Shown here: piece by piece, positions 1-64,000 of the stretch
How the letters are laid out: each line of letters begins with the position of its first letter
How positions within the stretch are numbered: position 1 is the stretch's first letter
Assembly (NCBI GenBank): GCA_022705745.1
Contig: JAKJDW010000004.1
Span: 3,614 to 67,613 of the forward strand
DNA length: 64,000 nt
Direction: 5' to 3'
Source: Patescibacteria group bacterium
Lineage (GTDB): Bacteria; Patescibacteriota; Gracilibacteria; Absconditabacterales; Absconditicoccaceae
The notes under the pieces: generated by a model
The model's input: the letters and a program-made list of their open reading frames with translations, nothing else
The model's database searches: none
What the model was told of the DNA's origin: nothing
Translations under genes and position numbers: made by a program

Positions 1-77
1 ATATCATATTTATCACTTCAAAACAAATTTGCTTGTTCCCTTCTACATAATTTAAACTTTGGTCATGTATACTTCAT
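1..77 (-). CDS. rpsD: 30S ribosomal protein S4, N-terminal fragment (gene runs off the left edge)
   Basis: Minus-strand ATG at 75-77. Code-25 translation MKYTGPKFKLCRREQANLFGSDKYD matches the S4 N-terminus (M.RYtGPk.KLcRReG). It follows rpsK as in the alpha operon. Confidence 0.75.
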
Positions 78-117
78 TGATAATAATTAATTATAAATTT
101 TTGAATATTTTGATTTT

Positions 118-507
118 TTAGTTTCTTTTTGGTCTAACTCCTTTTACTCCACCAAACTGGATCGGTGTGGCTTCTTGTATATACAACAAATCTACCAAAG
201 CTACTTCGTTGATAGCTTTGAAAACCCCATCCCTTGCCATACCTATTCACTTTATTACAAGTCATATCTCTTTTAATCAAAAACTCTGAGCTTCTTTCAA
301 AATATTTTTTGTGAGTACTTCTGCCGCATAGGGAGTGTCTTTTTTTGCTCATTTATATCACAAAAGTCATGTCCCTCCTCCTAGAATCTTGTTTCATTCA
401 TTATCTGTTAAAATGATAAGAGTATTGTTTGGGGTAGTTTTTACATGTAAAACTCAGCTCGTAATTTTTATATCTTTTTTCTTGTTTGTCTTTTTTATAG
501 AAGCCAT
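118..507 (-). CDS. rpsK: 30S ribosomal protein S11
   Basis: Code-25 translation MASIKKTNKKKDIKITSGVLHVKTTPNNTLIILTDNEGNKILGGGTGLLGYKGAKKDTPYAAEV...EATPIQFGGVKGVRPKRN. Eight in-frame TGA fall at Gly positions. Ends in TAA. 390 nt, frame-consistent. Confidence 0.95.
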
Positions 508-537
508 AATTAAAATAATTTAATTAACTAAATAAAA

Positions 538-912
538 CTATTTTTTCAAAATAGGTCTAACTTTTGATCTACCGAGAAGTTTTTTTGCTGTCCTAGCATT
601 TTTTCTAGTAACTTGTCATCTAACGGGCAGACCAATACTGTGTCTCATCCCTCTGTAACACTTGATTTCTTTTAACCTTTTGATAGCAGAAGCTATCTCT
701 CTTTTGAGATCGCTCTCCAAAACATAGTTTTGTAGCTCGTCACTAATTTTTTTTTGTTCTTCTTCAGAAATATCTTTTACTTTTTTCATAAAAGGGATTC
801 CCAATTTATCTAATATTTTTTTTGATCTACTTCTGCCAATACCGTATATGCTAGTCATAGCTATCCATATAGATTTGTCCTCAGGTAGAACATGTCACAT
901 CAATCTAAACAT
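538..912 (-). CDS. rpsM: 30S ribosomal protein S13
   Basis: MFRLMGHVLPEDKSIWIAMTSIYGIGRSRSKKILDKLGI...[40 protein letters not shown]. The Gly of the conserved S13 motif LPVRGQ is a TGA. Ends in TAG. Confidence 0.95.
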
Positions 913-959
913 TCTTTCAAATTTTTAATTAAAATAAATTATTTATATAAAACAAAAAA

Positions 960-1076
960 CTATCCTTGTCTAGTTTTGTGTCTTGGATTTTTTTTGCAAA
1001 TTACATAAAGTTTTCCTTTTCTTTTTACTATCTGACAGAACATACATCTTTTTTGTATAGAACTCTTTACTTTCAT
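960..1076 (-). CDS. rpmJ: 50S ribosomal protein L36
   Basis: [38 protein letters not shown], a 38-aa L36 with the Cys/His zinc-ribbon pattern. Lies between infA and rpsM. Confidence 0.95.
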
Positions 1077-1109
1077 TTCGATCAAATAAACAATATAAAT
1101 TATAGCATA

Positions 1110-1391
1110 TTATTCAGTCTCCATATCTCAAAGCTCTGTAGTTTCAACATCATTTTGAGTTGAATCGTAGCTATTGTACCTGTATACAATACGACCTTGC
1201 GTCATATCATATTGATTTACCTCCACTTTTACCCAATCACCTGGTATTACAGAAATATGCTTTTGCTTCATCTTACCAGATAGTTTGCAACGGATTTCCG
1301 CTCAAACATCTTTTAACTTAACCTTTAGGATTCATGCTGGAAGTTTTTCAAGCACTTCTCCATCTCGCTCTAAAGCAACTTCTTTAACCAT
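1110..1391 (-). CDS. infA: Translation initiation factor IF-1 (with a short C-terminal extension)
   Basis: [72 protein letters not shown]..., an S1-like IF-1 fold signature. Three in-frame TGA. The ATG overlaps the rplU stop (ATGGTTAA). Confidence 0.9.
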
Positions 1392-1707
1392 CAATCTCTA
1401 TTTTTTTAATTTCTAAAACCGTTTCACAAGGCCTAAATCAAATCCTTCTTTGGTATCTGTTTTTTCTTTTGAACTTCAAAACACCTATTTTTTTTCATTT
1501 TTTCGTTTCCAAAAGTTCTGCAGATACTTTTGCCTTTTGAATATAAGGAGATCAAACTATTACCTTTTCTCATTTGTCATCAAAAGCTAATAAAACTTCC
1601 TTGATATTTATTTTATCTCACTTATTTCATTCTATTTTATCTACAACTATAGTATCTCATTTTTTAACTATATATTGATGTCATTTTACTTCTATTACAG
1701 CATACAT
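1384..1707 (-). CDS. rplU: 50S ribosomal protein L21
   Basis: MYAVIEVKGHQYIVKKGDTIVVDKIEGNKGDKINIKEVLLAFDDKGEKVIVGSPYIQKAKVSAELLETKKGKKIGVLKFKRKNRYQRRIGFRP... matches L21 (MYAV...GgKQy.V..Gd...vekl). Confidence 0.9.
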
Positions 1708-1740
1708 AATGTCGTTGGTTTATATATTTAAAATTTGAAG

Positions 1741-2004
1741 CTAAGCAATTTTTCATAATTGTGCCAAAGTATTATATTTTTTCTTATTAGTCCTATATGC
1801 GTTTGAAACGATAGCTTTCACTCTTTTGTATCTCCTAGAACTAGGAAAATCATAAACAACAAATTTTCTATATCGCTTTGTGCCATAGTGCTTTTGTTTT
1901 TTAGCTTTTTCCAAAATATGAGAAGATCGTAACTCCTTTTTATAAAAAGAAATCATTCTCTCATTTGTAGTTAAGTCTCAAGTTCTTCGAACAGTAAATC
2001 ACAT
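1741..2004 (-). CDS. Small basic hypothetical protein (87 aa; alternative start at 1956)
   Basis: Code-25 ORF MGFTVRRTGDLTTNERMISFYKKELRSSHILEKAKKQKHYGTKRYRKFVVYDFPSSRRYKRVKAIVSNAYRTNKKKYNTLAQLGKIA. No family recognised. Confidence 0.4.
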
Positions 2005-2045
2005 GATTTTATTATTTAATAATAAATAAATTTTTGATTTTAATT

Positions 2046-2131
2046 TGCCGAGAACCGGAATTGAACCGGTACTCCATATTACTGGAAATGGATTTTAAGT
2101 CCATCGCGTCTACCAATTCCGCCACCCCGGC
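2046..2131 (-). tRNA. tRNA-Leu (anticodon TAA), long variable arm
   Basis: Reverse complement GCCGGGGTGGCGGAATTGGTAGACGCGATGGACTTAAAATCCATTTCCAGTAATATGGAGTACCGGTTCAATTCCGGTTCTCGGCA. Anticodon stem ATGGA/TCCAT, loop CTTAAAA. Confidence 0.9.
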
Positions 2132-2172
2132 TTGGTTTCAACACTTAATATTGTAAGTGTCTAAACGCTAAT

Positions 2173-2520
2173 CTATTTAACAACTTCTTTGTATATCTTA
2201 TCAAAAACCTCTGGAAAAGCTACTGCAATATTTGACAAAACTTTTCTATTCAAAAGGATGTTTTTCTTGGACATTTGTCCAATAAAAGCACTATACTTGG
2301 ATCACTTTTCCCTTAAACTAGCCGACAACCTTCCTGTCCATAATCTCCTAAAATCTCTTTTTTTTAGTTTTCTAGAAACATAGGCATGTTGTCATTGTTT
2401 TACTAAAGCATCTTTTACTTGGGTATACAAGTTTTTTCTACCCAGTCTAAAACCTTTGGCAGCTTTAATATATTTTTTGTGAGATCTTTGTCTTTGTAAT
2501 CCACTAGAAACCCTAACCAT
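2173..2520 (-). CDS. rplT: 50S ribosomal protein L20
   Basis: MVRVSSGLQRQRSHKKYIKAAKGFRLGRKNLYTQVKDALVKQGQHAYVSRKLKKRDFRRLWTGRLSASLREKGSKYSAFIGQMSKKNILLNRKVLSNIAV... matches L20. Two TGA read as Gly. Confidence 0.95.
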
Positions 2521-2528
2521 TTTTTATG

Positions 2529-2726
2529 TTATTTATAAGGAAGTAAAATTTTGACCATTCTGCTATTAGCTTTGGATAATTTTTTTCAATAAGGACTTTT
2601 TTTATTCGTCTTACCTTTGTTGGTAAGTAGGTGATTATTACAAGATTTTGAAGTTAAAACTTTTCAAGTTTTTGTAATTTTAAATCTTTTTGATGCACCA
2701 CTATGTGATTTTGCTTTATTTGCCAT
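2529..2726 (-). CDS. rpmI: 50S ribosomal protein L35
   Basis: MANKAKSHSGASKRFKITKTGKVLTSKSCNNHLLTNKGKTNKKSPYGKKLSKANSRMVKILLPYK. Has the L35 signature (AKRFK.T..GK, C-terminal LPY). Confidence 0.9.
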
Positions 2727-2734
2727 CTTTTTAA

Positions 2735-3280
2735 TTAAAATTTACTGAATAAAATAATACTATATCATTGTGCCTCTTTTTTTGGTGTAGAATATTGTGT
2801 TTTTCAAGCATCAGATAACTTTTCTACGATTTGGTTTAACATATCTACGGCTTTTGATTCATACATTCTTTCCCTTCACTTCAGTCTTATTGAGAATTTT
2901 ACATTATTTCATTCTAACAAAAATTCTCTTCATTTTTTTATTTTTAATTCTAAGTCGTTATTTCATATAGAGTAGTTGATTTTCAATTCTTTCAAAACTT
3001 TCTGTTTTTGAGTTTTCTTTTTTTCTCTCTCATCTTTTTGTTTTCTATACATATATTTACCATAATCCGTCAATAATGCGGTACAAACCTGTTTTACGGG
3101 GTCATAATGTATTTGAACTAAATCAAGACCTTTTTGTTCTGCCATTTCCAAAGCTACCCTTCTTGGGAAAGATCACAAGTTATTTTTTTTTTCATCCACA
3201 ATAACTATTGTTCAAGCTTTTATAGAACTGTTTACATATACTATTCTTTCTCATTTATGCTCAAAAGGTCTTTCTTGCAT
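2735..3280 (-). CDS. infC: Translation initiation factor IF-3
   Basis: MQERPFEHKGERIVYVNSSIKAGTIVIVDEKKNNLGSFPRRVALEMAEQKGLDLVQIHYDPVKQVCTALLTDYGKYMYRKQKDEREKKK...IRLKGRERMYESKAVDMLNQIVEKL. Classic infC-rpmI-rplT order. Confidence 0.9.
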
Positions 3281-3316
3281 ACAATATTTTATAAACTAAA
3301 TAGCCAAGGTCTAATT

Positions 3317-3391
3317 CGCTCCCGGCGGGACTCGAACCCGCGATCTTCGCCGTGAGAGGGCGATGTCCTAAAACCGCTAGACTACGAGAGC
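3317..3391 (-). tRNA. tRNA-Glu (anticodon CTC)
   Basis: RC GCTCTCGTAGTCTAGCGGTTTTAGGACATCGCCCTCTCACGGCGAAGATCGCGGGTTCGAGTCCCGCCGGGAGCG. Anticodon stem TCGCC/GGCGA, loop CTCTCAC. Resembles bacterial tRNA-Glu (GTCTAG..AGGACA.CGCCCT.TCACGGCG). Confidence 0.85.
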
Positions 3392-3411
3392 CCACAAAGT
3401 TTTATTAAATT

Positions 3412-3500
3412 TATCCCCAGGTGGATCCCGCAATGTGCGGGACTAGCCCGAACCACCAACTTATCCCGCTGTATAGCGGGATTGCTCTATCCAATCTATC
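3412..3500 (-). pseudogene. Decayed copy of tRNA-Arg(TCT) carrying two GC-rich hairpin modules
   Basis: Aligns to the intact tRNA-Arg at 3528-3601 (shared ttatccccaggtgga...cgaaccaccaactta...ttgctctatcc). TCCCGCAATGTGCGGGA (3426-3442) sits in the T-arm, TCCCGCTGTATAGCGGGA (3464-3481) replaces the anticodon arm, and the 5' acceptor is lost. Confidence 0.6.
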
Positions 3501-3527
3501 TTTCTTCAACTTGTTGGTATGTTATTT

Positions 3528-3601
3528 TATCCCCAGGTGGACTCGAACCACCAACTTACAGCTTAGAAGGCTGTTGCTCTATCCGATTGAACTATGGGGA
3601 C
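3528..3601 (-). tRNA. tRNA-Arg (anticodon TCT)
   Basis: RC GTCCCCATAGTTCAATCGGATAGAGCAACAGCCTTCTAAGCTGTAAGTTGGTGGTTCGAGTCCACCTGGGGATA. Anticodon stem ACAGC/GCTGT, loop CTTCTAA. G1-U72 wobble. Confidence 0.85.
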
Positions 3602-3630
3602 TTGAGACATACCTGGTAAATAATTTAATT

Positions 3631-3705
3631 TGGACCCTATCGGAGTCGAACCGATTACCTCCTGCGTACAATCCCGCAATTCTGCGGGACTAGCCAAGTG
3701 AGAAT
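3631..3705 (-). pseudogene. Decayed copy of tRNA-Ala(TGC) with a GC-rich hairpin replacing part of the anticodon and D arms
   Basis: The first 47 nt match the intact tRNA-Ala at 3979-4053 with one mismatch (tggaccctatcggagtcgaaccgattacctcctgcgt[a/g]caa). TCCCGCAATTCTGCGGGA (3672-3689) then substitutes for aacaggcgctcta, and the 5' acceptor is degenerate. Confidence 0.6.
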
Positions 3706-3978
3706 TTAACACTTAACAAATCACTCGTAATTCATTATCCTATCAATGTGTCACGATTTTTTCAAATTAGACTCAATTTTCAAAGCTATTTTTTTATTTT
3801 CACATTCCAAATATCAAACCAGCTTTAAATCATTTCACATTCTTTTTGTAGAATAAACTTTTCAGTCCAAATGTTGTTGGTATCTTATTTTTACATTCCC
3901 CGTAATTCATAAATAGAATCTCGTTCCCTTTAATAAATACACATAGAACATAAAATAAAGATTGTTTTGATTTAAATT

Positions 3979-4053
3979 TGGACCCTATCGGAGTCGAACC
4001 GATTACCTCCTGCGTGCAAAACAGGCGCTCTAAGCCAGGTGAGCTAAGGGCCC
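3979..4053 (-). tRNA. tRNA-Ala (anticodon TGC) with the G3:U70 identity pair
   Basis: RC GGGCCCTTAGCTCACCTGGCTTAGAGCGCCTGTTTTGCACGCAGGAGGTAATCGGTTCGACTCCGATAGGGTCCA. Loop TTTGCAC. G3 pairs with T70. Confidence 0.9.
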
Positions 4054-4097
4054 ATATAAGTTTGGACACAACTTCTACAACAATTTGTTTTACTATT

Positions 4098-4190
4098 AAC
4101 CGACTACCTCCTGCGTGCAATCCCGCAATTCTGCGGGACTAGCCAGGTGTGACTTTAGGAATCCCGATCTATCGGGAAGCTAAAGGGCCC
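4098..4190 (-). pseudogene. 5'-part copy of tRNA-Ala(TGC) interrupted by two hairpin modules
   Basis: aaccgactacctcctgcgtgcaa + TCCCGCAATTCTGCGGGA (4121-4138) + ctagccaggtg + tgactttaggaa + TCCCGATCTATCGGGA (4162-4177) + agctaaagggccc. The downstream flank catataagttt is also duplicated from the intact gene. The T-arm and 3' acceptor are missing. Confidence 0.55.
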
Positions 4191-4199
4191 ATATAAGTT

Positions 4200-4282
4200 T
4201 GGGGAGAGTGTGATTTGAACACACGTAGCCGTGAGGCGTCAGATTTACAGTCTGATGCAATTGACCGCTCTGCCATCTCCCC
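4200..4282 (-). tRNA. tRNA-Tyr (anticodon GTA), long variable arm
   Basis: RC GGGGAGATGGCAGAGCGGTCAATTGCATCAGACTGTAAATCTGACGCCTCACGGCTACGTGTGTTCAAATCACACTCTCCCCA. Anticodon stem TCAGA/TCTGA, loop CTGTAAA. Confidence 0.9.
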
Positions 4283-4497
4283 TTTTTATACTTTATATAG
4301 TGAATACATTCTACCATTTCCCCCCAATAATATTAGCCGTGAGGCGCCCCGATACATCGGGGTGCAATTGACCGCTCTGCCATCTCCCCTTTTTATACTT
4401 TATATAGTGAATACATTCTACCATTTCCCCCAATAATATTAGCCGTGAAACGCCCTGATACATCGGGGTGCAATTGACAGCTCTGCCAATAAATAAT
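4283..4497 (-). repeat. Two tandem ~107-bp units, each a 52-bp upstream spacer plus a tRNA-Tyr 5' half whose anticodon stem-loop is replaced by a CCCCGATACATCGGGG hairpin
   Basis: Unit 1 is 4283-4389 and unit 2 is 4390-4497 (more decayed). agccgtgaggcg[CCCCGATACATCGGGG]tgcaattgaccgctctgccatctcccc compares with the real gene agccgtgaggcg[TCAGATTTACAGTCTGA]tgcaattgacc.... A third, weaker copy lies near 4527-4575. Confidence 0.7.
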
Positions 4498-4863
4498 TTT
4501 CTACTATTCTCTTCAAAATAAAATTAACTATGAGGTGTCCAGGTGGATCAGGGGACTATTGACCACTTCTTCGTATATTTTAAAACAACAAATACAGCAT
4601 AATATTGTTGCTTATAAGTATGACAATTATGTATATGAAAATAAAAAGCAAAATCAAGTGTTTTTATATTATTTTATCATTTTTTCGACAGAATGGTTGT
4701 TTTTAATCTCGCTTTGGTTCTATATGCTTGTTTAAAAATGAGAAAAAAAGATGGACTTTCCTAGCTTTACAAGCAAAAGAAAAAGTGAGGCGAGGTTTTT
4801 ATTTGGATTTGATTGATAAAAAAAGTTACTTTAAAATTATTTTATGATATCAAAGTAGCATAA

Positions 4864-5559
4864 TTATCTTTTGAATGCTTGAAGATGGTTTTTACTTCCG
4901 TTAAGAAGGATTTGGAGTCATTGTATTATAGAAGGGTGATTTTTGAACAATGGCATCATATTTTCTAAATCAACAATATCTTTTTCTTCAACCAAAATAC
5001 CAACCTGTATTGCTTCTGCGCTACTTGTTTTTCATTTTACTATAAGATCATCGTATAATTGTTGTAGTTCTGTATTTTTGAATTCTCCTGCTGACATTCA
5101 CTCAGTTGGATTTTCCAATCAGTATGCTTCCAAAATTGTTGCGATTACGGATTGATGGTTTATCTCTCCTTTTATTATATTATTAAGTCTTTTGTCGCCT
5201 CGCTGATCATACATTACTTGATATATATCTTGTGCCAACTTTTCTTCTTCTATAATAAATTGCAATTCAGAGATTTGTTCAGGAGTTAGATCAAGTCATG
5301 TATCCACAACAAGATTCATATGATTAATTCATGTTGCTGACGAATTGCGTCAGATTCCTTGTTGTCATCAACCACGAACTGTTTGTCCTCTTTTTGCGTT
5401 TCATCATCATTGTCATTGTTGTTGATTTGTAGTTATTTTAGAGCCTCTGGATTGAGATGTTAATTCTAGTCTGTTTCTATTGACTTGTTCAAGTGATGTA
5501 CATCAAGCAAATAAAAAAACTAATCCCAAAACTGAAAATAGTATTAATGTTTTTTTCAT
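4864..5559 (-). CDS. Lipoprotein with a ferritin-like DUF2202-type domain
   Basis: MKKTLILFSVLGLVFLFAGCTS... The lipobox is LFAGC, whose Gly is a TGA. A Gly/Gln-rich linker follows, then LTPEQISELQFIIEEEKLAQDIYQVMYDQRG...NHQSVIATILEAYGLENP...LQILLNGSKNHLQAFKR, which resembles DUF2202. Confidence 0.75.
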
Positions 5560-5732
5560 GACATATTTATAGTATATAAAAATGGAGGCCTTTTATATTT
5601 TTTATAAAAACTTTTTCAATAGATTTTCAAAATAAAAAAAATGTTTTTTAGCTTGTGTAAAAAACAAAACAAACCCTGTCTCAATATAAATCGCAAATTA
5701 ACTTTTTGATAATAATCTACAAATAAATATGC

Positions 5733-5972
5733 TTAAAAAGTACCAACAGAATCTGATTTGAGTGGTGATCACATATCTAATACACCAAACATATATAAAA
5801 CTCCTAATACTATAATACCGAATCAAAACAAAACTATAGCATTTCTCGTTCATCCAAGATATTTTTCAGCTCGTGCATTTTTACCTAAAAGATCAACTAG
5901 TTGCGCTGAATAATAAATCAAAACAGCCCCTATCAACATAAACAATGAACCCAAAATTATTTGTTTTCGCAT
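5733..5972 (-). CDS. Small membrane protein (79 aa, two predicted TM helices)
   Basis: MRKQIILGSLFMLIGAVLIYYSAQLVDLLGKNARAEKYLGGTRNAIVLFGFGIIVLGVLYMFGVLDMGSPLKSDSVGTF. Code-25 ORF ending in TAA. Confidence 0.5.
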
Positions 5973-6009
5973 TGTGTGTTTTTGATATAGTTTGTAAATG
6001 ATACAAAAT

Positions 6010-6083
6010 AGCGGGTAACGGGACTCGAACCCGTACGAACAGAGCTGAAGTCTGCTATGCTACACCAACTACATCATACCCGC
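6010..6083 (-). tRNA. tRNA-Gly with anticodon UCA, the decoder of reassigned UGA codons
   Basis: RC GCGGGTATGATGTAGTTGGTGTAGCATAGCAGACTTCAGCTCTGTTCGTACGGGTTCGAGTCCCGTTACCCGCT folds as a cloverleaf. Acceptor GCGGGTA/TACCCGC, D stem ATGT/GCAT, anticodon stem GCAGA/TCTGT, loop CT-TCA-GC, T arm ACGGG/CCCGT. G1:C72, C2:G71, G3:C70 and U73 are the bacterial Gly identity set. Confidence 0.85.
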
Positions 6084-6275
6084 ACAACAACAAAAAAAAC
6101 ATTGGCGTGACGCACTTTATACAATATATAAATGTAGAATGTAAAATCAAGTATTTTTGACGCCAAAATGCTTGTCTAAAAACAACATAAGGACTAGCTT
6201 AAATTTTTTGTTGCAATTTGTATATATCTTTCGTATATTCAATCTTGTTTTATTTATATAAAATACGCGTATATT

Positions 6276-7715
6276 ATGAGATTCAACAATCCAATTTATG
6301 AAAATGAAGAATTAACTTATCAAGATGTGTTTTTATTTCAAAATTATTTTGAGTGAAAATCTAGGTTTGAAGTTGAAATAAAACCGACAAACTCACTTTG
6401 AACAGAAATCCCTATAGTTGTAGCAAACATGAATGCTGTAGCAGGGAAAAGAATGGCAGAAACTATCGCTCGCTATGGTGGATTAGCGGTTTTACCACAA
6501 GATATGTCCATAGAGACATTGGAAAGAGTTATAAAGCATGTAAAAAGTGCTAATCCAAAATATGACACTCCCATCACGGTTAAAGCGAAAAACACAATTA
6601 GGGATGCTATGTGAATAATCCACAAAAGAGATCATAATTGTGTAGTAATGGTAGATGATGATTTTAGAGCTATTTGAATTTTTACCCCAAAAGATTTTGC
6701 GGATTTGGATCAATTTTCCTTGCTTTGAGATATAAAAAAATGACAACTTATTACATGAGAAGTGTGAATTTCAAACGAAGATGCTTTTAATATAATGGAT
6801 GAAAAAAATATATCATCGTTGCCAATTGTAGATAAAAATTGAGTATTGAAATGAATCTTAACCAAAAAAAATACCATTAGAAATAGTATTTACAAACCAA
6901 CTTTGGACAAAAATGGAAAACTGAATGTAGCAGTGGCTATAGGAATAAATGGTTTTGAAGAAAAGGTTCATAGGTTATTTGAATTGTGAGTAGATATTTT
7001 TGTTTTGGATACAGCACATGGGTATCAAAAGTCTATGATAGAAAATATCAAAAAATTTAGAAAGTTGTTTGGAAACTGAGCTACTTTAATTGCTGGGAAT
7101 GTAATTACAGAAAAAGCGACCCGTGAATTAATTAAAGCATGAGCAAGTGGTGTAAAAGTATGAATATGACCTGGAGCTATGTGTACCACTAGAATGAAAA
7201 CTGGAGTATGAAGACCTCAATTTACAGCAGTATACAAATGTGCAAAAGAAGCAAAAAAACATAGTGGTTTTGTACGGGCGGATGGTGGAATAAAGTCACC
7301 AAGAGATATGAACTTAGCTTTAGCTGCTTGAGCAAATCATGTGATGTTTGGCTCCTTATTTGCTGGGACTTTAGAATCAGTATGAGATGTAAAATATGAT
7401 AATGATGGGAATATGTACAAGGACAATTATGGAATGGCAAGTAAAAAAGCAGTAAATTTGAGAAATCAGAACGAATCAAAGTTTTGATTGTTGAAAAAAG
7501 AGATGTTTCGTGAATGAATTTCTAACTCAAAAATTTATATAAAAAAGTGAAGAGAATCAGTATGAGATATTGTAGATGATTTTGTTGCATGACTTCGTTC
7601 TGCTATGACTTATGTATGAGCTAGTAATTTAAAAGAATTTAATGAAAAAGCTATTATTTGAGTACAGACTAATGCAGGTTTTGCTGAATGAGAACCTGTG
7701 GGAGAAATGAGATAA
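6276..7715 (+). CDS. guaB: IMP dehydrogenase / GMP reductase family protein with a CBS pair
   Basis: 479 aa under code 25: MRFNNPIYENEELTYQDVFLF...IPIVVANMNAVAGKRMAETIARYGGLAVLPQDM...FVLDTAHGYQ...[28 protein letters not shown]...ADGGIKSPRDMNLALAAGANHVMFGSLFAG. Catalytic loop [11 protein letters not shown]. Many TGA read as Gly. Confidence 0.9.
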
Positions 7716-7825
7716 GATTTATAAGATAAGGTTTATAGAATAAGTTCTCGTTTTATCAAAATCATTTGAAAAGGAGAAAGGAAATCTTATGCTAAAAGTA
7801 AGAATTTATTTACTAAGAAAAAATT

Positions 7826-8026
7826 ATGGAAACAAAAGATTGTAATGGAAACATTTTACAAACGGGAGATACAGTCCAACCTATCAAAGATCTTCAGGTA
7901 AAATGAAGTTCACAAGTGTTCAAAAAATGAGAAGCTATCAAGAAAATTCGTCTTACAGATGATCCCGATTTTGTGGAAGTGAAATGAATTTATTTGAGAA
8001 CAGAGTTTTTGAAAAAAAGAAAATAG
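7826..8026 (+). CDS. PhnA/YjdM-like small protein
   Basis: METKDCNGNILQTGDTVQPIKDLQVKGSSQVFKKGEAIKKIRLTDDPDFVEVKGIYLRTEFLKKRK resembles the PhnA C-terminal domain (D.nGn.L.dGD.V..iKDLkvKGs...lK.Gt.vk.IrL). Confidence 0.7.
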
Positions 8027-8053
8027 TTGTTTTAAAATATAAAATTAGTTTCT

Positions 8054-8521
8054 ATGCCAATAAACAATCCTCTCGCAGAAAAAGAAATCAAAGAATTGAT
8101 CAAAGTAGCCAAAAAAACTCGTAAAAATGCTTTCGCTCATCGTTCTATGCACAAAATATGAGCTAGTGTTTTGACTATGGATTGAAAAATTTTTTGATGA
8201 TGCAATGTAGAAAGTGCTATTAGTGGGCTTGGTACTTGTGCAGAACGCTGTGCTGCAGACAATGCTGTTTCTCATGGACATTATGAGCTTAGGGCTGTAT
8301 GCACTGTAGATACCCAACTTGTACCCATTTGCTGAGCTTGTTTGCAATATATTTTATTGTTTTCTCAAGTTTCTGATCAAGATATTTGGATGGTTAGTGC
8401 TGATCTTAAATGAAATTATGAGATAAAAACACTTAGCCAGTTATTGCCAGAATGATATAAAACAAAAAAAATAGAAAATCTCAAAATATACAGTAAAAAA
8501 AATAAACAAATTAAAAAATAA
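8054..8521 (+). CDS. cdd: Cytidine deaminase
   Basis: MPINNPLAEKEIKELIKVAKKTRKNAFAHRSMHKIGASVLTMDGKIFGGCNVESAISGLGTCAERCAADNAVSHGHYELRAVCTVDTQLVPICGACLQYIL.... Zinc motifs CAERCA and PICGACLQ. Confidence 0.85.
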
Positions 8522-8548
8522 TCTTTTATTATTTAAATCTACAAAAAA

Positions 8549-9160
8549 ATGACTTGAGAAGAAATTACAACAAATGTGGTAGAAGCGTGAGAAGTTGTTC
8601 GCGCTGGAATGAGTGTTAGCACAATGGTACTTATTTTAGCTGGATTTTTGATTTTGTATTTTATTTTAAGGTATAATTCGTTGATAAGGCTTAGAAACAA
8701 CATCAAAAATTCTCTAGCTGATATTGATGTACAAATGAAAATGAGATTTGATTTGGTTGATAATCTTGTAAATACTGTAAAAGGTTATGCTGGACATGAA
8801 AAAGAAACTCTTGAAAATCTAACAAAGGCTAGAACAAATTTCTTGAATGCTAGTTCTATGAGTCAAAAACTTTCTGCTGATCAAGCGTTAAGTGGAGCTT
8901 TGAAAAGTTTGTTTGCTGTATCAGAAAATTATCCAGACCTAAAAGCTAATCAGAACTTTTTGCAATTACAATCAGAACTATCAGATATAGAAAACAAAAT
9001 CGCCGCAAGTAGAAGATTCTTCAATTCTACTGTAAATGAATACAATTCATCTATAGAAACTTTCCCTACAAACATTGTTGCTAAATTGTTTGGGTTTAGG
9101 CGTGAAGAGTTTTTCGCTACAGCAGAAGTAGAAAAAGCAGTTCCAAAAGTTCAGTTCTAA
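8549..9160 (+). CDS. lemA: LemA family protein (alternative start 8609)
   Basis: ...MVLILAGFLILYFILRYNSLIRLRNNIKNSLADIDVQMKMRFDLVDNLVNTVKGYAGHEKETLENLTKARTN...YPDLKANQNFLQLQSELSDIENKIAASRRFFNSTVNEYNSSIETFPTNIVAKLFGF is the LemA signature. Confidence 0.85.
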
Positions 9161-9164
9161 GTGA

Positions 9165-9535
9165 GTAGAAAGTTACGGCAAGTTTGTAAAGTTACAAATT
9201 ATTAATCTTTATAAACTTTACGACAAAAAAGTTCTTCCCTTGCGAAGCGAAGCGGAGTCCCGATGTATCGGGAGAGGGAAGTTGCTCTATCGTAGTTGGG
9301 GGTTGTTGGGGTAAAACCCCCACCTACCCGCCCGTAGCCCCGCAATACTGCGGGGCGGGGCGGGGGAGAACAACCTCCCCAAGGGGAGGAATTTTATCTC
9401 CAAACTTTACTAATCTGTTTGTCCACAGAATTGCAGGACTATACAATATTAGAATTTTTTTCTTTCCTACCACTCGCTCCGTAGGACTACGGGACGGGTG
9501 GTAGGGGATGCAACTTTTAAACTTAATAAACAACT
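9165..9535. repeat. Composite cluster R1: AT-rich word repeats followed by nested GC-rich palindromic modules
   Basis: gtttgtaaagttacaa...ataaactttac, then cttcccttgcgaagcgaagcggag[TCCCGATGTATCGGGA]gagggaag, ctctatcGTAGttggggg[ttgttggg]gtaaaacccccacc, cccGTAGccccgcaatactgcggggcggggcggggg, cctccccaaggggagg, ctaccactcgctccgtaggactacgggacgggtggtag. Confidence 0.9.
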
Positions 9536-9538
9536 GGG

Positions 9539-10477
9539 ATGCCAAAATGAATTTATAGTTCTATTCATCAAAACAGATTTAGGAGTCTTTGTTTATTAAT
9601 ACTATTCCCTGTATTATTGTTTTTGATTACAAACATAATTTTGACTTTTTCATTTATGGATAGCTCTGAATGAATATATTTTCTTCAATCACGAAAAATG
9701 GCTTTGTATGAAACGAATAACATTTTCTTGTTACTATGACCAATCATAGTAATTTGGTGAGTTGTTTCTTTCTTTTTTCATAGACAAATCATATTTAAAT
9801 TTGCTTGAGCAAAACCTATCACAAGGAAAGAAAATCCAGAAATTTACAATATTGTAGAAAATTTATGTATCTCCAAATGACTAGCCACACCAAAAATATG
9901 AATAATAGAAGATGATAGTTTAAATGCTTTTGCGACTTGATGGAATGTCAAAAATTGATGGATAGTTTTTTCTAGATGAATTTTAAATAAATTAAACAAA
10001 TCTGAAATAGAAGCAGTTGCATGACATGAACTAACGCACATTTTGAACAAAGATTCTTTGATGATGATAATTATAGTTGTTTTTGTGTGAATTATTGGGA
10101 CATTGGGACAGGTTTTGATTAGATATTCTGGAAGATCTAGAAATGAAAAATGAGGAAATATACTGCCTTTGATATGATTGTGATTGTTGTTATTGTGATA
10201 TTTAATCTACCCTTTGATTAGGCTGGCACTTTCTCGTAAAAGAGAATATTTGGCTGATGCTGGTAGTGTTGAGTTAACAAAAGATAAGTATGCTATGATT
10301 AGTGCTTTACAAAAAATAAGCGAAAACCCTGTGATAGAGTCTATCCAAAAAGATACCGTAGCAGCTATGTGTATAGAAAACCCATTTTCAAAAGCAAAGT
10401 CTACTAGTTTTTTTAGCAAACTATTATCTACTCATCCTAGTATAGAAGATAGGATCAAAATGCTGAGTAGTTATTAA
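9539..10477 (+). CDS. htpX: M48-family zinc metalloprotease HtpX
   Basis: 312 aa: MPKGIYSSIHQNRFRSLCLLILFPVLLFLITNIIL...FKFAGAKPITRKENPEIYNIVENLCISKGLATPKIGIIEDDSLNAFATGWNVKNGWIVFSRGILNKLNKSEIEAVAGHELTHILNKD...YLADAGSVELT...THPSIEDRIKMLSSY. HExxH motif is HELTH. Confidence 0.85.
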
Positions 10478-10483
10478 AATAAG

Positions 10484-10835
10484 GATGAATACGAACTTCG
10501 TTCGTGATAAGATGATGAAACTTGCCCCGCTTAGCGGAGTGAATGTTAAAGTGATAAAATGATAAAGTGATAAAATGTTAAAATGATAAAATGATAAAGT
10601 GATAAAATGATAAAGTGATAAAATGTTAAAATGATAAAGTGATAAAATGTTAAAATGATAAAATGATAAAGTGATAAAATGTTAAAATGATAAAATGATA
10701 AAGTGATAAAATGTTAAAGTGATAAAACTTGCCCCGCTAAGCGGGGTGAATGTTGAAATGCTAAATGCTTGTCCCGCTTAGCGGGGTGAATGATGAGGTG
10801 ATAAATGCCTGTCAATAAGCAGGGTTCCTTGTTTT
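10484..10835. repeat. Composite cluster R2: three CTTGCCCCGCTTAGCGGGGTGAATG-type hairpins bracketing an 8-nt microsatellite
   Basis: aaacttgccccgcttagcggagtgaatg (about 10518-10545), aaacttgccccgctaagcggggtgaatg (about 10724-10751), atgcttgtcccgcttagcggggtgaatg (about 10766-10793), and gcctgtcaataagcagggt. Confidence 0.9.
10541..10728. repeat. 8-nt tandem repeat (TGATAAAA / TGATAAAG / TGTTAAAA), about 23 units
   Basis: Direct reading: gaatgttaaagtgataaaatgataaagtgataaaatgttaaaatgataaaatgataaagtg... uninterrupted for about 188 nt between two copies of the same GC hairpin. Confidence 0.95.
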
Positions 10836-10846
10836 AAGAAGATGCT

Positions 10847-11803
10847 TTATTTATCTTTACTACTGAAAATTTTTTTAGTAAGAATAATTAGCAAAATTAC
10901 TATTATCCCACCTCCAGCTACATAAAACCAGTTCCGTAAAATTAAAGTTTTGGAAAAAGATATTGTCCCGGGGCCGGTATATTCGGTTGTTTGGTCGATA
11001 TTTGTGATATGAAAATTATAATGTGGTTGATAATTTATATCTATTTTTATAGAAAAAAATCCTTTGTAGTCTGGTAAATTCAAGTTTTGAGTAGACAAAG
11101 ACTCTCTTTTGCCAGCTTCTAATAAAAAATCACTTATTTCAAAATATTCTGAATAGCCAAAAAAATTTGAAATAATTCCCGTAATATTGACGGATTGGTT
11201 TGTGTTTCATTGGTTTTCTAGATCTAAAACTATTCGGTTATGGATTTGATCTCAGGATAAGCTAAGCCTTTTAGCTTTGATTTTGGATTTTACTTTGACT
11301 CATCATACCAAAATATCAATACTATGCGACTTACTAAAAACTACTTTCATAGCTCCCAACGATTTATTTTCGTCTTGAATAGAATACAAGACACAACCAT
11401 GACTTATGCCTGAATATCATACAGGAAACTTGATTTTATAGCTTTGTTGTTTTTCGCTTTTGGCTGGTACTTCTAGGCTAAAATCTCATGGGAGGATATA
11501 TTGACCGAAATTTGGTTTAGCTTTATCTGGGTCCAAGCAAGCTCTATTTCCGTTTGGAGTAATAGCTCCATCCACAAAATTTATATTCAATTTAACATCA
11601 GACTCTGATTTGTTTTCAAAAATCATACAAATTTCGGTTTCTTTATCTGCTTGAGTGACGATATTCATCTCGTTATTTGGGATTTCTTGGCAAAATCTGG
11701 TATGAATATCCCCAATATTTTGTCCAACAGAAAAATACAGGAAACCAGTAGCGATGCTGATTGTAAAAAAAATGTTTTTAGCAATTTTTATTTTGTGTTT
11801 CAT
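10847..11803 (-). CDS. Cell-surface protein, paralog 1: signal peptide, beta-rich ectodomain, C-terminal TM anchor (DUF916/DUF3324-like architecture, tentative)
   Basis: 318 aa: MKHKIKIAKNIFFTISIATGFLYFSVGQ...RFCQEIPNNEMNIV...INFVDGAITPNGNRACLDPDKAKPNFGQYILPGDFSLEVPAKSEKQQSYKIKFPVGYSG...LPDYKGFFSIKIDINYQPHYNFHI...WFYVAGGGIIVILLIILTKKIFSSKDK. Confidence 0.7.
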
Positions 11804-11837
11804 TCAATATTGGTTTTGTATATGATAAGTTGTTTTC

Positions 11838-12875
11838 TTATTTCTCTTTTTCTACATAAAGTACTTTTTGTTTACCTTTTCTAGTTGCTAATATTATCAA
11901 TATAATAATCACTAATATTATAATCAAACTAACCCATGGAATTGCAAAATAAAAAGAAGAAATAGAAGTTTCTTTTTCTGCCAACACAGATTCATCTATC
12001 TTAAAGTTACTTATATCCAAATTAAAATGCGGTGCATGTTTTGCTGTAATATCAATATTAAACAATCATTTGTAATTTGGTAATTGACCAAAATTTAGAG
12101 GGAATATAAAAGTTTCGTTTACTTTGACCACTTCTCCTGTCGTAGAAAAATCTTTTTTGATTTTGAATATATTGGTCAAAGATCCCTGTAATTCTGTTTT
12201 TAGATCAATGTTTCCTTGGTTTTCAGCTCAAACTTCTATTATTAATTCATTATTTACTATCTCTTTTTTGAGTATTTTTAATTGTAAATCGTTTACTACT
12301 TCTCCGGGATCTCATACAAAATACTCCAAAAACATAGCCTTTCACACAATAATATTTATAGACCTATCTGTGTTCCCTGCATCTGCATTGGTGTAAAATA
12401 GGCATCATTCCTGTTTTCATTCTATTCACAAAGGAAATTGTATATTGAAGTTGTGTACAATATACTCTCAAGCTGGCACATCAAGTTGTATTTGTGGAGT
12501 GTCTATAAAAGAGCCAAAAACATTTTCCATAGTTTGATTACATGCTGTGTGTCAAGCATCTGTTACGCTTGTACTAAAAAATGAAAAATTTATTGTTACA
12601 TCGTTGGAAGTATCGTTTTGGGCTACTATACAAATTTTTCATTTTTCCATTTGTCATATAGTTCAGCTTACTTTGGTTGTCAAATCTTCTAATCAATTAT
12701 TGCAAAACCTCACATATACTCACCCTAATTTTGATCAAACTGAGTTTTGCATTTCTGTATCAGATTGAGAAATGGTTTCCCCTTCTCATCATGTAGGAGT
12801 AGTTTCAGATAAAGAGAATCCTGTGAATAATAAGCCAAAAATTACAAGACCAATCAAAGGTTTTTTTATAGACAT
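11838..12875 (-). CDS. Cell-surface protein, paralog 2 (same architecture as 10847-11803)
   Basis: 345 aa: MSIKKPLIGLVIFGLLFTGFSLSE...VRFCNNGLEDL...INFSFFSTSVTDAGHTACNQ...LPNYKGLFNIDITAKHAPHFNLDI...FAIPWVSLIIILVIIILIILATRKGKQKVLYVEKEK. Blocks RFC, INF..., LP.YKG.F.I.I...P.FN..I are shared with paralog 1. Confidence 0.7.
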
Positions 12876-13137
12876 TTCTTTTTTTTTAAAATTAAATAAA
12901 AAAAATTTTTGATAAGATCAATACAACTAAAATAGTTGATATTCTTTTGATACAAAATATCAATTAAATAACACAAAAAAACAACCAATTTAATTTTGGA
13001 ACAACAAACTATATTTACATTTTTTGTTTTTCTATCTTTTGGCACAATAAGAGATTCTAGTAAGTAAGCGAGTTTATCAAAGAATATGTAAATATATACT
13101 ATTTTTTGTTTTTTTTATAAAAAAAGTGCCCAAAAAT

Positions 13138-13165
13138 TTGCAAAATAAAAAAAAACAATTATAAT
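13138..13165 (+). promoter_or_regulatory. Sigma-70-like promoter TTGCAA-16-TATAAT upstream of the surface-protein gene, lying outside the left inverted repeat
   Basis: TTGCAA at 13138-13143 and TATAAT at 13160-13165, with a 16-nt A-rich spacer. The same hexamer pair occurs at the putative sRNA promoters 16404 and 17116. Confidence 0.5.
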
Positions 13166-13211
13166 TGTATTGGCGAAAATAGATGAAGACGGTCTTTAAT
13201 AGTCAAATATT

Positions 13212-13235
13212 CTATGTTATATTATGTGGCCTAGG
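13212..13235. repeat. Left arm of a 24-bp inverted repeat bracketing gene 13265-13822
   Basis: ctatgttatattatgtggcctagg. The reverse complement of 13885-13908 is ctatattatattatgtggcctagg. 23/24 identical, with a 19-nt perfect core ttatattatgtggcctagg. Confidence 0.9.
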
Positions 13236-13264
13236 GCATATTTTATATTGTTACAAATAAAAAA

Positions 13265-13822
13265 ATGAAAAAAATATACAAATTATGAGCCCTTATAGTG
13301 GCTCTTTTTGCACTTGGTTTTATAACATTAAGTGTTCAAGATGCTCAAGCTGCTGATAAAGAGGTTAGCTTAAGTATTACAGCAGGAAGTAATACTTGTA
13401 CTTTTGGTAATTATAATCCAATGACATCTCCAGCTTCTTATACTACTGGAGTTGTGGTGTCTAATCAACCAAGTTACGAATGTATTTTACTAGCAGGTCA
13501 ACAAGATTGATGACAAGCTAATACAGTAACTGTTCAATCAACTAATCTAACAGGTTCTTGGACTGGAGCAACACATCGTATTCCTGCTGCAAATGTAAAA
13601 CTTAAGCATGTTAACGCTCCAATAGTTAGGTCATGAGCTTGCCAAATAACTACTTACTTATCAACTGGATATACAAATGTTGCAAGTACACAGACTTTGA
13701 TAAAAAAAGATGAGCTTACAATATGTACTATTGGCTCTTCAACTCAAATACAAATTACAATTCCTGCAAGCTTACCAGTAGGAACTTATAGTGGATATAT
13801 GATATTTACAGAGCCTGCTTAA
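13265..13822 (+). CDS. Small secreted beta-rich surface protein (185 aa; WxL/SCPU-like C-terminus, tentative)
   Basis: MKKIYKLGALIVALFALGFITLSVQDAQAADKEVSLSITAGSNTCTFGNYNP...QQDGGQANTVTVQSTNLTGSWTGATHRIPAANVKLK...IQITIPASLPVGTYSGYMIFTEPA. Signal peptide with an AQA cleavage site. Confidence 0.75.
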
Positions 13823-13884
13823 TTTAATAAAAAAACAAACAAAAGTCTAGGTTAATAAAAATCTAATAGTTTAGATTATTTTAT

Positions 13885-13908
13885 CCTAGGCCACATAATA
13901 TAATATAG
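13885..13908. repeat. Right arm of the 24-bp inverted repeat bracketing gene 13265-13822
   Basis: cctaggccacataatataatatag, the reverse complement of the left arm with one mismatch. Confidence 0.9.
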
Positions 13909-14029
13909 CCAATCTAAATTATGGCATCGTTCGTTATTTGAAAATATAAAACTCTATGTGTATGCCATTTCTTGTTCTTTATATATCCCAAACTTAGACT
14001 TTTTACATAAAAACATTTGCTTTTTGAGA

Positions 14030-14058
14030 AATAATCAATATCAATTGTATTGATTATT
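14030..14058. promoter_or_regulatory. Perfect 11-bp inverted repeat (AATAATCAATA-N7-TATTGATTATT) upstream of gene 14091; candidate operator
   Basis: aataatcaata tcaattg tattgattatt read directly. It lies 33 nt upstream of the ATG at 14091. Confidence 0.35.
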
Positions 14059-14090
14059 TTTTTTTGATTTTAAAAAATTCATTTTTTGTG

Positions 14091-14645
14091 ATGAAAAAAC
14101 TGGCTTTATTTGTACTCTTATACTTCTTTGTTTTTTTTGCTATCGTCTTGGCTCAAGCCCAAACAACAAAAGAGGTTCAGCTAACTGTTTTGAAATACGG
14201 CTTAGTAATTTGAACTCCTGCCAATCTAAATTTAGGAAATGTTACCGCATGATCCCAGATAGAAAAGACTTTTGATGGTCATTTTTGGGTAGAAGATTTT
14301 AGAAAATGATATGGGACTGGGTATTACACCACAATCCAATGTGATGGACTATATTGACCCGATGATTTTGTGATTACCTGAATGCTATTGAAATGAAATT
14401 TTATAGAGATTCTAGAATGAGATGAATGAGAAGAGGAGTTGATACACTCCTATTTGGATTCTTGGAAAGATATTACCCAGCCACAACTCTATTTCTACAA
14501 AAATAGCAGTACTCCACAAAGCTCTAATGGTCGGAAATATTGAAGCAAGCCATCCATCAATGTTTCCATACCAAGTGATGCGCCAGCTGGTGATTATAAA
14601 TGAAGAATCACATACACACTCTATGATATGAGTTTTGATTCCTAA
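14091..14645 (+). CDS. Small secreted surface protein (184 aa; WxL-domain-like, tentative)
   Basis: MKKLALFVLLYFFVFFAIVLAQAQTTKEVQLTVLKYGLVIGTPANLNLGNVTAGSQIEKTFDGHFWVEDFRKGYGTGYYTTIQCDGLYGPDDFVITG...IPSDAPAGDYKGRITYTLYDMSFDS. The blocks W.EDFRG..G.GYY and GDYKG.ITYTL resemble WxL proteins. Confidence 0.7.
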
Positions 14646-14661
14646 TTGACTAGACATAAAA

Positions 14662-14691
14662 AAATCCGAAAAAAATTTCGGGATTTTTTTT
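14662..14691 (+). terminator. Rho-independent terminator after gene 14091-14645
   Basis: aatccgaaa-aaaa-tttcgggatt followed by a T run (ggatttttttttat). Confidence 0.6.
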
Positions 14692-14735
14692 ATATAGCAT
14701 TTTTTGTATGCTTTAATCAAATTTTTTTATTCTAA

Positions 14736-15115
14736 GGTGCTGTTCTTGCAACCCCGCTTGTGGAAATTTTTAAGCTACAGGTAGGAGAAACAGCAAATTG
14801 TCTCCCTTTATCAAAGGGAGCTGGTCTCCCCCGCTGAATAGCGGGGGTAGAGGGATTTATATACAGCTTGTCATTTCGACTAAGTGAACGAAGTGAACAC
14901 ACGGAGACAAAGAAATCCTTCCCTCGGGGGAAGCTGTTCTAATGTAGTTGGGGGTAAAACCCCCACCTAGCTACACAAACAACCTCCCCCAAGGGAGGAA
15001 CTTTTGTCACAACAAACTGTCTCCCTTCATAGAAGGTAGCTGCTCTCCCCGCCCCGCTTAAACAGCGGGGCAGAATTGCGGGGATAGAGGGATTTAACAT
15101 CCTCCCATTTCTTGC
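14736..15115. repeat. Composite cluster R3 of GC-rich palindromic modules
   Basis: ttgtctccctttatcaaagggagctggtct, cccccgctgaatagcggggGTAGagggatttatataca, gtcatttcgactaagtgaacgaagtgaac, cttccctcgggggaagctgttctaatGTAGttgggggtaaaacccccacctagctac, cctcccccaagggagg, ctgtctcccttcatagaaggtagctgctct, ccccgcttaaacagcgggg, cagaattgcgggg. Confidence 0.95.
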
Positions 15116-15173
15116 AATATAAATAAATCTATAGACTTATAAAAAACAAAAAAATCTCCCCAAAGGAAGACTC

Positions 15174-15392
15174 TTATAGGCTATTTCGTTCATCTACTGA
15201 AATTCAGATATATTCAATTATACAATTTACAACTCATCTTGAAATATCTTTTCATCAATGATTTGGGAATGGAACTCTATATCCATCTTTCATCATAAAC
15301 ATATGTTTTCATCACACATAAGGTCATTCAAATCAAAGTTTTCTTAATTTCTTCACCAATTCTCTAGCATTAATAGGTGTAACTTTAGGCAT
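15174..15392 (-). CDS. hicA: Type II toxin HicA (mRNA interferase)
   Basis: MPKVTPINARELVKKLRKLGFEGPYVGGKHMFMMKDGYRVPFPNHGGKDISRGVVNCIIEYIGISVDERNSL matches the HicA pattern (..el.k.L...GF......GSH..f...g..v.vP.H.gkdi..G.l..il...gi). The ATG overlaps the hicB stop (TATGCCTAA). Confidence 0.85.
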
Positions 15393-15624
15393 AACCAAAC
15401 TCTTTATTCATAGTAAAATCCTTTTTTAAGTCTATTTTCCCATTTTTAATATCATCTATCATCAATGTTTCTATTAAATTGATCATATTTCATCTTGCAT
15501 CCTCAAAACTATCTCATTGAGTAAAATATCATGGTTTATTTGGGATTTTTGCAATAACCACTCAATCTTCATCTTTGTAATATACTGTTTGGTCTAATAA
15601 GGAATGAATATAATTTGTGAACAT
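15385..15624 (-). CDS. hicB: Type II antitoxin HicB (UPF0150-like)
   Basis: MFTNYIHSLLDQTVYYKDEDGVVIAKIPNKPGYFTQGDSFEDARGNMINLIETLMIDDIKNGKIDLKKDFTMNKEFGYA. HicB-like block y.a.iP..pG..tQGdt.eEA..n. It lies directly upstream of and overlaps hicA. Confidence 0.8.
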
Positions 15625-15721
15625 TTTCCCATTAGTTACTGGATAAAACTAATCCAATTATAAACATAAAAGCTATTTTTTCAAGCTGAAAATAAATCTT
15701 TGAATCAATGAACAAATTTCA

Positions 15722-16345
15722 GTTGTATTTGTCATTTCGACTAAGTGAACGAAGTGAACGCACGGAGACAAAGAAATCCTTCCCTCGGGGGAAGTTGCTC
15801 TAGTGTAGTTGGGGGTAAAACCCCCACCTAGCTACGCAAACAACCTCCCCCAAGGGAGGAACTTTTGTCACAACAAACTGTCTCCCTTCATAGAAGGTAG
15901 CTGCTCTCCCCCGCTGAATAGCGGGGGTAGAGGGATTTATATACAACTGTCATTTCGACTAAGTGAACGCACAGAGAAATCTCTTTACAAAAAATGTCTC
16001 CCTTTATCAAAGGGAGTTGTTCTAATGCTGCGCCCCGCAGAATTGCGGGGGTAGAGGGATTTATATACAACTGTCATTTCGACTAAGTGAACGAAGTGAA
16101 CGCACGGAGAAATCTCTTTACAAAAAATGTCTCCCTTTATCAAAGGGAGTTGTTCTAATGTAGAGGGATTTATATACAGCTTGTCATTTCGACTAAGTGA
16201 ACGCACGGAAAAATCCACTTTTAACAAACTGTCTCCCTTTCGCGAAACAAAGTGGAGTCCTCTCCCGATATATCGGGATCTCACTTTGTTCGAGATCTAT
16301 CGGGACAAAGGGAGGTGACAATTTTCCCCCACCCTTTTTCCTTTT
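15722..16345. repeat. Composite cluster R4 of GC-rich palindromic modules, including about 125-bp tandem units and a three-level nested hairpin
   Basis: Starts with a 181-bp copy of the R3 segment (15731-15912). Then come repeated units GTAGagggatttatatacaactgtcatttcgactaagtgaacg(aagtgaacg)cacggagaaatctctttacaaaaaatgtctccctttatcaaagggagttgttctaatg. The nested element is at 16229-16316. Confidence 0.95.
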
Positions 16346-16403
16346 CCCACATACCACCAAAATAATACTTTTCAACAGATGGCAGAAAGATCTCCATTTT
16401 TAT

Positions 16404-16431
16404 TTGCAATTTAATTTTTTTTAGTTATAAT
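16404..16431 (+). promoter_or_regulatory. Promoter TTGCAA-16-TATAAT of candidate sRNA copy A
   Basis: TTGCAA at 16404-16409 and TATAAT at 16426-16431, inside a 42-nt block (atctccatttttatttgcaatttaattttttttagttataat) identical to 17103-17143. Confidence 0.55.
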
Positions 16432-16437
16432 CATCTC

Positions 16438-16497
16438 TGTATCAATATAGAGAAGGGATCCGAAAAGTGTTAGTGCTTTAGGTACCTTCTTTTTTTT
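16438..16497 (+). ncRNA. Candidate about 60-nt small RNA (copy A), convergent with the 3' end of NYN gene A
   Basis: Long stem-loop gagaagggatccgaaaag-TGTTAGTG-ctttaggtaccttct followed by T8. The loop and inner stem are conserved with copy B, while the outer stem differs but stays complementary. Confidence 0.45.
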
Positions 16498-16508
16498 GTT
16501 CAGAAATT

Positions 16509-17003
16509 TTAATGAGAAATGTAATGTTTAATATTTATTAAATAATCAAAGTTTTCGTTCATCAAATCATTATATAGTGAAGATGCATATTTTTTGTTTG
16601 GGAATAATATTTTTAGAAATCTTTGTTTTTTGATTAAAAAATCTATGAGTATTTTGAAATCTCAATCTCACGAAACTATTAATATTTTATCAAATTTATC
16701 CGCCTCATCCAATAACTTTGCCATAACATGAAAAATTAAATCACTATCTATATTTCATTTTTTATTGGTCTCCATAAGTAATTGCTGTTTTTTGAAAACC
16801 ACAATAAATCATGCCTCTTGTAATTTAGTATACAATCGATTATTTTCATCTTGCATATAACCTATAAAATAATATGCCTTTTTTATTTTATATTTATCAA
16901 AAAGATAGATTCTCAATTTACTAAAATCTACTGACCATCACTCAGACCTTGTTCATAAATGTAAATTTTGACCATCAATATAAGCGATATTATTCTCTTT
17001 CAT
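16509..17003 (-). CDS. NYN-domain (LabA/DUF88-like, PIN-fold) predicted RNase, paralog A
   Basis: 164 aa: MKENNIAYIDGQNLHLGTRSEGWSVDFSKLRIYLFDKYKIKKAYYFIGYMQDENNRLYTKLQEAGFIVVFKKQ...KKGNIDSDLIFHVMAKLLDEADKFDKILIVSGDGDFKILIDFLIKKQRF. NYN hallmarks IDGQN, KGNID.D, SGDGDF. Confidence 0.85.
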
Positions 17004-17115
17004 CTTTCAAATAAAATATCAAATAAATGTTTCTTTATCTCTACACAAACTCCCAATCCAACGCCCAAACTTCCTGACCGCACCTCACCGACAATACTTT
17101 TATCTCCATTTTTAT

Positions 17116-17143
17116 TTGCAATTTAATTTTTTTTAGTTATAAT
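17116..17143 (+). promoter_or_regulatory. Promoter TTGCAA-16-TATAAT of candidate sRNA copy B
   Basis: TTGCAA at 17116-17121 and TATAAT at 17138-17143, identical to copy A. Confidence 0.55.
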
Positions 17144-17149
17144 GATATT

Positions 17150-17207
17150 GTTATCACGACGAAAGAGATTCCAAAAAGTGTTGGTGCTTTAGGACATCTC
17201 TTTTTTT
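17150..17207 (+). ncRNA. Candidate about 60-nt small RNA (copy B), antisense to the last codons and stop of NYN gene B
   Basis: agagattccaaaaag-TGTTGGTG-ctttaggacatctct followed by T7. The outer stem AGAGAT/ATCTCT replaces GAGAAGG/CCTTCT of copy A. The NYN-B stop codon (17189-17191) lies in the 3' arm. Confidence 0.45.
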
Positions 17208-17710
17208 GTTTGTTTAAAATACTCAATTTTTTTACGAATATCAAATAAACTTAAATTGATACCGTACTGGGGTTTAATGCTTTTATATAAAGATGAATAT
17301 TTATTGTTGGGGAATAAAATATTCTTAAAAATATTCTTTTGAATAAGATATTTTACCATCTTTATGTAATCTCAATCTCATGATACTAATACAATTTTAT
17401 CAAATTTTTTATTTTCAATAATTGTTTTCATGGTCTCAAAAACAATGTCTGTATCGACATTTCACTTTTTCTTTCCTTCTAAAGACTGTGAATGCTCTCT
17501 AAAATATACTATAAATCAAGCTTTTTGCAAACTTTCGTATAAAGTTTGACACTCTTCATTTACATATCATAAAAAATAATATGCCGTTTCTACACAAAAT
17601 TTATCTTTTAAGTATTGCCTAAATCTTTTGTAGTCCATATTCCATCATGCACTTTGTAATCATAAATGTAAATTTTGACCATCAATATAAGCGATATTAT
17701 TCTCTTTCAT
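17189..17710 (-). CDS. NYN-domain predicted RNase, paralog B
   Basis: 173 aa: MKENNIAYIDGQNLHLGLQSAGWNMDYKRFRQYLKDKFCVETAYYFLGYVNEECQTLYESLQKAGFIVYFREH...KKGNVDTDIVFETMKTIIENKKFDKIVLVSGDGDYIKMVKYLIQKNIF.... The first 17 codons and the 5' leader (76 nt) are identical to paralog A. Confidence 0.85.
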
Positions 17711-17742
17711 CTTTCAAATAAAATATCAAATAAATACTTCTT

Positions 17743-18114
17743 TTACTTTATAAATCTAAAATACTCCATCTTTTTATTTCAAAAATTTATAAGCAATCAA
17801 ATTTTAACCTTATATACTTCCAAATAATTTATTAATTGCGCTTTATTTACATCTTCTATTTTTGTGGTTGCCTTTAATTCAACCATAATATCTTCGTCTA
17901 CCAAAAAATCTACCCTTCTATTTCATACATGTGTCCCATCATAATGAATTTGCATATTTTTTTCTCTCTCAAAAGTTAATCCAGCCTTTTGAAACTCTAA
18001 CAATAAGGCCCTTTGATAAACAACTTCTGGGAATCAACATCACAGCTCATTGTGTACCTTCATCGCACAACCTATTATTTTATATGTAATATCTCATTTG
18101 TAAAAATCATTCAT
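17743..18114 (-). CDS. GxxExxY protein (PD-(D/E)xK nuclease superfamily)
   Basis: 123 aa: MNDFYKGDITYKIIGCAMKVHNELGCGFPEVVYQRALLLEFQKAGLTFEREKNMQIHYDGTHVGNRRVDFLVDEDIMVELKATTKIEDVNKAQLINYLEVYKVKIGLLINFGNKKMEYFRFIK. GxxExxY here reads G-F-P-E-V-V-Y. Confidence 0.85.
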
Positions 18115-18204
18115 TACTATAATAATAAATAATATAAACAAAATCAATATACCAATAAAATATTAAATTGCAACACTTTTGTCAAAAAAAACTATGACAA
18201 GCGT

Positions 18205-18332
18205 CCACATCCACACCATCTACACCATCTGTGCTCATCTGTGTCATCTGTGCTCATCTGTGTCATCTGTGGTCATCTGTGGTCATCTGTGGTCATCTGT
18301 GGTCATCTGTGGTCATCTGTGGTTATCTGTGG
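18205..18332. repeat. 9-10-nt tandem repeat (CATCTGTGGT and variants), about 12 units
   Basis: ccatctacaccatctgtgctcatctgtgtcatctgtgctcatctgtgtcatctgtggtcatctgtggtcatctgtggtcatctgtggtcatctgtggttatctgtggttatctgg. Confidence 0.95.
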
Positions 18333-18336
18333 TTAT

Positions 18337-18402
18337 CTGGTGGTTTAAAAAAAAACCCCTCTCCTGCTCCCAATCCCGCGAGAACGGGAAAGAGAAAGGA
18401 AA
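18337..18402 (-). terminator. Terminator of the S-layer-like gene, built from a GC hairpin with a nested TCCCGCGAGAACGGGA module
   Basis: Minus strand reads aaaaaaCCCCTttcctttctctt[tcccgttctcgcggga]ttgggagcaggagAGGGGttttttttt. It lies about 60 nt downstream of the stop at 18461. Confidence 0.6.
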
Positions 18403-18460
18403 GGGGTTTTTTGTGAGTTTTTTAGACTACGAGTGATAGTCTAATATTTTTCAACATTGA

Positions 18461-21319
18461 TTATTGTGCAGCTACATTATACTTTTCTGTAAACAGATCT
18501 TTTCATGTTTCGTTATAATCAAGAGACGCAATTTGTGCCTGAAGTATTTCAGGTTCAATACTTGCACCGTCTATAAGAATATAATTAATCAACTCATCAT
18601 TGTTAAATATTGTTCCAGTATCAGTAAGAGCAGTAATCCGCTTTCAGAAGTTAGGATTTCCAAGGTTACATTTAAGTTGATTAACATCATCTGTAAGACA
18701 AACTTCTCCATCAAAATCAGAATCCTTAGTAAGTGATCTTACTCTGAATTCAAGATCTTTTACATCAATATTAACATCATCATCTACATTCTTGATAACC
18801 ACCTTAAACATATTATAAGCATGTTTGGTGAGAGTAATATCAGGTCTAGTTGCTCTAAATGTATATGGATTTGTTGAAAGTTTTTGAGGCGCATCATTAG
18901 TAAGTTCCACTACAGAAGAAGTAGCCCTTACAGAACCAGTTGTAATATTGAAGAGAACGCCACTACCATGATAATCTTTGATAGTTCCTAAACTAGCCAT
19001 AAGTTTAAAGTTTACGGTTTTATTTTTAGGAATCTCGACACTCATATTTCTTACTTCAAAAATATCTTCATCATCATTAAATGTAATATTGGCATTTACT
19101 TCAGTTGCAGTATCTGAATCAATTTTAAACAAGGTCAGATTTCCATCAAATAATGTTTCAAAATCTGTAGCAGATAGTGAACCTTGATTCTCAAGATCAA
19201 AATCTTTAAGAACAGCAGTGTCGTTGTTTGCTTTTATAGAGAATCTACCTACTTCTTGTTCCTTATTAGCAAATAATGATTCTGTAGCAGGTCAAGCAAT
19301 AGTTGCTTTGTTAAGTTTTATATCACCAGCTTTTATACTAACAGCATCACCTTTTCTTGCAGGTACAGCGTAGGTAATGGTATGATCATCCATATTTTCT
19401 ACAGTAACAAGTTCTACTTCAAATTGAACAGTTGCACCTGTTAATGGAGCAGGCACTCTGGTATTAATTATAATTTCTATTTTAGCAGTAGTACCAGCAT
19501 CAATACCAACTTCCATATCTGTAGCAGAGATTGCGAAAGGAGCTTTTATATCAGCATCTGCAATTTCAAACTCTTCTCCATTGATTTTAAATACAGCAGA
19601 TCCATTAGAATATAACTCACCAAAGGCACCAACTGTGTTTAAAGTAGGAGTAATTGTAACTGCTTGAACTGTAAGGTCAGTAGCTGTTTTAAGTTCTCCA
19701 GCAAATAGTTTTACTTGAGAAGTACCAGGAAGTACATTCTTTTCAATAGCTAATTTTTTGAAGCTAATATCAGATCCGTGTACTTTAATTTCCGCGAGAC
19801 CACCTGCAGTAGCGTTCATTCCAAAACCTGAATTACCTTCAAGAACATCTACATTGTCATAATCAAAATCAATATCAACAATTTCTTTAGAGTAAACAAC
19901 ATCAGCTTTGATTTCTACTATCACTTTTTCATCTTTAGCTTTAGCTGTATTAAGTCCTGATACGATAACTTTATCTTTACTAAGACTTACACCACCTACA
20001 ACAGCACCATCTATATATGCTTCAGCATTTGCAAAAATATCATATAGATTTTCAGCAGGATCTGTATCAGCCTCTAAAGAGAATCCTCTAAGAGTTCAAG
20101 CATGATCAAATATTATTTCAACTTTAGCAAGAATCTTATTTTCTCCAGCTTTAGCTGTAGAGTCTCCCTGTTTAACATTGAATGTAACATTCTTAGTCTG
20201 CGCAGAAGTTGTCTTTACAGTACCTAGAGTAAGAGGAGTACCACTTGCTGTTCCATTCGCAACATTTACAGCAGTTACTTTAAAGTTATGAGTAGAGTTT
20301 ACTGCATTAGCATGTTCATCCATAGACATCATTACATCAAACTCCATAGAAGAACCAGCTTTAAGGTCAAGAGCAGGAGAGAACTTAACTATTACTTTGT
20401 TTGTACTAGAAGATACAGGCTTAGCAGTAGTTTTTATGTTTCCTCCTTGAACATAAACTTGAGGTCTATTGTCTGGATCATTCATGTCAGCAAGACCATC
20501 TCTAGAAATCTCTAAAGAAGACACTCTAGCTCCATTTTCACCAGCTGTTAATTTAATTCTTCCAATATTTACATTTACAGCATTCATAGGAACATCTTGT
20601 TGAGCTGGAACGCTTACTTTGGATATAGTTACATATCCAGGAAGAACTTCTGTTGCTTCATCGCTACAAGCAGCTATACAAGCTTCATAGTCGTCAGCTA
20701 AAATACAAGTCAATAATTCTTCAGCTGAACATCCAACAGCTGGAGCATAATTGTCATCAGCTCTCATCATCATAAGCATTACATAACCTCTCACTTCTTT
20801 CATGTTAGGATTATCAATCATGTTCATAATCCCTTCATCTTTCAAAGCTTGAAGGTGCTTTTTGTAATATGGGTCTCCACCATTATTTTCATCTCCCCAT
20901 AATGCTCTAGATAAAACTGTTCCAAATTCAGCTCTAGTTACTATACCATTTGGATTGAATTTTGTAATTCCAACCCCCATAAGACCTAGTTGACAAGCTT
21001 TTGTCACACCATTGTCGTATGCAGTATCTAGTGCTACAGATACATCTGGGAATTTACATTCCTTAGTTGTATCAAGTTCTTGTAGACCTAAGTCAAGAAC
21101 ATAGTTGGCTACCATTTTAGCCATTGCAACTCTTGTCAAATTACCATACATGTCAGCATCATCTATGCTAGCCATTGTAGTAATTCATTTGTTTTTTGCG
21201 TACCCGTATGCTTCTGTTAGCTCATCACTGTATGAAGCAGCATTAGCATAGGTAGGCATCATTGTTGCTAACAAAGCGAAAATCGCTGAGTAAGCAAAAA
21301 GTTTTTTAAATGTTTTCAT
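18461..21319 (-). CDS. S-layer-like surface protein (952 aa): signal peptide, SLH-like repeats, then repeated Ig-like beta domains
   Basis: MKTFKKLFAYSAIFALLATMMPTYANAASYSDELTEAYGYAKNKGITT...CKFPDVSVALDTAYDNGVTKACQLGLMGVGITKFNPNGIVTRAEFGTVLSRALWG. The SLH-like blocks are F.DV and F.P.G.VTRAEF. A long Thr/Val/Asn-rich region follows. Four standard-code ORF pieces are joined by TGA, and the length is a multiple of 3. Confidence 0.85.
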
Positions 21320-21394
21320 GTGTACATTAAAAAAAATATAAAAGGTACCACAATCTTTGTTAATTCGTGTATTAACGATCTCATGTCATTACCA

Positions 21395-21885
21395 AAACAT
21401 CATCTCAAACTCACCAAACCTAGCCCCCCTTAGCAAGGGGGGTAGGGGGGATCCGTCCACAACCAACTGTCTCCCTTTTTCAAAGGGAGCTGCTCTATTG
21501 TAGTAGTGGGATTTCTCCCCGCATAGCCCCCTTCGAACGAAGTGAAGCCCCGATTTATCGGGGAGCAAGGGGGGTAGGGGGGATCCGTCCACAACCAACT
21601 GTCTCCCTTTTTCAAAGGGAGCTGCTCTATTGTAGTGGGATTTCTCCCCACCTAGCCCCCTTCGAACGAAGTGAAGCCCCGATTTATCGGGGAGCAAGGG
21701 GGGAAGGGGGGATCCGTCCACAACCAACTGTCTCCCTTTTTCAAAGGGAGCTGCTCTATTGTAGTGGGATTTCTCCCCTTTTTCAAATTAACCATCTCCC
21801 TCATTAAATGAGAACTAGCTAAAGAAATCCTTCCCTTGGGGGAAGTTGTTCTATCGTAGTTGGGGGTAAGTATCCCCGGTTTCAA
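21395..21885. repeat. Composite cluster R6: about three tandem copies of a ~130-bp unit of GC-rich modules plus extra modules, just upstream of the S-layer-like gene
   Basis: Unit starts at 21433, 21565 and 21694 (periods 132 and 129 nt): gcaaggggggtaggggggatccgtccacaaccaactgtctccctttttcaaagggagctgctctattGTAGtgggatttctcccc.cctagcccccttcgaacgaagtgaagccccgatttatcgggga. Ends with cttcccttgggggaagttgttctatcGTAGttgggggtaag. Confidence 0.95.
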
Positions 21886-22509
21886 GCAAATTTGAAAAAC
21901 AAGTTTGAAGTAACATTTTGTATAACATGTGCTGTCTATACTCCTATAGACTAGCTACGAAACCTACACAAAATATATCTCCATATATTTAATGTAATGT
22001 TAAGGATCTACACGGTGTAAATAAACTAATTTGTAGGATGTGTTGGACTATCAAAACACAAATAGCGATAAAGATCAAATCTCTTTTTCCCCGTAGGTTT
22101 AGGAAAGGTGAAACCGACCAATACCTGTTATCTAAATATGTCTATGTAGACCAACAAATAACCGATCTACTCATCGTATCTCCATACGATAAGACCGATA
22201 AGGAAGTGGTAGCTTTTTCAACGAAGATTGCAAGACAAATGTAGACAGATTTTTACAAACAAAAAAGAGATACAAGATATCTTTCTTTGCATAAACCTGT
22301 GAACAAATGTGCTATAGACCTACGCTAGAAAAGCTTTGCCCTTCTGTATGGCTATACGAATCAGATGACAAATCGTGACAGCTTTGGGACTAGTGTTACA
22401 GTAAAAAAAAGAAAAAAATTAGCTTTAATATCAATCAAGGACTGTGTTTTGGAAATGGGAATCGTATTGTCCATTTTCGCTTGCCTTTTCATCGTTTTGG
22501 TATGTGATT

Positions 22510-22680
22510 ACCCTACCACCCGCAAGTCCCGGGGTCAATTTTCACACTCGGGTGGTGCTGAGTAGAGGGGATCTGGCCACAAGGGGGAAAAACAGCCCCC
22601 CTTAACAAGGGGGGGTAGGGGGGATTTCAGCCACAAGTGGAAGAGACTAGCGACTATTGACTATCGACTAACGACTAATG
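22510..22680. repeat. Composite cluster R7 (3' side of comEC)
   Basis: ccctaccacccgcaagtcccggggtcaattttcacactcgggtggtg, GTAGaggggatctggccacaagggggaaaaacagccccccttaacaagggggggtaggggggatttcagccacaag, then a short CGACTA-periodic tract (gactagcgactattgactatcgactaacgactaatg). Confidence 0.9.
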
Positions 22681-22681
22681 T

Positions 22682-24541
22682 CTATCTCCTCATCCTTACT
22701 AATACTAACCAAACAATAAACAATCCTAACAAAACATACTTAATCCAACTTCCTTCTGCATGCAAATAAACCCCAAATTTCTGTGCTAATTCGGACATGA
22801 AATAGATGTAATTCAACAACAACTTTTCTGGCCAAAGTCGAATTCCCCATGGAAGTGCTTGGAACAAAACCGTACTAATAAACCCATAAATCATCACTAC
22901 CGCAACAATCGGAACTACAAGAAAGTTCGCAATAATTCATGTCAAATTTGTCGTTCCCATAAAAAACAACATCACAGGCAAAACTCCAATCGTAGCTCCA
23001 ACCGTAGGAGTAACAAACTCTTTGAGAAATTTCTGAAATCATGTTTTGAATAAATTTTTTTTCTTTTTGGAAGTAATGGTGGTTTGTTTTTCGTTATTAG
23101 CTCACGGTTTATTGAAATAACTTACACAATTTTCTATCAATTTTCAAAAATAAATTATTCCTATAATAGCTGAAAAACTAAGCAAAAACCCGACATCATA
23201 AGCCAAAAAATACGGATTTATGATCAACATGACAATGAATGCAATAGACATCGCCCTCCAAATATTGATCTCTTTTCACCAAAAAAGTGCCAACATTCCT
23301 AGTCATCACATCACTGTTGCTCTAAAAACCGAGCTGTCTAGTCAACAAATCATGGAATACAAAATAATTGTCAGCAAAATTACCGCATTTCTCACATAAA
23401 AAGGCAGAAAAAATAAAATCGCTCACAAAAAAACTACTATCATAATAATATTTCATCAGCTAACCGCGATAATGTGGACAAGTCACGATTTCACGAATCA
23501 TTGATAATCGTCTGGCGGAATCTGCGATCTATCTCAAACCAACATTCACAAAACCAATCCAGCTTGTTTATTTTCTCCGTAGGCAGATACTACCATCTTT
23601 TGCAAGCCCTTCCTAATTTTCTGAATAAAAGAAATCTTGCTTTTGCAATTCTGCTCTGAAAGAGAATGTAAGTTCTCATCATTACCTTTTCCAGAAAAAT
23701 TGTCTCCCTTTATCAAAGGGAGCTGCTCTCCCCGCACCGCCCCGCAGTATTGCGGGGCTACAGGAGGGTAGAGAGATTTTTTTAATCCTTTAGTCCCCGA
23801 AAGACTGTGGAGCGGAGCTAAAAAAGGAGGATAAATTTGAGCCACAAGCGAGACATTCTTCCCTTGGGGGAAGTTGTGTGCGAAGCTAGATGGGGGTAAG
23901 AAATCTTCTGTTTCAAAAACATCATCAGCAAAATTATGATATTCACATTCATCCTTGAAAACTAAATAACTTTGCCCATATATCGTACCATAAAACCCTT
24001 TCATCATCAGCCATTTGGAGTAATTGAACTCATAATCAAATAGTCATGACAAGCTCGGTTTGCTGACAAAATCATTCCATTGCTTTTGAAAATCAAAAAT
24101 ATTTCCCGCTCCCGTATAAGCTAGATCCACCCTTCAATTTAGCCACAAAATATCTCAAATTTCAAATTTTCTTGAAGAAATTAAAAAATATTCGCGCCCA
24201 GCATTGTCTTGGAAAATGTATTTTTGATAAGAATAAATATCGGAAACAATACCCGTTCCTACAAAATATTTTCAAACAGGTCAGTCCATATCACGCGAAA
24301 TTCTTCATTCTAAATTGGGCAAAGATTTGATATCCTGATCGTACTTATAATTTTTGACAAAAATAGACAGAATAGAAATTAGAAATGCTAATGTAATTAA
24401 CAAGGATGTACGAGCAGTATTTTTGAATTTTTTAACAATAGAATGTCAAAGTAATAATAGAATCAACAGCAACAATGCTAAAAAAACATTCTCAAAAACC
24501 GTTAAAACAAATACAAATATCGCAAATGATATTATGAACAT
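22682..24541 (-). CDS. comEC: DNA internalization competence protein ComEC/Rec2 (619 aa) with an in-frame palindromic-element insertion
   Basis: MFIISFAIFVFVLTVFEN...SKWLMMKGFYGTIYGQSYLV... [insert] ...AGLVLGMLVGDRSQIPPDDYQGFVKSGLVHIIAVSGGNIIMIVVFLGAI...AYDVGFLLSFSAIIGIIYF...GATIGVLPVMLFFMGTTNLTGIIANFLVVPIV. ComEC blocks LG.r..i.....F..sG..Hi.AvSG. The 1860-nt frame is continuous. Confidence 0.85.
23699..23905. repeat. Cluster R8: GC-rich palindromic modules inside the comEC reading frame
   Basis: attgtctccctttatcaaagggagctgctct, ccccgcaccgccccgcagtattgcggggCTACagg, agggtagagagattttttta, cttcccttgggggaag. On the coding strand these read ...FPQGKNVSLVAQIYPPFLAPLHSLSGTKGLKKSLYPPVAPQYCGAVRGEQLPLIKGDNFSG... 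with no stop. Confidence 0.9.
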
Positions 24542-24571
24542 GGATTGTATTATTGATTAATTAAATCATCT

Positions 24572-24658
24572 TCTATCCTATCACTCTACCACCCGGGTGC
24601 TGTTTGACCCCGGGATAACTCCCGGGGTCTATTTTGACCCGGGTGGTAGGGTGATCTT
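24572..24658. repeat. Cluster R9: CTACCACCCGGGTG...CCCGGGTGGTAG hairpin with a nested CCCCGGGATAACTCCCGGGG
   Basis: tcactctaccacccgggtgctgtttgaccccgggataactcccggggtctattttgacccgggtggtagggtga. Related half-copies occur at 22513-22556 and 25808-25820. Confidence 0.9.
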
Positions 24659-24660
24659 AC

Positions 24661-25590
24661 TTACTTAATGAACTTACTCACCTTGTCCGAACTAGAGAGA
24701 GAAACAAACTCTTTCTCAAAAACCTTTAATGGGTACAAAAAGTGCAATCTAGACCCAATCCCCGCATCACAAGACTGAAACAATTTCAAAGTATCCAACA
24801 AAGAATGCTTCGTCCAATCATAAACCACTAAATCTGGAATAACTTTTCTCAAGCCAGAATAGAATCCCTTATCAAAACTAATGTCTGCAGGGAAAAATAT
24901 TTTTTTATGATCTGGATATTTCAAAACAAATTTCTTTATTTTTTCAATATTATCATCTGTGAAATGCTTCGGAGAAATGTTGATCAAAACCGTGGAGGAC
25001 AAAGAAACTGGATTCTTGTTTTTGAAATCTTCTAAAATATCTTTAGAAAAATCCTGATACAAAACCGCTGATTTCGCTCAATACTGAACCGCTCTTTCAT
25101 AGGATATTTTTTCTCTACAAATAACCCTTTTTGTTTTCTTGAACATATATTTGAACAATTTTTTTGTATATTTTTTTTGATCCGTACCAATTCATCACAC
25201 TAAAATAAAATTCTTTTTCCTAATGTCATGGCGATACAATATTTTCAAATTCCATCAATCGTGTGGGAACTTTCTAGACTCATCTAAAACTTCTCATCAC
25301 CCAAAAACTTTGAAATATTTTCTATATTTATCCAATCAAAGAAATATCTGTAATTGGCGAAACCTCCTGCTAATCACCGCATTTTCTACGAAATCTAGTT
25401 TATCTAAAATTCATGGTTCTAGCCAGGTTTTGTTGTGTTGTATCCGGGTCTGTATCCGTTGCAAATCTCAAACCTCTACGGTAAAAGATTCTGGATTGTA
25501 TTCTCTTTGCAAATAATTTAACAGACCAAAAAATAGCATTTCATCTCCAAAATTTCTATAGCCATAAAATCATTTGATATAAAGTTTCAT
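24661..25590 (-). CDS. Polysaccharide pyruvyl transferase family protein (CsaB-like)
   Basis: 309 aa: MKLYIKGFYGYRNFGDEMLFFGLLNYLQREYNPESFTVEVGD...FKVFGGGEVLDESRKFPHDGWN...FILVGGIGTDQKK...CDAGIGSRLHFLYPLKVF. The opening block GyyG..N.GDe.l resembles CsaB. Confidence 0.65.
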
Positions 25591-25682
25591 ATGAATGAAT
25601 TAAGGTTAAAGATTCTAATTCCTTGATAAGGTATATAAACAATGGGGAATATGGATTTGGGCTTCAGGTGGAAGGAATAACA

Positions 25683-25822
25683 AGCTGTCTCCCTTTTGCA
25701 AAGGGGGCTGCTCTAATGTAGAGGGATTTAATATTCTCTCCACTTTTGCAGCCCCAGCCCGTAGCCCCGCAGTATTGCGGGGCGGGGCGGGGCGGGGTCA
25801 AACAGTACCCGGGTGGTAGGGC
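25683..25822. repeat. Composite cluster R10
   Basis: agctgtctcccttttgcaaagggggctgctctaatGTAGagggatttaat, cccGTAGccccgcagtattgcggggcggggcggggcgggg, gtacccgggtggtaggg. Confidence 0.9.
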
Positions 25823-25823
25823 A

Positions 25824-28800
25824 TTATAAATTAAATAAATACTCCAAATACTCTTCTTTCAACTGCTGATATTTTTGAACTATCGGTGGCGGAACAAGCT
25901 CATTAATTCTCTGATTCAAAGAACTTGAAACCGTTGATGGATACTGAGATTCATACATCGCTTTGAATTCGTTTGTACTATAAACATTACCGTCAAGCTC
26001 TATCGTAGAATCTCAATTACTTATAGCTTTTTCTATCTGATTTAACAGGTCAAAATAATTTTTTATCTCACTATTGTAATACATCACTCTCCAGTTACTC
26101 TTTAGATATTCCTCAAAAACATCAAAATACTCTTTGTAAAGTTTGTTTTGATTCAATCTCTTTGTAGACAGTTTAGAATAAGGCATGTTTTTACAATAAA
26201 ATTTCTGTCCGCCGTATGTCAAACAAACCTGATTTCAGAAATTCTGTAATTTCGCCGTTTTTAATACGCCAAAATCATCAACAATAATAGATTCCAAAAC
26301 TCAATTGGATACCAAAAACTTTTGTCATTCTGTTGGATGAGGATAACAAAATTTATCAAAAATAATATTTTTGTATCATAGTTCTATGCAGGTTGCCTTG
26401 TTTGGTAACGAAAAATTTCATGTAAGCAAAGTCTCTTGATGTGGGACCAGTATTCAAGCAAGTTTTTTCTTGGTGCTTCAGATTTTCAAGTAAAATCCAT
26501 TAGCCAAATTGATATTTTTTGAATATCATTGTGAAAGTAAAGAAGGATCTGACTCATTTTCATCGTTTGTGGACAAAGAATCTATGGATGAACGAAGTAC
26601 AGAAGGATCAATTGTGTAAAGTAATCGTACCGACTCTCAAAGCGAATCCTTCCCTTTTGGATTTGGGATTAGTCAAGTAATTTTTATGTCTACTCCTGTC
26701 AACTCATTTTCTTCTTTTTCCAAAAGTTTATCCTTCTCTGGATCATAGCTATATGTGGCAAAAATCGTATCTTCATACATCAAAGAAATCGTAGTAGCTT
26801 TAGTGTTTGGGAAGCTAAAAGTTCATCTCAAAGTTTTTGTCTCGTTTGGCGATATTCATCAATAATTTTTCAAGGATTTTTTGGTAGTATTTACCATTAA
26901 ATAAAATCATTCCGAAAACTGAATTGGGAATCATTTATGCATAGTGATTGTAATTTCCTCCTTGTCCTTATCATCTCACTCCGGATCATACAGAACATAG
27001 TCTATGGTAAACTCATAATCATCCAAAATTTTAGTTTCTTCTACAGGACACAATCTTTTTCAAAAACATGGAGAAGCCCGCAATCACAAGCTATTTTGTT
27101 GAGCATATTTTTGAGCTGATTGAAATAATGATTGATATTTATAGTTTTTTCATTTATATGAATACTCTCGTGCATATCAATTTTTAACTAATTTTTCGTT
27201 TATATTTTCTCAGTTCAAAAAAACATATCACACAAACCTATCAAAATCATCTTTTTCTGCTTGCTGAAACGAAATCGTTTTATTTGCGAGTAGGGAATTA
27301 AGATATTCTTTTGCTTCTGGCCCAAAACATTCAACTTTCCCACATCTCAAAGCAGAAGATTCTGGTGCGTCTATTCAAGCAAGTCTGATATTAAACTCCT
27401 GTTCCAGATAAGAAATTTTGATAGTATCTCCATCAATAATGGAAATAACCTTGTATTCTCCGTCTGGAATTTCTTTGATTTTGTTTGGATTGTAAATGTA
27501 TGTGTCCACTATTTGCTGGTTTGAATTGAGAATATGAACAATTACAGGATTTTTGTCTTGGGTACTATTTGGTAAGGTATAATCTCACTTGAAAGTCTGC
27601 TCAGCCCCAAAAGTTAGAATTCATTTTAGACTTTTATTTGTAGCTTTCCCCTCTTTTATATATTGCAAAGTGTATTGTGACAGATCAACCTGTGTTCCAG
27701 TAAGTAGTAATAATGTAATAGTTTCGTTATCTTTATCAGATCAAGGTGGATCATAGTCTATATGTTTTATCTTTATGTTTTTCAAAGAAGCTATATTTCA
27801 GGTGAAAAGTTCTTCTTCCAATTCTTCATCAATCTCTTCTTCATCTATATCTATCCAGAACTCTAATTGGTTTTGGATATTTTCTTCATCTGTTCCACTA
27901 GCTTTGGACATAGAGTTTCTACAGTATCTATCTATAATTTTTCAATCTTTTATCAGATTTATACAATGATCAGTTTTTGTAGGGAATCAGTACTTTCAGA
28001 CAAATGACATAGTCTCTTTGGCGAACAAAGTATTTCATTTTATTGATTTTATTTCCCCATCAAATCATTGAACCTTGTAATCTCTAAGATTAATATCGGA
28101 ATTAGTTTTATTTTTTAATTTCAAAATCTGATAGTTTCAATAATATTTCAAGCTAGATATTTGTATATCTCAGTTGATGGAATCGTTGGTGTTGAATTGG
28201 AATCATTCAGCTTGCGGACAGAATCATCATCAGTTATTTACTTTAATATATTGAACAACTGGCTCCGGAGAAATCTGAATAAATTGGCTTTGTCATATTG
28301 TCATTCATGGCGAAAACTTGTCTACATAATCAAAAACTCCTGCACACTGAATGAGATCAGTTCACATATACAAAGATATTCATTGGGTTCATCAATTTAG
28401 ATAAACTATATCCAACACTTCCAAATCAGCCCCATCTTTTCAATAAACAATGAGCCATCCAGAACTATTTAAAGAAAAATTTGAATCATATAAGGAATCT
28501 CGTCATTCATTATATCGGACATCGGAATCTGTGATGAGAAACCTCTTTCCTAGTTGTAATTCAGTAGAACTGAGTACGATTTCCTGATCCAAAGCAGATC
28601 CTCAAAGTTTTATTTGAGGGTAATCATCCCCTACATCATCCGTAATATTCAGCTCCACATAAGAAGGATAAATTCAGCTTCAATAGTAAACTTCAGAAAT
28701 ATCCAAAATCCAATCCGCATAAAAATCATCGCAATCTATCGGTATATTTAGATCGTTTCCTGTGTTCCCGGGGTCTGGATTGTAAGGATTTTTGTTTAAT

Positions 28801-30155
28801 GTAACATCTATCAAATTCTCTCAAGTGGTGAAATATTTAGTTGGATTTGCTGCAATTCATCGATTAGTATTATAGTATCTGTCAGAATTTAATCCAACTA
28901 CTGTTGTTGTCCAGCTATCTCATGTTCAAATTTTTTCAAAAGAAGTTTTGTAATCTTGATAATAATCCACATAACTTGAATGAACAAAAAAATTATCCAA
29001 AACCTGTCCAGATCGTATTAAATCTAAGTTGAACTCTTCATTTGTGAAATTGATGGAATTAGCTATTGTCTGAATATTTTTTCATGTCTGAAACATCGAA
29101 TAAAGAGAATTTGCAAAAACTTTGGATACTCAGGATGGAATATTTGCAGAAAATGTGAAATTGAGATTCCCAGAAAGACTCAATTCTCCAGAGAATGTAT
29201 CATTTCAAATATTTGTGATTTCAAACCGGTTTTCATCTCAATCAAAGTAGATTTCCGTAGTTTTTAATTGAGGAATATTAGGTTCAGTTCAAGAATATTC
29301 GTTTAAATATTCTAGTTTAAAAGAACCAACTCATAAGTTTCATATTCATTTTTCGTATGTAAGTGTTATTTGTGTGACTGTGTTTGAAACACTAAATATG
29401 ATATTTTTTTCTTTATTTGGTAAGAAATCCGCAAATTCAAAAATAACTTCATCATTTTGATCTGTGAATATTGCTTTTCCGGAAAATACCGATCCTCAAG
29501 GAACAGAACTACCATTTGCTTTTGTTCGAACAGTTGCTTGTGCACCTGTTGTGAGTATGAATTCTGGACTTTTTAGTCGATCTCAAGAAGAATCAAATTT
29601 TAATTTAGGGGCTGTTGATGTATAATCACTACCTAATCAATAGGCTGTTCGTCATGTTGGGAGATTGGCTCTTCCATCCGCAAAAGAAACATCAAAAACA
29701 ATATTACCATTTCATTCTGTCGTCAATTGAGCTACTAGAGGGATAAAATTTTCTTCGCCAAAAATTTCATCGTTCCCAAAATCATCATCCATACAACTCT
29801 CATTGATAATTTCACCATTTGTCGTATCATCCCAAAATCAAGTCTGTTCATTTTGTCATTCTCCAACAAAATATTCTCAATTTAAGTCTGGGTTTTCTAA
29901 ATTGACACCTACGAATAAATTATTGTCTAAAAGCTGTCCAGTCTGTCAACCTTTGGTTATCGGTCACCAGAAATCGTCGTCTGGCTCTGTGTTTTCTAAG
30001 CTTCCTTTATTTTCAAAAAAATCGTCACTTAAGTTTGACGATTCTTGTTGTGGTTCCTTATAGTTTTCTACCTTATCTCATCGAACAAAACTAGAGGAAA
30101 AAACAGATTGAAATAAAATTAAAATAGACAATAATACAGACAAAATTTTTTTCAT
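25824..30155 (-). CDS. Giant secreted nuclease (1443 aa): signal peptide, about 800-aa beta-rich region, SNase (thermonuclease) domain and lamin-tail-like (LTD) repeats
   Basis: The frame is open over 4332 nt under code 25; I walked it codon by codon and saw no TAA or TAG. N-terminus MKKILSVLLSILILFQSVFSSSF. LTD-like IKHIDYDPPGSDKDNETITLLL, IDYVLYDPEGDDKDKEEITIT and ITGLIPNPKGKDSLGESVRLLY. SNase core YKVISIIDGDTIKISYLEQEFNIRLAGIDAPE...CFGPEAKEYL...DDFDRFVGYVFLNGENINEKLVKNGYAREY. Confidence 0.8.
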
Positions 30156-30736
30156 TTCATCTTATTAGTTGATAAATTTAATTTTTTATATTGTTTTGTC
30201 TAACATTGTCAACATTAAAAACATTGTGCTGTTAACTGCGAACAAATTATAAACCACCAACTCAAATAAACCTAATGTATTTGTAATATTTGTAAATCAA
30301 GTATTTGGAAATCAAGCTAGATATCTTTATACCAAAAAAATAACTCTTTTTTTTAAATCTTCTATTGACTTTTTTATTTCTAGATTATCCCTCAATCTCC
30401 TTTCTTTTACTTTAAATCACCCAACTTATTGTGGATGTAAATACAAATTCAAATCTACAAATACAAGGATTTGTATTGAAACAATGAAATAATGCTTGAT
30501 TTAATGAGAGGATAGGGTTGTTCTTTATAGTTATTTCTCAAGTTTATCAGTTCGTTTACCCCCATAGTATTGTGAAGTGGCGCAGACAATGGAGTAGTGG
30601 GAAAATGTAAAAATACTAATCCTTATAGGACTGAAATAACATATCTTTTATCTTGAAAGTAATAAAAGTTTTATTACTATTTGAGTAGTTTGATTCTGTA
30701 TCAAAACACATAGATGGTTTATTTACTATTGAAAAT

Positions 30737-31891
30737 ATGAAAAAAAAACACATAGCTATGGCGGGATGAGGGACATGATGACATGTTTTTCCCATAAAAA
30801 GTTTAATAGAGCATATACACAAAAATCCAAAATATTCTCAAAAAATATCAAAAATCATCCGATTTGGGCAAAAAAAATCTCTGGAAAAAGAACTTTTTGA
30901 TGAACTAAAACAAAAATATCCTTTACTATATTTTCAAAATATAGTGTCTGGAAAGTATCGCAGAGAAACTTGGTTTAGCTCTAAACTGAAAAATGTTCGT
31001 GATATTTTCAAATTTATGTTTGGAATATTTCAATCTATCTTTTATCTTGTTATACACAGAGTTGATGTGGTTTTTTGTAAATGATGATATGTTGCTTTAC
31101 CAGTAGTGTTTGCAGCAAGATTTTTAAGAAAAAAAATTGTTGTCCATGAATCAGATGTTCGTTCTTGACTAGTTAATAAAATAGCAGCAAGATATGCAAA
31201 CAGAGTTTTTACTGGTTTTGATTGAGTTTTTGTAAAATCAACAACAGTTGGACAGATATTGTCAGACGAAATTATCAGTAAACAAAGTATCAAAAATCCA
31301 CCAAAAGTAAGAGATATTTCACAAAAAAATATAGAGTTGACGATACAGGAACAGCTTTTTTATTCTGATCCATCCAAAACCTATTTATTAGTTATGTGAT
31401 GATCTCAATGATCCAAAAGACTTTATCAAGACTTACAAAATACTATTGTCTCAAATCCAGAAATTTTCAAAAATTATGAAATATTTGTTGTTTTGTGAAA
31501 AGAAAATGTTCAACAAAAAGAGCTGTTTGAAAAAATAAAAAATGTTCATACTTTTGATTTCCTTTCTCAGTCGGAGATGTGACTTTTGCTAAAACATTGT
31601 GATATTTCTCTGACTCGTGCTGGCACAACTTCTTTGGCTGAACAAAAATTATATAATCTCAAAATAATCATGGTTCCAATACCTTGGACTCATGACCAAT
31701 ACGATAATGCCAAATATTATGTAAAACATTACGATGATATTTTATTGGATTCAAAGGATCCAGACTACAAAAACAATATGTTGAAAATATTTGACGATTA
31801 TAAGAATTTTAAAAAAAGTGAACAAAATGTTGATATACTTTCGGTGATTTCCAAAGCGAAAGATGTTATTGTAAACGAACTTATAAGTTAA
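30737..31891 (+). CDS. murG: UDP-N-acetylglucosamine--N-acetylmuramyl-(pentapeptide) pyrophosphoryl-undecaprenol GlcNAc transferase
   Basis: 384 aa: MKKKHIAMAGGGTGGHVFPIKSLIEHI...[39 protein letters not shown]...LLVMGGSQGS...ISLTRAGTTSLAEQ. The G-loop GGGTGGH is written GGA TGA GGG ACA TGA TGA CAT (30764-30784). Confidence 0.9.
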
Positions 31892-32340
31892 AAATCTCTA
31901 AAAATATTTTCTATTTTTGATTTAGAATATTCTTCATCATACTTTTTTAAATAAGGTTCTTTTTTTGTTATTTCTTTATCAAATCATACGGAAATTTTTG
32001 AATCATTTCTCAATTCTTCCACCAAATCTCACTCCAATACAGGATCGACTTTTCATAAATCCCTATCTAAAATAATGTCTTGCTCAACTTTTGATTTAAG
32101 ATTTTCACTTTCCTTTTTGGCTAAAAAATAATCATAATCTATTTGCTTATGAATCCAATATTTTTCTGGACTACCCAAAACTTGAGATAATAAAATATCC
32201 CACTGTATAGTGATGTTTCTTTTTCATTTTATTAACTCGTTTAACTCACTACCACTTTTTCATAACATTAATGAAAAATCTTTTTGAGTTAAACCTCTTG
32301 CCCTAATTTCTTCTATTAAAAATTCTCCAGGATGTTTCAT
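31888..32340 (-). CDS. higA: HigA-family XRE/HTH antitoxin-like regulator (no HigB partner seen)
   Basis: 150 aa: MKHPGEFLIEEIRARGLTQKDFSLMLGKSGSELNELIKGKRNITIQWDILLSQVLGSPEKYWIHKQIDYDY.... HigA pattern HPGE.L.EE........dfa..lG.s...l.elI.GKR.IT...a..Ls..lG......W...Q..YD. Its stop overlaps the murG stop (convergent). Confidence 0.8.
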
Positions 32341-32361
32341 TTTTTATTTGCTTATTTCATA

Positions 32362-32541
32362 AATTCTATGAACTAGTGAAATTATACTCAAAAAGATAAA
32401 ATCTGTCAAATTTTTGAACACTTTTTATACAATTCTATGAAACAGTGAAATATATAAAAAAAAATAACAAGGATTCGAAATAAGAAAATGGATCAATAAT
32501 TATATTTTTTAAAATTTTCACTAATTCTACGAATTAGTGAA
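32362..32541 (-). promoter_or_regulatory. higA promoter (TTGACA-17-TATAAT) with three related operator-like repeats
   Basis: On the minus strand, TTGACA is the RC of 32404-32409 and TATAAT the RC of 32381-32386. Direct repeats AATTCTATGAACTAGTGAAAT (32362-32382, overlapping the -10) and AATTCTATGAAACAGTGAAAT (32431-32451). Perfect palindrome TTCACTAATTC-TAC-GAATTAGTGAA (32517-32541). Confidence 0.6.
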
Positions 32542-32661
32542 AAAATTATATAAAGTAGTGAAAAATATTTCACATCGTTTTGAAATTTTAAAATCAAAAA
32601 AATAAGGTTTGATTAAACCCAACTTTTCGTAAGACCGGTCCAAAAAAAGAGTTTTAAAAAA

Positions 32662-33312
32662 TTAAGGAGTTTTTTTTATATTCATTCATATACAAAAAAG
32701 TTGTAATTTTTCTGATCAAGATTTTTTGATATAAATTTTTTCTCCAACTATTGGAAATCATATACTAGACAAATGTGCACGAATTTGGTGTCTAACTCAT
32801 TTTGAAATTTTAACCAACAATGTTGTCGTATTGGTATTTTTGTTATAATACAATTTTTCTACATTTGTGTCAACTTGATGGGTCCTTTTTTTGTCAATTT
32901 TCCCAATTTGCTTTCTATCTAAAAATACAACCATACGATCCTTTGAAAATTTGTGATGTCATATTAGATACGAAATTTTTAGGCTATTGGGGGCAAATTT
33001 TCAGTAGACATCTGCGACATAATATTTTGTTATTTTTCATTTAAACTGTGCTTGTTTATATTTTTCTTTTACTAGAGGAGTTTTTGCGAAGTATAGCAAT
33101 CATGCTGTATCATTATCTAACCTGTTTAATAATCAATATTCTTGTTCTTTTCCAAACATATCGTCTAAATAAAATAATATTGATTTGATGTACTGATCTT
33201 TTGATTCTAATAAAAAATCTAAAAAACATTTTTCTTTTCAAAAAGTGCTTGGAATACTGTGAGGTTTCCAAAAATAATAAAAAAAACTATCTTCATAAAC
33301 TGTTATTTTCAT
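32662..33312 (-). CDS. RluA-family pseudouridine synthase
   Basis: 216 aa: MKITVYEDSFFYYFWKPHSIPSTFGKEK...EYGLLNRLDNDTAGLLYFAKTPLVKEKYKQAQFKGKITKYYVADVYG...TLLVKISKGVRHQIRAHLSSIGFPIVGEKIY. Motifs RLD.DT.GLL.FAK and HQIR.HL...G.PI.G. Confidence 0.8.
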
Positions 33313-33324
33313 CAACTCTCTTCA

Positions 33325-33445
33325 TCAGGAAGCGTAAAGTTGTAAGATTAATAAAGTGAGAAAGTTTGTAAAGTTTATAACTTGTAACTTGATAAACTTG
33401 TAACTTTCAACTTGTAACTTGATAAACTTATTACTTTATGAACTA
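33325..33445. repeat. AT-rich word-repeat cluster (GTTTGTAAAGTT / CTTGTAACTT / GATAAACTT)
   Basis: gcgtaaagttgtaagattaataaagtgagaaagtttgtaaagtttataacttgtaacttgataaacttgtaactttcaacttgtaacttgataaacttattactttatgaac. Confidence 0.85.
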
Positions 33446-33446
33446 A

Positions 33447-34466
33447 CTAGAATTTTCCTTTTTCTTTTTTATATTTACCCAAAAGTATATAAACCAAGGA
33501 GGTAGCTATAAATATTGAAGCGAAGGTAGCTGATATAATTCCAACTCATATAGTAAACGCGAAATGTTTCATTATCCCTGTTCCAAAAACAAACATCGCT
33601 ATTACTATTAATAATGTAGAAAAAGATGTTCACACAGATCTTTTCATAGTTTGCCAAATACTGTCTTCAAACACTCTTCAATAAATGACATCTTTTCATG
33701 TTCATTTATTTTGTAAATTTTCCCTAACCCTATCAAAAATTATTATCGTATCGTTGATTCAATATCCCATAATAGTCAAAATAGCGATAATAAATATTGA
33801 GTCTATTTGTATTGTGTTATTAAGCCACATCCACACCCCATAAGCTCATGCTGGTATCGCAACATCAAAAATCATGGTAATAGCAACAACCAGTCATAAT
33901 ATTGATGGAGATACATAGTTTCTGATAGCTGAAAAAGAAAACAACATATAAATTACAATAAATATTACTCATACTATAAGTGCTGTGATAGCTGACTTTT
34001 GCATATAAGAGCCAACACTTGGTCATGTGATTGTTTGTTCTATTATCTCATCTGTAGATGAAATTAAATTATTTTCCAATAAATATTGTTTTATTTCATC
34101 TGACAATTCTGCTACCTTTTCATCTGTATCTACTTTTGTATTTATTTTGAATGTTGTAGTATTTTCTATTGTTTCCAAAGAAACCCTTAAATCTTTATAC
34201 TGATGGCCCAACAAATACTGTTTTAGACTTTCCTGTTCTTTTTGATTGTCTAGTATTTTGTCTATTCATAAACTTATTCATCCAGTAAACTCTTCTGAAT
34301 ATCTAGCATTAGAAAAGAAGAAAAAAATTGAAGCTAAAAATAAAATAATAGAAATCGCTATCCAAATGGGAGCTTTTTTGATAATATTAAACCTTGCTTT
34401 CATGTTAAAATTATAAAATTTAAAATTTGTTATCGTAATATTTAAGTATTTATCAAAAAAATTCAA
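33447..34466 (-). CDS. secF: Protein translocase subunit SecF (probable true start at 34403)
   Basis: ...MKARFNIIKKAPIWIAISIILFLASIFFFFSNARYSEEFTGG...TITGPSVGSYMQKSAITALIVGVIFIVIYMLFSF...AITMIFDVAIPAGAYGVWMW...IIAILTIMGYGINDTIIIFDRVRENL...RSVGTSFSTLLIVIAMFVFGTG. Confidence 0.85.
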
Positions 34467-34469
34467 TGG

Positions 34470-34715
34470 GAAAAAGTATTAAGTGGGAAGTCCATCAAGT
34501 AACAAGTTTATAAAGTTACAAGTCGATGACTATTCCTCTTAAAAAAGAGGGCTAAAACTTTATTAAAAAAATTCTTCCCTTGGGGGAAGCTGTTCTGATG
34601 TAGTTGGGGGTATTACCCCCACCTAGTCCCTCATAAATTCGGGACGCCACAACCTCCCCAAGGGGAGGGATTTTATCTTAAGTCTTATGCACTTTGAACT
34701 TTTAACTTTAAGAAC
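34470..34715. repeat. Composite cluster R12 (AT word repeats flanking GC modules)
   Basis: caagtaacaagtttataaagttacaag, cctcttaaaaaagagg, cttcccttgggggaagctgttctgatGTAGttgggggtattacccccacctag, tccctcataaattcggga, cctccccaaggggagg, gcactttgaacttttaactttaagaactt. Confidence 0.9.
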
Positions 34716-34720
34716 TTATT

Positions 34721-35446
34721 TTAAGCTTTTATAGATTCATAAAAATTTTGGGCAGCATCTTCTTGTGCTTTTTTCTTATTAGTACCAAATCATTCTGCTT
34801 TTTTGACTCATAGGACATATATTTCCGCCTTGTAAGTTAAAACATTTCATTTAGAATCAATCTCATGCTCAATATCTTTGTAAGATGGTAATTCTTTGTA
34901 TAGTTTTTGAAGGTGCTCTTGTACCATAGTTTTGTAACTTTGTATGGGTTTTTTGCTTATTTTGTTATACATTGTATATACATTTTTTTCTACAAAAACT
35001 TCTGCTTGAGCGTAACCAAAGTCCAAAAACACGAATCATATCAAAGCCTCCAAAGCGTCTGCCAAAATAGCATCTTTTTTTCTTCATTGCGTTTTTTCTT
35101 CTCATCTACTCACAAGAATATGTTTGTCTAAATTAATATTTCTAGCAACCTGTGCCAAGTTTCCTTCTCTAACTAATGCTATCTTATATAAAGTCATCTC
35201 AGATTCGTCCATCTTGGGATGTTTTTGGAATAACAATTTACATACAATCGCTCACAAAACTCAATCTCACACAAATTCTAATCTTTCATTATGTCATAAT
35301 ATTTTTTTGAAATCAGCAGCAAAAGATTTATGCACGAAAGCTTGTAATAATAAACCTTCGTTTTTTATTTTTGATGGATCCAATCATAGTTCTTTTATGT
35401 ACGAATATATTTTTTCTTTTTGTTCTAGTACTTTTTTATTAAGCAT
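34721..35446 (-). CDS. rnc: Ribonuclease III
   Basis: 241 aa: ...LLLQAFVHKSFAADFKKILGHNERLEFVGDGVLGAIVCKLLFQKHPKMDESEMTLYKIALVREGNLAQVARNINLDKHILVSRGEEKTQGRKKDAILADALEALIGFVFLD...KTMVQEHLQK. Signature ERLEFVGD. Confidence 0.9.
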
Positions 35447-35470
35447 TATTGTTGCAAAAAAATTAAAAAA

Positions 35471-36907
35471 TTATCTTTCGTAACTAAACGGCGTGTTGGC
35501 TGTATAAGAAATAAAATCGTTTCAAATAATTAACTCCATGTCATAATTGAGTTCTTCTCATGTAATAAATTGATTTTCTCATTTTTCAACGACATTTACT
35601 GGGAAAAAATATTGTAATGTGTCTATCGTCTTTGAATAATTTTGATCTCAGTATGTGACAACTTTTGTTTGTTCTATCGTTCAAGAATGATTTTCAATTC
35701 ATGCAAGATTAAATCAGTATTTTTTTAATTTTACTGCTATTTTATTGGCTCGTCCCGTTGGGGAAAGTCTGTGTTGTGAAGCAAAGTTTTTGTCTATAGC
35801 ATTTTTTATTAAAATTCTTGGATTTTCGACTAGATATCAATTATTGTGGGTTACAAAAAAAGTAAATCTTTGAATATAATCATAAAAAGAAATATTGTTG
35901 GATTTTGCTCCGTTTGGTACCATAACTGCTTGTCCACCAAAAGCCTCTCTGTTCCCATTGTAAAGAAAACATCCAGCATCTGTGAGTTTGTAAGAAGAAT
36001 AAGTACAATATGTGTTTAATCAAAAACTAAAAATATGTTTAAAATCGTAAATATATCTGAACATTCCCACCATTTCTTTTGAAGATATATTTGTATAAAC
36101 CATCCTAGTATAGGTAGAATACATTTCTTTTAGTTTTCAAACATTTGTTATGTTTTTTCTCTGTAAGGCTGTATCAATCACCGCTTTTATCACATTTTGC
36201 TGTCTTTGAGATCTGGCAAAATCTGATGTAGTGTGTCTAGATCTAACATATTTGAGTGCTGTATCTCAATCTAAAGTTTGTTGTCATGCAGAGATATGGA
36301 ATGTTTGATATCATAAATTATCATCTGGGTATGTAATATCGTGTATTGTGTTTTCGATATAAATATCTATTCATCATAAAGTGTCCACTATTTCTTTGAA
36401 TCATTGAAAATCCGCTACTAGATAATATGGAATTTCTAGTCACAAAATTTCTTCTACTTTTGCAATAAGATTTTCTGCTCCAGATCATATATTATTTCAT
36501 CCGCGACTATATCCACGGGCAAACAGACCGTTTATTCTTCATAAATATCAAGAAGAATTGACATACAAGTCTCTTGGAATAGATATCATCGTAACGGCTC
36601 ATAATTCCGGATTTCGTGAGGTTGCTATCATAGAATCTGCCAAATATCATCAATGGTGATCATCTCATCAAATTCAAACCAACATAATATTTACATTACC
36701 AAACTCATCTCTACGCATTTCTTGTCAAAGATTGGAACTAACTGTTTTAACGGTAGACTTTCACAATGAGCCCAAAAGCACATGTCCACCATGAATTAAG
36801 TTTTTTCAAAAAAATATTATCAGAGACAAACATATTAAAAAAACGATGTATTTTAATATTTTTGAAAAAATTTTGTTTTGTTTGGAATCTGTTTCATGTA
36901 TTTCTCA
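35471..36907 (-). CDS. LytR-CpsA-Psr (LCP) family cell-envelope phosphotransferase
   Basis: 478 aa: MRNTGNRFQTKQNFFKNIKIHRFLICLSLIIFFG... (N-terminal TM) ...NVNIMLVGIGGDDHHGGYLADSMIATSRNPELGAVTMISIPRDLYVNSS...INGLFARGY...IPYYLVADFQGFKEIVDTLGGIDIYIE...DGDTALKYVRSRHTTSDFARSQRQQ. Confidence 0.8.
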
Positions 36908-36950
36908 TACTTTTGATTGTTTAAACTTTGCTCACATAAGTTAACTATTA

Positions 36951-38117
36951 TTTATTTATAAAAATATCCCCCGTAGATAATATATGATTCAAAGAAAAGC
37001 TATCTCACAATATTTGCTTTAACATAATATATGAATCTGGTTTTTTGAAAACAAATCAAAAATCTTCTATTATTTTTTGTTCGGCCTTTATGTTTATTTT
37101 TATGTTTTTTTCAAGATCTGTTCAATAAATGAATTTATTGGAAACCTCTATGTTTCCATTTATAATATTTTTAATAAAATTTTCTGACTTTTTATTTATT
37201 ATATTTATATTTAAACTTATCATATCTTGATAATTAGCTAATTGTTTTAGCTGAAACTTACATTGGCTTTTATGAAAACTTAAAGAAACTGCATAAGTTG
37301 TTCATTCCTTTTCTGGAATTTTTATGACTAAATCGCTATTTTTGTCGTCAATGTTTCATTTTATAGTATAGTTTTTGTCATTATAATAAAGTTCTAAGTT
37401 TTCTATTTTTAATTCTATGTCTGAGTCAGATTTAATAATCAAAAGTCATTCAAAAAAATTAATTTTAAAATTTGTGTTATCTGAAATGTAATCAACAACA
37501 TCTTGCTCAATTTTTATTTTATATGCAAAAAATCAATTATATTTAAGCTCATTTATTGGATAAAAAATATTTGATGCTAAAATCGTTTGTAATAAAAAAC
37601 TAAAATCTTTGTAAAAATTTGTATTACTTTTTTCCTTTAAATCTAAGAACATTCGTTTGTTTTCTAGTTTTTTAGAAATTAGTAACAATAGATTGTTTTG
37701 ATAGTTCCCTGAGCCTAAATCTATAAAAAAATCCTGCAAATTAATATATCTTTCATTCTCTATGTTTTTGTAAGCTATATTCCCTGAAAGATTTAATATG
37801 TTTTTTTCTTTTTTATCTAAAAAGTGTAGTGAGATTTGGTTGTGTAAATCTTGTTTGTTAGCTAAATAATTTGTATAGGCATTTAATTCTATGTTTGAGT
37901 TGAGTAGAAAATCAGCATTTTCTCAGTCTATTTCCAACTTAGTTTGAGTTTCTTTTTGTCAGCTAAATCATAAATCATTGATACTGTTTAAGATATAACT
38001 AATTTGTTGTGTAAAAACAGAGATAGCTTGATTAAAATCCATCTCCAAGTACATATTTTTTTGACAAGCAGACAAAATTATGACTGGAAAAAGAAGTATT
38101 ATAAAATATTTTTTCAT
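36951..38117 (-). CDS. Hypothetical lipoprotein (388 aa)
   Basis: MKKYFIILLFPVIILSACQKNMYLEMDF... (lipobox LSAC). Asn/Lys/Ile-rich with no recognised domain. I walked the frame codon by codon from 37535 to the TAA at 36951. Confidence 0.65.
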
Positions 38118-38215
38118 ATTATTTATGAAATTATTGTTAAATGTGGTTTGTTTATATTTAATTTTTGATTACTTTCAACAGTAAAGATTTGAAGGAGCAA
38201 AGAAAGTAAAACTTA

Positions 38216-38665
38216 TTGCCTCCCTTCAAAGAAGGGAGCTGCTCTAATGCTATGCACCGCTTGCCCCGCTTAAACAGCGGGGCAGAATTGCGGGGCTACA
38301 ATTTATGGGGATTTAGGCCACAAATAGAAAAAACAAAAAATTGTCTCCCTTTTGCGAAACGAAGTGGAGTCCTCTCCCGACACATCGGGATCTCACTTTG
38401 TTCGAGATCTATCGGGACAAAGGGAGCTGTTCTTCCGCATCTCTTGCAGCCCCGCAGAATTGCGGGGCTACAATTTGTTGGAATTTAAGCCATAAGTAGG
38501 AGAAACAGCAAACTGTCTCCCTTTCGCAAAGGGAGCTGTTCTTTTAGAGGGATTTAGTGTATTCCACCACACAGAATTGCTTGACTCAAGAAAGAGAATT
38601 ATCCCTGTTTCTACTAGTCATGTCCTTCGCCCTCCCGTAGTACTACGGGAGGGCTCGAGGACGAC
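38216..38665. repeat. Composite cluster R13, including a second copy of the three-level nested hairpin (38341-38427)
   Basis: ttgcctcccttcaaagaagggagctgctctaatg, ccccgcttaaacagcgggg, cagaattgcggggCTAC, ttgtctcccttttgcgaaacgaagtggagtcctc[tcccgacacatcggga]tctcactttgttcgagatctatcgggacaaagggagctgttct, ccccgcagaattgcggggCTAC, GTAGgagaaacagcaaactgtctccctttcgcaaagggagctgttct, cctcccGTAGtactacgggagg. Confidence 0.95.
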
Positions 38666-38741
38666 AAACACATTTATGAACACTTGAAAAAAATAAATAA
38701 AAAAATAAAATATTTGTTGTATTTTTATATAAACATCAATT

Positions 38742-39533
38742 ATGATAGATTTAAAATCCTTGTTTTTTAGGAAAAAACGCCAAAAAGTCCTTGTAATATC
38801 TGGATGAGGGTTCAAATGATTATATGCTGTTTGAGTTTTGAAATGACTGGAAGAGCTTTGATTAGATAAAAAGATAGAAGCGGTTTTTGGTGTTAGCATA
38901 GGAGCTATTATTTGAGCATTATGGTCATATGGAATTGAGGCTGACAAAATTTTTAAAATACTGAATGATGTTTCTTTTGATAAGTTTTATACTAAAAATA
39001 TTTTTAAAAAAACTTGATGAATTTTGTCTAATGAAAAAATTAAAGTTATGATGAAGGAACATTTACCAGATAGCTTTTCTTCTTTGCAAAAAAAACTATA
39101 TGTTTGAGCAGTTGATGCAAATGGTGCTAAATTTATTTTATTTGAAAAGTGACAATTGCAAGAAATTATTTTATGAAGTATGGCGATACCTGGTATTTTT
39201 CCACCAGTACAATACAAAAAATATAATTTGGTTGATGGATGAGTGTTAAACAACTTTCCCGTAGATTTAGCCAAAAAACTTTATCCAAAAAACATAATAA
39301 TATGAATAGCTCTGCATAAATTCAAAAAAAATCAAGTAATAGATACGGCTATTCATAATTTAATGGTAAATTTTGAAATTATTTTAAGAGCAAAGTTATT
39401 AGAAAACACAAAATATGTAGATCATTTATTTCACAAAAGGGTGCCAATCCCTGTATTATCTTTGGATAAAAAGAAAATGAAACAAGCTTTTGATATGTGA
39501 TATCAAGATTGTATTAAAGAGTTTGGGGGATAA
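38742..39533 (+). CDS. Patatin-like phospholipase
   Basis: 263 aa: MIDLKSLFFRKKRQKVLVISGGGFKGLYAVGVLKGLEELGLDKKIEAVFGVSIGAIIGALW...AIPGIFPPVQYKKYNLVDGGVLNNFPV. Motifs GGG.kG, G.S.G and DGG..N.P. Confidence 0.8.
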
Positions 39534-39722
39534 GCAAAGTTTGTAAAGTTGAAAGTTTATAAAGTTGCAAGTTAAAAGTTTGTAAAGTTAAAAGTTGAAA
39601 GTTTATCAAGCTGCAAGTTATAAGTTTGTAAAGTTAAAAGTTGAAAGTTTATCAAGCTGCAAGTTATAAGGCGCTTATGAACTTTACAAACTTTATGAAC
39701 TTTACAAACTTAAACGACTATT
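39534..39722. repeat. AT-rich word-repeat cluster with a 58-bp direct duplication and inverted GTTTGTAAAGTT / AACTTTACAAAC arms
   Basis: gcaaagtttgtaaagttgaaagtttataaagttgcaagttaaa[agtttgtaaagttaaaagttgaaagtttatcaagctgcaagttata]x2 aggcgcttatgaactttacaaactttatgaactttacaaactt. Confidence 0.9.
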
Positions 39723-39724
39723 CC

Positions 39725-40801
39725 CTAATCTTTTTTCAAATCCAAACCACACTTTAGCTTTTTTACTATGAAAAGGTAATAGTTAACTCAGAAAAAAATT
39801 AGTGCCATCATGACAAATATTATTATTTTGTTTAATCTATTTGCTGATTGCATCAACATCAAAACCATCATTACAAACGACCGAATCCAGACAAAAGCTC
39901 TTACTTCTGGTCTAGTCCATTTTAGTCATAAAAGTCTGTGGTGTATGTGTGTATAATCTCATTTCATGGGATTTTTTTTGAGAATCAAAATCCTATATAA
40001 TCATACCCATATTGCATCAAAAATCACAAGAGACAAAGCTACTACCAATGTTCATATTTTTGCTCATCATAGAACCGATAAATAAGCCAAACTAAATCCA
40101 AAAAACATAATTCATACATCTCTGAGAAGTCATAATGGTTTATATTCTAATACAGTAGACACTAAACTTATGAAAAATAAAACCAAAGACATGTTGGATG
40201 TAAGAACTAAGATATCTCGATTATTGAATTCGGTATAATATCTCATGACAACGAATTTTATTAACAAGAAAATGGTCAAGAATCATATTGCACTAACTCA
40301 GCTAGCTTGTGCATTTATTCAATCAATCCAATTTATAGCATTTATACAAAGCATTGCTCGTACTACAAAAAATACTACAAAAACATATTGTGGGATATGT
40401 CGAACAAAAGATCAAAGAATTAGTTCTTGTCAAACTCCGATTTTTCAAACATAGACAGCAATAATTGCTCATCATATATGGGATACTAATCTGACAATCG
40501 AAGGAATTCTAAATTTTACTTTTCACATATATCACAATTCTTCTATTAATTCGACTATTAAAATTGGAAGGACTCATAGCACAAGACCTCGAAGCATATT
40601 ATTTGAACTTGTCCCTGGAAAAAACCAAATCATTGTAAGAACGAAACTGATGTATGCAAAAATTCACATAAGTGTAGGAACCGGTCATCTAACTCATTTC
40701 AAATCTGCACCAGGTCTGTCTAAAATTTTGATTTTTTTGAACAAATATCGTCAAACAAAAAATACTGCTATAATGAGTAGAACAGAAAATAAATAGTTCA
40801 T
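39725..40801 (-). CDS. Glycosyltransferase family 4 (MraY/WecA/TagO-like polyprenyl-phosphate sugar-1-phosphate transferase)
   Basis: 358 aa, multi-TM: MNYLFSVLLIIAVFFVGRYLFKKIKILDRPGADLKGVRGPVPTLMG...VRAMLCINAINWIDGINAQASGVSAIGFL...GDYTHIHHRLLGLKWTRPEV. Motifs NAiN.iDG..g.asG and H.HHrLl. Confidence 0.8.
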
Positions 40802-40980
40802 TGATTTTATTTAAAAAATAAACTAAATAAAACATATTGAATATATTGTTTTTTTCAAATCAAAATGTAAAGTACTTGAAAACAATTTAGAAAACAACAT
40901 AATTGGTGATATGTTTCTAATTGGAACAATGGTCTTACTTTGTCAACTTACAAACTTTTAAACTATAAATAACTCATTGT

Positions 40981-42117
40981 ATGTTAAAAGTATTTTTAGC
41001 TGATATAGCTCCAAAAAATCTTTCAAGAGAGATTTTACAAGACAGAATGAATGAACTAGAAAATCTAGTAGACACTTTTTGATGATTGGTGATTGTGACA
41101 AAACTCCAAAGAAAAGAACAACCAGATTTCAAAACATATGTTTGAAAATGAAAATTGGAAGAAATTATCCAAGAAATGATTAGTGTTTGAGCAAATTTAT
41201 TGATTGTATGAAATGTTTTAAAACCTTCTCAAATATTTGAAATAAATGAACAACTTCGTGTTGCAAGTGAACAGGCCTGATTAAAAGAGCCTATAAAAGC
41301 ACGAGATAGAATAGATTTGATTTTGAAGATTTTTGAAAAGCACGCTCAAAGTACAGAAGCTAGATTACAAATAGAGCTAGCAGCAATTAAGCATATGGGG
41401 CCAAGAATTTACGGAATGGGAATGGAACTTTCTCGTCAATGATGAAGTAGCTGAAGCTGATGATGAGCAACTAGATGAATCTGAGAAACTAATACAGAAA
41501 GAATGAAAAGACACTTGAAGGAAAGGCAAATTAAAATCAAAGATAAATTAAAAGAGTTTGAAAAAATGAGAGAATTACATAGACAAAGCAGAATCAAAAA
41601 GTGATTACCAATTATTTGAATAGTTGGTTATACAAATGCTGGTAAGTCATCCTTATTGAATGCTCTAACTAAAAAATGAGTTTTGGCTGAAAATAAACTT
41701 TTTGCTACACTTTGAACAAATGTATGAAAATTGTTTCTTTTTACAGATCCAGAAAAGTGAATTTGAAAAGAAGTTCTATTAAACGATACAATTTGATTTA
41801 TTCGTGATCTACCTCCAAAACTTATTGATGCTTTTTCAAGTACCTTGGAAGATAGTATAGAAAGTGTTTTTTTACTGCATATCATAGATGCTTCTGATCC
41901 ATTTATTCAAGAAAGAATAAATGTGGTAGATGAAATTCTAGATGATATCGGAGCTAAACAACATAGAGTTCTAGTTTTCAATAAAATTGATTTAATAGAC
42001 GAAAGTAGACTTAAAGAACTTAAAGAAACTTACAAAAATTATGATTCTGTGTTTATTTCAATTATTGATGAAATAGGGCTGGAAGACCTAAAAGATAGAA
42101 TTATCAATCTAATATAA
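40981..42117 (+). CDS. hflX: GTPase HflX
   Basis: 378 aa: ...NELENLVDTFGGLVIVTKLQRKEQPDFKTYVGKGKLEEI...ARLQIELAAIKHMGPRI...LSRQGGSSGSGGGATRGIGETNTE...LPIIGIVGYTNAGKSSLLNALT...LLNDTIGFIRDLPPKLIDAFSSTLE...VFNKIDL. Confidence 0.9.
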
Positions 42118-42161
42118 GTGTTTAAAAAAATGGTTGTTGAAATATTCAACAACCATAACTA

Positions 42162-42662
42162 TCATATAGAATTAAAATTTTTTTTCTTTCTTTCATATTT
42201 TTTGTTTATTTTATGTCTTGGGAATATTAATTTGTTTGTTAAATTCCCATCTAATAAACAAAATACATCTCCCCTATTTACAAGGGTCTTATGATTTTTT
42301 GTTTTGTATGAAACCCAATAAATCACATTGGATTGTATTGGGACATTTAAGAAATCATAAATAGGTACCTTTCCAAATGTTATCTTTGGTTTATCTTCTA
42401 GTATCCGGATTTGAAATCCAGAAAATTCAAAGTCTTGTATGTCTTTAAATTCTTTCGAAGATGCGCCATGTCCACCATTACAAACAAAAATGTTTAAATT
42501 GGTGGTATAAGTTTTTATTTTTATTTGTTTCTTTCCATTTGTATGAATTTTAGCCTGGAAAGTGGCTGATTTAATAATATTGGGGACAATTTTCACTGTT
42601 TCTAAACAAGGGTATGTCTCCTTTAACCCTTCAATTAAAAAAACAATAATTACTTCTTCCAT
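42162..42662 (-). CDS. Hypothetical protein (166 aa) with no in-frame TGA
   Basis: Complete standard-code ORF MEEVIIVFLIEGLKETYPCLETVKIVPNII...VCNGGHGASSKEFKDIQDFEFSGFQIRILEDKPK.... All of its Gly codons are GGN, unlike neighbouring genes. No family recognised. Confidence 0.6.
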   Translation of the reverse strand: MEEVIIVFLIEGLKETYPCLETVKIVPNIIKSATFQAKIHTNGKKQIKIKTYTTNLNIFVCNGGHGASSKEFKDIQDFEFSGFQIRILEDKPKITFGKVPIYDFLNVPIQSNVIYWVSYKTKNHKTLVNRGDVFCLLDGNLTNKLIFPRHKINKKYERKKKNFNSI

Positions 42663-43059
42663 TTTTTTGAATTTTAGTTTTATTTTTTATTACAGTACGG
42701 ATTTTTTAATATAAATTCTTTTTCGTAAATCAACCGTTTTTTAATTTTAGTTTTAATATTGGATTTTAGTTGAAGCGAGATATGTTCTCTTATAAATCTA
42801 ATTATAACAAAAATATAAGCAAAATTTTGTTGATTAAAATATGGAGAATGTATGAAATATTAACGAAATTGAGCGAAATATAAATATATTTTATCTACAA
42901 AATGGGTAATAAATTTGATTTTTCAAGACACTTTAAATTAAATTATAGATTTTTGAGTTGTGAAAAAAGTTTCCTTATTAAATTTAAAACCGAATTTATT
43001 GAAAATCAAATTTATTTATTTATTATCAGAATTAGAATTTATATTAAAATTTTTATTGG

Positions 43060-44181
43060 ATGAATAAAATACTTAAAAAATTTTTAATCTCTTTTTTTAT
43101 AACTTTATTTTTCTATGTATTAATATATTTTATTGTATTTTATTACGACTATGCTTGAGAAACTATTTTACGATTCAAAAAAAATATTTATTATTTAATT
43201 TTTCTTTTTATTTCCATTGTTTGAGGTTTAAGTTTATACGGAAACGAAAATAATAAATCAAAATTTATTATTTCTATAATATTTTTAGTCAATTTTGTAT
43301 ATTTAATTTTTATTTTTAGTGTATGAAATATTTGATTAAGCCGAATTCAATGATTGTTTTTGATATGATTTTTATTATTGTGATTGGTTTTTAGTAATTT
43401 AAGAAATCGAGTTTGAAATGTTGTAATTATTGCCTCTGTATTATGAATTTTTTTAACAATATTTTTTACACTCATTCCTTTATATTGAGAATGACCAGAT
43501 CTTGAAGGATTTGAAAATAATTTTGAAACACAACTTATTACATATTCCAAAATAGGTTTACATACTAATGTAGCTATTTTAGAAAAAGATAACAAAAAAT
43601 ATAATTTAATAAAATGAATTAAAAATTATGATTTGGCTATTTGACCATCATGATCAAATATAACATTTAAAGCAAATAATTTATATTTAAATGCTTTTTG
43701 ATATATTTTATTTAAAAATAAAGAAATATTACAAATATATCCTCAAACAGCTATTAAAATAAACCCTAATTTCGAAATAGAAATAATAACTGGAATGGTA
43801 AAATATTATCCACAAGAAATTAAAAGTTTTTCTTTTACTGGAAAAAATATAGCTTTATTGATTGTGGATCAAGAAAATATTGATATTATTTTGGGGCGAT
43901 ACGACGATCAGTTAAAAAATTATATTTGGGAACAAAATGGAAAAGAAATTCACCAGAATAAAACGATTTTATTAATTTCAAAAAATACTTTAGAATTTTT
44001 GAATAAAATTTTCCCAAGACAATTTAAACAAAATTTAGAAAATTTTGATTTGTTTGATAAATATTTGGAATATAACTTAGAAGAAAAAGAAGATCTAAAA
44101 ACCTTTGATCAAGAAAATATAAAAAAATGAATATGGCAAAGTGTAAAAGATTGATTAAAATTTACAGAAATTATCAAATAA
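43060..44181 (+). CDS. Hypothetical integral membrane protein (373 aa; about 5 N-terminal TM helices plus a soluble C-terminal domain)
   Basis: MNKILKKFLISFFITLFFYVLIYFIVFYYDYAGETILRFKK...FLIGFLLLGLVFSNLRNRVGNVVIIASVLGIFLTIFFTLIPLYGEGPDLEG...MVKYYPQEIKSFSFTGKNIALLIVDQ.... In frame with track ORF 43795-44130 and joined by TGA codons. Confidence 0.7.
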
Positions 44182-44183
44182 AC

Positions 44184-44810
44184 TTAGTCAAAGTCTATTT
44201 TCAACTGTCAACCCTTTCCTTCAATAATTTTATATCCTCTTGTATCTGTTTTTTCATCTGTTTTTTTATCTATTTTTTTGTCTGTTTTTATTGTATTTCA
44301 AATTTTTTCTTCTGGAGGTAAATTTTTTAAGTCTGGAATATGTCAAGGAGGTAAAATATTACACTCCAAATCAATAGATAAGATATCTTCCTCATGTTTT
44401 CGGATTGGGAGCATTCATTCTTGTCTAATAATTTCTGATTCTTGTTCCATCTCTTCTACTTCTTCCATTAGTTTCCATATTTCTTCTTGTTTCTTGATTT
44501 CATATATATTTAAAAAATGAAGATATTTACTATATAATCACATTAATGGTTTTTTTGTTTTATTCTTTATATAACTTAAAGATTTTTCTTCTAATAATGG
44601 ACGATATATTTTTTCATGAAAAGAGATGGAAAAACTTTTCTCTTTTCGAATGTTTTTTATTTCTCCTAAATGTTCTCTTCAATTTTTAAAAAAACTTAAT
44701 AAAATATCACTTCAAAATCTTGTTGATAATTTTTCCCAATTAGTAATGTATTGTTGTTTTTCATCATTTTTTAAATATTCTTTCCATTCTTTTTTAAAGG
44801 TTTTATCCAT
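44184..44810 (-). CDS. Hypothetical charged protein (208 aa)
   Basis: MDKTFKKEWKEYLKNDEKQQYITNWEKLSTRFGSDILLSFFKNGREHLGEIKNIRKEK...EEVEEMEQESEIIRQEGMLPIRKHEEDILSIDLECNILPPGHIPDLKNLPPEEKIG.... Ends in TAA, 3 nt from the convergent gene. Confidence 0.55.
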
Positions 44811-45254
44811 TTCAATTTATTAATAATTTAAAAAAAATTAACTAACAGTGTTTATTATAATAATTTCTTTTGTTTTGTCAAGTGCTATTTTTATTTTGAA
44901 ATACAAGAAATACAATCCACATTTTAATTAAAAATCTACTTTATATTATTGTTTTTTAATTAAAAAGTTTCTAACATTTTTTGAACTTTTCAACAAAATA
45001 TTATAAATACTTTTTATTTAGTTTTGTATATTTTTTACAATTCAACATTTTTTTTACACAAAAGCTTTTTAATAAAATATAGTTATAATGTAGTAAAACA
45101 AATTTCAACAATTTTTTATAAAATATATATTATTATTGTTATTAATTTTTTAAATTTATATTTTAAAATTTAATATATAAATAACAAATTATTTGTTGAA
45201 AAGAAAAAAACAATTCTTATATTAAAAATAATAATTTATTTTTTTATAAAGAAA

Positions 45255-45662
45255 ATGGAAATATTTAAAAGATCTATTTTTGGTTTGGTTTTTTTGTCAT
45301 TAATTTTTTATTTGTTTTATTTGTTTTTCAATTGAATAATTGTGGTAAATGAAAGCTTTTTAGATCAAAATAATATTATAATTTGACTTTATATTTTGAT
45401 ATTTTTATATTATTTAGTTTTTTATGTAATTAAACCAACTTATATCAAAAAATTTAAGTTACGAAATACTTTAATTTGAATATTTATTATTATATCCAGT
45501 CAATCTTTCTTTTTAAATTCTGGACATGAATGATTGTATTTTGCTGATATATTTACAGTAGTTTGATTATTTTTAACTATAATTTGACCAACAAATTTAC
45601 TTGTTTCCAAAAAACTAAAACAAGAAAAATTAGAAAAAAAGATGGAAATTATAGAGGTTTAA
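45255..45662 (+). CDS. Small membrane protein (135 aa, about 4 TM)
   Basis: MEIFKRSIFGLVFLSLIFYLFYLFFNGIIVVNESFLDQNNIIIGLYILIFLYYLVFYVIKPTYIKKFKLRNTLIGIFIIISSQSFFLNSGHEGLYFADIFTVVGLFLTIIGPTNLLVSKKLKQEKLEKKMEIIEV. Confidence 0.55.
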
Positions 45663-45788
45663 TGTATTTTTGTGAAAATATGGTAAGATGTACAAAAAAT
45701 TCAGTAAAAAAGTGCTGGATTTTTTTGCTTTTTTTTAAAAAATATTTATAATTAATTTGTATTATATTTATTTAATAAAATAATAAAA

Positions 45789-46403
45789 ATGACATGAGTT
45801 GAAAGTTCTGGTGAAAAAGGATTTTTTGATAAAATATCGGATTGAGTCAAAACTGTATGGGAGAAAGCAAAAGAATTATTTTGACAGATTGCTGATTGGT
45901 TTAAAGAGATGTTTTGAATTGAAAGCAAAACGCAAAAAAGTTTAACAGAATTAGCTAAGGAAATTGTAGAAAATCAAACAAAAGATGATCTTAAAAAATT
46001 AATTAAAGATATGGAAGAGACCACTTGATTAACAGAAATTGAGATGAAATTTATTTGAAGAAATAAAGAATTGTCTGATTATTATAAATGGTTGAAAGAT
46101 AATTTATCGGAGAAGGTTGCGAAAAAAGAAATGGATATATTTTTATCTAATTTTATTGAAAAAACAAAAAGTGATGATAAATTAACTACAGATGAAGAAA
46201 AACAATTAAAATCAAAAATTTTGACTAGCGATGAAAAGAAGGAGTTATTAGGAGATAAAAATCTTCAAAAAATTATTCAAGAGATAGTTGATAGTTGAGA
46301 AGATTATAGTGTTAAAGAAATAATTGCTGTTTATGATAAAAATGAAACAAAAACGAAGGATGAGATTTTGAGTAAACTATCTGGAGAAAAGGATTTGGAT
46401 TAA
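45789..46403 (+). CDS. Hypothetical charged, helical protein (204 aa)
   Basis: MTGVESSGEKGFFDKISDGVKTVWEKAKELFGQIADWFKEMFGIESKTQKSLTELAKEIVENQTKDDLKKLIKDMEETTGLTEIEMKFIGRNKELSDYYKWLKDNL.... In frame with track ORF 46071-46298. Confidence 0.55.
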
Positions 46404-46438
46404 GATTTAATATAATAATTTATTTATTTGAGTAAAAG

Positions 46439-47419
46439 ATGTTGATAGAGCAACGAAGAGAAGAAGTAGCAAAAGAGTATATAGACAATTTAAAGTTACA
46501 GGAAACAGATTGAGTTTTGAAACAAATAGGTGATTTATTGTGATTATTTAAAAAAGAAATAGAAGAAAAAAGTAAGTTAACAAAAGATGTAGAAAAAAAA
46601 TTGCAAGATTTTTTAGTTTCTGGTTGATTATTTTCTGAATTTAAATGATTTTTTTCAAGACTATTATTGCCCTCAGAAATTCAGAAAAAATTAGAAAACG
46701 CAAAGGAGGTACTTAAAAATAGTACAAATAAACAAGAAGCTAGAGAAAAATTATGATTATATGTTAACAAAGAACCAGAAACTACTGTATTGAAAACAGA
46801 AAATCTTGAATGAGATGCTAAGTGAGGTGTTGAACAAAATCTTGATGATGAAAACTTATTAACAGATAGTAAAGAATATTTAAAAAATTTTTCTGAAGCA
46901 GAGAGATATGTTATAGAACAAGCTAAAAAATATTGAATTACTGATAAAAACCAGATAGCCTATATTTTAGCAACAGTAAAATGAGAAAGTAATTTCAAAA
47001 ATATCAAAGAATTTTGATGAAAAAATAAACGATATTGAAAAGATAATTATTTTGGTAGAGGTTATGTTCAACTTACACACAAAAGTAATTATAGGAAATT
47101 TACAAATATTATAAGAAAAAATAAACTACAATTTAAAGATAATTTTTGAAACAATCTTGGTAAAGAAGAGTTGAATTTGGTGAAAAACCCGGATTCTATT
47201 CTTAAAAGTAATGATTTAGCTGCTTTTATTTTAATTCATTGAATGAAAGAATGATTGTTTACATGAAAAAAATTATCAGATTTTGTTAACGAACACATGG
47301 TAGATTTTTATAACGCAAGAAATATTGTTAACTGAATGAGTAGTTCTCCAGGCAAATTTCAAAATTTAGCAAAAAAATATTTATCTCAAATGGAAGATAA
47401 ACAAAAAATTATAACATAG
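46439..47419 (+). CDS. Protein with a C-terminal GH19-like (chitinase/lysozyme-type) peptidoglycan hydrolase domain
   Basis: 326 aa. The N-terminal 150 aa are helical and unknown. Then ERYVIEQAKKYGITDKNQIAYILATVKGESNFKNIKEFGGKNKRYGKDNYFGRGYVQLTHKSNYRKFTNII...NPDSILKSNDLAAFILIHGMKEGLFTG. The block Y.GRG.iQLT...NY is typical of GH19-type endolysins. Confidence 0.6.
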
Positions 47420-47475
47420 TAAGTTTTTTTTCGTCATTTTAATAACTTGTTTAAATATTTATTTTTTTGTTTTAA

Positions 47476-47838
47476 TTAAAATAAGTTTACAACTAACCTT
47501 ATTATTGCGTATGATAATATAGATACGAAAATTGCTATAAAAGCTGAAAATATCATTTTATTTGCTGCAGACACAGAATCCTCTTTTCAACTGGCTGTAA
47601 TTAATTTTATTCATCAATAAACTAAAACAACCATAGCTACTCCAGCTATAGAAAACCAAAGATAATCGTTTATTATCTGTATTATATCAAAAATTGTACT
47701 TTCATCACTTTCTATTTGCGTGGGTCAGGTGACCACTATATCTTCTTGTCCATGTGGAACGGGTATGTTCATATTAAGTCAAAAAACATTTACCAAATTA
47801 AAACCAAATATAAACAATATTAACAATAATTTCATCAT
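47476..47838 (-). CDS. CPR-type pilin-like protein (TrbC/VirB2-like or T4SS-pilin-like topology), 120 aa
   Basis: MMKLLLILFIFGFNLVNVFG (signal) ...STIFDIIQIINDYLWFSIAGVAMVVLVYGGIKLITASGKEDSVSAANKMIFSAFIAIFVSILSYAIIRLVVNLF. It has two hydrophobic helices around a G-G...SG-D loop, the pattern of small pilins annotated in CPR genomes. Confidence 0.6.
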
Positions 47839-47862
47839 AGACTTTTTTTATAATTATAAATA

Positions 47863-48762
47863 TTAATTTACTATAGATCATCCTAAATCTTCAACACATT
47901 TAGTTTTCATTTCAGAATTATATATTCTTTTTCGCATACAATTCTTGTCAAAACTATTTCAATCTCATTCACATATTTTACACCTATATCATCATACCGT
48001 ATGAGCTTCCATTTTATCTGCGGACATAGAAAAAGGTGGTAGATATTTTCGTTCACGAAACTGCATTGTTCATTGAGGATGTCCAAAAGTAGATTTTAAA
48101 CAAATTTGTTCTTTTAAATCATTACCAACTAATATTATTGATCATGTTTTACATCAAATTTCAAATGCAGAGAGGTCATCACTAGTTTTTATGCTACTTT
48201 TTGGGATGGATATTATTAAATTAATTACACTTACACTTAATAATGCTAACATAATTCAGGAAACAACATAAATTAAATTTTTTTTGGATTCAGCTGATTT
48301 TCGGTCTTTTCATCACAAAACTTCTATCATATATTTTACAGAATTAAATATTATCATAGAAATAGAAAGGACAATAGTCATTCTAAGTAAAAACTTAGTA
48401 ATTCTAACTATCAATGGTGCTTTGGAATGAACATTTATTATTTCAGTTTTTCGTTGTCAACCCATTTGAATACAAGTTTGTTCGTTTAAACCTTCTTGTT
48501 TCACATTATTTATAAAACAAGCTGGTTGGAAAGGAGCACCTCATACTTCTATAACTGTTTTTTCTCTAAGAATAGTATCTCAAACTGTTTTTTTATTTTT
48601 TCATATATTTATTATATAATCATGACTCATAGCGGGATTGAACACCTGTTCCATTAAGTCTGTTCAGAAAGCGTTATCTAATAAAAAAAACCCACTTATA
48701 GAAAAAAAGAAACTTAGAATATAAACAATTAATGTTTTTTTATTTTTTTTAAATAAAAACAT
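47863..48762 (-). CDS. Membrane protein (299 aa) with an internal pilin-like two-helix module and a Cys-rich C-terminal domain
   Basis: MFLFKKNKKTLIVYILSFFFSISGFFLL...APLIVRITKFLLRMTIVLSISMIIFNSVKYMIEVLGGKDRKSAESKKNLIYVVSGIMLALLSVSVINLIISI...CKTGSIILVGNDLKEQICLKS...GGYRCKICEGDGNSFDKNCMRKRIYNSEMKTKCVEDLGG. Confidence 0.55.
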
Positions 48763-48766
48763 TTTA

Positions 48767-49177
48767 TTAAAGGTTTTTAAGTAAATCTTCAGCCTCTTCT
48801 TTTTCTTTATCTCTAATAAGGTCTTCTTTGGTTTGTATACTAGTCATCGTTTTTTGATAGTGTACGGCATCAAATTTAGTTTGATATTTTTCTTTGATTT
48901 CTTCTTTTTTCTTTTCATATTTTTCTTCAATTTCAGCTATTTTGTCTCTTTCTCTAATAAGAATCTCTTTTAGCTTATTTACCTGTTCTTCGTTCATCAT
49001 AGGGACTAAATTAAACCAATTTTGTTTTTCTTCGTCTTTCGATAAAGACCTAGAATTTAATACCAAGATTACAGCATCAGGATGGTTTTCCAAAAAATAA
49101 TCTGGAATATTAAATTTTGATGCCTTTTCCCATAATTCTTGAGGTAGTTTTTGTTTTATAAGTTCTACATTAGTCAT
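48767..49177 (-). CDS. Acidic coiled-coil protein (136 aa), no Gly at all
   Basis: Complete ORF MTNVELIKQKLPQELWEKASKFNIPDYFLENHPDAVILVLNSRSLSKDEEKQNWFNLVPMMNEEQVNKLKEILIRERDKIAEIEEKYEKKKEEIKEKYQ.... It lies 25 nt after pilT and 4 nt before the next gene, so it appears to be in the same operon. Confidence 0.65.
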   Translation of the reverse strand: MTNVELIKQKLPQELWEKASKFNIPDYFLENHPDAVILVLNSRSLSKDEEKQNWFNLVPMMNEEQVNKLKEILIRERDKIAEIEEKYEKKKEEIKEKYQTKFDAVHYQKTMTSIQTKEDLIRDKEKEEAEDLLKNL

Positions 49178-49202
49178 TTTTTTTGATTGTTAGTTTATAA
49201 AT

Positions 49203-50282
49203 TTATATTTTTGTTGAATTTTTATTCAAAATTCATTCAACATCATTTGGATTAATAATACCTTTATCTATCAAAGTTTCTGCATATTGTTTTAAAGTTA
49301 TCATTCAAACCGTATTAGAGGTTTTTATAATGTTATTTATTTGGTTCATATCTTGCTTTTTAATATTTGTTTTTATAGATTGAGTATTCAACATTAACTC
49401 AAATATTCATATTCTGGCTGAATCATCCATACTTTTAACTAAAACTTGAGACTGAATTCCGATTAAAGATTCAGAAAGTCTTTCAGCAATGCTTCATTGA
49501 GTATTTGGTGGAAAAAAAGATATAAATTTTTTTATTGTATGAGAGGCAGAATTTGTGTGTAAAGTACTAAAAACCAGATGTCCAGTTTCTGCTAAATTTA
49601 GCACAGCTTCTGCAGTTTCTTTGTCACGAATTTCTCAGACAAAAACTATGTCAGGATCTTGCCTCATTGCTGATTTTAATGCATTTGCAAAAGACCGAGT
49701 ATCTTTTCAGATTTCTCTTTGTGATATAATACATTTTTTTGGTTCAAAAACATATTCTATAGGATCCTCTATTGTTATTAAAATTCTAGATTTATTTTTA
49801 TTGATTTCTTCTAGTATAGCAACTAAACTAGTAGATTTTCAATTACCAGTAGGTCAAGTAATCAAATATAACCCATTTTTCTTTTTTAAAACATTTTTTT
49901 TAATACTATTTGAAACACTATCCAACATAATATCTTCCAATTTTTTGGCTACTTTGTCGATTTTTCTCATAACAAGAGTAATTCCTCCAGTTTTTAGATA
50001 AGCATTTACTCTATAAATCGTTTTATCTTTGGATATGTAGGCAAAATCCGATTCTTTGTCTCATAAAAACTTATTAAATCTTTGAGAATTTCAATAAAAT
50101 AACTGTTTTAAAAATAATTCCATTTGTTCAGAGCTTATTTTACCAGAAGATTCTTCCTTAACAATCTTTCAGTTTAATCTATAAGAAATATATTCTCCAC
50201 TAGATAAATGTAAATCTGAAATATTTGGATTTTTGGCTATCAATGATAATGTTTTTTCAATATCTATTCAAGGATTTTCCAT
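49203..50282 (-). CDS. pilT: Type IV pilus retraction ATPase PilT-like (PilT/GspE/VirB11 superfamily)
   Basis: 359 aa: ...[21 protein letters not shown]...[123 protein letters not shown]. Both Walker A glycines flanking PTGN are TGA. Confidence 0.85.
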
Positions 50283-50528
50283 ATTTAAATTTATATTATA
50301 AATTATACGGTATTATTATAATAAAAAACATTATTTTTGTCAAAAAAATCGGGCTTTAATTTTGTGTTTAGTTTGACATTTGTATCAAAATAGTTTTTAA
50401 AAATAATTTTTGTAAATTTTAGGTCAATGAACTTAATTTATATTTTTTGCTTTTTTGTTTGCTTTTTTACTTTACATTATTATATAAAATACATAGAAAC
50501 TTTTACTTGACTTGTAATCAATTTTTTT

Positions 50529-51044
50529 ATGAGAACAAAGAAGCTCCGTACAAACACAGTAATCTTTTTGGTGGCAATACTATTTTCGCTTGTTTTGTTT
50601 TATTTTATGGAAAACCCTGTTTTTTTTTCTGCCAGTATTTTATCACTACAAGACGCTCAGACCATGATAGCAAATCATTGGGATTTAGCATACAAAAACG
50701 AGAAAAATGTGTTGGATGTTTTTGTTTCGGATACCATAAAAAATATAAACGAGCTTTCTGTTTCAATTATTTATGATGATCAAGAAGTTCAGATAGATTT
50801 AGATAATATCAAACAACAGTGTGATTATGAAATAGTATCTCAAATGGGATGAAGTTTGATTTTAAAATTTAAAAATTTTAATTGAAAATTTGATTATGGA
50901 CAGAGCCTATTTGAATTACCCTTTTGAGGTAAAGAACCATCAATATTGCTGAGTGAGTGAAGTGTTTTATTACTAAATTGAAATAATAAAACATTATCAA
51001 TATGATCGCTGAATCAAAACAAAGATTCACATCATGGATTTTAA
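50529..51044 (+). CDS. Signal-anchored hypothetical protein (171 aa)
   Basis: MRTKKLRTNTVIFLVAILFSLVLFYFMENPVFFSASILSLQDAQTMIANHWDLAYKNEKNVLDVFVSDTIKNINELSVSIIYDDQEVQIDLDNIKQQCDYEIVSQMGGSLILKFKNFNGKFDYGQSLFELPFGG.... Confidence 0.55.
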
Positions 51045-51062
51045 TAAAAAACCAATATGTAG

Positions 51063-52694
51063 ATGAATAAATTTTATAAAAAATTAGCCGTTTGAGTGTT
51101 TATGTTTTTTTCAGCCCTAGTTCCATTGGTTTCTTTGGCAGAGGAGCCAGATTCTTTTTCTGTAAAGGTAGAACCAGACACTTTTTGAGTTTGACAGCCA
51201 GTAGATATTACAATAACAGCACTCAAAAATGGTGAAATATTAAAAGATTATATTTGAGATGTTTTGTTTGAAATAAATTGATTGTTGCCGGATGATTATG
51301 TTGTTCCTAGTATGGGATTTTATTCTTTTTTACCCCAAGATCAGTGAACAAAGACCTTTTCAAAATGATTAGAAATTAAAAAAGCAGGTACATATCAAAT
51401 AAAAGTATCTGATGTTACGGATTTAAATTACGAATTTCACTGAACAGCGACGGTTGTTGTATGAAATGCTAGTTCAGATTCGAGCTTGAAACAAATAAAC
51501 ATAACTTCTCCTATAGATTCTTCTATAGAAAAAAAATCTACTATAAATATAATTTGATCTAGCTTTGATTTAAGGAACTCACCGATAGATGTTTATTTAA
51601 ATGATATCTTAGTTACCAGTTGACAAACAGATTCAATGTGAAATTTTAATGTATATGTTTGAAATTTAAACTCTGGACCAAACACTATTCAAATAAAAGC
51701 TGTAAATATAAATAATGTTTTATTGTGAGAATCTAATGTGGTGACAGTAACCTATCAACCCCCATTTGATTGAGTGTTTAATTCCATAGAAATAATACCT
51801 TCTTGAGTCTTAAAGGAATGAGATAAAGTTACATTTACTGTTTCTGCTGTAGATGAAGTAAGCTCAGCTCAGATGATATTTGATGATGGCACCAGCTATC
51901 CTTTGGATCTTCTTTCTCCAGGAATTTTTAAAAAAGATATAATTATGACAGATATTTTGGGTAATAAAAATATTTCTGTTGTTTTGATGTATGCATGAAT
52001 ACCGAGAAACTACGACAATGTTGCAAGTATTTTTGTGAAAGAAAACAAGGGTGTTGGGAATGTAAGATTTGTTTCTACTTGAGTGGATGGGACATCAGTA
52101 ATAGTTTCTTGGGATTCTAGATGACATTTTCCTAAATATAGAGTTTTTTATGGTACTGACCAAAATAACTTACAAAAAACGGTAGATATAAACGCTACTG
52201 GAGTTTTGATAGAAAATTTGCAGACTGATACAACTTATTATTTCCAAATTTCTCCTTTGGATGAATTGTCTAATATATCATGAGACCCTTCAAGTATTGT
52301 AGAATATAATCCACAAAAAGTTAAAGCTTCTTGTATTGTTCAGTGAATAGTGGTAAAATCTGAAAAAATATGAGATAAATATTTTTTGGTATGGGATGAG
52401 GTAAAAAATGCCACTAAGTACGAAATATATAGATCAGATTGGGAAGATATGTCAGATAAAAAGTTGGTTTGAGAAACGACAGAAGCTAGTTTTGAGTATT
52501 TTTTTGATAAATATGCAGAAAAAGATCAGTATGCATATTATCAAGTGCAAGCAATTTGTTCTGATGGAACTAGTGTTCTCATAGACCAAGCACAAAAAGT
52601 TCAAGTTTGACCGTTTGAAGATACCTTACTGATTATTATAGTTAGTTTGTTTTTGTATGCAGTATATAAATTATATAGGACTCAAAAATATTAA
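51063..52694 (+). CDS. Surface protein (543 aa): signal peptide, Ig/FN3-like repeats, C-terminal TM anchor
   Basis: MNKFYKKLAVGVFMFFSALVPLVSLAEEPDSFSVKVEPDTFGVGQPVDITITALKNGE...VIVSWDSRGHFPKYRVFYGTDQNNLQKTVDINATGVLIENLQTDTTYYFQISPLDELSN (FN3-like) ...KYEIYRSDWEDMSDKKLVGETTEASFEY...LLIIIVSLFLYAVYKLYRTQKY. Confidence 0.7.
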
Positions 52695-52751
52695 CGATCG
52701 TTTTTTGTCCATTTTTTAAATTGTGCTTTATTGTTTCAATTTTTTATAATT

Positions 52752-55646
52752 ATGTCTATGTTTCCAAAAAAATATATAAATAAAAATAAAAACATACAAA
52801 GATCATCTTTTCCCTCATCAAAATTTATTTATTCAAGAGCTTTGTCTGCTGATCAAAAGGTTCATCCTGGAGCTCTGTTTTTAATTTTTATGAAAGACTA
52901 TATTTCTAAAATGAGCTTATGGGGTTCTGATGGGCTTGATTTTGATATAAACTTTGCTTTGTCATCAAATTGGTATTCCAAATTAAATAGAAATAATGTT
53001 AATTTAAAACAATTACAATTAGATCTTAAAAAACAAGTGAAGCAGAACATAAAATTTTTGGAAAAACTTGGATTTTCTTTTTTTATAAACGAAAATCATT
53101 TTGTTGTAGATGAAAAATTTTATATTTTTCTTAGAGAAGTTTTTGTTAATTTATATAAAGATTGAAAAATTCATTTAGAAAAAAAAGTAGTTTCACGAAG
53201 CAAAGAATTACAGACAAATGTATTGAAGACCAATCTGTTTATTAAAAAAAAGAAAAAAAAGGAATTTGTTATTAAATATTTTATAGAATCTAAATGAGTT
53301 TCTATTAGTGTTCCTACGAAAAATCTCAAAACTATTTTTGCAGATGTGGCTGTAGCTGTAAATCCACAAGATAAAAGATATAAAAAATTGATATGACAAA
53401 ATGTAATTATTCCAATAATAAATAAAAACATACCTATCATATGAGATGATAGTGTGGTTTCTTTTGAGTGAACTTGAGTGGTTAGAATTACACCATGACA
53501 TGATGAATATGGTCTTGAAATTGCACAAAAACACAATTTACCAACAAATATATATGCAATAGATGTTGATGGAAATTTTACTAAACATGTTGGAGATTTT
53601 GTTGGTAAACCTGTGGATGTTTTTATTGAAAATGTTGAAACTTATATAAATGATATATGAAATTTAGAACAGATAAATGAAACGGAAGAAGAGCTTATGT
53701 ATTGTGCTAAATCTGGGGAAGAACTATATAAAATTACTATGGATCAGTGGGGTATTAAATATGATTACTCTTTAGATTTTTTGCTTCAAAATTTTGAGAC
53801 AAAAGATATTACAATAAAGTGATTTGATGTAGAAAACCACATTTTGGATTATCTCAAAGATTTAAATTTTGTTAATATTTCCAACAAATCTGCAAAGGGA
53901 ACCTTAATACCGGTTTTGTATTCTGAAAAATGACAAAAATATTTGATAAATGATGATGTTTTGGTAGAGCAGTATAAAATTGCAAAGTCCAGAAAAGATC
54001 TCACACTAACTGCTGTAATACTCAATTTAGTTTTGGATAATCAATTAAATGATGTTTTTAGCATAGAGGAGCTTGTTGATGTTTTGTTTTCTTTTGATTT
54101 TTCTGGTGGCGTCAGCAAGCTTTCAAAATATATAGATATTTATGAAAATACTGAAAGATCTAGTTTAAAAAACTGACTGAAAGGCATTAAAAGGCTTTTG
54201 TGAAAAATAGAAAGAGATTCTGAAAAAATAATGATTCTTTTGGAACTTTTAGGAGACAGTTTTGCAATAAAGTCTGATTGAGAACGCTTTAGTTTGGATT
54301 TTTCTGCTATTTTTTGATCTCAAGAACCATTGGTTTTGCAAAAACAAGATAGTTTTAATAAAGATTTTTTGGATACTGTATGGTTGTTGTTTAAAAATAA
54401 CCTTTGAAAAAGTATGGAGGGATATTCTGGTATAAAAAACTTGTGAAATATATTTATTTGAACAAAAGATGATAAAGAATTTTTTGTAAATTTGTTACTA
54501 CTGTGATTGGATTATTCCAAAACACTATTTTTTTCAGATTCGCTATTTATTCCTTATTTGACTGACCAAGAATCAAATATTATTACAAATTACAACTCTA
54601 AATTTTTAACAAAAGAACTTTCTGGAATACTTGATTTGTTCAATTCAGACTTGCTAAGATTACTTTTGTTGTTATGACAAAAAGAAAACAACAAAGTCAT
54701 ATTGGATACTAATAATATTGAATATATACATTTTATGTTGAATAAAGTTTGGAATGCATACAGATATGTTTACAACAACTACATTAATTGAATTTCAAAA
54801 ATAAACATTAAAGAGCTTTTTAATTTGATAGAACAGGACATAAGTGATTATGATAACTGGATTTTGCATTGACTCAAATCTCTGCTAGAAGAATTAAAAA
54901 ACAAAAATAAAAACATATTGGATTTTGGGTCTAAAATTTTAAAATTTATTATCAATGATCTTTGTGAAAATTATTTGGAGTCTACTAAAATTTATGAGTA
55001 TGAGAGTACTCCGCATGTAGCTTTGTTTTCTTTTATCGTTTCTTTGGAGATTTTAAGACCATTGATGCCGTTATTTATGCAGGAAATAGAAAAGCTATTT
55101 TTTAACAAGCTTAAAATATCGAATTTTGATATAAGCACTATATGAGATTTTAATTTGAAAGAAAAAAATTATAGAATGAATATTTTTATGGATATTGTAG
55201 ATAAGCTCAAAAAAATAAAACAAAATTTATGAGTTAAAAAACATGAAACAGTAGATGTGTTCGTTCAAGCGAATTTGGAGTTTATAAATTTTTTATCAGA
55301 AAGAGAGGATCTATTGGAAGCCTTGTTAAACATTAGAAATATAGTTTATGTTAAAGATTATGAAAAAACACCATCAGATTATGAAATGGATAATGTAATT
55401 GATATAAATATTTGAGCCAAAAGTGTTTCAGAACAGATTGGAGTAACTAAAAATGTGTTGATGGAAATGGAAGAAGATTTAAAAAACAAACAAGAATATT
55501 TACAACATATGAAATCTTTGATAAGCTCCATTCTTTCAACAGCATCTATGGAAATTATAGAAAAGAAAAAACAAGATATTCAAAATTTACAAAAAGAAGT
55601 GGAGGAACTGGAATTTAAAATTAATAAAATGAAGATAAAAGGATAA
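52752..55646 (+). CDS. Valyl-tRNA synthetase homolog with degenerate HIGH and KMSKS signature motifs
   Basis: 964 aa. ValRS-like editing (CP1) block [66 protein letters not shown]. Blocks FVNLYKDG, NKVWNAYRYV and a C-terminal coiled coil are also present. HIGH reads VHPGAL (about 52861), DWCISRQ.WWGH.IP reads NFVNISNKSAKGTLIP, and the KMSKS position reads YNSKFLTK (about 54590). Confidence 0.75.
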
Positions 55647-55814
55647 TGTTTATAAATTCATCATCAATTAGAAAGTACTGATGTAATGTTTTTAAAATAG
55701 TTTGCATTTTGCATTTTTTTTATTAGTATAGCACAACACTTGTTTTAGTGCTACTGTTTTTTAGAATAATCTGTGCTTTTCTGTAAATTATATTTAAATT
55801 TTTAATTTATAGTT

Positions 55815-56870
55815 ATGGATTTTGATCCTAAAAAAAATTATTATGAAATATTGTGAGTGTCAGAAGACGCTACTGAAGACGAAATCAAAAAGGCCTTTAG
55901 AAAAGCGGCTGTAAAATATCATCCGGACAAGGCATGATGAAACAAAGAAAAATTTCAAGAAGTAAATGAAGCTCATCAGATACTTTGAGATAAACAAAAA
56001 AGACAACAATATGATATGTTTAGAAAGTGATGATTTGGTGGTTTTGGATGATGAAATTTTTGATGATTCCAAACTTGATGAGCAAGTTTTGATTTTGGTG
56101 ATTTATGAGATATTGTTTGAAATATTTTTTGATGATGATTTGGTAGTTTTGGATGAGGTGGATGACCCAGAAGTTGAGAAGATCTCAAAAAGAAAATTAC
56201 AATCACTTTTGATGAATCGTATTTATGAGTTACAAAAAAAATATCTTATACTCGTAAAAGAGTGGTAGAATGAGCAGAAGCAAAAACTTGTGATATGTGT
56301 TCTGGTAGAGGGAGAGTAACTAAACAAGTTCAGTCTCCTTTTGGGGTGATGCAAAGTCAAAGCACTTGTCCCACCTGTGGATGAAGCTGACAACAATACT
56401 TTAAAGATTGAAAAAAATTAGCAAACGGGTGATTGGAAGAAGTAAAGGAAATTTTGGAAGTGAAGATTCCAGCATGAATAAACCATGGAGCTTATTTGAA
56501 ATATTCCAACAAATGAGATGATGGACAAAACGGTATGCCAACAGGAGATTTATACATACAAATTAATGTAAGCGAGAATCCAAATTATATTAGAAAATGA
56601 GATCATATTTATGTAAATCAGGAAGTTACGATTTATGATTTGGTTTTATGATGAGAGTATGAAATTCCACATCCAAGTGGAAAAATTAGAATAAAAATTC
56701 CTAAATGAACACAATTGGATGAGCAGATAAAAATTTCAGGAAAAGGTTTTGGTAGTGGGGGAATTTTTGCAAAAAAATGAGACTTATTCGTAGTTCCAAA
56801 ACTAAAAATTCCAAGAAGATTGAGTAAAGAACAAGAGGTTTTATGGAAAAAATTACAAGAAACTAAGTAG
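55815..56870 (+). CDS. dnaJ: Molecular chaperone DnaJ
   Basis: 351 aa: [69 protein letters not shown] (J domain, HPD), a G/F-rich region, then a zinc finger CDMCSGRGRV...CPTCGGSG. 16 of the 24 Gly codons in the G/F tract are TGA (hand count). Confidence 0.9.
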
Positions 56871-56875
56871 TTTTT

Positions 56876-57088
56876 TTATGAACTATCTATTATATTTTCA
56901 AAAGATCATATCATATTTTTTAGATTTTCTGATTTTATCAAAAATATAGCATCATCGGAAGATAGTACAATTAAATCATTTCCGGATTTTAATTTAAATT
57001 TGTCTCTAACATTTTTTGGAATTACTATTTGTCATTTTGTACCAACAGAAGCTGATCATTCAATTTTGATAGAACTTTGTTTTTTCAT
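56876..57088 (-). CDS. AbrB/MazE/SpoVT-family DNA-binding protein
   Basis: 70 aa: MKKQSSIKIEGSASVGTKGQIVIPKNVRDKFKLKSGNDLIVLSSDDAIFLIKSENLKNMIGSFENIIDSS. Looped-hinge-helix motif GQIVIPK.vR....lk.Gd.l. Confidence 0.75.
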
Positions 57089-57407
57089 AGCGTATTGAAA
57101 TTGTATAAAGTATGAAATGTATAACCTTTTAGAAAAAAACTGCAATGTTTTTTAAAATAATAAAAAATTCGTTTAAAAAGTTTTACTTTTTAAGCAAACT
57201 ATGTTTTTAAAAGTTTATTGAATGGGTTATTTTATAAAAAAAGTATAGGATAATTTTTAATTTATGTATATAAACTTGGATAAATATAAATAAGTCAAAC
57301 CATTTAGCAGGCAAAAAGGTAAAAAAACTTGAAAAATAAAAAAAAATTATTATTATAGCACCGATATAGTTTTGGTGCTACTTTTTATTTTTTAACCAAT
57401 ATCAAAC

Positions 57408-57893
57408 ATGTTCAAAGGGAAAGTTTATGTTTACAAAAACATTAATTGAAAAGAGGAGAAAATTGAAAGAGAATTTGATAATTCTCAAGATTTCCAATCA
57501 TTTGTTCAAAACAATGAGGTTTCATGATTAGAAAGTTTTTCTGACACGCCAAGATCTCCAATATTGTGACTGTGAGATTGGGCAAATTTACAGAATTATT
57601 TTGATAATCTCATTGATAGAAGACTGTGACTAATCTATGATTGATACGATGAAGAGCAAGACAATTATGCTGGGTGAAATCTGATTGATCTCAATAAATA
57701 TGAATCAGAATTAAAAAAAATTGACTATCAAAAGCAACACAAAGATGAAACATTAAAACATCTCAAATCAACTCTTCAAAAGCTCAAAGATTACAAGAAA
57801 AAATTCAAAAATGAGTGAAGAGAAGATATGATCGAAAGTATTGATTTGGATATTAAAAAGATTGAAAATGAGATATCTAAATTTGATAAATAA
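57408..57893 (+). CDS. Hypothetical protein (161 aa)
   Basis: MFKGKVYVYKNINGKEEKIEREFDNSQDFQSFVQNNEVSGLESFSDTPRSPILGLGDWANLQNYFDNLIDRRLGLIYDGYDEEQDNYAGGNLIDLNKYESELKKIDYQKQHKDETLKHLK.... A clean terminator follows. Confidence 0.55.
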
Positions 57894-57906
57894 TGTTTTT
57901 GTTTGC

Positions 57907-57932
57907 GAGCTAGATTAATCTAGCTCTTTTTT
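57907..57932 (+). terminator. Rho-independent terminator
   Basis: GAGCTAGA-ttaa-TCTAGCTC followed by TTTTTT. Confidence 0.75.
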
Positions 57933-57951
57933 AAATGGTAAAAAAGAGAAA

Positions 57952-58557
57952 ATGAAAAAATCAGAAAAAACTTTGAAAAGCACGGTCAAGAATTGTGATA
58001 ATTCTATTAAGAGAAACTTTGCAAAAGTTAATAAGTATCTTTGAGTTAGTTGATGGATAATTGTGATATTTGTTGTCTTTATCATTTCTCTTGTTATTTA
58101 TTATCAAAACAGGATAGCCAACATAGAATCTCGTGGAATTATTTACTATCAAGATCCTTATAGAATCGATCGTACTTTAAATGTTTTTGATGAGTTTGAT
58201 AGATATTTTGATAGACAGGACAAATACTTCAAAAATCTTTTTAGAGAACAAGAGGAATTTATTAGAAGATATGGAAAAAATTTTGATTTAGACAAAGCGA
58301 GAATGGTAGATATGTCTGATAAATCTCAACAAAAATATCAAAAGTATTATTTACAAAATTGAAAAGTTTATTCTTATGAGATAAATTACAACAATTGAGT
58401 GGTAAATTGAAATATTGTGGTAGATGATATTGAACAAAGAGATGTATTGATCCAAAGATTACAAAAATTGTGACTTGAATTGTCAAATTCAGATTTAAAT
58501 ATTATGTTTTCTTGAGAACTTGATAATATAAATTCTTTGATAAGCATATTGGATTAG
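57952..58557 (+). CDS. Membrane-anchored hypothetical protein (201 aa)
   Basis: MKKSEKTLKSTVKNCDNSIKRNFAKVNKYLGVSGWIIVIFVVFIISLVIYYQNRIANIESRGIIYYQDPYRIDRTLNVFDEFDRYFDRQDKYFKNLFREQEEFIRRYG.... In frame with track ORF 58063-58362. Confidence 0.55.
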
Positions 58558-58671
58558 GGACTATTTTGCCTAGAAAAATTATTAGTGTTTGTATAAATAA
58601 ATTGATTTTATTTGAAATGAGTAAAGTAGGAGCTTTGTTATGATATAAGAAATTCAAAAAATTAGTTTTTA

Positions 58672-58926
58672 TTATTTTTTGTTCCTGCTGTTTTCAATTT
58701 GTTCTCATAAATATTCAAAACGAGGTTTTGTGATTCCATCTATAATTACATCTTCAAAAAACATTTTTTTTGGTCTGACTCGTAATTGAGATTTTCATTC
58801 TGTATCGTTGTAAAGAGCTTTATACAACACCAACTCTTCTCAACTTTCACTATGTACTACAATATCAATTAATTCGTACAAGTTGCCTTTATAGTGTTTG
58901 TATATTCATTTTTTAATAGAGTTCAT
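58672..58926 (-). CDS. DUF1653-like protein
   Basis: 84 aa: MNSIKKGIYKHYKGNLYELIDIVVHSESGEELVLYKALYNDTEGKSQLRVRPKKMFFEDVIIDGITKPRFEYLGEQIENSRNKK. DUF1653 pattern Y.HYKG..Y.........hsE..e..VvY.aLY.......vRP..mF. Confidence 0.7.
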
Positions 58927-58942
58927 CTTTTAGAACTAATTA

Positions 58943-59659
58943 TTAAATAAAAAATTTTGTCCAGTAGTCCAACCAGAGAATGGAATCTAAATGTAGTGGT
59001 GGAATATTGTGTTTTTTTGATAAGGTTTGAAAATAATTTTGAATTTCTGTATTGCTAACCTTATTTTTTATATCTAAAGAATTAGTATAAATTCTTTTAA
59101 TCCTGCTATCAACTGGTATTTCTATACTCATTGGATATATAGTTTCTTTTCAAGAAATGATTTCATGGGCATATCCAAACATTTTAACGGCAAAAACATT
59201 CGTTTTGCTGTCTTTTTTTGTGTTCATTACCTTGGAAATAAGATCATTCAATTCTTCTAATTTGTTTCAAAAATTTAGGAAAATTATATTTTTTTGTAAA
59301 ATTTTGTTGAATTTTTTAATTTTATTAGTTTTGATATTATAGATCCTTTTGTTGTATTTAGAATTGGTCAGAAAATCATATCGCCAAACACTATTATCTT
59401 GTTTTTTTTGTCGTAATTCTTGTAATGTTTTTCGATCTTTTTGAATTTTATCTCCAAATTCTTGTCGTCGCAATTCTCATGTTCAGGCGATTTGGTAGCT
59501 TACTAGAGCACATTGTAGAGTTAAATATAAAAACAAATTTTCATCTTTATTTTGTATTTTCCTCCAGCTTTCTTTTAGTGCTAAAAACTGTGGATCCTTT
59601 TGTTCCAGTTTTTTAATTTTTTGGATATTGTATTTTGATATGAAGTTTTCTATTTTCAT
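58943..59659 (-). CDS. N-glycosylase/DNA lyase, AGOG-type 8-oxoguanine DNA glycosylase family
   Basis: 238 aa: ...FLYLTLQCALVSYQIAGTGELRRQEFGDKI...SKTNVFAVKMFGYAHEIISGKETIYPMSIEIPVDSRIKRIYTNS...KHNIPPLHLDSILWLDYW resembles the AGOG pattern (LvSYQl.g.GE..W..F; K..vFavKMfgYa; iPvD.Ri; ppLHlDs.lW). Confidence 0.7.
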
Positions 59660-60075
59660 TTAGTTTTTTTCAATTGATCTCTGATGTCTATGAGCACATC
59701 TAATTCTGATATTTTTGGCTCTTCTACTTTTTTTTCTGATTTTTTGAGTTTGTTGATACCTTTTACTACAAAAAATAATGTAACGCTTACCATAAGAAAC
59801 GCTAATATTGCGTTGATAAATAGTCCGTAAGCTAATACAGAAGCTCAAGCTTCACGAGCTAATGCTACACTAGAAAAAGTTTCTCCACTGGGATTTGATA
59901 AAACTACAAATAGATTTGAAAAATCTGGTATTTTGAATATCCCAGATATAACTGGCATAATTATATCATCTACTAGAGATTTTACTATAGTAGAAAATGC
60001 TGCTCAAATCATAATTCATATAGCCATGTCTATCATGTTTCACTTTATGGCAAATTCTTTGAATTCTTTAATCAT
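59650..60075 (-). CDS. mscL: Large-conductance mechanosensitive channel
   Basis: 141 aa: [59 protein letters not shown]...VLAYGLFINAILAFLMVSVTLFFVVKGINKLKK.... It ends ...KKTK-TGA-AAA-TAG, overlapping the ATG of the next gene. Confidence 0.9.
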
Positions 60076-60165
60076 TTTTTATTGTATTTAAATAAAACAG
60101 TTATTTTTTTAGTTAAAAATCTAAAGTTTTCAAGGATATTTTTCATTAGTTTATCAATTTTTTGA

Positions 60166-60545
60166 ATCCCCTTTTTAAGGGGTTACTCTATCGTAGTTGG
60201 GGGTTGTAGTTGGGGATTGTCAGGAATTACTGGGAAGAAAAACCCCCACCTACCCCGCAGTATTGCGGGGGAGAACAACCTCCCCCAAGGGAGGAACTTT
60301 TGTCACAACATTATTGCCTCCCTTTGAAAAAGGGAGTTGGTCTTCCCGATTTATCGGGATAGAGGGATTTATTTACATCCCCCTTGACTACGGAGTTCTC
60401 CGTAACGAGCAAGGGAGATGCTTATTAGCTTTTAATAAATCCCCCTTAATCCCCCTTATTAAGGGGGATGTTTGTTAGCTTTTAATAAACCCCTTAACTA
60501 CGAAATTCTTCGTAGCGAATAAGGGAGAGGTAGGAGACTTTCCTC
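60166..60545. repeat. Composite cluster R15
   Basis: tccccttttTaaggggttactctatcGTAGttggggg[ttgtagttggggattgtcaggaattactgggaagaaaa]acccccacctac, cccgcagtattgcggg, cctcccccaagggagg, ttgcctccctttgaaaaagggagttggtct, tcccgatttatcgggaTAGagggattta, tcccccttattaaggggga, ctacggagttctccgtaac, ctacgaaattcttcgtag. Confidence 0.95.
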
Positions 60546-60656
60546 ATTGTGGACTGTGTCAGTTTTTTTGTCTATATTTGTCTACTTGCTATTGAAAAAC
60601 AAAAAGAATATTTTATTATTCGTTTTGAAGTTTTATTTTTTTTATATAAAGAAATT

Positions 60657-63302
60657 ATGGGATTATTTTGAACTAAAACCAAAAAATTTGTTTATTCTTT
60701 CAATGAATCTAAAGGAGTAGACAAATACATTATTGGAGGAAAGTGAGCTAATTTAGCAGAAATGATGTCTTTGGGGCTACCTATTCCTGATGGGTTTACT
60801 GTAAGTACAGAGGCTTGTGAGTTTTATTATAAGAATAATAAAACCAATAGTCAGGAAGTATTGGAGCAGATAGAAGCTAAATTACAAAAACTTGAAAAAA
60901 CTATGGGTAAAAAATTATGAGATTCACAAGACCCATTGTTGGTTTCTGTTAGATCTGGGGCAGCTGTTTCTATGCCTGGTATGATGGACACAGTATTAAA
61001 TCTATGACTAAATGATGAATCTGTGATTTGATTAGCCAACAGGACTTGAAATGAAAGATTCGCTTGGGATAGTTATAGAAGATTTATTCAGATGTTTGGA
61101 GATGTTGTAATGTGAGTAGAACATCATCATTTTGAAGAACAACTACACAAGGTTAAGACAGAAAAATGAATAAAAGATGACACAGATTTAACCGTTGAAG
61201 ATTTACAAAAGGTAGTTTCTTTGTACAAAGATATGATACAAAGAGATACTTGAAAAATGTTTCCAAATGATGGTAGAGAACAGTTAAAAATGGCCATAAA
61301 TGCTGTATTTGATTCTTGGAACAATGATAGAGCTATTGTTTATAGGAAATTAAACAATATTAAATGACTTATATGAACTGCTGTGAATGTTCAATCAATG
61401 GTTTTTGGGAATATGGGTGAAACTTCATGAACAGGAGTATGTTTTACAAGAAATCCTTCTACTGGAGAAAATAAATTTTATGGAGAATTTTTGATGAATG
61501 CTCAGGGAGAAGATGTGGTAGCATGAATTAGAACTCCTGAACATATTGAGGAACTAGAAAAAGTTATGCCAGAATGTTATAAAGAGCTTGTAGATATTTA
61601 TCATTTGCTTGAAAAACACTACAAAGATATGCAAGATTTGGAATTTACTATCCAAGAATGAAAACTTTATATTCTTCAAACAAGAAGTGGAAAGAGGACA
61701 GCTGTTGCTGCAGTAAAAATGGCTGTAGATATGGTTGATGAATGATTGATAGATGAAAAAACAGCTATTCTTAGAATCAATCCAGAACAGCTTGATGCTT
61801 TACTTCACAAACAAATAGAAGCTTCTGCAAAGCATTCAGCAGAGCTATTGACAAAAGGTCTTCCTGCTTCTCCTGGAGCTGGTGTATGACAAATTGTGTT
61901 TACAGCAGAAGATGCTCATGAATGGGCTCAAGAAGGTAAAAAATTAATTTTAGTTAGAAATGAGACATCTCCAGAAGATATTCAATGAATGCATGCTTCT
62001 CAATGAGTTTTGACTGCTAGATGAGGTATGACTTCACATGCTGCAGTAGTAGCTAGATGAATGTGAAAATGTTGTGTTGCTGGAGCTAGTGAGATTGTAA
62101 TAGATGAAAAATCTAAAACACTTACAATAGGTTCAAAAACATTTAGAGAATGAGATGTTTTGACATTAGATGGTTCAACTGGAGAAGTTTTTGCATGAGA
62201 ACTAAAAACAGTAGATCCAGAACTAAGTTGAGATTTTGCTACATTAATGCAATGGGCAGATAAATATAGAAGATTGGGAATCAGAACAAATGCTGATACT
62301 CCAGCAGATGCTTTGATGGCTAAAAAATTTGGAGCAGAAGGTATATGACTTTGTAGAACAGAACATATGTTCTTTGCTGATGATAGAATTAAAGCTGTTA
62401 GAGAGATGATTTTATCTGACAATTTGGATGATAGAAAAAAGGCTCTTGCTAAACTTCTTCCATATCAAAAAGAAGACTTTGTTGGGTTATTCAATGCTAT
62501 GGAATGACTTCCTGTTACAATTAGATTTTTGGATCCTCCATTACATGAGTTCTTACCAACAGAAGAACATGACATTGTAGAATTAGCTAAAGAAATGAAT
62601 GTAGAACTTTCTGTACTAAAAGATAGAATAGCTTCACTTCATGAAATTAATCCTATGTTGTGACATAGATGATGTAGATTGGTTATTACTTTCCCTGAGA
62701 TAGCAGAAATGCAGACTGAGGCTGTGATTTCAGCGGCTTGTGAACTAGCTAAAGCAGGAAAGCAAGTAATGCCTGAGATTATGATTCCATTAGTATGATT
62801 CAAACAAGAGTTAGATTTCAATTTAGAAATTGTACACAGAGTTGCAAAAAGTACTATGGAAAAATATGGAGTTGAAGTAAATTATACAGTTGGAACAATG
62901 ATAGAAGTTCCTAGATGAGCTTTGACTGCTGATAAGGTTGCTGAATCTGCTGAATTCTTTTCTTTTGGAACAAATGATCTTACTCAGATGGGATTAGGTT
63001 TCTCTAGAGATGATGCTGGTAAATTCATCAAAGAATATGTAAATCAAAGTATTTTTGATAAAGATCCTTTCCAAACCTTAGATCAGGAATGAGTAGGACA
63101 ATTAGTAGAAATAGCAGTAGAAAAATGAAAATCTACTAGACCAAATATCAAGTTAGGAATTTGTGGTGAACATGGATGAGATCCTGCTTCTATTGAATTC
63201 TGTCATAGAGTTGGACTTACTTATGTTTCTTGTTCTCCGTATAGAGTTCCTATTGCGAGATTAGCTGCAGCTCATGTTGCTTGTAATATATCCAAAAATT
63301 AG
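60657..63302 (+). CDS. ppdK: Pyruvate, phosphate dikinase
   Basis: 881 aa: [54 protein letters not shown]...[27 protein letters not shown]...[20 protein letters not shown]...[24 protein letters not shown] (phospho-His loop) ...[12 protein letters not shown]...[11 protein letters not shown]...[11 protein letters not shown]. Confidence 0.95.
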
Positions 63303-63716
63303 GAAATATATGGGAACATACCAATATACAATTCTCATTTTTTGGATTTGGTGGCTCTAAATTCACATAAGCTTGTTGATATGGGTTTGAAATATCAAAC
63401 AATTTTTTAGTGGTCGTTTTGTTTGTATACTATACAACAAGATAAACTAAAAACTAAATTTTACTGAGAAATAAAATTTTATCACTACTTATTTTTTATC
63501 ACAAGAAAACAAAATTTTTAGATCTTTCGCTTAGTTTAGTATATAAATTATGCCGAAGAAATGAGAAACCCTTGTTTTAAATACGATTTTACTATGCTTT
63601 TGAGGCATTTGGGTTCAGAAAAATTTCTCTTGACCTTGAGGAAAAAAAGAATAATAATTGAATGTCTTTTTATCTCTATTTAGAGATAGGGTATTTTTTA
63701 TCTTTTTCTTATAACC

Positions 63717-64000
63717 ATGAAAACAAAACTCTTTCTTTTATTTTCGGTGCTTATTTGATGATTATTTTTTGCATTATCATCGGTATGGGCAGTAAACCCT
63801 ACCGTAACGAATGTAAGTGCAACGCCAACAACTTGATACTATAAGTCATGAGGTACTGTAGATATCACAGTAACTTTTAGTGAGGCTGTGTTTGTGACAG
63901 GTACTCCTGTTATAACCTTGAATACAACACCAATAAGAACATGAATTTATGTATCATGAAGTGGAGAAACTACATTGTTATTTCAATATACAGTAATTGA
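63717..64000 (+). CDS. Secreted repeat-domain surface protein, N-terminal fragment (runs off the right edge)
   Basis: MKTKLFLLFSVLIGGLFFALSSVWAVNPTVTNVSATPTTGYYKSGGTVDITVTFSEAVFVTGTPVITLNTTPIRTGIYVSGSGETTLLFQYTVI.... Signal peptide followed by an Ig-like repeat motif (tVtF.e.V.VtGtP.l.L). Confidence 0.65.

What the first reader, a model, noticed from the sequence alone, without database searches (positions are those of the whole stretch)
3412..4190. tRNA gene graveyard: decayed tRNA-Arg and tRNA-Ala copies in which arms are replaced or interrupted by the GC hairpin modules
Decayed copies of the same genes lie next to the intact tRNA-Arg(TCT) and tRNA-Ala(TGC).
- In the Arg copy, TCCCGCAATGTGCGGGA is inserted in the T-arm.
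- Also in the Arg copy, TCCCGCTGTATAGCGGGA takes the place of the anticodon arm.
- Two Ala copies carry TCCCGCAATTCTGCGGGA at the same position (followed by CTAG).
- One Ala copy also has TCCCGATCTATCGGGA in the D-arm region.
- Flanking sequence (catataagttt) is co-duplicated.

Either the elements target structured DNA or RNA such as tRNA genes, followed by duplication and decay, or tRNA-like scaffolds are being reused. Either would be unusual.
Basis: seen in the sequence. Interest (0 to 1): 0.8.

Follow-up and report, generated by a model that had tools for sequence, protein, structure and literature searches.

The report
Hairpin-patched tRNA gene copies, nuclease cassette
Next to four working tRNA genes of an uncultured SR1/Absconditabacterales bacterium lie disabled copies of those genes whose arms carry short GC-rich hairpins, plus an intact small nuclease gene; related genomes show these copies are old, maintained and variable in number rather than simply decaying.

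Summary
The window is from an Absconditabacterales (SR1) genome that reads TGA as Gly.

- **Copies:** on the minus strand, next to single-copy tRNA-Tyr, -Ala and -Arg, lie partial or full-length copies of those genes (alignment z = 10-31).
- **Hairpins:** each copy carries a GC hairpin of a window-wide family (26 instances against 0.02 expected) in the anticodon-arm, D-arm or T-loop position.
- **Live gene:** the "spacer" at 3706-3951 is an intact 81-aa GIY-YIG nuclease gene. It is kept in six lineages (dN/dS about 0.1).
- **Relatives:** the same kind of copy occurs down to 57% IF-3 identity, and also for tRNA-Glu and tRNA-Met. Copy number runs from 0 to 3.
- **Hairpin behaviour:** there are empty sites for the T-loop and D-arm hairpins. 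Hairpins are swapped at fixed positions between nearly identical flanks. The hairpin stem in the Ala copies is invariant although synonymous sites are saturated.

"Graveyard" is therefore only partly right. The copies look like duplicates kept similar to their parent genes by recombination and colonised by REP-like hairpins. A function as RNA is not excluded. The enzyme that moves the hairpins, and the role of the nuclease, are unknown. I rate this a new variant of known kinds, of moderate to high interest.

The parts
3317..3391 (-). tRNA-Glu(CTC), intact. It is the last gene of the array, just upstream of infC.
   Evidence: ARAGORN; Rfam 64.8 bits.
3392..3527 (-). Pseudo-tRNA-Arg unit: a 35-nt spacer plus the tRNA-derived part (3412-3499). 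The 5' acceptor strand and the D stem are lost.
   Evidence: Alignment to the Arg gene z=19. The unit is tandemly repeated twice in L009, L018 and L019, once in L010 and in the window, and L008 holds at least two copies either side of a scaffold gap.
3426..3446 (-). GC hairpin TCCCGCAATGTGCGGGA plus CTAG, inserted in the T loop of the Arg copy.
   Evidence: The site is empty in L013, L020 and L051. A different hairpin occupies the same position in L015.
3464..3481 (-). GC hairpin TCCCGCTGTATAGCGGGA in place of the anticodon arm of the Arg copy.
   Evidence: Relatives carry TACCGC..GCGGTA or TCCCGA..TCGGGA at the same position.
3528..3601 (-). tRNA-Arg(TCT), intact.
   Evidence: 66.3 bits.
3631..3702 (-). 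Pseudo-tRNA-Ala A: tRNA-Ala from about position 8 to the 3' end, followed by the native 3' flank of tRNA-Ala.
   Evidence: z=31; 38 nt identical to the gene. The native flank is identified by comparison with the compact arrangement in L013.
3672..3689 (-). Hairpin TCCCGCAGAATTGCGGGA (sense strand). It replaces the 3' strand of the D stem and the 5' strand of the anticodon stem of Ala copy A.
   Evidence: The stem is conserved in all lineages that carry the cassette.
3706..3951 (-). Intact 81-aa GIY-YIG nuclease gene (UPF0213 type). Six of its Gly codons are TGA.
   Evidence: Translation with code 25. Pfam PF01541 28.9 bits, above the 22.6 cut-off. PDB 1zg2, E=2e-4. dN/dS 0.06-0.17.
3978..4054 (-). 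tRNA-Ala(TGC), intact.
   Evidence: 57.6 bits.
4065..4190 (-). Pseudo-tRNA-Ala B: a full-length tandem duplicate with three altered regions, plus the co-duplicated flank AACTTATAT.
   Evidence: z=14. Relatives carry 0, 1, 2 or 3 copies.
4121..4138 (-). The same hairpin as at 3672-3689, at the same position in Ala copy B.
4162..4177 (-). Hairpin TCCCGATCTATCGGGA inserted in the D-arm region of Ala copy B. The neighbouring CTAAAG is an inverted copy of the native CTTTAG.
   Evidence: The site is empty in L020, L021 and L054. Fold shown.
4200..4282 (-). tRNA-Tyr(GTA), intact.
   Evidence: 60.9 bits.
4283..4389 (-). Pseudo-tRNA-Tyr unit 1: upstream flank plus the 5' half of the tRNA (4334-4389). 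CCCCGATACATCGGGG (4347-4362) replaces the anticodon arm.
   Evidence: z=22. An exact 69-nt repeat occurs at 107-nt spacing.
4390..4496 (-). Pseudo-tRNA-Tyr unit 2 (tRNA-derived part 4440-4488; imperfect hairpin 4453-4468).
   Evidence: z=10; 92% identical to unit 1.
4509..4573 (-). Older, decayed pseudo-tRNA-Tyr unit 3.
   Evidence: 62% identical to the unit. Not significant against the gene itself. Homologous old copies are seen in L010, L015 and L018.
4599..4626 (-). Best sigma-70-like promoter match upstream of the whole array. If it is real, the pseudo-Tyr units lie in the transcribed leader.
   Evidence: Consensus scan only: TTGTCA-16-TATTAT, 10 of 12. Not evidence of function.

Best explanation
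The locus is a recombination-active tRNA array (Tyr-Ala-Arg-Glu, upstream of infC) in a code-25 Absconditabacterales genome.

1. **How the copies arise.** Tandem duplications of whole or partial tRNA genes arise next to their single-copy parents. Unequal crossing-over and gene conversion with the parent keep them similar to it, so copy number drifts between 0 and 3 among strains.
2. **Which copies persist.** Only copies whose anticodon-arm region has been destroyed persist. In every case that region is occupied by a short GC-rich stem-loop from the genome's own REP-like hairpin family. Further hairpins have been inserted at the tips of other tRNA helices (T loop, D arm).
3. **How the hairpins behave.** They act as exchangeable cassettes at fixed positions. 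A position can be empty, or filled by different family members, and the loop can flip. The stems are maintained.
4. **The nuclease cassette.** Between tRNA-Ala and its downstream copy sits a functional single-domain GIY-YIG nuclease gene. The cassette is tRNA-Ala, then GIY-YIG, then the hairpin-bearing partial tRNA-Ala. It is present or absent among strains and was recently exchanged between diverged lineages, probably with the identical tRNA sequences acting as homology arms.

**Shown:** the copies, their age and homogenisation, the empty and filled sites, the hairpin swaps, the intact and constrained GIY-YIG gene, and its recent exchange.

**Inferred:**
- that selection against duplicates with a usable anticodon explains why every surviving copy lacks one;
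- that the hairpins move by a REP-like, hairpin-directed mechanism;
- that breaks made by the nuclease add to local duplication, as shown for phage SegB. The nuclease cannot be required, because lineages without it at this locus have the same kind of copies.
For: **Organism and code**
- Table-4/25 ORFs total 23 kaa against 3 kaa under table 11.
- The IF-3 protein has a 100% match named Candidatus Absconditabacterales.

**Copies and homogenisation**
- Alignment z-scores are 10-31.
- The pseudo-Tyr unit shares a 69-nt exact repeat with its parent gene.
- The partial Ala and Arg copies always match the T arm of the local parent gene, even where that differs between lineages.

**Copy number and presence or absence**
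- L009 has an infC identical to the window's (dS=0) but two pseudo-Arg units where the window has one.
- L053 is empty while L054 is filled, although both encode the same IF-3 protein.
- L014 is empty while L015 and L016 are not.

**Age and spread**
- The same design is found for Ala in L020, L021, L054, L055 and L060, for Arg in L013, L020, L051 and L059, for Glu in L051 and for Met in L003. These reach down to IF-3 57-62% identity.
- Copies never accompany tRNA-Leu (0 of 15 loci) or tRNA-Gly(UCA) (0 of 18 loci).

**Hairpin family**
- 26 instances against 0.02 expected.
- The same 16-mer occurs in the Ala copies and in six distant clusters.

**Insertion and swapping**
- Empty T-loop and D-arm sites exist in relatives.
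- L020 and L051 have flanks that differ at only a few positions outside the slot, yet carry completely different hairpins there.
- L015 and L018 differ in the same way at the T-loop position.
- One position in the mosaic repeats is empty at 16118 and filled with three different hairpins elsewhere.

**Constraint**
- The GIY-YIG gene has dS>1 between lineages, yet the stem TCCCGC/GCGGGR is unchanged.
- In the AT-decayed L059 copy (33% GC) the GC hairpin is intact.

**GIY-YIG gene**
- Pfam match above the cut-off; UPF0213 type; dN/dS 0.06-0.17.
- Between the window and L018, dS is 0.07 for GIY-YIG but 1.27 for infC, and the flanking spacers are 100% identical.

**Precedent**
- SegB, a GIY-YIG enzyme in T-even phage tRNA arrays, cuts inside tRNA genes and drives recombination-dependent tandem amplification (PMC13096335).
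Against: - No transposase that could move the hairpins was found in the window (tblastn).
- The Y1 gene at the homologous locus in L021-L023 scores as IS200/IS605 TnpA, not as a REP-associated transposase. Its flanking hairpins are of another kind.
- A GTAG tag, typical of REPs, is present at only 4 of 26 hairpins.
- The anticodon stems of the parent genes share 3-4 of 5 pairs with the hairpin stems, so evolution in place is a partial alternative to replacement.
- Long retention of "useless" copies in genomes of about 1 Mb, together with invariant stems, fits function at least as well as selfish maintenance.
- The 81-aa GIY-YIG protein has no DNA-binding domain.
- An intact tRNA-Ala sits next to the nuclease gene, so simple homing logic does not hold.
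- Copies exist in lineages that lack the gene at this locus (L013, L051, L059, L060, L003).
- No experiment or RNA data are available.
Confidence: 0.5

Rival explanations
1. The hairpin-bearing tRNA-derived segments are functional RNA or DNA elements of the tRNA operon, not junk. Candidate roles:
- processing or stability signals that free and protect the GIY-YIG mRNA and the neighbouring tRNAs, like the t-elements of plant mitochondria;
- binding sites for a protein that recognises the hairpin;
- decoys for factors that bind tRNA.

On this reading the GC hairpin is a deliberate, stable substitute for the anticodon arm.
For: - The copies are retained from IF-3 100% down to 57-62% identity although dS is saturated.
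- The Ala hairpin stem is invariant while the loops and spacers diverge.
- Paired changes keep the stems intact: TCCCGC/GCGGGA against TACCGC/GCGGTA, and CCCCGA/TCGGGG against TCTCGA/TGGAGA.
- The GC hairpin is preserved inside an otherwise AT-decayed copy that still scores 48 bits as a tRNA.
- The copies lie between a promoter-like site and infC, so they are probably transcribed.
- The design is the same for five different tRNAs.
- Precedent for t-elements: PMC1920247.
Against: - The elements are dispensable. Strains with the same IF-3 lack them (L053, L014), and L058 and L004 have none.
- Copy number varies from 0 to 3.
- The copies in the window have no acceptor stem and no Rfam tRNA signal, and their fold z-scores are mostly weak.
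- Hairpins at one position are replaced by unrelated family members.
- G.U evidence for an RNA strand is mixed.
- The double changes in L059 stems (3 of 4 still paired) are compatible with chance under AT-biased mutation.
Confidence: 0.27
2. The hairpins in the anticodon position are not inserted modules. On this reading they are the original anticodon arms, remodelled in place. Template switching within a strand (quasi-palindrome correction, fold-back synthesis) and GC-strengthening paired changes would drive them towards a common stable hairpin.
For: - Parent and hairpin stems share a pattern: Ala CCTGC against CCCGC (4 of 5), Arg ACAGC against ACCGC in L020 and L059 (4 of 5), Tyr TCAGA against CCCGA (3 of 5).
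- The L051 pseudo-Tyr stem TCTCGA/TGGAGA looks intermediate.
- The loop TGTA of the pseudo-Tyr hairpin retains the GTA anticodon.
- The D-arm insert contains an inverted copy of the adjacent native CTTTAG.
- Loops flip between lineages (AGCATT against AATGCT) and between window sites with the same flanks (9337 against 25764).
Against: - Identical stem-plus-loop 16-mers occur at six unlinked sites, so copying between loci must occur.
- There are abrupt swaps between near-identical flanks.
- L013 and L051 pseudo-Arg carry a CCCGA-type stem that does not match the Arg parent.
- The stem resemblance alone is weak, roughly P of 0.1 per position, and the three parents already share xCxGx.
Confidence: 0.12
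3. The partial copies are leftovers (att-site duplications) of integrative elements or prophages that inserted into tRNA genes and later eroded. The GIY-YIG gene would be the last surviving cargo.
For: - Partial copies at the 3' end, downstream of the parent gene (Arg, Glu, Met, Ala copy A), resemble attL/attR duplications.
- The native 3' flank follows the distal copy.
- An IS200-type transposase lies in the same locus in L021-L023.
Against: - There is no integrase or other element gene in any of about 20 loci.
- The inserts between parent and copy are only 35-60 nt, or a single 81-aa gene with identical content in all lineages.
- The units are tandemly repeated.
- Copies of the 5' half lie upstream for Tyr and Ala copy B.
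- The duplications start in the D arm rather than at typical att cores.
- This reading does not explain the hairpin substitution.
Confidence: 0.07
4. Assembly artefact: mis-joined or collapsed repeats in a metagenome-assembled genome.
For: - Many contigs of relatives end at this cluster (L011, L012, L017).
- L008 has a run of N inside the pseudo-Arg repeats.
- Copy number therefore may be wrong.
Against: - The same order, junctions and hairpins recur in independent assemblies from ENA, NCBI and Logan, and in lineages 5-40% diverged.
- The complete SR1 RAAC1 genome has a pseudo-Ala of the same design.
Confidence: 0.02

Closest known systems
REP / BIME elements (GTAG-tagged repetitive extragenic palindromes; PMC3733652)
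   Same: - Short GC-rich stem-loops (stem 5-8 bp, loop 3-8 nt) in many copies.
- Clustered into mosaic arrays between genes.
- Several subfamilies with alternative complementary stem residues.
- Sometimes found inside genes.
- A tetranucleotide lies next to the stem in part of the copies.
   Different: - GTAG is present at only 4 of 26 hairpins; the others have CTAG or CTAC/T, or nothing.
- No REP-associated transposase was found in the window or in relatives.
- The host is a genome of about 30% GC that reads TGA as Gly.
- The hairpins occupy fixed positions inside tRNA-derived sequence and are swapped there.
Palindromic elements inside structured genes: Rickettsia palindromic elements (my own knowledge: Ogata et al. 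2000, 2002) and mitochondrial GC clusters or repetitive hairpin-forming elements (PMC2800124)
   Same: - Selfish hairpin repeats in AT-rich, reduced genomes.
- They land in tolerant positions of RNA or protein genes and in spacers.
- There is presence/absence variation among close relatives.
   Different: - Here only redundant copies of tRNA genes are hit, never the working gene.
- The hairpin replaces a native helix rather than being added.
- The elements are much shorter (16-20 nt) than Rickettsia palindromic elements.
SegB, a free-standing GIY-YIG homing endonuclease in T-even phage tRNA arrays (PMC13096335)
   Same: - A GIY-YIG nuclease gene embedded in a tRNA array.
- Tandem, unstable segmental duplications of tRNA-containing units.
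- Breakpoints and insertions at the T loop: pseudo-Ala B ends at GGTT(C), and the pseudo-Arg insertion is at GGTTCGAG|TCC. SegB's preferred motif RAWTSGAAC looks to me like the T-loop region, but the two intact tRNA T arms I checked in this window by eye do not fit it.
   Different: - The host is a bacterial chromosome, not a phage.
- The protein is 81 aa, a catalytic domain only (UPF0213 type), with no DNA-binding domain.
- The amplified units are disabled tRNA copies, not functional genes.
- Copies also occur in lineages without the nuclease gene at the locus.
- Cleavage has not been tested.
UPF0213 single-domain GIY-YIG proteins (BH0048, PDB 1zg2; EF2693, PDB 1ywl)
   Same: - A profile match over the whole domain (E=2e-4).
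- The same size class, 80-107 aa.
   Different: - A divergent small subgroup: only 32 representative clusters at E<=1e-3.
- No function is attached to the family in the sources searched here (the PDB entries are named 'hypothetical UPF0213 protein').
- This member is tied to tRNA-Ala.
Partial tRNA duplications left by integrative elements (att sites; my own knowledge)
   Same: - A partial copy of a tRNA gene next to the intact gene, with foreign DNA in between.
- The native flank follows the distal copy.
   Different: - No integrase.
- Very small inserts.
- Tandem repeats.
- Copies of the 5' half as well.
- Hairpin substitution.
t-elements of plant mitochondria (tRNA-like structures that define mRNA ends; PMC1920247)
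   Same: tRNA-derived sequences next to a protein-coding gene within a polycistronic tRNA-containing transcript.
   Different: - The window's copies lack an acceptor stem and give no tRNA-model signal.
- Processing has not been tested.

Membership tests
Functional tRNA | Cloverleaf that scores above the Rfam RF00005 gathering score, or an ARAGORN call with a 7-nt anticodon loop. | tested here: not met
   No copy in the window matches RF00005 even at E<=10, and ARAGORN calls only the six intact genes. Among relatives only the L059 copy scores (48.1 bits), and it has no anticodon loop.
REP / BIME (GTAG-type REP) | Short palindromic stem-loop, highly repeated and mainly between genes, often clustered. 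| tested here: met
   26 hairpins against 0.02 expected, clustered at about 11 intergenic sites. One 16-mer occurs 8 times against 0 expected.
REP / BIME (GTAG-type REP) | Conserved GTAG (or a degenerate GYAG-type) tag at one end of more than 90% of family members. | tested here: inconclusive
   GTAG at 4 of 26, CTAG at 3 (all in tRNA copies), CTAC/T at 5, none at the rest.
REP / BIME (GTAG-type REP) | A REP-associated tyrosine transposase (RAYT) gene in the genome, flanked by the REPs. | tested here: not met
   No Y1 transposase in the 64-kb window. The Y1 gene in L021-L023 scores 33 bits against a cut-off of 80 for RAYT, and 69.5 against 55 for IS200. The rest of the genome could not be searched.
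Free-standing GIY-YIG homing endonuclease (Seg-like) | GIY-YIG catalytic domain with an intact reading frame. | tested here: met
   PF01541 28.9 bits, above 22.6. The frame is intact in six lineages, dN/dS 0.06-0.17.
Free-standing GIY-YIG homing endonuclease (Seg-like) | An added DNA-binding domain that gives site specificity. | tested here: not met
   The protein is 81 aa, one domain only. Its best solved relatives are the 96-107-aa UPF0213 proteins. The match to a phage endonuclease family is marginal (E=0.007).
Free-standing GIY-YIG homing endonuclease (Seg-like) | Presence/absence at one locus among close relatives, and signs of horizontal spread. | tested here: met
   L053 against L054, and L013/L014 against L018 and the window. 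dS is 0.07 for the cassette against 1.27 for infC. Ordinary recombination anchored on the tRNA genes would give the same signal.
Free-standing GIY-YIG homing endonuclease (Seg-like) | Cleaves the allele that lacks the gene, while its own allele is resistant. | not testable with these tools
   An intact tRNA-Ala identical to that of empty alleles sits beside the gene. This argues against a simple target inside tRNA-Ala. It needs biochemistry.
UPF0213 (single-domain GIY-YIG) | Sequence-profile match across the domain to BH0048 or EF2693, and similar length. | tested here: met
   1zg2 E=2.2e-4 over residues 3-65; 1ywl E=0.023.
Integrative-element att duplication | An integrase or recombinase and element cargo between the intact tRNA and the partial copy. 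| tested here: not met
   Gene tables of about 20 loci show only the GIY-YIG ORF, or 35-60-nt spacers.
tRNA-like processing element (t-element) | A tRNA-like fold recognised by RNase P or RNase Z, and mapped transcript ends at the element. | not testable with these tools
   The predicted folds lack an acceptor stem. No RNA data are available.

The most novel reading that the evidence does not exclude
Absconditabacteria and Gracilibacteria may maintain a class of tRNA-derived elements without an anticodon. Each would be a copy of a tRNA gene placed beside its parent, with the anticodon-arm region deliberately replaced by an exchangeable GC hairpin.

On this reading the elements work as RNA or DNA signals, for example as processing or stability elements, protein-binding sites or decoys. 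A minimal UPF0213 GIY-YIG nuclease would use the universally conserved tRNA-Ala sequence as portable homology arms to spread between lineages. That would be a new kind of selfish cassette, and the first functional context for the UPF0213 family.
Probability: 0.2. Interest if true: 0.8.

Novelty: new variant of a known kind. Interest (0 to 1): 0.6.

Why it matters
- **Genome evolution in very small genomes.** Bacteria of this uncultured group have genomes of about 1 Mb with single-copy tRNA genes. They would be expected to shed useless DNA quickly. Here disabled tRNA copies with a common design persist across a class-level clade. They keep changing in number, and they host a family of exchangeable hairpins. 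If this is neutral or selfish, it shows how REP-like hairpins and recombination at tRNA genes shape even minimal genomes, and why assemblies break there.
- **Possible function.** If the elements are functional, this is a new type of tRNA-derived element.
- **The UPF0213 family.** The nuclease cassette places a UPF0213 protein, a family with no assigned function in the sources I searched, in a defined genomic context. It offers a bacterial-chromosome parallel to SegB-driven amplification of phage tRNA arrays.
- **Annotation.** Gene callers that use the standard code miss the GIY-YIG gene. tRNA finders may call hairpin-bearing copies as odd tRNAs; ARAGORN called the L059 copy "tRNA-???".

Tried and rejected
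1. **Are the GC-rich mosaic repeats elsewhere in the window derived from tRNAs?** BLAST of the six tRNA genes against the rest of the window gave nothing above shuffled controls (top score 24.3 bits against a control mean of 24.7). Rejected.
2. **Is there a REP-associated or Y1 transposase linked to the hairpins?** None in the window. The Y1 gene in L021-L023 is of IS200 type, and its flanking hairpins differ. Unsupported.
3. **Are the hairpins intrinsic terminators?** The scan found 0 terminator-like sites in 3200-4900. Rejected.
4. **Do the window's copies fold like tRNAs?** No Rfam signal. The minimum-energy folds lack an acceptor stem, with z-scores from -3.3 to +0.6. Not supported for the window.
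5. **Is this GIY-YIG family generally linked to tRNA genes?**
   - The single metagenome scan returned 27 loci, none with a tRNA within 3 kb.
   - Those proteins belong to a different GIY-YIG group that uses the standard code, so the test says little.
   - One viral contig hit likewise had no tRNA.
6. **Does G.U pairing show which strand is the RNA?** Two variants fit the sense strand and one fits the antisense strand. No claim made.
7. **Do the paired changes in the L059 cloverleaf show selection?** 3 of 4 doubly mutated pairs remain paired. That is compatible with chance under AT-biased mutation (P about 0.3). No claim made.
8. **Tandem Repeats Finder** found nothing in 3200-4900. The 107-nt repeat, at just under two copies, was recovered with the repeat finder.
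9. **Literature searches** for hairpin repeats in Absconditabacteria, for UPF0213 function and for bacterial tRNA pseudogenes with hairpins found nothing directly relevant.
10. **Defence-system library (PADLOC)** for the GIY-YIG protein: no hit.


Full report
**Source and genetic code.** The window has about 30% G+C. It yields 23,210 aa of long ORFs when TGA is read as sense, against 3,195 aa under the standard bacterial code. Conserved Gly positions are encoded by TGA. The tRNA that ARAGORN calls "SeC(tca)" is the matching tRNA-Gly(UCA). The IF-3 protein encoded at 2738-3280 has a 100% match named Candidatus Absconditabacterales bacterium. The window is therefore from an SR1/Absconditabacteria genome that uses code 25.

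**The observation.**
- The intact genes on the minus strand are tRNA-Glu 3317-3391, tRNA-Arg 3528-3601, tRNA-Ala 3978-4054 and tRNA-Tyr 4200-4282.
- The quoted hairpins sit exactly where stated.
- The flank AAGGGCCCATATAAGTTTGG is duplicated exactly.
- None of the copies gives any Rfam tRNA signal, even at E<=10.
In these CCCCGATACATCGGGG replaces the anticodon arm. A 69-nt stretch is 100% identical to the parent.

**The hairpins are a family.**
- CCCGN-loop-NCGGG hairpins occur 26 times against 0.02 expected.
- Six lie in the tRNA copies. The rest lie in about eleven GC-rich mosaic clusters between genes.
- The 16-mer CCCGCAGWATTGCGGG occurs 8 times: twice in the Ala copies and six times far away.
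- Inside the mosaic repeats one fixed position is empty at 16118-16195 and filled with three different hairpins at 15985, 14790 and 60305, with conserved flanks.
- The same flanks hold the loop in either orientation at 9337 and 25764.
- A GTAG tag abuts 4 hairpins, CTAG abuts the 3 in the tRNA copies, and CTAC/T abuts 5.
- In the features I could test, this is REP/BIME-like (PMC3733652). No REP-associated transposase was found.

**A live gene in the "graveyard".**
- Read with code 25, the 290-nt "spacer" between tRNA-Ala and Ala copy A is an intact 81-aa ORF (3706-3951, minus strand).
- It matches the Pfam GIY-YIG domain above the curated cut-off, and it matches the UPF0213 proteins BH0048 and EF2693.
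- It is a single domain without a DNA-binding extension.
- Only 32 representative clusters match it at E<=1e-3.
- The ORF is intact in six lineages, with dN/dS of 0.06-0.17 and dS above 1. It is therefore a functional gene.

**Relatives.** Loci were fetched through IF-3 homologues.
- *Distant Peribacteria/SR1 loci (L002, L004) and L058:* compact arrays with no copies.
- *The window's own strain (L009):* its infC is identical, but it has two pseudo-Arg units.
- *L013 and L014:* Tyr-Ala-Arg are compact. They still carry a pseudo-Tyr, and a pseudo-Arg whose T arm is uninterrupted and whose anticodon position holds a different hairpin (TCCCGACTAATCGGGA).
- *L015 and L016:* Ala copy B only, with another hairpin (CTGCC..GGCAG) in the T-loop position.
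- *L018 and L019:* two copies of Ala copy B, the GIY-YIG cassette, and two pseudo-Arg units.
- *More distant lineages (L020, L021-23, L054, L055; IF-3 65-72%):* they carry the same cassette of tRNA-Ala, GIY-YIG and a partial tRNA-Ala with TCCCGCA-NNNN-TGCGGGR immediately after GGCTAG. This holds even where the neighbours of tRNA-Ala differ (Ala-Tyr in L054, Ala-Glu in L055).
- *L053 and L054:* they encode the same IF-3, but L053 has a single clean tRNA-Ala.
- *The design in other tRNAs:* L051 has two pseudo-Glu units with GTCCGGCTAGCCGGAC in the anticodon position, plus pseudo-Tyr and pseudo-Arg. A Peribacteria locus (L003) has a pseudo-Met with TCCCGCAGTCCTGCGGGA there.
- *The oldest examples:* L059 has a full-length Arg duplicate with GUACCGC-UAAA-GCGGUAU and no anticodon loop, which still scores 48 bits as a tRNA. 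The complete SR1 RAAC1 genome (L060) has a pseudo-Ala with a hairpin at the same position.
- *Census over 19 loci:* copies accompany Ala, Arg, Tyr, Glu and Met, but never Leu(TAA) (0 of 15) or Gly(UCA) (0 of 18). No intact tRNA gene is interrupted, and no duplicate keeps a native anticodon arm.

**What the comparisons show.**
1. *Insertion.* The T-loop and D-arm hairpins have empty sites in relatives.
2. *Replacement.* L020 and L051 differ at only a few positions in the sequence flanking the slot, yet their anticodon-position hairpins are unrelated. L015 and L018 differ in the same way at the T-loop position.
3. *Homogenisation.* The tRNA-derived parts of the copies equal the local parent gene, even where that gene differs between lineages.
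4. *Constraint on the hairpin.* The Ala-slot stem is unchanged across lineages with saturated synonymous sites. The GC hairpin survives in an otherwise AT-decayed copy.
5. *Recent exchange.* Between the window and L018, infC has dS of 1.27 but GIY-YIG has dS of 0.07. The two spacers beside it are 100% identical. The high-identity tract runs from Ala copy B to tRNA-Arg.

**Interpretation.** I favour the following reading (confidence about 0.5).
- tRNA genes in this clade undergo local tandem duplication, and the duplicates are homogenised by recombination with the parent.
- Duplicates persist only once the anticodon region is destroyed. This survivorship step is inferred.
- The genome's REP-like hairpins occupy and turn over at the tips of the former tRNA helices.
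- The GIY-YIG cassette is a separate resident. It is exchanged between lineages, either through the tRNA sequences on both of its sides or by homing. Its breaks may add to the instability, as SegB does in T-even phages (PMC13096335). The gene cannot be required, because several lineages without it at the locus have the same copies.

**Rivals.**
- *A genuine function of the elements (0.27).* This is favoured by their age and by the conserved stems, and weakened by their dispensability.
- *Remodelling of the anticodon arm in place (0.12).* Parent and hairpin stems share 3-4 of 5 pairs, but identical hairpins occur at unlinked sites.
- *Remnants of integrated elements (0.07).*
- *Assembly artefact (0.02).*

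**What is not known.** The enzyme that moves or swaps the hairpins, whether the copies are transcribed into stable RNAs, the substrate of the nuclease, and the genome-wide frequency are all unknown. Only 64 kb of this genome and stretches of about 4-20 kb of related genomes could be read.

Noticed in passing
window 1-64000: The genome reads TGA as Gly (code 25). ORFs called under the standard code are fragmented (19 against 92 ORFs of at least 120 aa). The tRNA that ARAGORN calls SeC(tca) at 6010-6083 is the tRNA-Gly(UCA) that reads TGA.
   Followed up: partly
window 9258-9389, 10732-10785, 14802-15071, 15810-16278, 21424-21750, 22582-22614, 23704-23758, 25764-25783, 34605-34668, 38220-38653, 60168-60468: GC-rich mosaic repeat clusters between genes. 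They are built from several hairpin modules (CCCCGC.., TCCCGA.., CTCCCTTT..AAAGGGAG, TGGGGGTAAAACCCCCA, CCTCCCCCAAGGGAGG) plus a recurring non-palindromic unit (gtcatttcgactaagtgaacg...). Some form nested palindromes, for example at 16230-16310 and 38340-38420.
   Followed up: partly
window 15985-16085 against 16118-16195 (also 14790-14885 and 60305-60385): The same mosaic repeat unit occurs with an empty position (..TTCTAATG|TAGAGGG..) and with three different hairpins in that position. This is direct evidence within one genome for insertion or exchange of hairpins.
   Followed up: yes
window 9337-9356 against 25764-25783: The flanks are identical (cccgtaGCCCCGC...GCGGGGCggggcggg), but the hairpin loop is in opposite orientation (AATACT against AGTATT). 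This suggests flipping of the palindrome centre.
   Followed up: no
window 21389-21800: Tandem GC-rich repeats of about 130 nt that create a spurious repetitive ORF on both strands (EKSHYNRAAPFEKG...).
   Followed up: no
window 16512-17099 and 17192-17755 (minus strand): Two adjacent paralogous ORFs share the N-terminal sequence FIWYFIWKMKENNIAYIDGQNLHLW (read with code 4; W at TGA is Gly in code 25). They look like NYN/LabA-like proteins and lie next to a large mosaic repeat cluster.
   Followed up: no
L021 2330-3200 (also L022, L023): A 131-aa IS200/IS605-type Y1 transposase gene sits between IMPDH and tRNA-Gly(UCA) in a related lineage. It is preceded by three tandem units of about 100 nt and followed by a terminator-like hairpin. 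It is absent from the window.
   Followed up: partly
window 4692-4702 (minus strand); L020 about 3270; L021 about 3400; L053 about 3100: The motif AAACAACCATT, followed by an A/T-rich run and TTGATTT, recurs upstream of the tRNA array and of tRNA-Gly(UCA) in relatives. It may be a promoter or an upstream element for tRNA operons.
   Followed up: no
L011, L012, L017 (contig ends); L008 5588-5687 (run of N): Many independent metagenome contigs end, or carry gaps, at the tRNA copy cluster. These repeats break short-read assemblies, so copy numbers in the window may be under-estimated.
   Followed up: partly
L059 8676-8776 (minus strand): A SAM riboswitch (Rfam 49.8 bits) lies upstream of the S-adenosylmethionine synthetase gene in the Absconditicoccaceae relative.
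   Followed up: no
window 5600-6000 region; L008 3137-3343, L013 4973-5212, L020 3445-3681, L060 9120-9356: A small ORF of about 68-82 aa with no Pfam hit directly follows tRNA-Gly(UCA) in all the relatives listed (IF-3 identity 57-95%). The corresponding stretch of the window was not examined.
   Followed up: no

What the first reader, a model, noticed from the sequence alone, without database searches (positions are those of the whole stretch)
4283..4497. Exact swap of the tRNA-Tyr anticodon stem-loop for a GC hairpin, in tandem 5'-half copies that also duplicate the upstream (promoter-like) spacer
The real tRNA-Tyr reads gaggcg-TCAGATTTACAGTCTGA-tgcaattgacc (17-nt anticodon arm, 4239-4255). 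The two upstream ~107-bp repeat units read gaggcg-CCCCGATACATCGGGG-tgcaattgacc. One hairpin has therefore been replaced by another with both junctions preserved to the nucleotide.

The units contain only the 5' half of the tRNA (acceptor 5' strand, D-arm, substituted arm, part of the variable arm). They also contain an identical 52-nt spacer that, on the tRNA strand, holds TATATAAAGTATAAAAA immediately upstream of position +1.

Each unit could therefore be an independently transcribed tRNA-half-like RNA. A hairpin-for-hairpin replacement is hard to obtain by ordinary insertion. It suggests template switching or recombination at stem bases.
Basis: partly seen in the sequence, partly recalled or inferred. 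Interest (0 to 1): 0.8.

Follow-up and report, generated by a model that had tools for sequence, protein, structure and literature searches.

The report
Truncated tRNA copies carrying swapped palindromes
Upstream of a tyrosine tRNA gene in an uncultured ultra-small bacterium lie two to three truncated copies of that gene whose anticodon arm has been replaced exactly by a GC-rich palindrome, and the same swap recurs at other tRNA genes and in other such bacteria, often beside a small mobile nuclease gene, which points to an apparently undescribed way in which selfish DNA remodels tRNA gene clusters.

Summary
Window 4283-4497 (minus strand) holds two tandem ~107-nt units. Each is the 5' part of tRNA-Tyr with the 17-nt anticodon arm replaced by a 16-nt GC palindrome. 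A third, decayed unit lies at 4498-4590.

The host is an Absconditabacterales bacterium (UGA = Gly). The palindrome belongs to a dispersed family: 9 copies in the window against 0.02 expected.

The same exact arm swap occurs in a truncated tRNA-Arg copy 800 nt away. It also occurs in Tyr, Arg and Ala copies of at least eight other candidate-phyla-radiation (CPR) genomes. An 81-aa Slx1/UPF0213-type GIY-YIG nuclease gene sits in the same cluster between tRNA-Ala copies. In four other genomes such a gene lies directly between a swapped tRNA-Tyr fragment and the intact gene.

Unit number varies from 1 to 2 among near-identical strains. Relatives with an identical tRNA-Tyr have compact clusters with none of this.

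Most likely the units are dead tRNA duplicates in a cluster colonised by a mobile nuclease cassette, carrying exchangeable REP-like palindromes. The swap mechanism and any role of the well-conserved hairpin remain inferred. Independent transcription is untested and has no consensus promoter support.

The parts
4200..4282 (-). Intact tRNA-Tyr (GTA), the parent gene. Anticodon arm at 4239-4255.
   Evidence: ARAGORN; Rfam 60.9 bits; sequence.
4283..4389 (-). Unit 1, made of a 51-nt spacer (4283-4333), a variable-arm piece (4334-4346), the palindrome CCCCGATGTATCGGGG (4347-4362) and the tRNA 5' part (4363-4389).
   Evidence: Absent from strain L255 and present in L256.
4390..4497 (-). Unit 2, an older copy, made of a 50-nt spacer (4390-4439), the piece CGTTTCACGGCTA (4440-4452), the palindrome CCCCGATGTATCAGGG (4453-4468) and a truncated 5' part (4469-4487).
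   Evidence: Strain variants of its hairpin are CCCTGATGTATCGGGG and CCCTGATGTATCAGGG.
4498..4590 (-). Unit 3, a degenerate and oldest copy (...GGTCAATAGT-CCCCTGATCCACCTGGACA-CCTCATAGTTAAT...).
   Evidence: 62% identity to unit 1; alignment A1.
4599..4626 (-). Best sigma-70-like site (TTGTCA-16-TATTAT, 10 of 12 matches), upstream of the whole array.
   Evidence: This is a consensus match only.
4098..4199 (-). Truncated 5' copy of tRNA-Ala carrying two palindromes, TCCCGATAGATCGGGA (4162-4177) and TCCCGCAGAATTGCGGGA (4121-4138).
3978..4054 (-). Intact tRNA-Ala (TGC).
3706..3951 (-). 81-aa GIY-YIG nuclease ORF, read with UGA = Gly. It is of the minimal Slx1/UPF0213 type.
   Evidence: tblastn; Pfam PF01541, 28.9 bits against a cut-off of 22.6; profile against PDB; dN/dS 0.07-0.3.
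3624..3705 (-). 3' copy of tRNA-Ala. The D-stem 3' strand and the anticodon-stem 5' strand are replaced by TCCCGCAGAATTGCGGGA (3672-3689). Together with the ORF it forms an insertion that is absent in L264 and L268.
3528..3601 (-). Intact tRNA-Arg (TCT).
3405..3510 (-). Truncated 3' copy of tRNA-Arg. The anticodon arm ACAGCCTTCTAAGCTGT is replaced exactly by ATCCCGCTATACAGCGGGAT (3463-3482). A second palindrome block, GGCTAGTCCCGCACATTGCGGGA (3426-3448), lies in the T loop.

Best explanation
The units are non-functional, truncated duplicates of the 5' part of the tRNA-Tyr gene. They sit in the leader of a Tyr-Ala-Arg-Glu tRNA cluster that has been colonised by a mobile cassette. The cassette encodes a minimal Slx1/UPF0213-type GIY-YIG nuclease.

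In such clusters the redundant tRNA copies carry small REP-like GC palindromes with the core (A)TCCCG...CGGGA(T). These palindromes sit exactly in place of, or inside, tRNA arms.

Shown:
- The palindromes are discrete, exchangeable modules. The same slot is empty or holds different palindromes in paralogous repeats and in orthologous copies.
- The tandem unit number changes between strains, as unequal homologous recombination between the gene and the neighbouring unit would produce.
- The nuclease cassette is present or absent among relatives, has recently been exchanged between lineages, and is under purifying selection.

Inferred:
- Nuclease-induced breaks in tRNA gene DNA, as with phage SegB, seed the partial duplications and amplifications.
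- The palindrome enters by a structure-directed exchange at the base of a stem-loop or cruciform.
- The palindrome keeps the spare copy non-functional and reduces its uninterrupted homology with the gene to 27 and 13 nt.
For: Context:
- The genetic code is 25. DnaJ YYEILGV and MurG GGGTGGHVFP both need Gly at UGA.
- The organism is Absconditabacterales, from anaerobic digester samples.

The palindrome is a dispersed, modular family:
- CCCGATNNATCGGG occurs 9 times against 0.02 expected.
- 61 GC hairpins sit in intergenic mosaic repeats.
- The slot before TAGAGGGA is empty at 16133 and 38519. It holds a CCCGC-type palindrome at 14828, 15908 and 16033, and a CCCGAT-type palindrome at 60344.
- The anticodon slot of the orthologous truncated tRNA-Arg copy holds three different palindromes across genomes. 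Its T-loop slot is empty or holds either of two palindromes.

The arm swap is recurrent:
- tRNA-Arg copy in the window.
- Tyr copies in L064, L038, L097, L104 and L109.
- Arg copies in L049, L069, L128, L028 and L264, and Ala copies in L014 and L067.

Link to the nuclease:
- A GIY-YIG ORF lies in the window between tRNA-Ala copies.
- Across 119 species loci, 6 of 7 with a GIY ORF next to tRNA-Tyr have a hairpin-disrupted Tyr fragment. Only 1 of 112 without such an ORF does (p = 1.4e-8).
- The type of disruption follows the nuclease clade.

The cassette is mobile:
- Cassette-less alleles exist in L264 and L268. The insertion is flanked by a ~48-nt repeat of the tRNA-Ala 3' part.
- Between the window and L127, synonymous divergence (dS) is 0.074 for the nuclease gene. 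It is 1.27 for infC, 0.64 for rplT and 0.47 for DUF2202.
- Nucleotide identity is 94.5% across 3400-4203, against 78-84% in the flanks.
- Tandem [nuclease gene + tRNA fragment] duplications occur in L255 and L104.

Unit dynamics and ancestral state:
- Strains carry 1 or 2 Tyr units.
- Compact clusters with an identical tRNA-Tyr and no extra copies are seen in L075 and L022.

Precedent:
- SegB is a GIY-YIG endonuclease in a phage tRNA cluster. It cuts inside tRNA genes and drives tandem amplification of tRNA-Tyr (PMC13096335).
Against: - No nuclease ORF lies inside or directly next to the Tyr units.
- The spacer shows no trace of a former ORF (p = 0.72-0.89). It holds an older tRNA 5'-end remnant instead (12 of 14 matches, p = 0.0005).
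- Arm-swapped copies occur without a GIY ORF in the DNA available: L064, L049, L069, L014, and the Tyr units of L264 and L268.
- Seven copies of the palindrome lie elsewhere in the window with no nuclease gene nearby.
- The 81-aa protein is a bare catalytic domain with no DNA-binding module. Its substrate is unknown.
- The hairpin is conserved at 15-16 of 16 positions across four lineages whose spacers are only 61-75% identical. That hints at a function that a pure relic model does not explain.
- The association statistics count related genomes as if they were independent.
Confidence: 0.45

Rival explanations
1. The palindromes are autonomous REP-like elements. They would be moved in trans by, for example, a Y1/RAYT-type transposase, or by replication template switching. 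They preferentially land in or replace stem-loop-forming DNA. Dead tRNA copies are merely the places where such hits are tolerated. The GIY-YIG nuclease has no part in the swap.
For: - The family is dispersed through intergenic mosaic repeats that have no nuclease gene.
- Slots are filled, empty or swapped outside any tRNA context.
- TAG or CTAC is often adjacent to the palindromes, as GTAG is with REPs.
- A Y1_Tnp ORF lies beside the homologous tRNA cluster in L129-L132.
- Swapped copies exist without a GIY ORF nearby.
- CCGAY palindromes are enriched near tRNAs across CPR loci. Twelve of 15 lie within 400 nt of a tRNA, against a 21% background (p = 2e-6).
Against: - No Y1 transposase is encoded in the 64-kb window.
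- The Tyr-unit palindrome has no TAG or CTAC flank.
- There is a strong association of disrupted Tyr fragments with GIY ORFs, and of disruption type with nuclease clade.
- REPs are not known to replace a resident hairpin base for base (own knowledge).
Confidence: 0.27
2. The hairpin-bearing unit is a maintained functional element of the tRNA operon or of the nuclease transcript. One possibility is a stable RNA stem-loop in the pre-tRNA leader, or at the end of an mRNA, acting as a stabiliser, a processing punctuation or a tRNA-like decoy. Another is a palindromic DNA site bound by a dimeric protein.
For: - The hairpin is conserved at 15-16 of 16 positions across four lineages, while the spacers are 61-75% identical and synonymous divergence (dS) in infC exceeds 1.
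- Stems change in a paired way. ATCCCGC/GCGGGAT corresponds to ATACCGC/GCGGTAT, and the unit-2 pair is seen as C-G, T-G, C-A and T-A.
- In the cassettes the palindrome lies 12-45 nt from the start or the stop of the nuclease ORF.
- The core TCCCG...CGGGA is shared by distant CPR lineages.
Against: - Older units decay (unit 2, unit 3 and the distal units of L127).
- Most copies are truncated and cannot fold as a tRNA.
- Unit 1 as RNA folds no better than shuffles.
- Relatives with the same tRNA-Tyr do without the units.
- Copy number is polymorphic.
- Perfect palindromes can keep their pairing by DNA-level self-templated correction, without selection.
Confidence: 0.18
3. Each unit is an independent transcription unit with its own promoter, and it makes a tRNA-half-like small RNA.
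For: - The 51-nt upstream spacer of the gene is duplicated with each unit.
- An AT-rich TATA-like string abuts position +1.
Against: - There is no sigma-70 consensus match in the spacer. The best site lies upstream of the array.
- The string is not conserved in L127 or L264.
- In relatives without units, tRNA-Tyr directly follows an ORF and has no room for its own promoter.
- Unit 2 lacks the supposed +1 region.
- No Rfam family matches.
Confidence: 0.06
4. The partial tRNA copies are attachment-site remnants left by integrase-mediated insertion and loss of genomic islands or prophages at tRNA genes.
For: - Partial tRNA repeats next to tRNA genes are common in the CPR loci examined. Many are 17-21-nt 3'-end repeats lying 110-310 nt downstream.
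Against: - The Tyr units are 5' parts in a 107-nt tandem array, with no cargo between them.
- No integrase gene lies in the cluster.
- Integration normally duplicates the 3' part of the tRNA (own knowledge; Williams 2002).
- This model does not explain the palindromes.
Confidence: 0.03

Closest known systems
Free-standing GIY-YIG homing endonucleases in tRNA gene clusters (phage T4/T6 SegB)
   Same: - A GIY-YIG nuclease gene is embedded among tRNA genes.
- SegB cuts inside tRNA genes and drives tandem amplification of a tRNA-Tyr segment by homologous recombination (PMC13096335; PMC2330249, abstract).
- Here there are tandem [nuclease gene + tRNA fragment] repeats, a presence/absence polymorphism and a recent lateral exchange.
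   Different: - The setting is a cellular CPR chromosome, not a phage.
- The protein is 81 aa, the catalytic domain only, and is closer to UPF0213 and SLX1 than to I-TevI.
- The spare tRNA copies carry GC palindromes in place of arms, which the SegB paper sections read here do not mention.
- The Tyr units themselves hold no ORF.
REP/BIME elements and their RAYT (Y1) transposases in Proteobacteria
   Same: - Both are short GC-rich palindromes repeated in intergenic regions and clustered in mosaic repeats, often with a conserved short flank (here TAG or CTAC).
- A Y1_Tnp gene lies near the cluster in some relatives.
   Different: - These palindromes are only 14-20 nt and nearly perfect.
- No RAYT is encoded in the window.
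- They sit exactly in the slot of tRNA arms.
- No REP is known to me to replace a resident stem-loop.
Palindromic GC clusters of fungal mitochondria (yeast GC42 and related clusters; Neurospora PstI palindromes flanking tRNA genes)
   Same: - Both are GC-rich palindromes scattered in an AT-rich genome, with presence/absence polymorphism.
- Yeast clusters show 'merger and shuffling' and a constraint on the hairpin (PMC4478555).
- Yin et al. 1981 reported GC-rich palindromes flanking tRNA genes, as cited in that paper's reference list.
   Different: - The host here is a bacterial genome.
- The elements are much shorter.
- They replace arms within tRNA gene copies rather than flank the genes.
- They are linked to a GIY-YIG nuclease gene.
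tRNA-like processing signals (plant mitochondrial t-elements) and tRNA mimics lacking an anticodon arm (the tmRNA tRNA-like domain, YrlA)
   Same: - These are tRNA-derived sequences that keep part of the fold but cannot decode (own knowledge).
- Near full-length arm-swapped copies exist in L049, L028 and L129.
   Different: - The window units lack the T arm and the 3' acceptor strand, so they cannot form the minihelix needed for RNase P or RNase Z.
- There is no evidence of processing.

Membership tests
Functional tRNA gene | A complete cloverleaf detected by tRNA models. | tested here: not met
   ARAGORN and Rfam call only 4200-4282. The units are not detected even at E <= 5. They lack the T arm and the 3' acceptor strand.
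Free-standing GIY-YIG homing endonuclease cassette | An ORF with a GIY-YIG catalytic domain at the locus. | tested here: met
   The ORF at 3706-3951 matches PF01541 above the cut-off. The residues Y5, Y13, G15, R23, H27 and E60 are invariant in the family alignment. However, the ORF lies 330 nt from the units, at tRNA-Ala, not inside them.
Free-standing GIY-YIG homing endonuclease cassette | Sporadic presence or absence at the same site in close relatives, with lower divergence than the flanks. | tested here: met
   The cassette is absent in L264 and L268 and present in the window, L127, L255-L257, L128 and L028. Synonymous divergence (dS) is 0.074 for the nuclease gene against 0.47-1.27 in flanking genes.
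Free-standing GIY-YIG homing endonuclease cassette | A sequence-specific DNA-binding domain joined to the catalytic domain, as in I-TevI and the Seg proteins. | tested here: not met
   The protein is 81 aa, catalytic domain only. The best solved relatives are UPF0213 (E = 1e-16) and SLX1 (E = 4e-8). I-TevI scores E = 2.5e-3.
Free-standing GIY-YIG homing endonuclease cassette | Cleavage of the cassette-less allele and immunity of the cassette-bearing allele. | not testable with these tools
   This needs the purified protein and DNA substrates.
REP/BIME elements | A short palindrome repeated far above chance in intergenic DNA and clustered in mosaics. | tested here: met
   There are 9 copies against 0.02 expected. 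There are 61 GC hairpins, mostly in repeated intergenic mosaics.
REP/BIME elements | A conserved tetranucleotide (GTAG/CTAC) next to the palindrome. | tested here: inconclusive
   TAG, CTAG or CTAC adjoins many copies. It does not adjoin the Tyr-unit palindrome or the palindrome in the anticodon slot of the tRNA-Arg copy.
REP/BIME elements | A cognate RAYT (Y1/HUH transposase) gene in the genome. | tested here: inconclusive
   None is found in the 64-kb window. A Y1_Tnp ORF lies beside the cluster in L129-L132. The rest of the genome was not available.
Integrase attachment-site duplication at a tRNA gene | A 3' partial tRNA copy at the far end of an integrated element that carries an integrase. 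| tested here: not met
   The copies are 5' parts in a 107-nt tandem array with no cargo and no integrase.
Independently transcribed small RNA gene | Its own promoter and a defined transcript. | tested here: inconclusive
   There is no consensus promoter in the spacer and no conservation of the TATA-like string. Transcripts cannot be tested here.

The most novel reading that the evidence does not exclude
CPR bacteria may harbour an undescribed class of selfish module. A minimal Slx1-like GIY-YIG nuclease would cut at the base of stem-loops or cruciforms in tRNA gene DNA. Small GC palindromes would then move by hairpin-for-hairpin exchange ('cruciform swapping'). The result would be tRNA gene copies whose arms are replaced base for base. 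Such copies could serve as homology arms, as immunity alleles or as processing signals for the cassette.
Probability: 0.15. Interest if true: 0.8.

Novelty: new variant of a known kind. Interest (0 to 1): 0.6.

Why it matters
tRNA genes are among the most conserved sequences in any genome and are classic targets of mobile DNA.

Here the spare copies of three different tRNAs, in several deep lineages of the candidate phyla radiation, have had an arm replaced to the nucleotide by members of one palindrome family. This often happens beside a minimal structure-specific-type nuclease gene that is itself laterally exchanged.

If the nuclease and the palindromes are mechanistically linked, this would be a new route of structure-directed DNA exchange. 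It would also be a natural example of a very small nuclease acting on tRNA gene DNA in cells rather than in phages.

Even on the conservative reading there are practical consequences:
- It explains why assemblies of these genomes break inside tRNA clusters.
- It warns annotators about tRNA-like fragments.
- It gives a tractable, polymorphic locus for studying how palindromic repeats spread in tiny genomes.

Tried and rejected
- **Mitochondrial origin.** This was suggested by low GC, GC hairpins and a tRNA(UCA). It is rejected. UGA must read as Gly in DnaJ and MurG, and the gene content is bacterial.
- **Look-ups of code-11 ORF fragments near the cluster.** Nothing was on record.
- **A trace of a deleted nuclease ORF in the unit spacer.** None is significant (p = 0.72-0.89). 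The spacer instead matches the tRNA 5' end.
- **A Y1 transposase in the window.** None was found.
- **Viral contigs as carriers of the cassette.** Four weak GIY hits were found, none near a tRNA.
- **Tandem Repeats Finder.** It did not report the array, because the units are interrupted by the gene and are too few.
- **In-situ mutation of the anticodon arm into the palindrome.** This is rejected, because the same TCCCG core replaces unrelated stems: Tyr TCAGA, Arg ACAGC and Ala CCTCG.
- **Single-sequence PDB search.** It gave spurious repeat-protein hits. The profile search was informative.
- **Literature searches.** They found no description of arm-swapped tRNA copies in these bacteria. That library is incomplete.
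Full report
**1. What is there**

On the minus strand, the intact tRNA-Tyr (4200-4282) reads TTGCA-TCAGACTGTAAATCTGA-CGCCTCACGGCTAC.

Unit 1 lies immediately upstream (4283-4389). It repeats nt 1-27 of the gene exactly. It then has CCCCGATGTATCGGGG in place of the 17-nt anticodon arm. Next come the 13 nt CGCCTCACGGCTA, and then a 51-nt spacer that is also the sequence in front of the gene.

Unit 2 (4390-4497) is the same thing with four substitutions, a spacer one G shorter, and the first 8 nt missing. A third unit (4498-4590) is decayed. The finding's description is therefore correct, apart from these details.

The palindrome folds at -9.2 kcal/mol, against -2.6 for the anticodon arm. Unit 1 as a whole, as RNA, is no more stable than shuffles. 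The units are not recognised as tRNAs.

**2. The host**

With the standard code the window has almost no long ORFs. With UGA read as sense it has many. Conserved glycines in DnaJ (YYEILGV) and MurG (GGGTGGHVFP) fall on UGA, so the code is 25. The 'tRNA-SeC(tca)' is therefore tRNA-Gly(UCA).

Identical or near-identical proteins come from anaerobic digester metagenomes and from assemblies named Candidatus Absconditabacterales. The units lie in a cluster with this order: tRNA-Gly(UCA), ORF, Tyr, Ala, Arg, Glu, infC.

**3. The neighbours show the same thing**

- *tRNA-Arg.* Downstream of tRNA-Arg is a truncated copy. Its anticodon arm ACAGCCTTCTAAGCTGT is replaced exactly by ATCCCGCTATACAGCGGGAT. 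A second palindrome sits in its T loop.
- *tRNA-Ala.* This gene has a truncated 5' copy with two palindromes. It also has a 3' copy in which TCCCGCAGAATTGCGGGA replaces the D-stem 3' strand and the anticodon-stem 5' strand.
- *The nuclease ORF.* Between tRNA-Ala and its 3' copy lies an 81-aa ORF (3706-3951) with a GIY-YIG domain. A profile of this ORF and its relatives matches UPF0213 proteins and SLX1 far better than it matches I-TevI. That fits the standalone Slx1-like group described in PMC1564403.

**4. The palindrome is a dispersed, modular element**

CCCGATNNATCGGG occurs 9 times in the window, against 0.02 expected. With the sister type CCCGC-N(4-6)-GCGGG and a few others, it fills repeated intergenic mosaics.

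Within one mosaic repeat, the slot just before TAGAGGGA takes several states:
- empty at 16133 and 38519;
- a CCCGC-type palindrome at 14828, 15908 and 16033;
- a CCCGAT-type palindrome at 60344.

The same behaviour is seen at orthologous tRNA copies:
- The anticodon slot of the truncated tRNA-Arg copy holds ATCCCGCTATACAGCGGGAT in the window, L127 and L268. It holds ATCCCGACTAATCGGGAT in L264 and ATACCGCTGTACAGCGGTAT in L128.
- The T-loop slot of the same copy is empty in L264, holds TCCCGCACATTGCGGGA in the window, and holds CTGCCGATAGGCAG in L268.

Hairpin-for-hairpin exchange is therefore a general property of these elements, not a one-off.

**5. Recurrence elsewhere**

A scan of species-representative genomes for the tRNA-Tyr D-arm 19-mer gave 119 loci, mostly CPR. 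Partial tRNA-Tyr copies with the anticodon arm replaced were found in these genomes:

| Locus | Replacement block |
|---|---|
| L064 | GTCCGATAGGAATCGGAC |
| L038 (two copies) | TCCCGACCGCAGTCGGGA |
| L097 and L104 | CCCGCGGTAAACCGGGG |
| L109 | TCCCGCTAAAGCGGGA |

Arg copies are swapped in L049 and L069. Ala copies are swapped in L014 and L067.

A strict search found 11 such copies in 902 kb. All are adjacent to and co-oriented with the parent gene.

Because one core, TCCCG...CGGGA, replaces unrelated stems, the blocks are foreign rather than mutated anticodon arms.

**6. Link to the nuclease**

In L097, L109 and L038, a small GIY-YIG ORF lies directly between the swapped 5' fragment and the intact tRNA-Tyr. 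In L104 the ORF follows the gene and precedes a swapped 3' fragment, and this arrangement occurs twice in tandem.

L079, L043 and a second ORF in L038 have a Tyr 5' fragment interrupted in the D arm by the shared hairpin CCACCGCCTTYGGCGGGG.

Six of seven loci with such an ORF next to tRNA-Tyr have a disrupted fragment. Only one of 112 without it does (p = 1.4e-8, not corrected for relatedness). The kind of disruption follows the nuclease clade.

CCGAY-type palindromes are also enriched near tRNAs in general (12 of 15 within 400 nt, against a 21% background).

There are exceptions. L064, L049, L069 and L014 show swapped copies without a nuclease gene in the DNA available.

**7. The cassette is mobile and functional**

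L264 and L268 carry the cassette-less allele (Ala-aatttaaattatttaccagg...-Arg). In the window, the ORF plus the 3' Ala copy is an insertion of about 350 bp, bounded by a ~48-nt repeat of the tRNA-Ala 3' part.

Comparison of the window with L127:

| Measure | Cassette block | Flanks |
|---|---|---|
| Synonymous divergence (dS) | 0.074 (nuclease gene) | 1.27 (infC), 0.64 (rplT), 0.47 (DUF2202) |
| Nucleotide identity | 94.5% (3400-4203) | 78-84% |

This is the signature of a recent lateral exchange. Across species, dN/dS is 0.07-0.3, so the protein is maintained.

In L067 the disrupted Ala fragments are of a different tRNA-Ala type from the functional gene. That again suggests import or replacement.

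The tandem [ORF + fragment] duplications in L255 and L104 parallel SegB-driven amplification of tRNA-Tyr in phage T6 (PMC13096335).

**8. History of the Tyr units**

- Relatives with the very same tRNA-Tyr (L075, L022) have a compact cluster with no copies, no palindromes and no nuclease gene. L128 also has no Tyr unit.
- The unit is present in the subclade formed by the window, L127, L268 and L264 (infC at least 81% identical). It therefore arose once in that ancestor.
- Among near-identical strains, L255 has only the older unit. The window and L256 have two units. L257 is a recombinant.
- Unit 1 shares 100% identity with the gene on both sides of the palindrome. It is best explained by recent unequal recombination or gene conversion between the gene and the adjacent unit.
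- The spacer itself contains a still older remnant of the tRNA 5' end (GGGGAAATGGTAGA; p = 0.0005) and no ORF trace. The array thus grew by repeated duplication of the 5' part of the gene.
- The palindrome is the best-conserved part of the unit (15-16 of 16, against 61-75% for the spacer). This argues for some constraint or self-maintenance.

**9. Interpretation**

I favour, at 0.45, the following view:
- The units are dead duplicates generated and amplified by recombination in a cluster subject to breaks from a resident mobile nuclease.
- REP-like palindromes occupy the arm slots.
- The exactness of the swap points to cutting or exchange at the base of stem-loops. That would fit an Slx1-like structure-specific enzyme, but it is inference only.

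The rivals:
- The main rival (0.27) keeps the palindromes as autonomous elements unrelated to the nuclease.
- A functional leader or binding-site role (0.18) is kept alive by the hairpin's conservation.
- Integrase scars (0.03) do not fit the anatomy.

**10. Novelty**

Three things are known kinds:
- nuclease genes in tRNA clusters;
- REP/BIME elements;
- mitochondrial GC clusters, including GC palindromes flanking tRNA genes (PMC4478555).

The base-for-base replacement of tRNA arms in spare gene copies, recurrent across tRNA types and CPR lineages and tied to a minimal GIY-YIG gene, was not found in the literature searched. I rate it a new variant of a known kind, of moderate to high interest.

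Noticed in passing
window 6010-6083 and the whole window: ARAGORN's 'tRNA-SeC(tca)' is really tRNA-Gly(UCA). The genome uses code 25 (UGA = Gly), so code-11 gene calls here are fragments.
   Followed up: yes
window 9250-9500, 14770-16320, 21420-21890, 23695-23916, 25660-25820, 34560-34680, 38217-38660, 60170-60470: BIME-like intergenic mosaics are built from about six GC hairpin types plus shared linkers such as GTCATTTCGACTAAGTGAACG and TAGAGGGATTTATATAC. The palindrome slots are filled, empty or swapped between copies. Their origin and function are unknown.
   Followed up: partly
window 16390-17036 and 17102-17743: Two tandem ~645-nt repeats each encode a ~165-173-aa paralogue beginning MKENNIAYIDGQNLHLG (ORFs 16509-17003 and 17189-17710). 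They lie next to a hairpin mosaic. The family was not identified.
   Followed up: no
L129-L132, about 1.0-1.3 kb upstream of the nuclease ORF (L129 2740-3135): A 131-aa Y1_Tnp (IS200/IS605 or RAYT-like) ORF lies beside the homologous tRNA cluster. It is followed by the hairpin GCGTGGGATTTTAATCCCGCGC, which contains the ATCCCGC motif.
   Followed up: partly
L038 4520-4640: The intact tRNA-Tyr is embedded in a ~24-bp extended inverted repeat (gaatttcaatccttggtGCGCCGG...CCGGCGCACcaaggattgaaattc). Its variable loop differs from that of the two flanking swapped copies. It looks as if a [nuclease gene + tRNA] block had been inserted into a swapped tRNA copy.
   Followed up: partly
L083 5030-5320 (minus strand): A tRNA-Tyr 5' copy ends inside the anticodon loop (CTGTA|). 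It is followed by ~180 nt of GC-rich sequence and then the intact gene. This is a different kind of partial duplication, possibly an attachment site or an intron remnant.
   Followed up: no
L021, L023, L032, L052, L061, L066, L073, L120: Many CPR tRNA-Tyr genes are followed, 110-310 nt downstream, by an exact 17-21-nt repeat of their own 3' end. In L032 the unit is tandemly repeated and contains GC hairpins. Small insertions at tRNA 3' ends appear to be common in this group.
   Followed up: no
L256 2321: In this strain the functional tRNA-Tyr has C instead of T at the first anticodon-stem position (CCAGACTGTAAATCTGA). That makes a C-A mismatch and matches the first base of the adjacent unit's palindrome. 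It could be a short conversion tract from the unit into the gene, or an assembly variant.
   Followed up: no
L253, L254, L258, L259: Several independent assemblies of this species and its close relatives end inside the tRNA cluster, about 200 nt upstream of infC. The repeats apparently break short-read assemblies.
   Followed up: no
window 3672-3689 compared with L028, L127, L128 and L129: The loop of the orthologous tRNA-Ala-copy palindrome appears in both orientations. It reads AGAATT or AGCATT in some genomes and AATTCT, AATGCT or AATACT in others. This is the flip-flop expected of inversion within a perfect inverted repeat.
   Followed up: partly

What the first reader, a model, noticed from the sequence alone, without database searches (positions are those of the whole stretch)
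14736..16345. Modular GC-rich palindromic element family (REP/BIME-like, with a conserved GTAG junction) colonising an AT-rich CPR genome
At least 13 clusters in 64 kb are built from the same few 16-30-nt hairpin modules. The clusters are at 9165, 10484, 14736, 15722, 21395, 22510, 23699, 24572, 25683, 34470, 38216 and 60166, plus the tRNA region.
- TGTCTCCCTTT-N4-AAAGGGAGCTGCTCT.
- GTTGGGGGTAAAACCCCCACCTAG.
- CCTCCCCCAAGGGAGG.
- CTTCCCT(C/T)GGGGGAAG.
- CCCCGC-N6-GCGGGG.
- TCCCGAT-N2-ATCGGGA.
- CTACCACCCGGGTG...CCCGGGTGGTAG.
- A longer GTAGAGGGATTTATATACA...GTCATTTCGACTAAGTGAACG unit.

Modules are joined by a recurring linker CT(G/C)(C/T)TCTA(A/T)(T/C)GTAG. A GTAG (or CTAC) tetranucleotide sits at the foot of many hairpins (for example 9290, 9336, 14944, 15803, 16158, 21858, 25716, 25759, 34600, 60191).

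A GTAG tetranucleotide next to an imperfect palindrome is the recognition feature of REP elements mobilised by RAYT (IS200/IS605-type Y1) transposases. The composition contrast resembles the mobile GC clusters of yeast mitochondrial DNA and Rickettsia palindromic elements. I know of no described equivalent in Gracilibacteria or Absconditabacteria.
Basis: partly seen in the sequence, partly recalled or inferred. Interest (0 to 1): 0.85.

Follow-up and report, generated by a model that had tools for sequence, protein, structure and literature searches.

The report
GTAG-tagged palindromic repeat arrays (REP-like)
A small, AT-rich Absconditabacteria (SR1) genome that reads TGA as glycine is peppered with arrays of short GC-rich hairpin repeats of the REP/BIME type; they differ between closely related strains, and sister strains carry the matching REP-type transposase, so this is a known kind of selfish DNA in a lineage where I found no earlier description.

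Summary
About 3.3 kb (5%) of the window is arrays of a few GC-rich hairpin modules joined by a conserved linker. GTAG is the most over-represented tetramer in them (33 observed, 9 expected).

All asymmetric modules lie on the + strand, whatever the direction of the neighbouring genes.

The arrays are not artefacts or one structured RNA. The same modules occur in independent ENA, JGI and Logan assemblies. Whole modules are gained, lost or swapped between strains whose flanks are up to 97-100% identical. This happens in intergenic spacers, inside hairpin loops, and in frame inside the ComEC gene.

A strain about 97% identical carries a REP-associated tyrosine transposase (RAYT) where the window has only a palindrome and a roughly 25-nt remnant of that gene. 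No RAYT is in the window.

Best reading: a GTAG-tagged REP/BIME-like family, probably processed by the lineage's RAYT. That link is inferred, not shown.

It is a new member of a known kind. Unusual traits are head-to-tail co-orientation, invasion of hairpin loops, and in-frame insertions.

The parts
14736..15100 (+). Focal array 1, in the order A-E-I/H-D-linker-B-C-A-E-I. All asymmetric modules are on the + strand.
   Evidence: It folds as ssDNA with z = -8.8. The same module order recurs in other metagenome contigs, L044 and L114.
15174..15624 (-). hicA (15174-15392) and a hicB-like antitoxin gene (15385-15624), embedded between the two arrays.
   Evidence: Pfam HicA_toxin 49.1 bits and UPF0150 28.1 bits. 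ORFs were called under genetic code 25.
15722..16345 (+). Focal array 2: H-D-linker-B-C-A-E, then GTAG-bounded I/H-A-linker units of 110-124 nt, ending in an A hairpin whose loop carries a nested F hairpin (16223-16317).
   Evidence: (families D13, D14, D19).
14868..15050 (+). 183-nt direct repeat, 97% identical to 15729-15911. The two copies bracket the hicBA cassette with an 861-nt period.
   Evidence: family D8.
9225..9520 (+). Composite D (with F nested in its loop)-linker-B-E-C, plus a G-type palindrome at 9466-9509. It lies in the LemA|HtpX spacer.
   Evidence: The locus is multi-allelic: relatives L035 and L042 have only a G palindrome, L081 has the composite without the nested F and without the G palindrome, and the window has both.
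10484..10815 (.). Three CCCCGCTNAGCGGGG hairpins around an 8-nt microsatellite (10542-10727). Related to the family but a different structure.
   Evidence: (family D1).
21395..21885 (+). Array with 2.7 tandem copies of a 129-132-nt GTAG-bounded unit (21432-21778), followed by D-linker-B.
   Evidence: (family D5).
22503..22660 (+). G-like palindrome plus CCCCCCTT...AAGGGGGG hairpins, each followed by GTAG, downstream of ComEC.
   Evidence: This region does not align with strain L020.
23694..23900 (+). Modules A, E, an I-like unit and D lying in frame inside the ComEC ORF (22682-24541, - strand), antisense to the gene.
   Evidence: Homologue alignment A1 shows an insertion of roughly 100 aa at a linker that has 0-100 extra residues in relatives. 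Strain L026 has a G palindrome at the same site, between flanks that are 100% identical.
24572..24655 (.). G palindrome CTACCACCCGGGTG..(GACCCCGGGA-N4-TCCCGGGGTC)..CACCCGGGTGGTAG. It occupies the site where sister strains carry the RAYT gene.
24547..24575 (-). Probable remnant of the 3' end of the lost RAYT gene (reads ..DDLINQ*; RAYT ends ..IDFLNFNQ*).
   Evidence: The BLAST homology with L020 resumes 25 nt before the RAYT stop codon. The stretch is short, so confidence is moderate.
25650..25823 (+). Array of A-linker-I-E plus the left half of a G palindrome, between the SNase-domain gene and the pyruvyl-transferase gene.
   Evidence: Strain L020 has a complete G palindrome here instead.
34560..34680 (+). 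D-linker-B-(TCCCTCATAAATTCGGGA)-C composite.
   Evidence: (families D9, D12).
38205..38560 (+). Array of A, E hairpins in a ..TGC-hairpin-ACA.. context (GTAG on the - strand), A with a nested F (38335-38429), A and I.
   Evidence: (families D15, D19). The E hairpin sits in the same context that holds the K palindrome in L114.
60160..60540 (+). Array of linker-B (nested)-E-C-A-F-I plus further CCCCCTT-type hairpins, in a divergent promoter region.
3415..4573 (-). Truncated tandem copies of tRNA-Arg (3415-3495), tRNA-Ala (3630-3700, 4090-4190) and tRNA-Tyr (4318-4573). E/F-type hairpins replace or interrupt their arms.
   Evidence: (families D11, D16). A 22-nt hairpin insertion in the T loop is seen relative to L027.

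Best explanation
The clusters are arrays of a lineage-specific family of GTAG-tagged REP/BIME-like palindromic elements, that is, non-autonomous selfish DNA.

**Anatomy (shown).** The units are short GC-rich hairpins (A, B, C, D, E, F, G) and two longer units (I/H). They are joined by a conserved linker, CTGYTCTAWYGTAG. They travel as composites: D-linker-B-(E)-C, and GTAG|AGGGATTT...A hairpin-linker-GTAG|.

**Dynamics (shown).** Modules are gained, lost and replaced on the time scale of strain divergence. This happens in intergenic spacers, in the loops of other hairpins, in truncated tRNA-like copies, and in frame inside tolerant protein linkers.

**Mechanism (inferred).**
- The hairpins form on single-stranded DNA.
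- The lineage's REP-associated tyrosine (HUH/Y1) transposase cuts and rejoins them next to GTAG.
- That gene sits between the pyruvyl-transferase gene and ComEC in sister strains. In this strain it has been deleted, leaving a palindrome and a short 3' remnant.
- A unit that ends in GTAG would recreate its own target. That would explain the head-to-tail arrays and the GTAG at junctions.
- Action on one replication strand would explain the uniform orientation.
For: **Repeat family far above chance**
-.

**GTAG**
- It is the top over-represented tetramer in the clusters, and on one strand.

**Selection for the hairpin**
- In 28 distinct A copies from several genomes, the closing pair is T-A in 20 and C-G in 8, and never mismatched. 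99.6% of cells are paired.

**Turnover at orthologous loci**
- LemA|HtpX spacer: three alleles, plus a clean insertion of about 32 nt into the loop of D.
- SNase|pyruvyl-transferase spacer: a whole G palindrome in one strain, and half a G plus E-I-linker-A in the other.
- ComEC linker: D..E-A in some strains and a G palindrome in another, between identical flanks, in frame in both.
- T loop of a tRNA-Arg-like copy: a 22-nt insertion.

**The transposase in relatives**
- The 239-aa Y1 protein of L020, L021 and L032 scores 85.5 bits on NF047646 (cut-off 80). It has the HUH motif (HFH) and the WQKSFHDHIIRNE..YIEYN motif. Its best PDB match is 4ER8, TnpA-REP.
- It is single-copy and syntenic in L023, L024 and L025.
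- It is preceded by, and interrupted by, GTAG-tagged K palindromes.

**K behaves as a dispersed REP**
- 98 metagenome stretches carry it. The asymmetric feet are TGT-K-GCA in 25 copies and TGC-K-ACA in 23, out of 103.
- K co-occurs with modules A, B, C, D, I and the linker on code-25 contigs.
- The window's E hairpins sit in the same TGTAG..CTGCA context as K.

**Lineage correlation**
- Lineages with no RAYT at the ComEC locus, or that are module-poor (L022, L027-L030, L129, L130), have 0-0.23 GC-rich hairpins per kb.
- The window and RAYT-bearing lineages have 0.5-2.1 per kb.

**Co-orientation**
- All asymmetric modules in about 8 independent window loci are on the + strand.
- 11 of 16 module-rich metagenome contigs are completely uniform.
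Against: - No RAYT is found in the 64-kb window by tblastn or by profile search. K is absent from it too.
- The RAYT's flanking REP is K, not modules A-D, H or I. No experiment or sequence feature ties those modules to the enzyme beyond GTAG and co-occurrence.
- The nested loop insertions show no GTAG at their borders.
- Units are head-to-tail rather than inverted pairs. Only G looks like a REPIN.
- The ComEC alleles also differ in adjacent non-module sequence. That fits allelic recombination between strains as well as it fits transposition.
- The replication direction across the window is unknown. Local GC skew follows gene direction and there is no DnaA-box cluster. The one cluster right of the skew switch (60160) has the same orientation as the rest. 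If an origin lay at 38-45 kb, that would contradict strand-specific insertion.
Confidence: 0.65

Rival explanations
1. The palindromes turn over without any transposase. The GC-rich hairpins spread and swap by replication slippage or template switching at hairpins, unequal crossing-over within arrays, and gene conversion or homologous recombination between arrays and between strains. This is what has been proposed for mitochondrial GC clusters. On this view the RAYT next door is incidental, or serves only the K repeats.
For: - The window has many modules but no RAYT and no K.
- There are tandem higher-order repeats of 129-132 nt and 861 nt.
- Alleles differ by replacement rather than simple insertion, and adjacent non-module sequence is diverged too.
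- Nested insertions have no GTAG at their borders.
- Synteny breaks coincide with clusters.
Against: - The same approximately 30-nt unit (CGAAGCGAAG..+F hairpin) is found in the loops of three different host hairpins.
- The same composites lie at unrelated loci over 50 kb, all in one orientation.
- GTAG is strongly over-represented on one strand only.
- Hairpin density correlates with RAYT-bearing lineages.
Confidence: 0.2
2. The arrays are primarily functional elements kept by selection rather than selfish mobile DNA. They could act at the RNA level (terminators, mRNA stabilisers, small RNAs) or as protein-binding sites on DNA. This does not exclude the other explanations.
For: - The hairpins are stable (z = -8.8).
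- A compensatory change keeps the A stem paired.
- Most clusters are intergenic, several of them downstream of genes.
- REPs elsewhere have such roles (PMC3733652).
Against: - Orientation is the same whether the flanking genes are on + or -, so in most loci the modules would be antisense or in promoter regions.
- Presence, absence and replacement differ between near-identical strains.
- One array lies antisense inside an ORF.
- No Rfam family matches.
Confidence: 0.1
3. The clusters are an assembly artefact or chimera: GC-rich pieces from another organism joined into an AT-rich contig.
For: Sharp contrast in composition. Contigs of relatives often end at the arrays.
Against: - The same modules sit in the same genomic contexts in independent assemblies from ENA, JGI and Logan samples.
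- One array is in frame within a conserved gene.
Confidence: 0.01

Closest known systems
GTAG-tagged REP sequences and BIME mosaics with their RAYT (TnpA-REP) transposases, in E. coli, Pseudomonas and other phyla (PMC2817692, PMC3733652, PMC3479197)
   Same: - Short GC-rich imperfect palindromes in many copies.
- A GTAG tetranucleotide at the foot.
- Mosaic arrays with conserved linkers.
- Mostly extragenic, with occasional copies inside genes.
- A single-copy, vertically inherited Y1/HUH transposase of the RAYT family in the lineage, with REPs next to it.
   Different: - The host is a code-25 Absconditabacterales (CPR) genome of about 30% GC. No such case turned up in my literature searches.
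- Units are head-to-tail and co-oriented over 50 kb, rather than alternating or in inverted pairs.
- Many distinct hairpin modules are involved, not one or two REP classes.
- Modules nest in the loops of other modules.
- The RAYT is absent from this window, and its own REP (K) lies upstream of and inside its ORF rather than on both sides.
REPINs (pairs of inverted REPs that fold as one long hairpin)
   Same: The G element (CTACCACCCGGGTG...CACCCGGGTGGTAG with an inner hairpin) has this architecture, with GTAG/CTAC at the outer ends.
   Different: Only G fits. The other modules are single hairpins in tandem.
Rickettsia palindromic elements (RPEs)
   Same: Palindromic repeats inserted in frame into protein-coding genes of a reduced genome, adding peptide segments at tolerant sites (ComEC here, and the RAYT itself in relatives).
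   Different: There is no sequence relationship. RPEs are 100-150 nt with no known transposase. Here most copies are intergenic and modular.
IS200/IS605 elements and their palindrome-associated miniature derivatives
   Same: A Y1 HUH enzyme family. Subterminal hairpins rather than terminal inverted repeats. A tetranucleotide at the cleavage or target site. Strand-specific orientation is expected from single-strand transposition. The geometry 'hairpin + about 10 nt + GTAG' at the right end of the I..A unit resembles an IS608 right end.
   Different: No autonomous IS copy or TnpB is seen. Insertion 3' of a fixed target is not demonstrated.
Mobile GC clusters of yeast mitochondrial DNA and double-hairpin elements of fungal mitochondria
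   Same: GC-rich hairpin clusters in very AT-rich DNA, sometimes inside genes.
   Different: An analogy of composition only. The host and sequences are unrelated, and those elements have no RAYT.

Membership tests
REP / BIME (GTAG super-family) | Short (about 20-40 nt) GC-rich imperfect palindromes present in many copies. | tested here: met
   46 GC-rich hairpins in 64 kb. Module A occurs 13 times, E about 10, D 6, and B, C and F 5-6 each. Chance expectation is 0.02-0.07.
REP / BIME (GTAG super-family) | A conserved GTAG tetranucleotide at one end of the palindrome. | tested here: met
   GTAG is the most over-represented tetramer in the clusters (33 observed, 9 expected). It abuts B, E, I and G, and ends the linker. 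It does not abut every module: C and F usually lack it.
REP / BIME (GTAG super-family) | Mosaic clusters in which REPs are joined by a small set of conserved linker motifs. | tested here: met
   The order I/H-D-linker-B-C-A-E recurs in the window and in other genomes.
REP / BIME (GTAG super-family) | Successive REPs in a BIME alternate in orientation. | tested here: not met
   All asymmetric modules are head-to-tail on the + strand. Only E and G occur in both orientations.
REP / BIME (GTAG super-family) | A RAYT gene in the same genome, with REPs of the family next to it. | tested here: inconclusive
   There is none in the 64-kb window, and the rest of the genome is not available. It is present in strains about 97% identical (L020, L021, L032) and in more distant relatives, with K-type GTAG REPs upstream of and inside the gene.
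RAYT (REP-associated tyrosine transposase); applies to the relatives' gene, not to anything in the window | A Y1/HUH fold with the HUH motif and catalytic Tyr helix, and a score above the family model's cut-off. | tested here: met
   NF047646 scores 85.5 bits against a cut-off of 80. Pfam Y1_Tnp scores 40.4 bits. The best PDB match is 4ER8 (TnpA-REP), with HFH and WQKSFHDHIIRNE..YIEYN aligned.
RAYT (REP-associated tyrosine transposase); applies to the relatives' gene, not to anything in the window | Single-copy and vertically inherited at a fixed chromosomal position. | tested here: met
   The order pyruvyl-transferase | RAYT | ComEC is kept in L020, L021, L023, L024 and L025. Genome-wide copy number was not testable.
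REPIN | Two REPs in inverted orientation separated by a short spacer, folding as one long hairpin. | tested here: inconclusive
   This is true for G (24586-24649, 9466-9509, and L020 8027-8091), and not for the other modules.
IS200/IS605-derived miniature elements | Insertion 3' of a fixed tetra- or pentanucleotide target, and orientation tied to the lagging-strand template. | tested here: inconclusive
   GTAG bounds the tandem units and orientation is uniform. However, loop insertions lack GTAG, and the replication direction is unknown.
Rickettsia palindromic elements | Sequence membership in the RPE families. | not tested
   No RPE sequences were compared. The resemblance is functional only: in-frame insertion.
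Known structured RNA families (Rfam) | A match to a curated covariance model. | tested here: not met
   Only six tRNAs reach the gathering threshold. Nothing credible overlaps the clusters at E <= 1.

The most novel reading that the evidence does not exclude
These are not ordinary REPs but a distinct style of Y1-transposase-driven element.
- The hairpin modules carry their own GTAG target at the 3' end.
- They integrate in one replication strand only, which gives strict co-orientation over tens of kilobases.
- They preferentially invade the single-stranded loops of existing hairpins, including tRNA-like arms and other modules.
- They are tolerated in frame inside proteins.
- They are coupled to a RAYT subfamily that keeps its own REP (the exact 24-nt K palindrome) inside its coding sequence, across code-25 and standard-code bacteria.

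If so, the elements would be a built-in marker of replication direction and a driver of protein-linker and synteny variation in Absconditabacteria.
Probability: 0.3. Interest if true: 0.75.

Novelty: new member of a known kind. Interest (0 to 1): 0.55.

Why it matters
CPR bacteria are usually described as streamlined. Here about 5% of a 64-kb stretch is selfish hairpin DNA that differs between near-identical strains. It marks synteny breakpoints, breaks metagenome assemblies, and adds up to about 100 residues to a conserved membrane protein.

This extends the REP-RAYT partnership to Absconditabacteria and to an alternative genetic code.

It also offers natural material for two open questions about REPs: how they are actually disseminated, and whether dissemination is strand-specific. 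The material is the multi-allelic loci and the strains with and without the RAYT.

In practice, the arrays are strain markers and a warning for gene callers, because spurious ORFs and inflated proteins arise where modules sit.

Tried and rejected
**Flawed scans**
- Their results (19 mostly unrelated hits, and 0 hits) say nothing about where the family occurs. I do not use them as evidence of absence.
- Only L009, a code-25 MAG labelled Peribacteria, showed an A-like + GC hairpin + GAGGGATTT arrangement.

**Searches that found nothing**
- The viral-contig scan with the correct A pattern gave 0 hits.
- Rfam at gathering and at E <= 1 gave nothing on the clusters.
- The DnaA-box scan showed no cluster, so no origin could be placed and the replication-strand idea could not be tested.
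- RAYT in the window was searched by tblastn and by a profile of 12 RAYTs against six-frame code-25 ORFs. No hit.
- Literature searches for REP/RAYT in CPR, Gracilibacteria or Absconditabacteria found no paper combining the terms.

- Direct translation references fail because the tools use table 11. I translated under genetic code 25 in Python instead.

**Ideas considered and dropped**
- CRISPR array: there is no constant repeat-and-spacer structure.
- Integron attC sites around the hicBA cassette: there is no integrase and no R''/R' cores, and the arrays mostly lack cassettes.
- One large structured RNA: the region is polymorphic, not conserved, and in most loci antisense to the flanking genes.
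- An inversion between the ComEC and patatin clusters: the gene orientations do not fit a simple inversion.
Full report
**Host and setting**

The window is about 30% GC. Long ORFs appear only if TGA is read as a sense codon. Examples are 26 TGA codons in a GuaB-like gene, 73 in a 1443-aa protein, and GGGTGGHVFP in MurG. There is a tRNA with anticodon UCA at 6010-6083. The closest homologues of ComEC and GuaB are named Absconditabacterales/SR1 by their sources.

Yes.

- The linker CTGYTCTAWYGTAG has 9 copies, against 0.07 expected.
- Modules B, C, D, E, F, G, H and I are all found where stated.
- The clusters add up to 3257 nt, about 5% of the window. They are GC islands of 48-61% GC.
- GTAG is the single most over-represented tetramer in them: 33 observed, against 9.0 or 15.0 expected under first- or second-order models. 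Its complement CTAC is 14.
- The array 14795-15100 folds as single-stranded DNA far better than shuffles (z = -8.8).

**Anatomy**

The modules are not independent beads. Two composites recur.

1. [AAAGAAATC]-D hairpin-CTGTTCTAATGTAG-B hairpin-CCTAG..-(E)-C hairpin. It is seen at 9225, 14909, 15770, 21821 (partial), 34565 and 60168 (families D7, D9, D12).
2. A unit bounded by GTAG on both sides: GTAG|AGGGATTT..variable core (H, or F plus a CCCCCCTT hairpin)..AAC-A hairpin-CTGYTCTAAT-GTAG|. It is 110-132 nt long and tandem at 21432-21778 (2.7 copies, 97% matches) and at 15927-16163.

The order I/H-D-linker-B-C-A-E seen in the focal region recurs almost unchanged in other code-25 metagenome contigs, L044 and L114. 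This is a BIME-like mosaic.

The focal region 14736-16345 is two such arrays around a hicA/hicB-like cassette on the - strand (Pfam). A 183-nt direct repeat, 97% identical, lies on either side of the cassette (family D8).

Modules also nest. An approximately 30-nt unit (CGAAGCGAAG.. + F hairpin) lies in the loop of D (9235-9275), of a CCCCCCTT hairpin (21527-21573 and 21656-21702), and of A (16223-16317, which matches 38335-38429).

Every asymmetric module (A, B, C, D, H, I, linker) in every cluster from 9 kb to 60 kb is on the + strand. Yet the flanking genes are variously on +/+, -/-, convergent or divergent. With about 8 independent loci this is unlikely by chance (about 0.01).

The same holds in other contigs. 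Of 16 module-rich metagenome contigs, 11 are completely uniform, for example 0+/10-, 10+/0-, 7+/0- and 0+/7-. Only the near-symmetric E and G occur both ways. So orientation does not follow transcription.

**Not one RNA, not an artefact**

Rfam gives only the six tRNAs at gathering threshold, and nothing credible on the clusters at E <= 1. The same modules, in the same genomic contexts, appear in independent assemblies from ENA, JGI and Logan samples.

**Turnover between relatives**

- *LemA|HtpX spacer (window 9160-9540).* Between conserved flanks, L035 and L042 carry only a G palindrome (about 80 nt). L081 carries the D-B-E-C composite, without G and without the nested F. The window carries the composite, the nested F in D's loop, the linker, and a G-type palindrome.
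- *SNase|pyruvyl-transferase spacer.* L020 has a whole G palindrome. The window keeps G's left arm, followed by E, I, linker and A.
- *Inside ComEC (22682-24541, - strand).* An array (23694-23900) is read through in frame.
  - Homologues have 0 to about 100 extra residues at this linker.
  - The window and L020 share D..E-A. L026 has a G palindrome there instead. The flanks are 100% identical over about 85 and 110 nt, and the insert is in frame in both.
  - H-like, C-like and G-like modules also sit inside ComEC in L023 and L025.
- *tRNA-Arg-like copy.* A truncated copy (3415-3495, - strand) has a 22-nt hairpin inserted in its T loop relative to L027. Neighbouring truncated tRNA-Ala and tRNA-Tyr copies carry E/F hairpins in place of arms.
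- *Lineage differences.*
  - Lineages at about 85% nucleotide identity (L027-L030), and also L022, L129 and L130, have almost none of these hairpins: 0-0.23 per kb.
  - The window has 0.72 per kb and other module-bearing lineages 0.5-2.1 per kb.
  - Several synteny breaks relative to relatives fall at clusters.

**Selection for the hairpin**

In 28 distinct A copies from several genomes, the closing base pair is T-A in 20 and C-G in 8, and never mismatched. 99.6% of cells are paired. Only this one pair varies, so the evidence is limited but clean. It does not say whether the hairpin matters in DNA or in RNA.

**The transposase**

In L020 and L021 (ENA) and L032 (JGI), the flanks are about 97% identical to the window. 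There, the spacer between the pyruvyl-transferase gene and ComEC holds a 239-aa Y1 gene.

- It scores 85.5 bits on NCBIfam NF047646, 'REP-associated tyrosine transposase' (equivalog cut-off 80), and only 20 bits on the IS200 model.
- Its best solved relative is E. coli TnpA-REP (4ER8), with HUH (HFH) and the WQKSFHDHIIRNE..YIEYN helix aligned.
- The same gene order (pyruvyl-transferase | RAYT | ComEC) is found in more distant relatives L023, L024 and L025. The gene is therefore ancestral at this site.
- In the window the site (24541-24661) holds only the G palindrome. Homology with L020 resumes about 25 nt before the RAYT stop codon (..DDLINQ* against ..IDFLNFNQ*). So the RAYT was deleted in this strain's line. 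L026 looks the same.
- No RAYT is detectable anywhere in the window.

**The RAYT's own repeat (K)**

In the relatives the RAYT is preceded and interrupted by a further module, K: (C)TGTAGGCGCGAATTCGAATTCGCGCCTGCA. It has GTAG at one foot.

- K is absent from the window.
- K is a dispersed repeat elsewhere. The exact 24-mer occurs in 98 metagenome stretches. The asymmetric feet are TGT-K-GCA in 25 copies and TGC-K-ACA in 23, out of 103.
- On code-25 contigs K co-occurs with A, B, C, D, I and the linker, mostly in the opposite orientation to them.
- In L114, K sits in the context ..CTTGC-K-ACAATTT... In the window that same context holds an E hairpin (38448-38472). On the other strand the window reads TGTAG-CCCCGC..GCGGGG-CTGCA. 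E is thus the window's K-like, GTAG-tagged REP.

**How it most likely works**

*Shown:* this is a repeat family of GTAG-tagged hairpins in mosaic arrays. Its modules turn over quickly and are under selection to stay paired. It lives in a lineage that carries a syntenic RAYT.

*Inferred:*
- The RAYT processes the hairpins as single-stranded DNA next to GTAG.
- Units that end in GTAG recreate a target, which gives head-to-tail arrays.
- Action on one replication strand gives the co-orientation.
- Loops are favoured because they are single-stranded.

*Weak points:*
- There is no RAYT or K in the window.
- There is no GTAG at the borders of the loop insertions.
- Some alleles look like recombinational replacement.
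- The replication direction is unknown. GC skew follows gene direction and there is no DnaA-box cluster.

I put 0.65 on the REP/BIME-RAYT explanation, 0.2 on transposase-independent palindrome turnover, and 0.1 on a primarily functional (RNA- or DNA-binding) role, which is not exclusive of the others. An artefact is excluded.

**Comparison with what is known**

GTAG-tagged REPs have been catalogued in more than 80 species of 8 phyla. That catalogue includes tandem head-tail dimers, clusters, and copies inside genes (PMC3733652). RAYTs and their REP association are well described (PMC2817692, PMC3479197). My searches found no paper linking REP/RAYT with CPR, Gracilibacteria or Absconditabacteria.

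This is therefore a new member of a known kind. Its unusual traits are the many modules, strict co-orientation, nesting in loops, and in-frame copies, including inside the RAYT itself. The likeness to Rickettsia palindromic elements (in-frame insertion) and to mitochondrial GC clusters (composition) is analogy, not membership.

**Caveat on my own searches**

Two collection scans used the wrong spacing for module A and are uninformative. The range of the family is known only from the protein-anchored loci and the K-anchored loci.

Noticed in passing
L090 5335-5907, L110 1993-2520, L127 6612-7187, L086/L050, L020 9273-9992 (relatives, not the window): The exact 24-nt palindrome AGGCGCGAATTCGAATTCGCGCCT lies inside the RAYT ORF, between the HUH half and the Tyr helix, in several divergent RAYTs (32-60% identical to the L020 protein). 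It is read as ..EGANSNSRL.. in some and as CRREFEFAPA in L020. It occurs on both code-25 and standard-code contigs. This looks like DNA-level conservation of a REP inside its own transposase gene.
   Followed up: partly
window 3290-4600 (- strand): Next to the real tRNA-Arg, tRNA-Ala and tRNA-Tyr genes lie truncated tandem copies: 3415-3495, 3630-3700, 4090-4190, 4318-4390, 4424-4488, 4509-4573. Their anticodon, D or T arms are replaced or interrupted by E/F-type hairpins. The tRNA-Arg-like and tRNA-Tyr-like copies with an F hairpin are also present in the otherwise module-poor relative L027.
   Followed up: partly
window 9165-9230, 33379-33444, 34495-34530, 39536-39670: Short tandem AAGTT-rich repeats (periods 16, 23 and 46). 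At the LemA|HtpX spacer they belong to the composite that is present in the window and L081 and absent in L035 and L042. Their function is unknown.
   Followed up: partly
window 10542-10727: An 8-nt microsatellite (AATGATAA / AGTGATAA / AATGTTAA, about 23 units) bracketed by CCCCGCTNAGCGGGG hairpins.
   Followed up: no
window 15174-15624 and 16509-18114: A hicA/hicB-like pair sits between the two focal arrays. Just beyond it are two NYN-domain paralogues (16509-17003, 17189-17710) with repeated flanks (16580-16697 matching 17290-17407; 16953-17043 matching 17660-17750) and a PD-(D/E)XK_3 gene (17743-18114). Together they form a small island of toxin- or nuclease-type genes beside the arrays.
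   Followed up: partly
window 18226-18344: A 10-nt tandem repeat, (CATCTGTGGT) x 12. It is followed by a terminator-like hairpin at 18351-18395.
   Followed up: no
window 21885-22500: About 620 nt between two arrays with ordinary composition. Under genetic code 25 the longest ORF is 68 aa (22038-22244), with no Pfam hit, and there is no Rfam hit. It could be a degraded gene or an unknown RNA.
   Followed up: partly
window 9160, 10459-14004, 22660 and 38560, compared with L027/L028, L035/L081 and L023/L025: Breaks of gene order relative to relatives coincide with the arrays. After LemA the order differs from L027 and L028. HtpX is directly followed by the 14091 gene (inverted) in L035 and L081. 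ComEC is followed by patatin in L023, L025 and L130, whereas in the window patatin is 14 kb away, beside another array.
   Followed up: partly
window 38468-38899 (-) and 16127-16414 (+): ORFs of 143 and 95 codons that run through the arrays are almost certainly spurious. Gene callers will produce such false proteins wherever modules sit.
   Followed up: no

Follow-up and report, generated by a model that had tools for sequence, protein, structure and literature searches.

Hairpins nested within hairpins in a code-25 Absconditabacteria genome: a REP/BIME-like repeat family whose composite form probably grew by inverted self-copying

Mobile palindromic repeats are known from several genetic systems, including the GC clusters of yeast mitochondria, the Rickettsia palindromic elements (RPEs) and the repeats of cyanobacteria, which form subfamilies, are reported to nest within each other, enter protein genes in frame or structural RNA genes, and differ in presence between close relatives; the small dispersed repeats of cyanobacteria were reportedly treated by Elhai et al. 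in 2008, a study cited in PMC3733652 and PMC3116915. A separate body of work, in E. coli and in yeast, concerns template-switch (quasi-palindrome) mutagenesis and fold-back inverted duplication at hairpins, and the classic template-switch events are single mutations at one locus.

REP sequences are recognized by a tag, an unpaired GTAG or CGTC at one end of the stem, and in Bradyrhizobium the REP loops contain inner self-complementary regions of up to 27 bp (PMC3733652). Such hairpins are also of interest as targets: IS621, a bridge-RNA recombinase with a CT core, naturally targets REP elements (PMC11208160), ISPpu10 requires a stem-loop in its target DNA (bioRxiv 10.64898/2026.03.19.712850), and the integration of IS110-family insertion sequences into REP hairpins is attributed to Tobes & Pareja 2006 where that work is cited in PMC3116915.

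The DNA analyzed here, referred to as the window, is a stretch of 64,000 nucleotides with a GC content of 30% that carries bacterial ribosomal-protein genes, secF, dnaJ, comEC and ppdK. It encodes a tRNA with anticodon UCA, its genes are dense in in-frame TGA codons, which read well as glycine (as in DnaJ, HPDKAGGNKEKF), and its PpdK is 91% identical to that of a Candidatus Absconditabacterales MAG and 83% identical to that of candidate division SR1 RAAC1_SR1_1; these observations together identify the host as a code-25 CPR bacterium of the SR1/Absconditabacteria lineage, in which UGA is read as a sense codon. A mitochondrial origin, which the low GC content, the UCA tRNA and the GC clusters at first suggested, was rejected in view of the bacterial genes listed above and of the match of PpdK to SR1. 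Wastewater and digester metagenomes contain the same organism. Although SR1, Gracilibacteria and other CPR bacteria possess very small genomes, one survey counts Gracilibacteria as one of the two phyla with the most inverted repeats (bioRxiv 10.1101/2024.09.29.615628); a description of the repeats considered here was not found in the searchable literature on Gracilibacteria or SR1.

The window contains 47 GC-rich perfect hairpins, compared with 1.4 +/- 1.1 in block-wise dinucleotide shuffles (an excess of about 30-fold); hairpin density amounts to about 9 per 10 kb in the metagenome loci L128 and L137 and to 0.4-1.7 per 10 kb at the examined loci of relatives. The hairpins are grouped in nine spacer clusters; of all clusters, the only one outside a spacer sits in frame inside comEC. 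Across the nine the modules follow an order that can be written as a Y-rich hairpin, YTGYTCT, a GGGGG or CCCCGC hairpin, and then TAGAGGGATTTA-GTCATTTCGAC / GTCATTTCGACTAAGTGAACG... The likeness to the REP and BIME sequences of Enterobacteria and Pseudomonas, which measure 20-40 bp, covers several properties: these are short, GC-rich, imperfect palindromes, highly over-represented and mostly extragenic, which are arranged with other motifs in ordered mosaic clusters, fall into stem and loop subfamilies, vary in copy content between strains, occasionally lie inside genes, and are a natural target of an IS110-family element, here at three hairpin sites. Two of the clusters recur throughout the text:

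14750..16340, all on the + strand: mosaic array of hairpin modules in conserved order, flanking a hicAB pair and containing the nested hairpin analyzed below
60155..60535, + strand: mosaic cluster that lies upstream of ppdK and has no counterpart in the orthologous spacer of relatives; it holds an expanded GTTGGGGG module and nested hairpins at 60380-60420 and 60488-60530

Module content turns over between strains. In the spacer at 14827, L132 carries different modules and one extra unit while being about 99% identical to the window elsewhere; strain L165 lacks the unit at 38430-38535 and has another unit upstream there; the cluster upstream of ppdK is missing from relatives with 96% and 91% PpdK identity; and the spacer upstream of a patatin gene has no modules at all in a MAG that is 84-88% identical. 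One relative that lacks the ppdK-upstream cluster carries a different nested palindrome at that site. Hairpins are also found in tRNA-gene paralogs, both in the window and in a distant relative, where they either occupy the T-loop or replace the anticodon arm. A tRNA origin for the mosaic units themselves was considered and is no more than speculation: it was based only on an 8-11-nt match, YTGCTCTATC, to the D-arm of a neighboring tRNA-Arg gene, the tRNA covariance model misses the units, and the relative orientation of tRNA and module varies across loci.

The asymmetric motifs of the nine clusters all lie on the + strand of the window (15/0, 14/0, 8/0 and 5/0), independently of the orientation of neighboring genes, and the same one-orientation pattern is seen within contigs L157 and L141. 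A replication origin near 38 kb, at the minimum of the cumulative GC skew, was also considered; the skew tracks gene orientation, so that no conclusion is drawn on the orientation of the modules relative to replication.

The original prediction placed a hairpin within a hairpin within a hairpin at 16229-16316 and a near-identical copy at 38341-38427, and both statements hold. The two (family D17) are three-level hairpins, 93% identical over 95 nt, and both are built on a CTCCCTTT-NNN-AAAGGGAG host module. Their parts are as follows, with X standing for an insert in the host loop that is described below:

16233..16240, + strand: left arm of the host hairpin, CTCCCTTT
16241..16243, + strand: residual host loop CGC, the same loop as in an empty copy (38525-38527)
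16244..16257, + strand: 'a', the purine-rich 14-mer GAAACAAAGTGGAG, which serves as left arm of the second stem and makes up the 5' part of X
16263..16278, + strand: central palindrome TCCCGATATATCGGGA, matching the small hairpin of X
16279..16291, + strand: 'd', TCTCACTTTGTTC, inverted relative to 'a' and forming the right arm of the second stem
16294..16306, + strand: orphan half-copy GATCTATCGGGAC, the displaced loop and right arm of what in the form with a 34-nt loop is the small hairpin
16307..16314, + strand: right arm of the host hairpin, AAAGGGAG
38345..38426, + strand: second copy of the composite, with a 66-nt loop, at an offset of 22112

Folded as single-stranded DNA, both window copies yield three nested stems (z = -4.8 and -3.7), and in this DNA fold none of the shuffles was as stable as the native nests (0/200); host arms enclosing an expanded loop of 9-69 nt occur twice in the window, against an expectation of 0.00. 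The differences between the two copies had been placed mostly in loops; only 2 of about 7 are in the innermost loop. The composite at 38345..38426 is also present at the orthologous place in the sister strain L165.

The host hairpin also occurs without an insert. The empty module CTCCCTTT-NNN-AAAGGGAG, together with close variants, is present in 13 window copies, all of which have an 8-bp stem and a loop of 3 nt (13/13) instead of the 4-6 nt first proposed, and these loops have many different sequences. The flanks of the host module of the nest read TGT...YTG and bear neither the GTAG nor the CGTC tag. Inserts resembling X, defined as CGAA.CGAAG.G.AG followed by a YCCCGAT hairpin, are found in the loops of three host stems, each of which also exists empty. 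The features that bear on this comparison are:

38517..38535, + strand: host hairpin without insert, CTCCCTTT-CGC-AAAGGGAG, which follows the filled copy at a distance of 172 nt; strain L165 lacks the unit that separates the two
38220..38238, + strand: empty host variant CTCCCTTC-AAA-GAAGGGAG, whose L165 ortholog has its loop split by a 1302-bp IS110-family element
9238..9286, + strand: X-like insert GCGAAGCGAAGCGGAG plus TCCCGATGTATCGGGA, here with CTTCCCT/AGGGAAG as host, a second stem that holds the insert in its loop
21526..21578, + strand: X-like insert CGAACGAAGTGAAG plus CCCCGATTTATCGGGG, in a third host, CCCCCTT/AAGGGGGG, repeated at 21655-21707

Empty copies of the second host lie at 14917 and 15778, each with the loop TCGG, and the third host (CCCCCCTT/AAGGGGGG), filled at 21526 and 21655, is empty at 21424-21442. 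Other stems enclose other inner hairpins: within CCTACCAC/GTGGTAGG the inner hairpin is of TCCGTAG type at 9466 and of GACCCCGGGA type in L162, and the CCCCTT/AAGGGAG host holds TACGGAG-type hairpins at 60380 and 60488. The comparison of empty and filled versions thus bears out the view that the same host hairpins exist in both states.

How the nest was assembled is best approached through a shorter form. JGI metagenome contigs were scanned for host arms with expanded loops, which yielded 35 loci, the low-GC ones being members of this family. A form with a 34-nt loop is present at four distinct metagenome loci (L128/L152, L137, L139 and L150) and reads CTCCCTTT CGC GAAACGAAGTGGAG TCCCGATCTATCGGGA C AAAGGGAG, that is, the host hairpin plus a 31-nt insert, X, composed of the purine-rich 14-mer and a TCCCGAT hairpin. 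The form with a 66-nt loop, to which both window nests belong, is present at at least five loci (the window twice, L129/L159, L157 and L126), and a version of it occupies a stem of the third host type at L139:7145. The motif CACTTTGTTCGAG is found only inside hairpins that bear X (7 distinct copies), and the left arm of the second palindrome is present without its right arm in all of the 34-nt-loop forms.

The two forms can be compared at a single orthologous locus, since L137 (34-nt loop) and L159 (66-nt loop) have flanks that are 88% and 99.5% identical. Their alignment contains one clean indel of 32 nt, located after the TCC in the left arm of the small hairpin, and the extra segment matches the reverse complement of the 34-nt loop at 28/29 aligned bases. 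The score of this reverse-complement alignment is 45, compared with a null of 12.8 +/- 2.9 and a maximum of 31, whereas direct alignment of the segment scores just 24 and spans only the 16-nt palindrome. The right arm of the second palindrome and the central hairpin are accordingly the reverse complement of the content of the 34-nt loop. The second palindrome had been taken for an independent module inserted into the loop of the first; the added 32 nt are instead X itself in reverse complement, and the addition lies inside a stem. On this alignment, a templated inverted duplication best accounts for the second palindrome as well as for the orphan half-copy, and because the GATCTATCGGGAC half-copy corresponds to the displaced right arm of a perfect hairpin that already existed, the change would have run from the 34-nt to the 66-nt form. 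The inverted segment has untidy junctions, with TCCTC added on its left side and GA on its right, and a simple one-step switch would therefore not yield exactly this sequence.

The reading that we favor, to which we assign a probability of about 60%, is that of a REP/BIME-like family whose hairpin tips gain sequence, partly templated by fold-back or strand-switch, and whose finished composites then spread. In a first step, the loop of a CTCCCTTT-NNN-AAAGGGAG hairpin would have gained, at its 3' edge, the 31-nt X, in which 14 purine-rich nt are combined with a TCCCGAT-NN-ATCGGGA hairpin; this gives the 34-nt-loop form. In a second, a fold-back or strand-switch replication error centered on the small hairpin would have copied X in inverted orientation into X itself, creating in one product the long second stem, the central palindrome and the orphan half-copy. 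In a third, the finished composite would have been carried to other loci as a single unit, by the processes that rearrange every module of the family: recombination or gene conversion between dispersed units and gain or loss of whole units. As to the source of X, its 14-mer resembles GAACGAAGTGAACG, which lies about 55 nt upstream in the same unit, and its hairpin resembles the 'position-2' hairpin just downstream; a local templating of X is faintly suggested.

The second step resembles template-switch mutagenesis in that the reverse complement of adjacent sequence has been added, centered on a hairpin, and has turned an imperfect palindrome into a longer one. It differs from it in that the product is a dispersed repeat subfamily and in that the junctions carry a few untemplated bases.

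The spread of a single composite is documented by the distribution of its variants. Among six copies of the 66-nt-loop form, all 8 variable sites fall in columns 12-42 and columns 43-75 are invariant; this block of 33 columns comprises the right arm of the central hairpin, the inverted arm (the 'd' segment, TCTCACTTTGTTC), the GA and the orphan half-copy. In every copy CTTTGT is the sequence of the added arm, even though its partner reads ACGAAG in 5/6 copies, leaving a G.T pair, which indicates that the block was not re-templated at each locus. The two window nests and at least three further loci are therefore copies of one finished composite, and the view of the window nests as independent nesting events does not survive. 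Variants of the left part (loop TGC, GTGAAG and GACATATC) are common to the 66-nt and 34-nt forms, and L126 and L139:7145 are hybrids that join a left arm of the first host to a right arm of the third, a pattern that points to an exchange of units by recombination or gene conversion. The invariant 33-mer had 0 matches in a scan of viral contigs, and a scan of genome contigs with the short pattern AAANTGTCTCCCTTT listed at least 120 matches, those listed all being chance hits in unrelated taxa.

Hairpin loops in this lineage are nevertheless genuine insertion hot spots, as is seen from an IS110-family insertion sequence that sits in one in a sister strain. The 1302-bp element encodes a protein with DEDD_Tnp_IS110 and Transposase_20 domains and is found in sister strains rather than in the window. 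In L165, whose flanks are 98-99.7% identical to the window, it splits the ortholog of 38220-38238 exactly at the loop (CTCCCTTCAA-AG-[IS]-AG-AAGGGAG), and at two more sites, in L162 and L150, it ends against ...AG-AGGGG right arms, so that all three sites coincide with the loop/right-arm edge of Y-rich/R-rich hairpins. The AG dinucleotide that flanks the element on both sides is CT in the element's own orientation, which is the core that IS621 uses (PMC11208160). A non-coding region of 234 nt precedes the recombinase gene and may specify a bridge RNA; the non-coding part of the element matched no Rfam model. X sits 0-3 nt from the point of IS110 integration, but a comparison of the ends of the element with X and the other modules revealed no similarity. 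The element shows that the loops are targets; sharing no sequence with the small nested modules, it does not explain the nest.

These observations bear on the proposal from which the analysis started, namely that nesting at loops reflects an active, structure-targeted insertion process, in which a dedicated enzyme, such as a RAYT/IS200-type HUH transposase acting on single-stranded DNA or an IS110-type recombinase acting in trans, would cut and paste or copy modules into single-stranded loops with one insertion for each level. Part of the proposal stands: at least five host types carry extra material in the loop or right next to it, clusters are present in some relatives and absent in others, an IS110-family element occupies a loop, and X lies close to its integration point. 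Hairpins within duplicated tRNA genes are in line with the same idea, as is a GTAG beside the stem of some modules, where it immediately precedes the TTGGGGG module (7 copies) as well as the GCCCCGCA modules at 9333 and 25758, with CTAC 3' of modules at 23739 and 38448, which recalls the REPs mobilized by RAYT enzymes (PMC3733652). The presence of X in three host types and the variety of inner hairpins could also reflect real insertion activity, and the uniform orientation, which random recombination does not obviously predict, is what a strand-specific mobility acting on single-stranded DNA would produce. The part that fails concerns the nest itself, the second level of which is self-derived and located after the TCC within a stem rather than in a loop, and the copies of which are not independent events. 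In addition, no target-site duplications were seen at the boundaries of X and of the clusters, nor conserved module termini; tblastn with approximate sequences of IS200 TnpA and E. coli RAYT as queries found nothing below E = 0.03 in 168 kb of window and related loci; no Y1 transposase was present among ten window proteins compared with Pfam; the roughly 170 kb of the lineage that were searched yielded no transposase for the small modules; and the IS110 ends are unlike the modules. We consider this explanation of the nest unlikely, although it would account better for the uniform orientation and for the hairpins in tRNA genes.

A bolder version, which we regard as unlikely, is that Absconditabacteria possess a dedicated system that inserts or swaps GC-rich hairpin modules of 16-35 nt at the tips of DNA stem-loops. 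If so, it would target the loops of other modules, would act on duplicated tRNA genes at the T-loop and the anticodon arm and would occasionally enter protein genes in frame; action on one strand would explain the uniform orientation, and the nest would be a record of successive structure-guided events. The driving enzyme might be an IS110-type recombinase that is guided by RNA and acts in trans, or else an unrecognized one that acts on single-stranded DNA.

A different explanation would see in the hairpins a functional structured RNA or transcription signals (bidirectional intrinsic terminators, mRNA stabilizers or an unknown small RNA), the nested form being an expansion segment at the RNA level that is tolerated or selected. 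The region 14600-16500 contains 18 terminator-like sites, compared with 1.6 expected, with T-runs that accompany the host hairpin on the minus strand and the CCTCCCC hairpin on the plus strand, and several clusters follow the ends of minus-strand genes. A two-sided change distinguishes the host stem CTCCCTTT/AAAGGGAG from CTCCCTTC/GAAGGGAG, and the one-sided changes within the nests are mostly compatible with G.T pairing. However, the six nested copies display no two-sided covariation, being too similar to one another and differing by one-sided changes, and the symmetry of a palindrome can be kept at the DNA level as well. Two clusters are flanked by divergent gene starts, another forms part of the comEC reading frame, module orientation does not follow that of neighboring genes, and whole clusters are dispensable in close relatives. 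At the Rfam 15 gathering score only tRNAs match in the window, and a search of 14650-16450 at E <= 10 returned nothing credible. As a class the hairpins may be bidirectional terminator-like or REP-like elements; an RNA-level role as the explanation of the nest is very unlikely, and the nested copy in itself is probably without function.

The alternative named together with the original prediction, that a single long ancestral palindrome (the 66-nt-loop form) was deleted down to the 34-nt-loop form and to the empty hairpins, is highly unlikely: palindromes are prone to deletion and the orthologous 34/66 pair taken alone gives no direction, but deletion would have to recreate the perfect hairpin of the 34-nt-loop form exactly, leaves the orphan half-copy unexplained where the favored reading makes it the displaced arm of a pre-existing hairpin, and is at odds both with the 34-like architectures seen in three host types and in the distant relative L131, which lacks the inverted arm, and with the many different 3-nt loops of the empty hairpins.

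With hairpin-centered self-copying and spread as the preferred reading, the relation of the family to known systems can be specified further. The repeats behave like REP/BIME sequences, but their membership in the REP superfamily is not established, given that the host module of the nest has no GTAG or CGTC tag and that no RAYT was found in the 168 kb of sequence searched. They also differ in that all units share one orientation over 51 kb, in place of head-to-head dimers, in residing in a 30% GC genome of a code-25 CPR bacterium, in forming a three-level nest by what appears to be inverted self-duplication, and in replacing arms of tRNA paralogs. The nests bear some resemblance to REPINs, inverted doublets of which fold into larger hairpins (PMC3733652, PMC3116915). 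MITEs are a poorer comparison, as no duplication is seen at the boundaries of X or of the clusters and no similarity to the IS110 ends. With the yeast GC clusters, the RPEs and the cyanobacterial repeats the family shares the presence of GC-rich hairpin modules in an AT-rich genome, but there is no sequence relationship, the hosts are others, and the defined termini or target motifs reported for those repeats were not found here.

The interest of the family lies in the combination of these properties: a REP/BIME-like modular system that turns over between strains, that would grow by hairpin-centered self-copying, that offers landing pads to an IS110-family element of the bridge-RNA type, and that invades duplicated tRNA genes as well as the comEC reading frame. 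The series from empty to 34-nt to 66-nt loops provides a tractable natural record of the birth and diversification of palindromic repeats, and the hairpins are natural targets for a compact RNA-guided recombinase. In practical terms, such repeats break assemblies and yield spurious ORFs in CPR metagenome bins.

For the GTTGGGGG module, intact GTTGGGGG...CCCCCACC copies are confirmed at 14947 and 15808. Two altered copies had been described as a 38-nt insertion at 60197-60250 and a partial self-insertion at 9296. The former, at 60196-60250, has an extra segment of 35 nt, of which the first 13 nt are a tandem duplication of GTAGTTGGGG.TT and the remaining 22 nt are found nowhere else in the data; the latter, at 9295, has a left arm with a tandem duplication of 9 nt, a variant that recurs as a subfamily at L128 and L137. 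Judged by these sequences, the variants are local duplications and not insertions of foreign modules. It was also observed that two wastewater contigs covering 9100-9632 are identical to the window.

Related metagenome loci carry an IS110-family element, absent from the window itself, whose insertion point is the loop of Y-rich/R-rich hairpins. Its sites are the following.

L165 (a sister strain), 2215-3516: IS110-family element of 1302 bp, at the ortholog of window position 38231
L162, 1-605: further site of the element
L150, 6818-6909: further site of the element

The element is flanked at both ends by AG, which corresponds to CT in its own orientation, and CCCTTCT and CTTCCCTTT occur in the 234 nt of non-coding sequence that precede its recombinase gene; these motifs could be target guides of a putative bridge RNA. 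The asymmetric motifs of the repeats themselves display a single strand orientation per contig, with no exception and whatever the orientation of the genes, a count that covers nine clusters in the window (9200-60400), three in the related locus L157 and two in L141, a distant relative.

Hairpin modules also surround or enter genes, as is the case for a toxin-antitoxin pair and for a competence gene.

14868-15050 and 15729-15911: direct repeats of 183 nt, 97% identical, on either side of the hicAB pair
15174-15624, minus strand: hicA/hicB-like toxin-antitoxin pair
23686-23770: complete repeat unit, made of a CTCCCTTT and a GCCCCGCA hairpin, within the minus-strand ORF 22682-24541

The direct repeats consist of hairpin modules, and the hicAB pair between them appears to be a small cassette that recombination between mosaic units introduced or duplicated. 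A ComEC-like gene contains the repeat unit at 23686-23770 in frame, ahead of its Pfam Competence domain (aa 333-617), and the translation of the unit reads ...YPPVAPQYCGAVRGEQLPLIKGDNF..., an arrangement reminiscent of the Rickettsia palindromic elements, which insert in frame into genes.

Stop-free stretches arise from the GC-rich repeats, and public collections call them genes. Repeat-derived ORFs of the window are found at these positions.

15985-16284, minus strand
25615-25824, minus strand
38216-38488, plus strand

Called genes that span the repeat, such as P0001, a 78-aa "protein" found on seven contigs, are spurious ORFs, which serve as handles for retrieving repeat copies.

In partial paralogous copies of adjacent tRNA genes, a GC-rich hairpin module replaces or interrupts a stem-loop.

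Window 3405-3500, 3630-3700, 4095-4205, 4318-4382 and 4424-4488: partial tRNA-gene copies with modules
L141, 209-275: partial tRNA-gene copy with module
Window 3706-3951, minus strand: small ORF of the GIY-YIG nuclease family (Pfam E = 1.4e-6)

The tRNA-Tyr copies present CCCCGATACATCGGGG in place of the anticodon arm TCAGATTTACAGTCTGA; in the tRNA-Arg copy, TCCCGCTGTATAGCGGGA takes the place of the anticodon arm and TCCCGCAATGTGCGGGACTAG interrupts the T-loop; the tRNA-Ala copies carry TCCCGCAATTCTGCGGGA and TCCCGATCTATCGGGA, and the T-loop of a tRNA-Leu copy in L141 holds CCCCGGTAATTACCGGGG. Such copies may be pseudogenes in decay in which modules have settled, or they may have a function. 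The GIY-YIG ORF is flanked by tRNA-Ala and a partial copy of its 3' half.

Strain variation and other tandem repeats involve the features below.

10510-10765: 8-nt unit (AATGATAA/AGTGATAA), approximately 30 copies
18252-18349: 10-nt unit (GTCATCTGTG), 7-8 copies
18461-21319, minus strand: 952-aa secreted-protein gene
34488-34523 and 39537-39682: 23-nt AAAGTT-rich unit

Approximately 2.2 kb of the secreted-protein gene gave no alignment between two strains (window 18442-20628 versus L132 5272-7445) that are 99% identical outside this stretch, which may be a hypervariable surface-protein segment. CCCCGCT hairpins stand on both sides of the 8-nt array, the 23-nt repeat adjoins the cumulative GC-skew minimum, and several hairpin clusters are bordered by related AAGTT-rich stretches.
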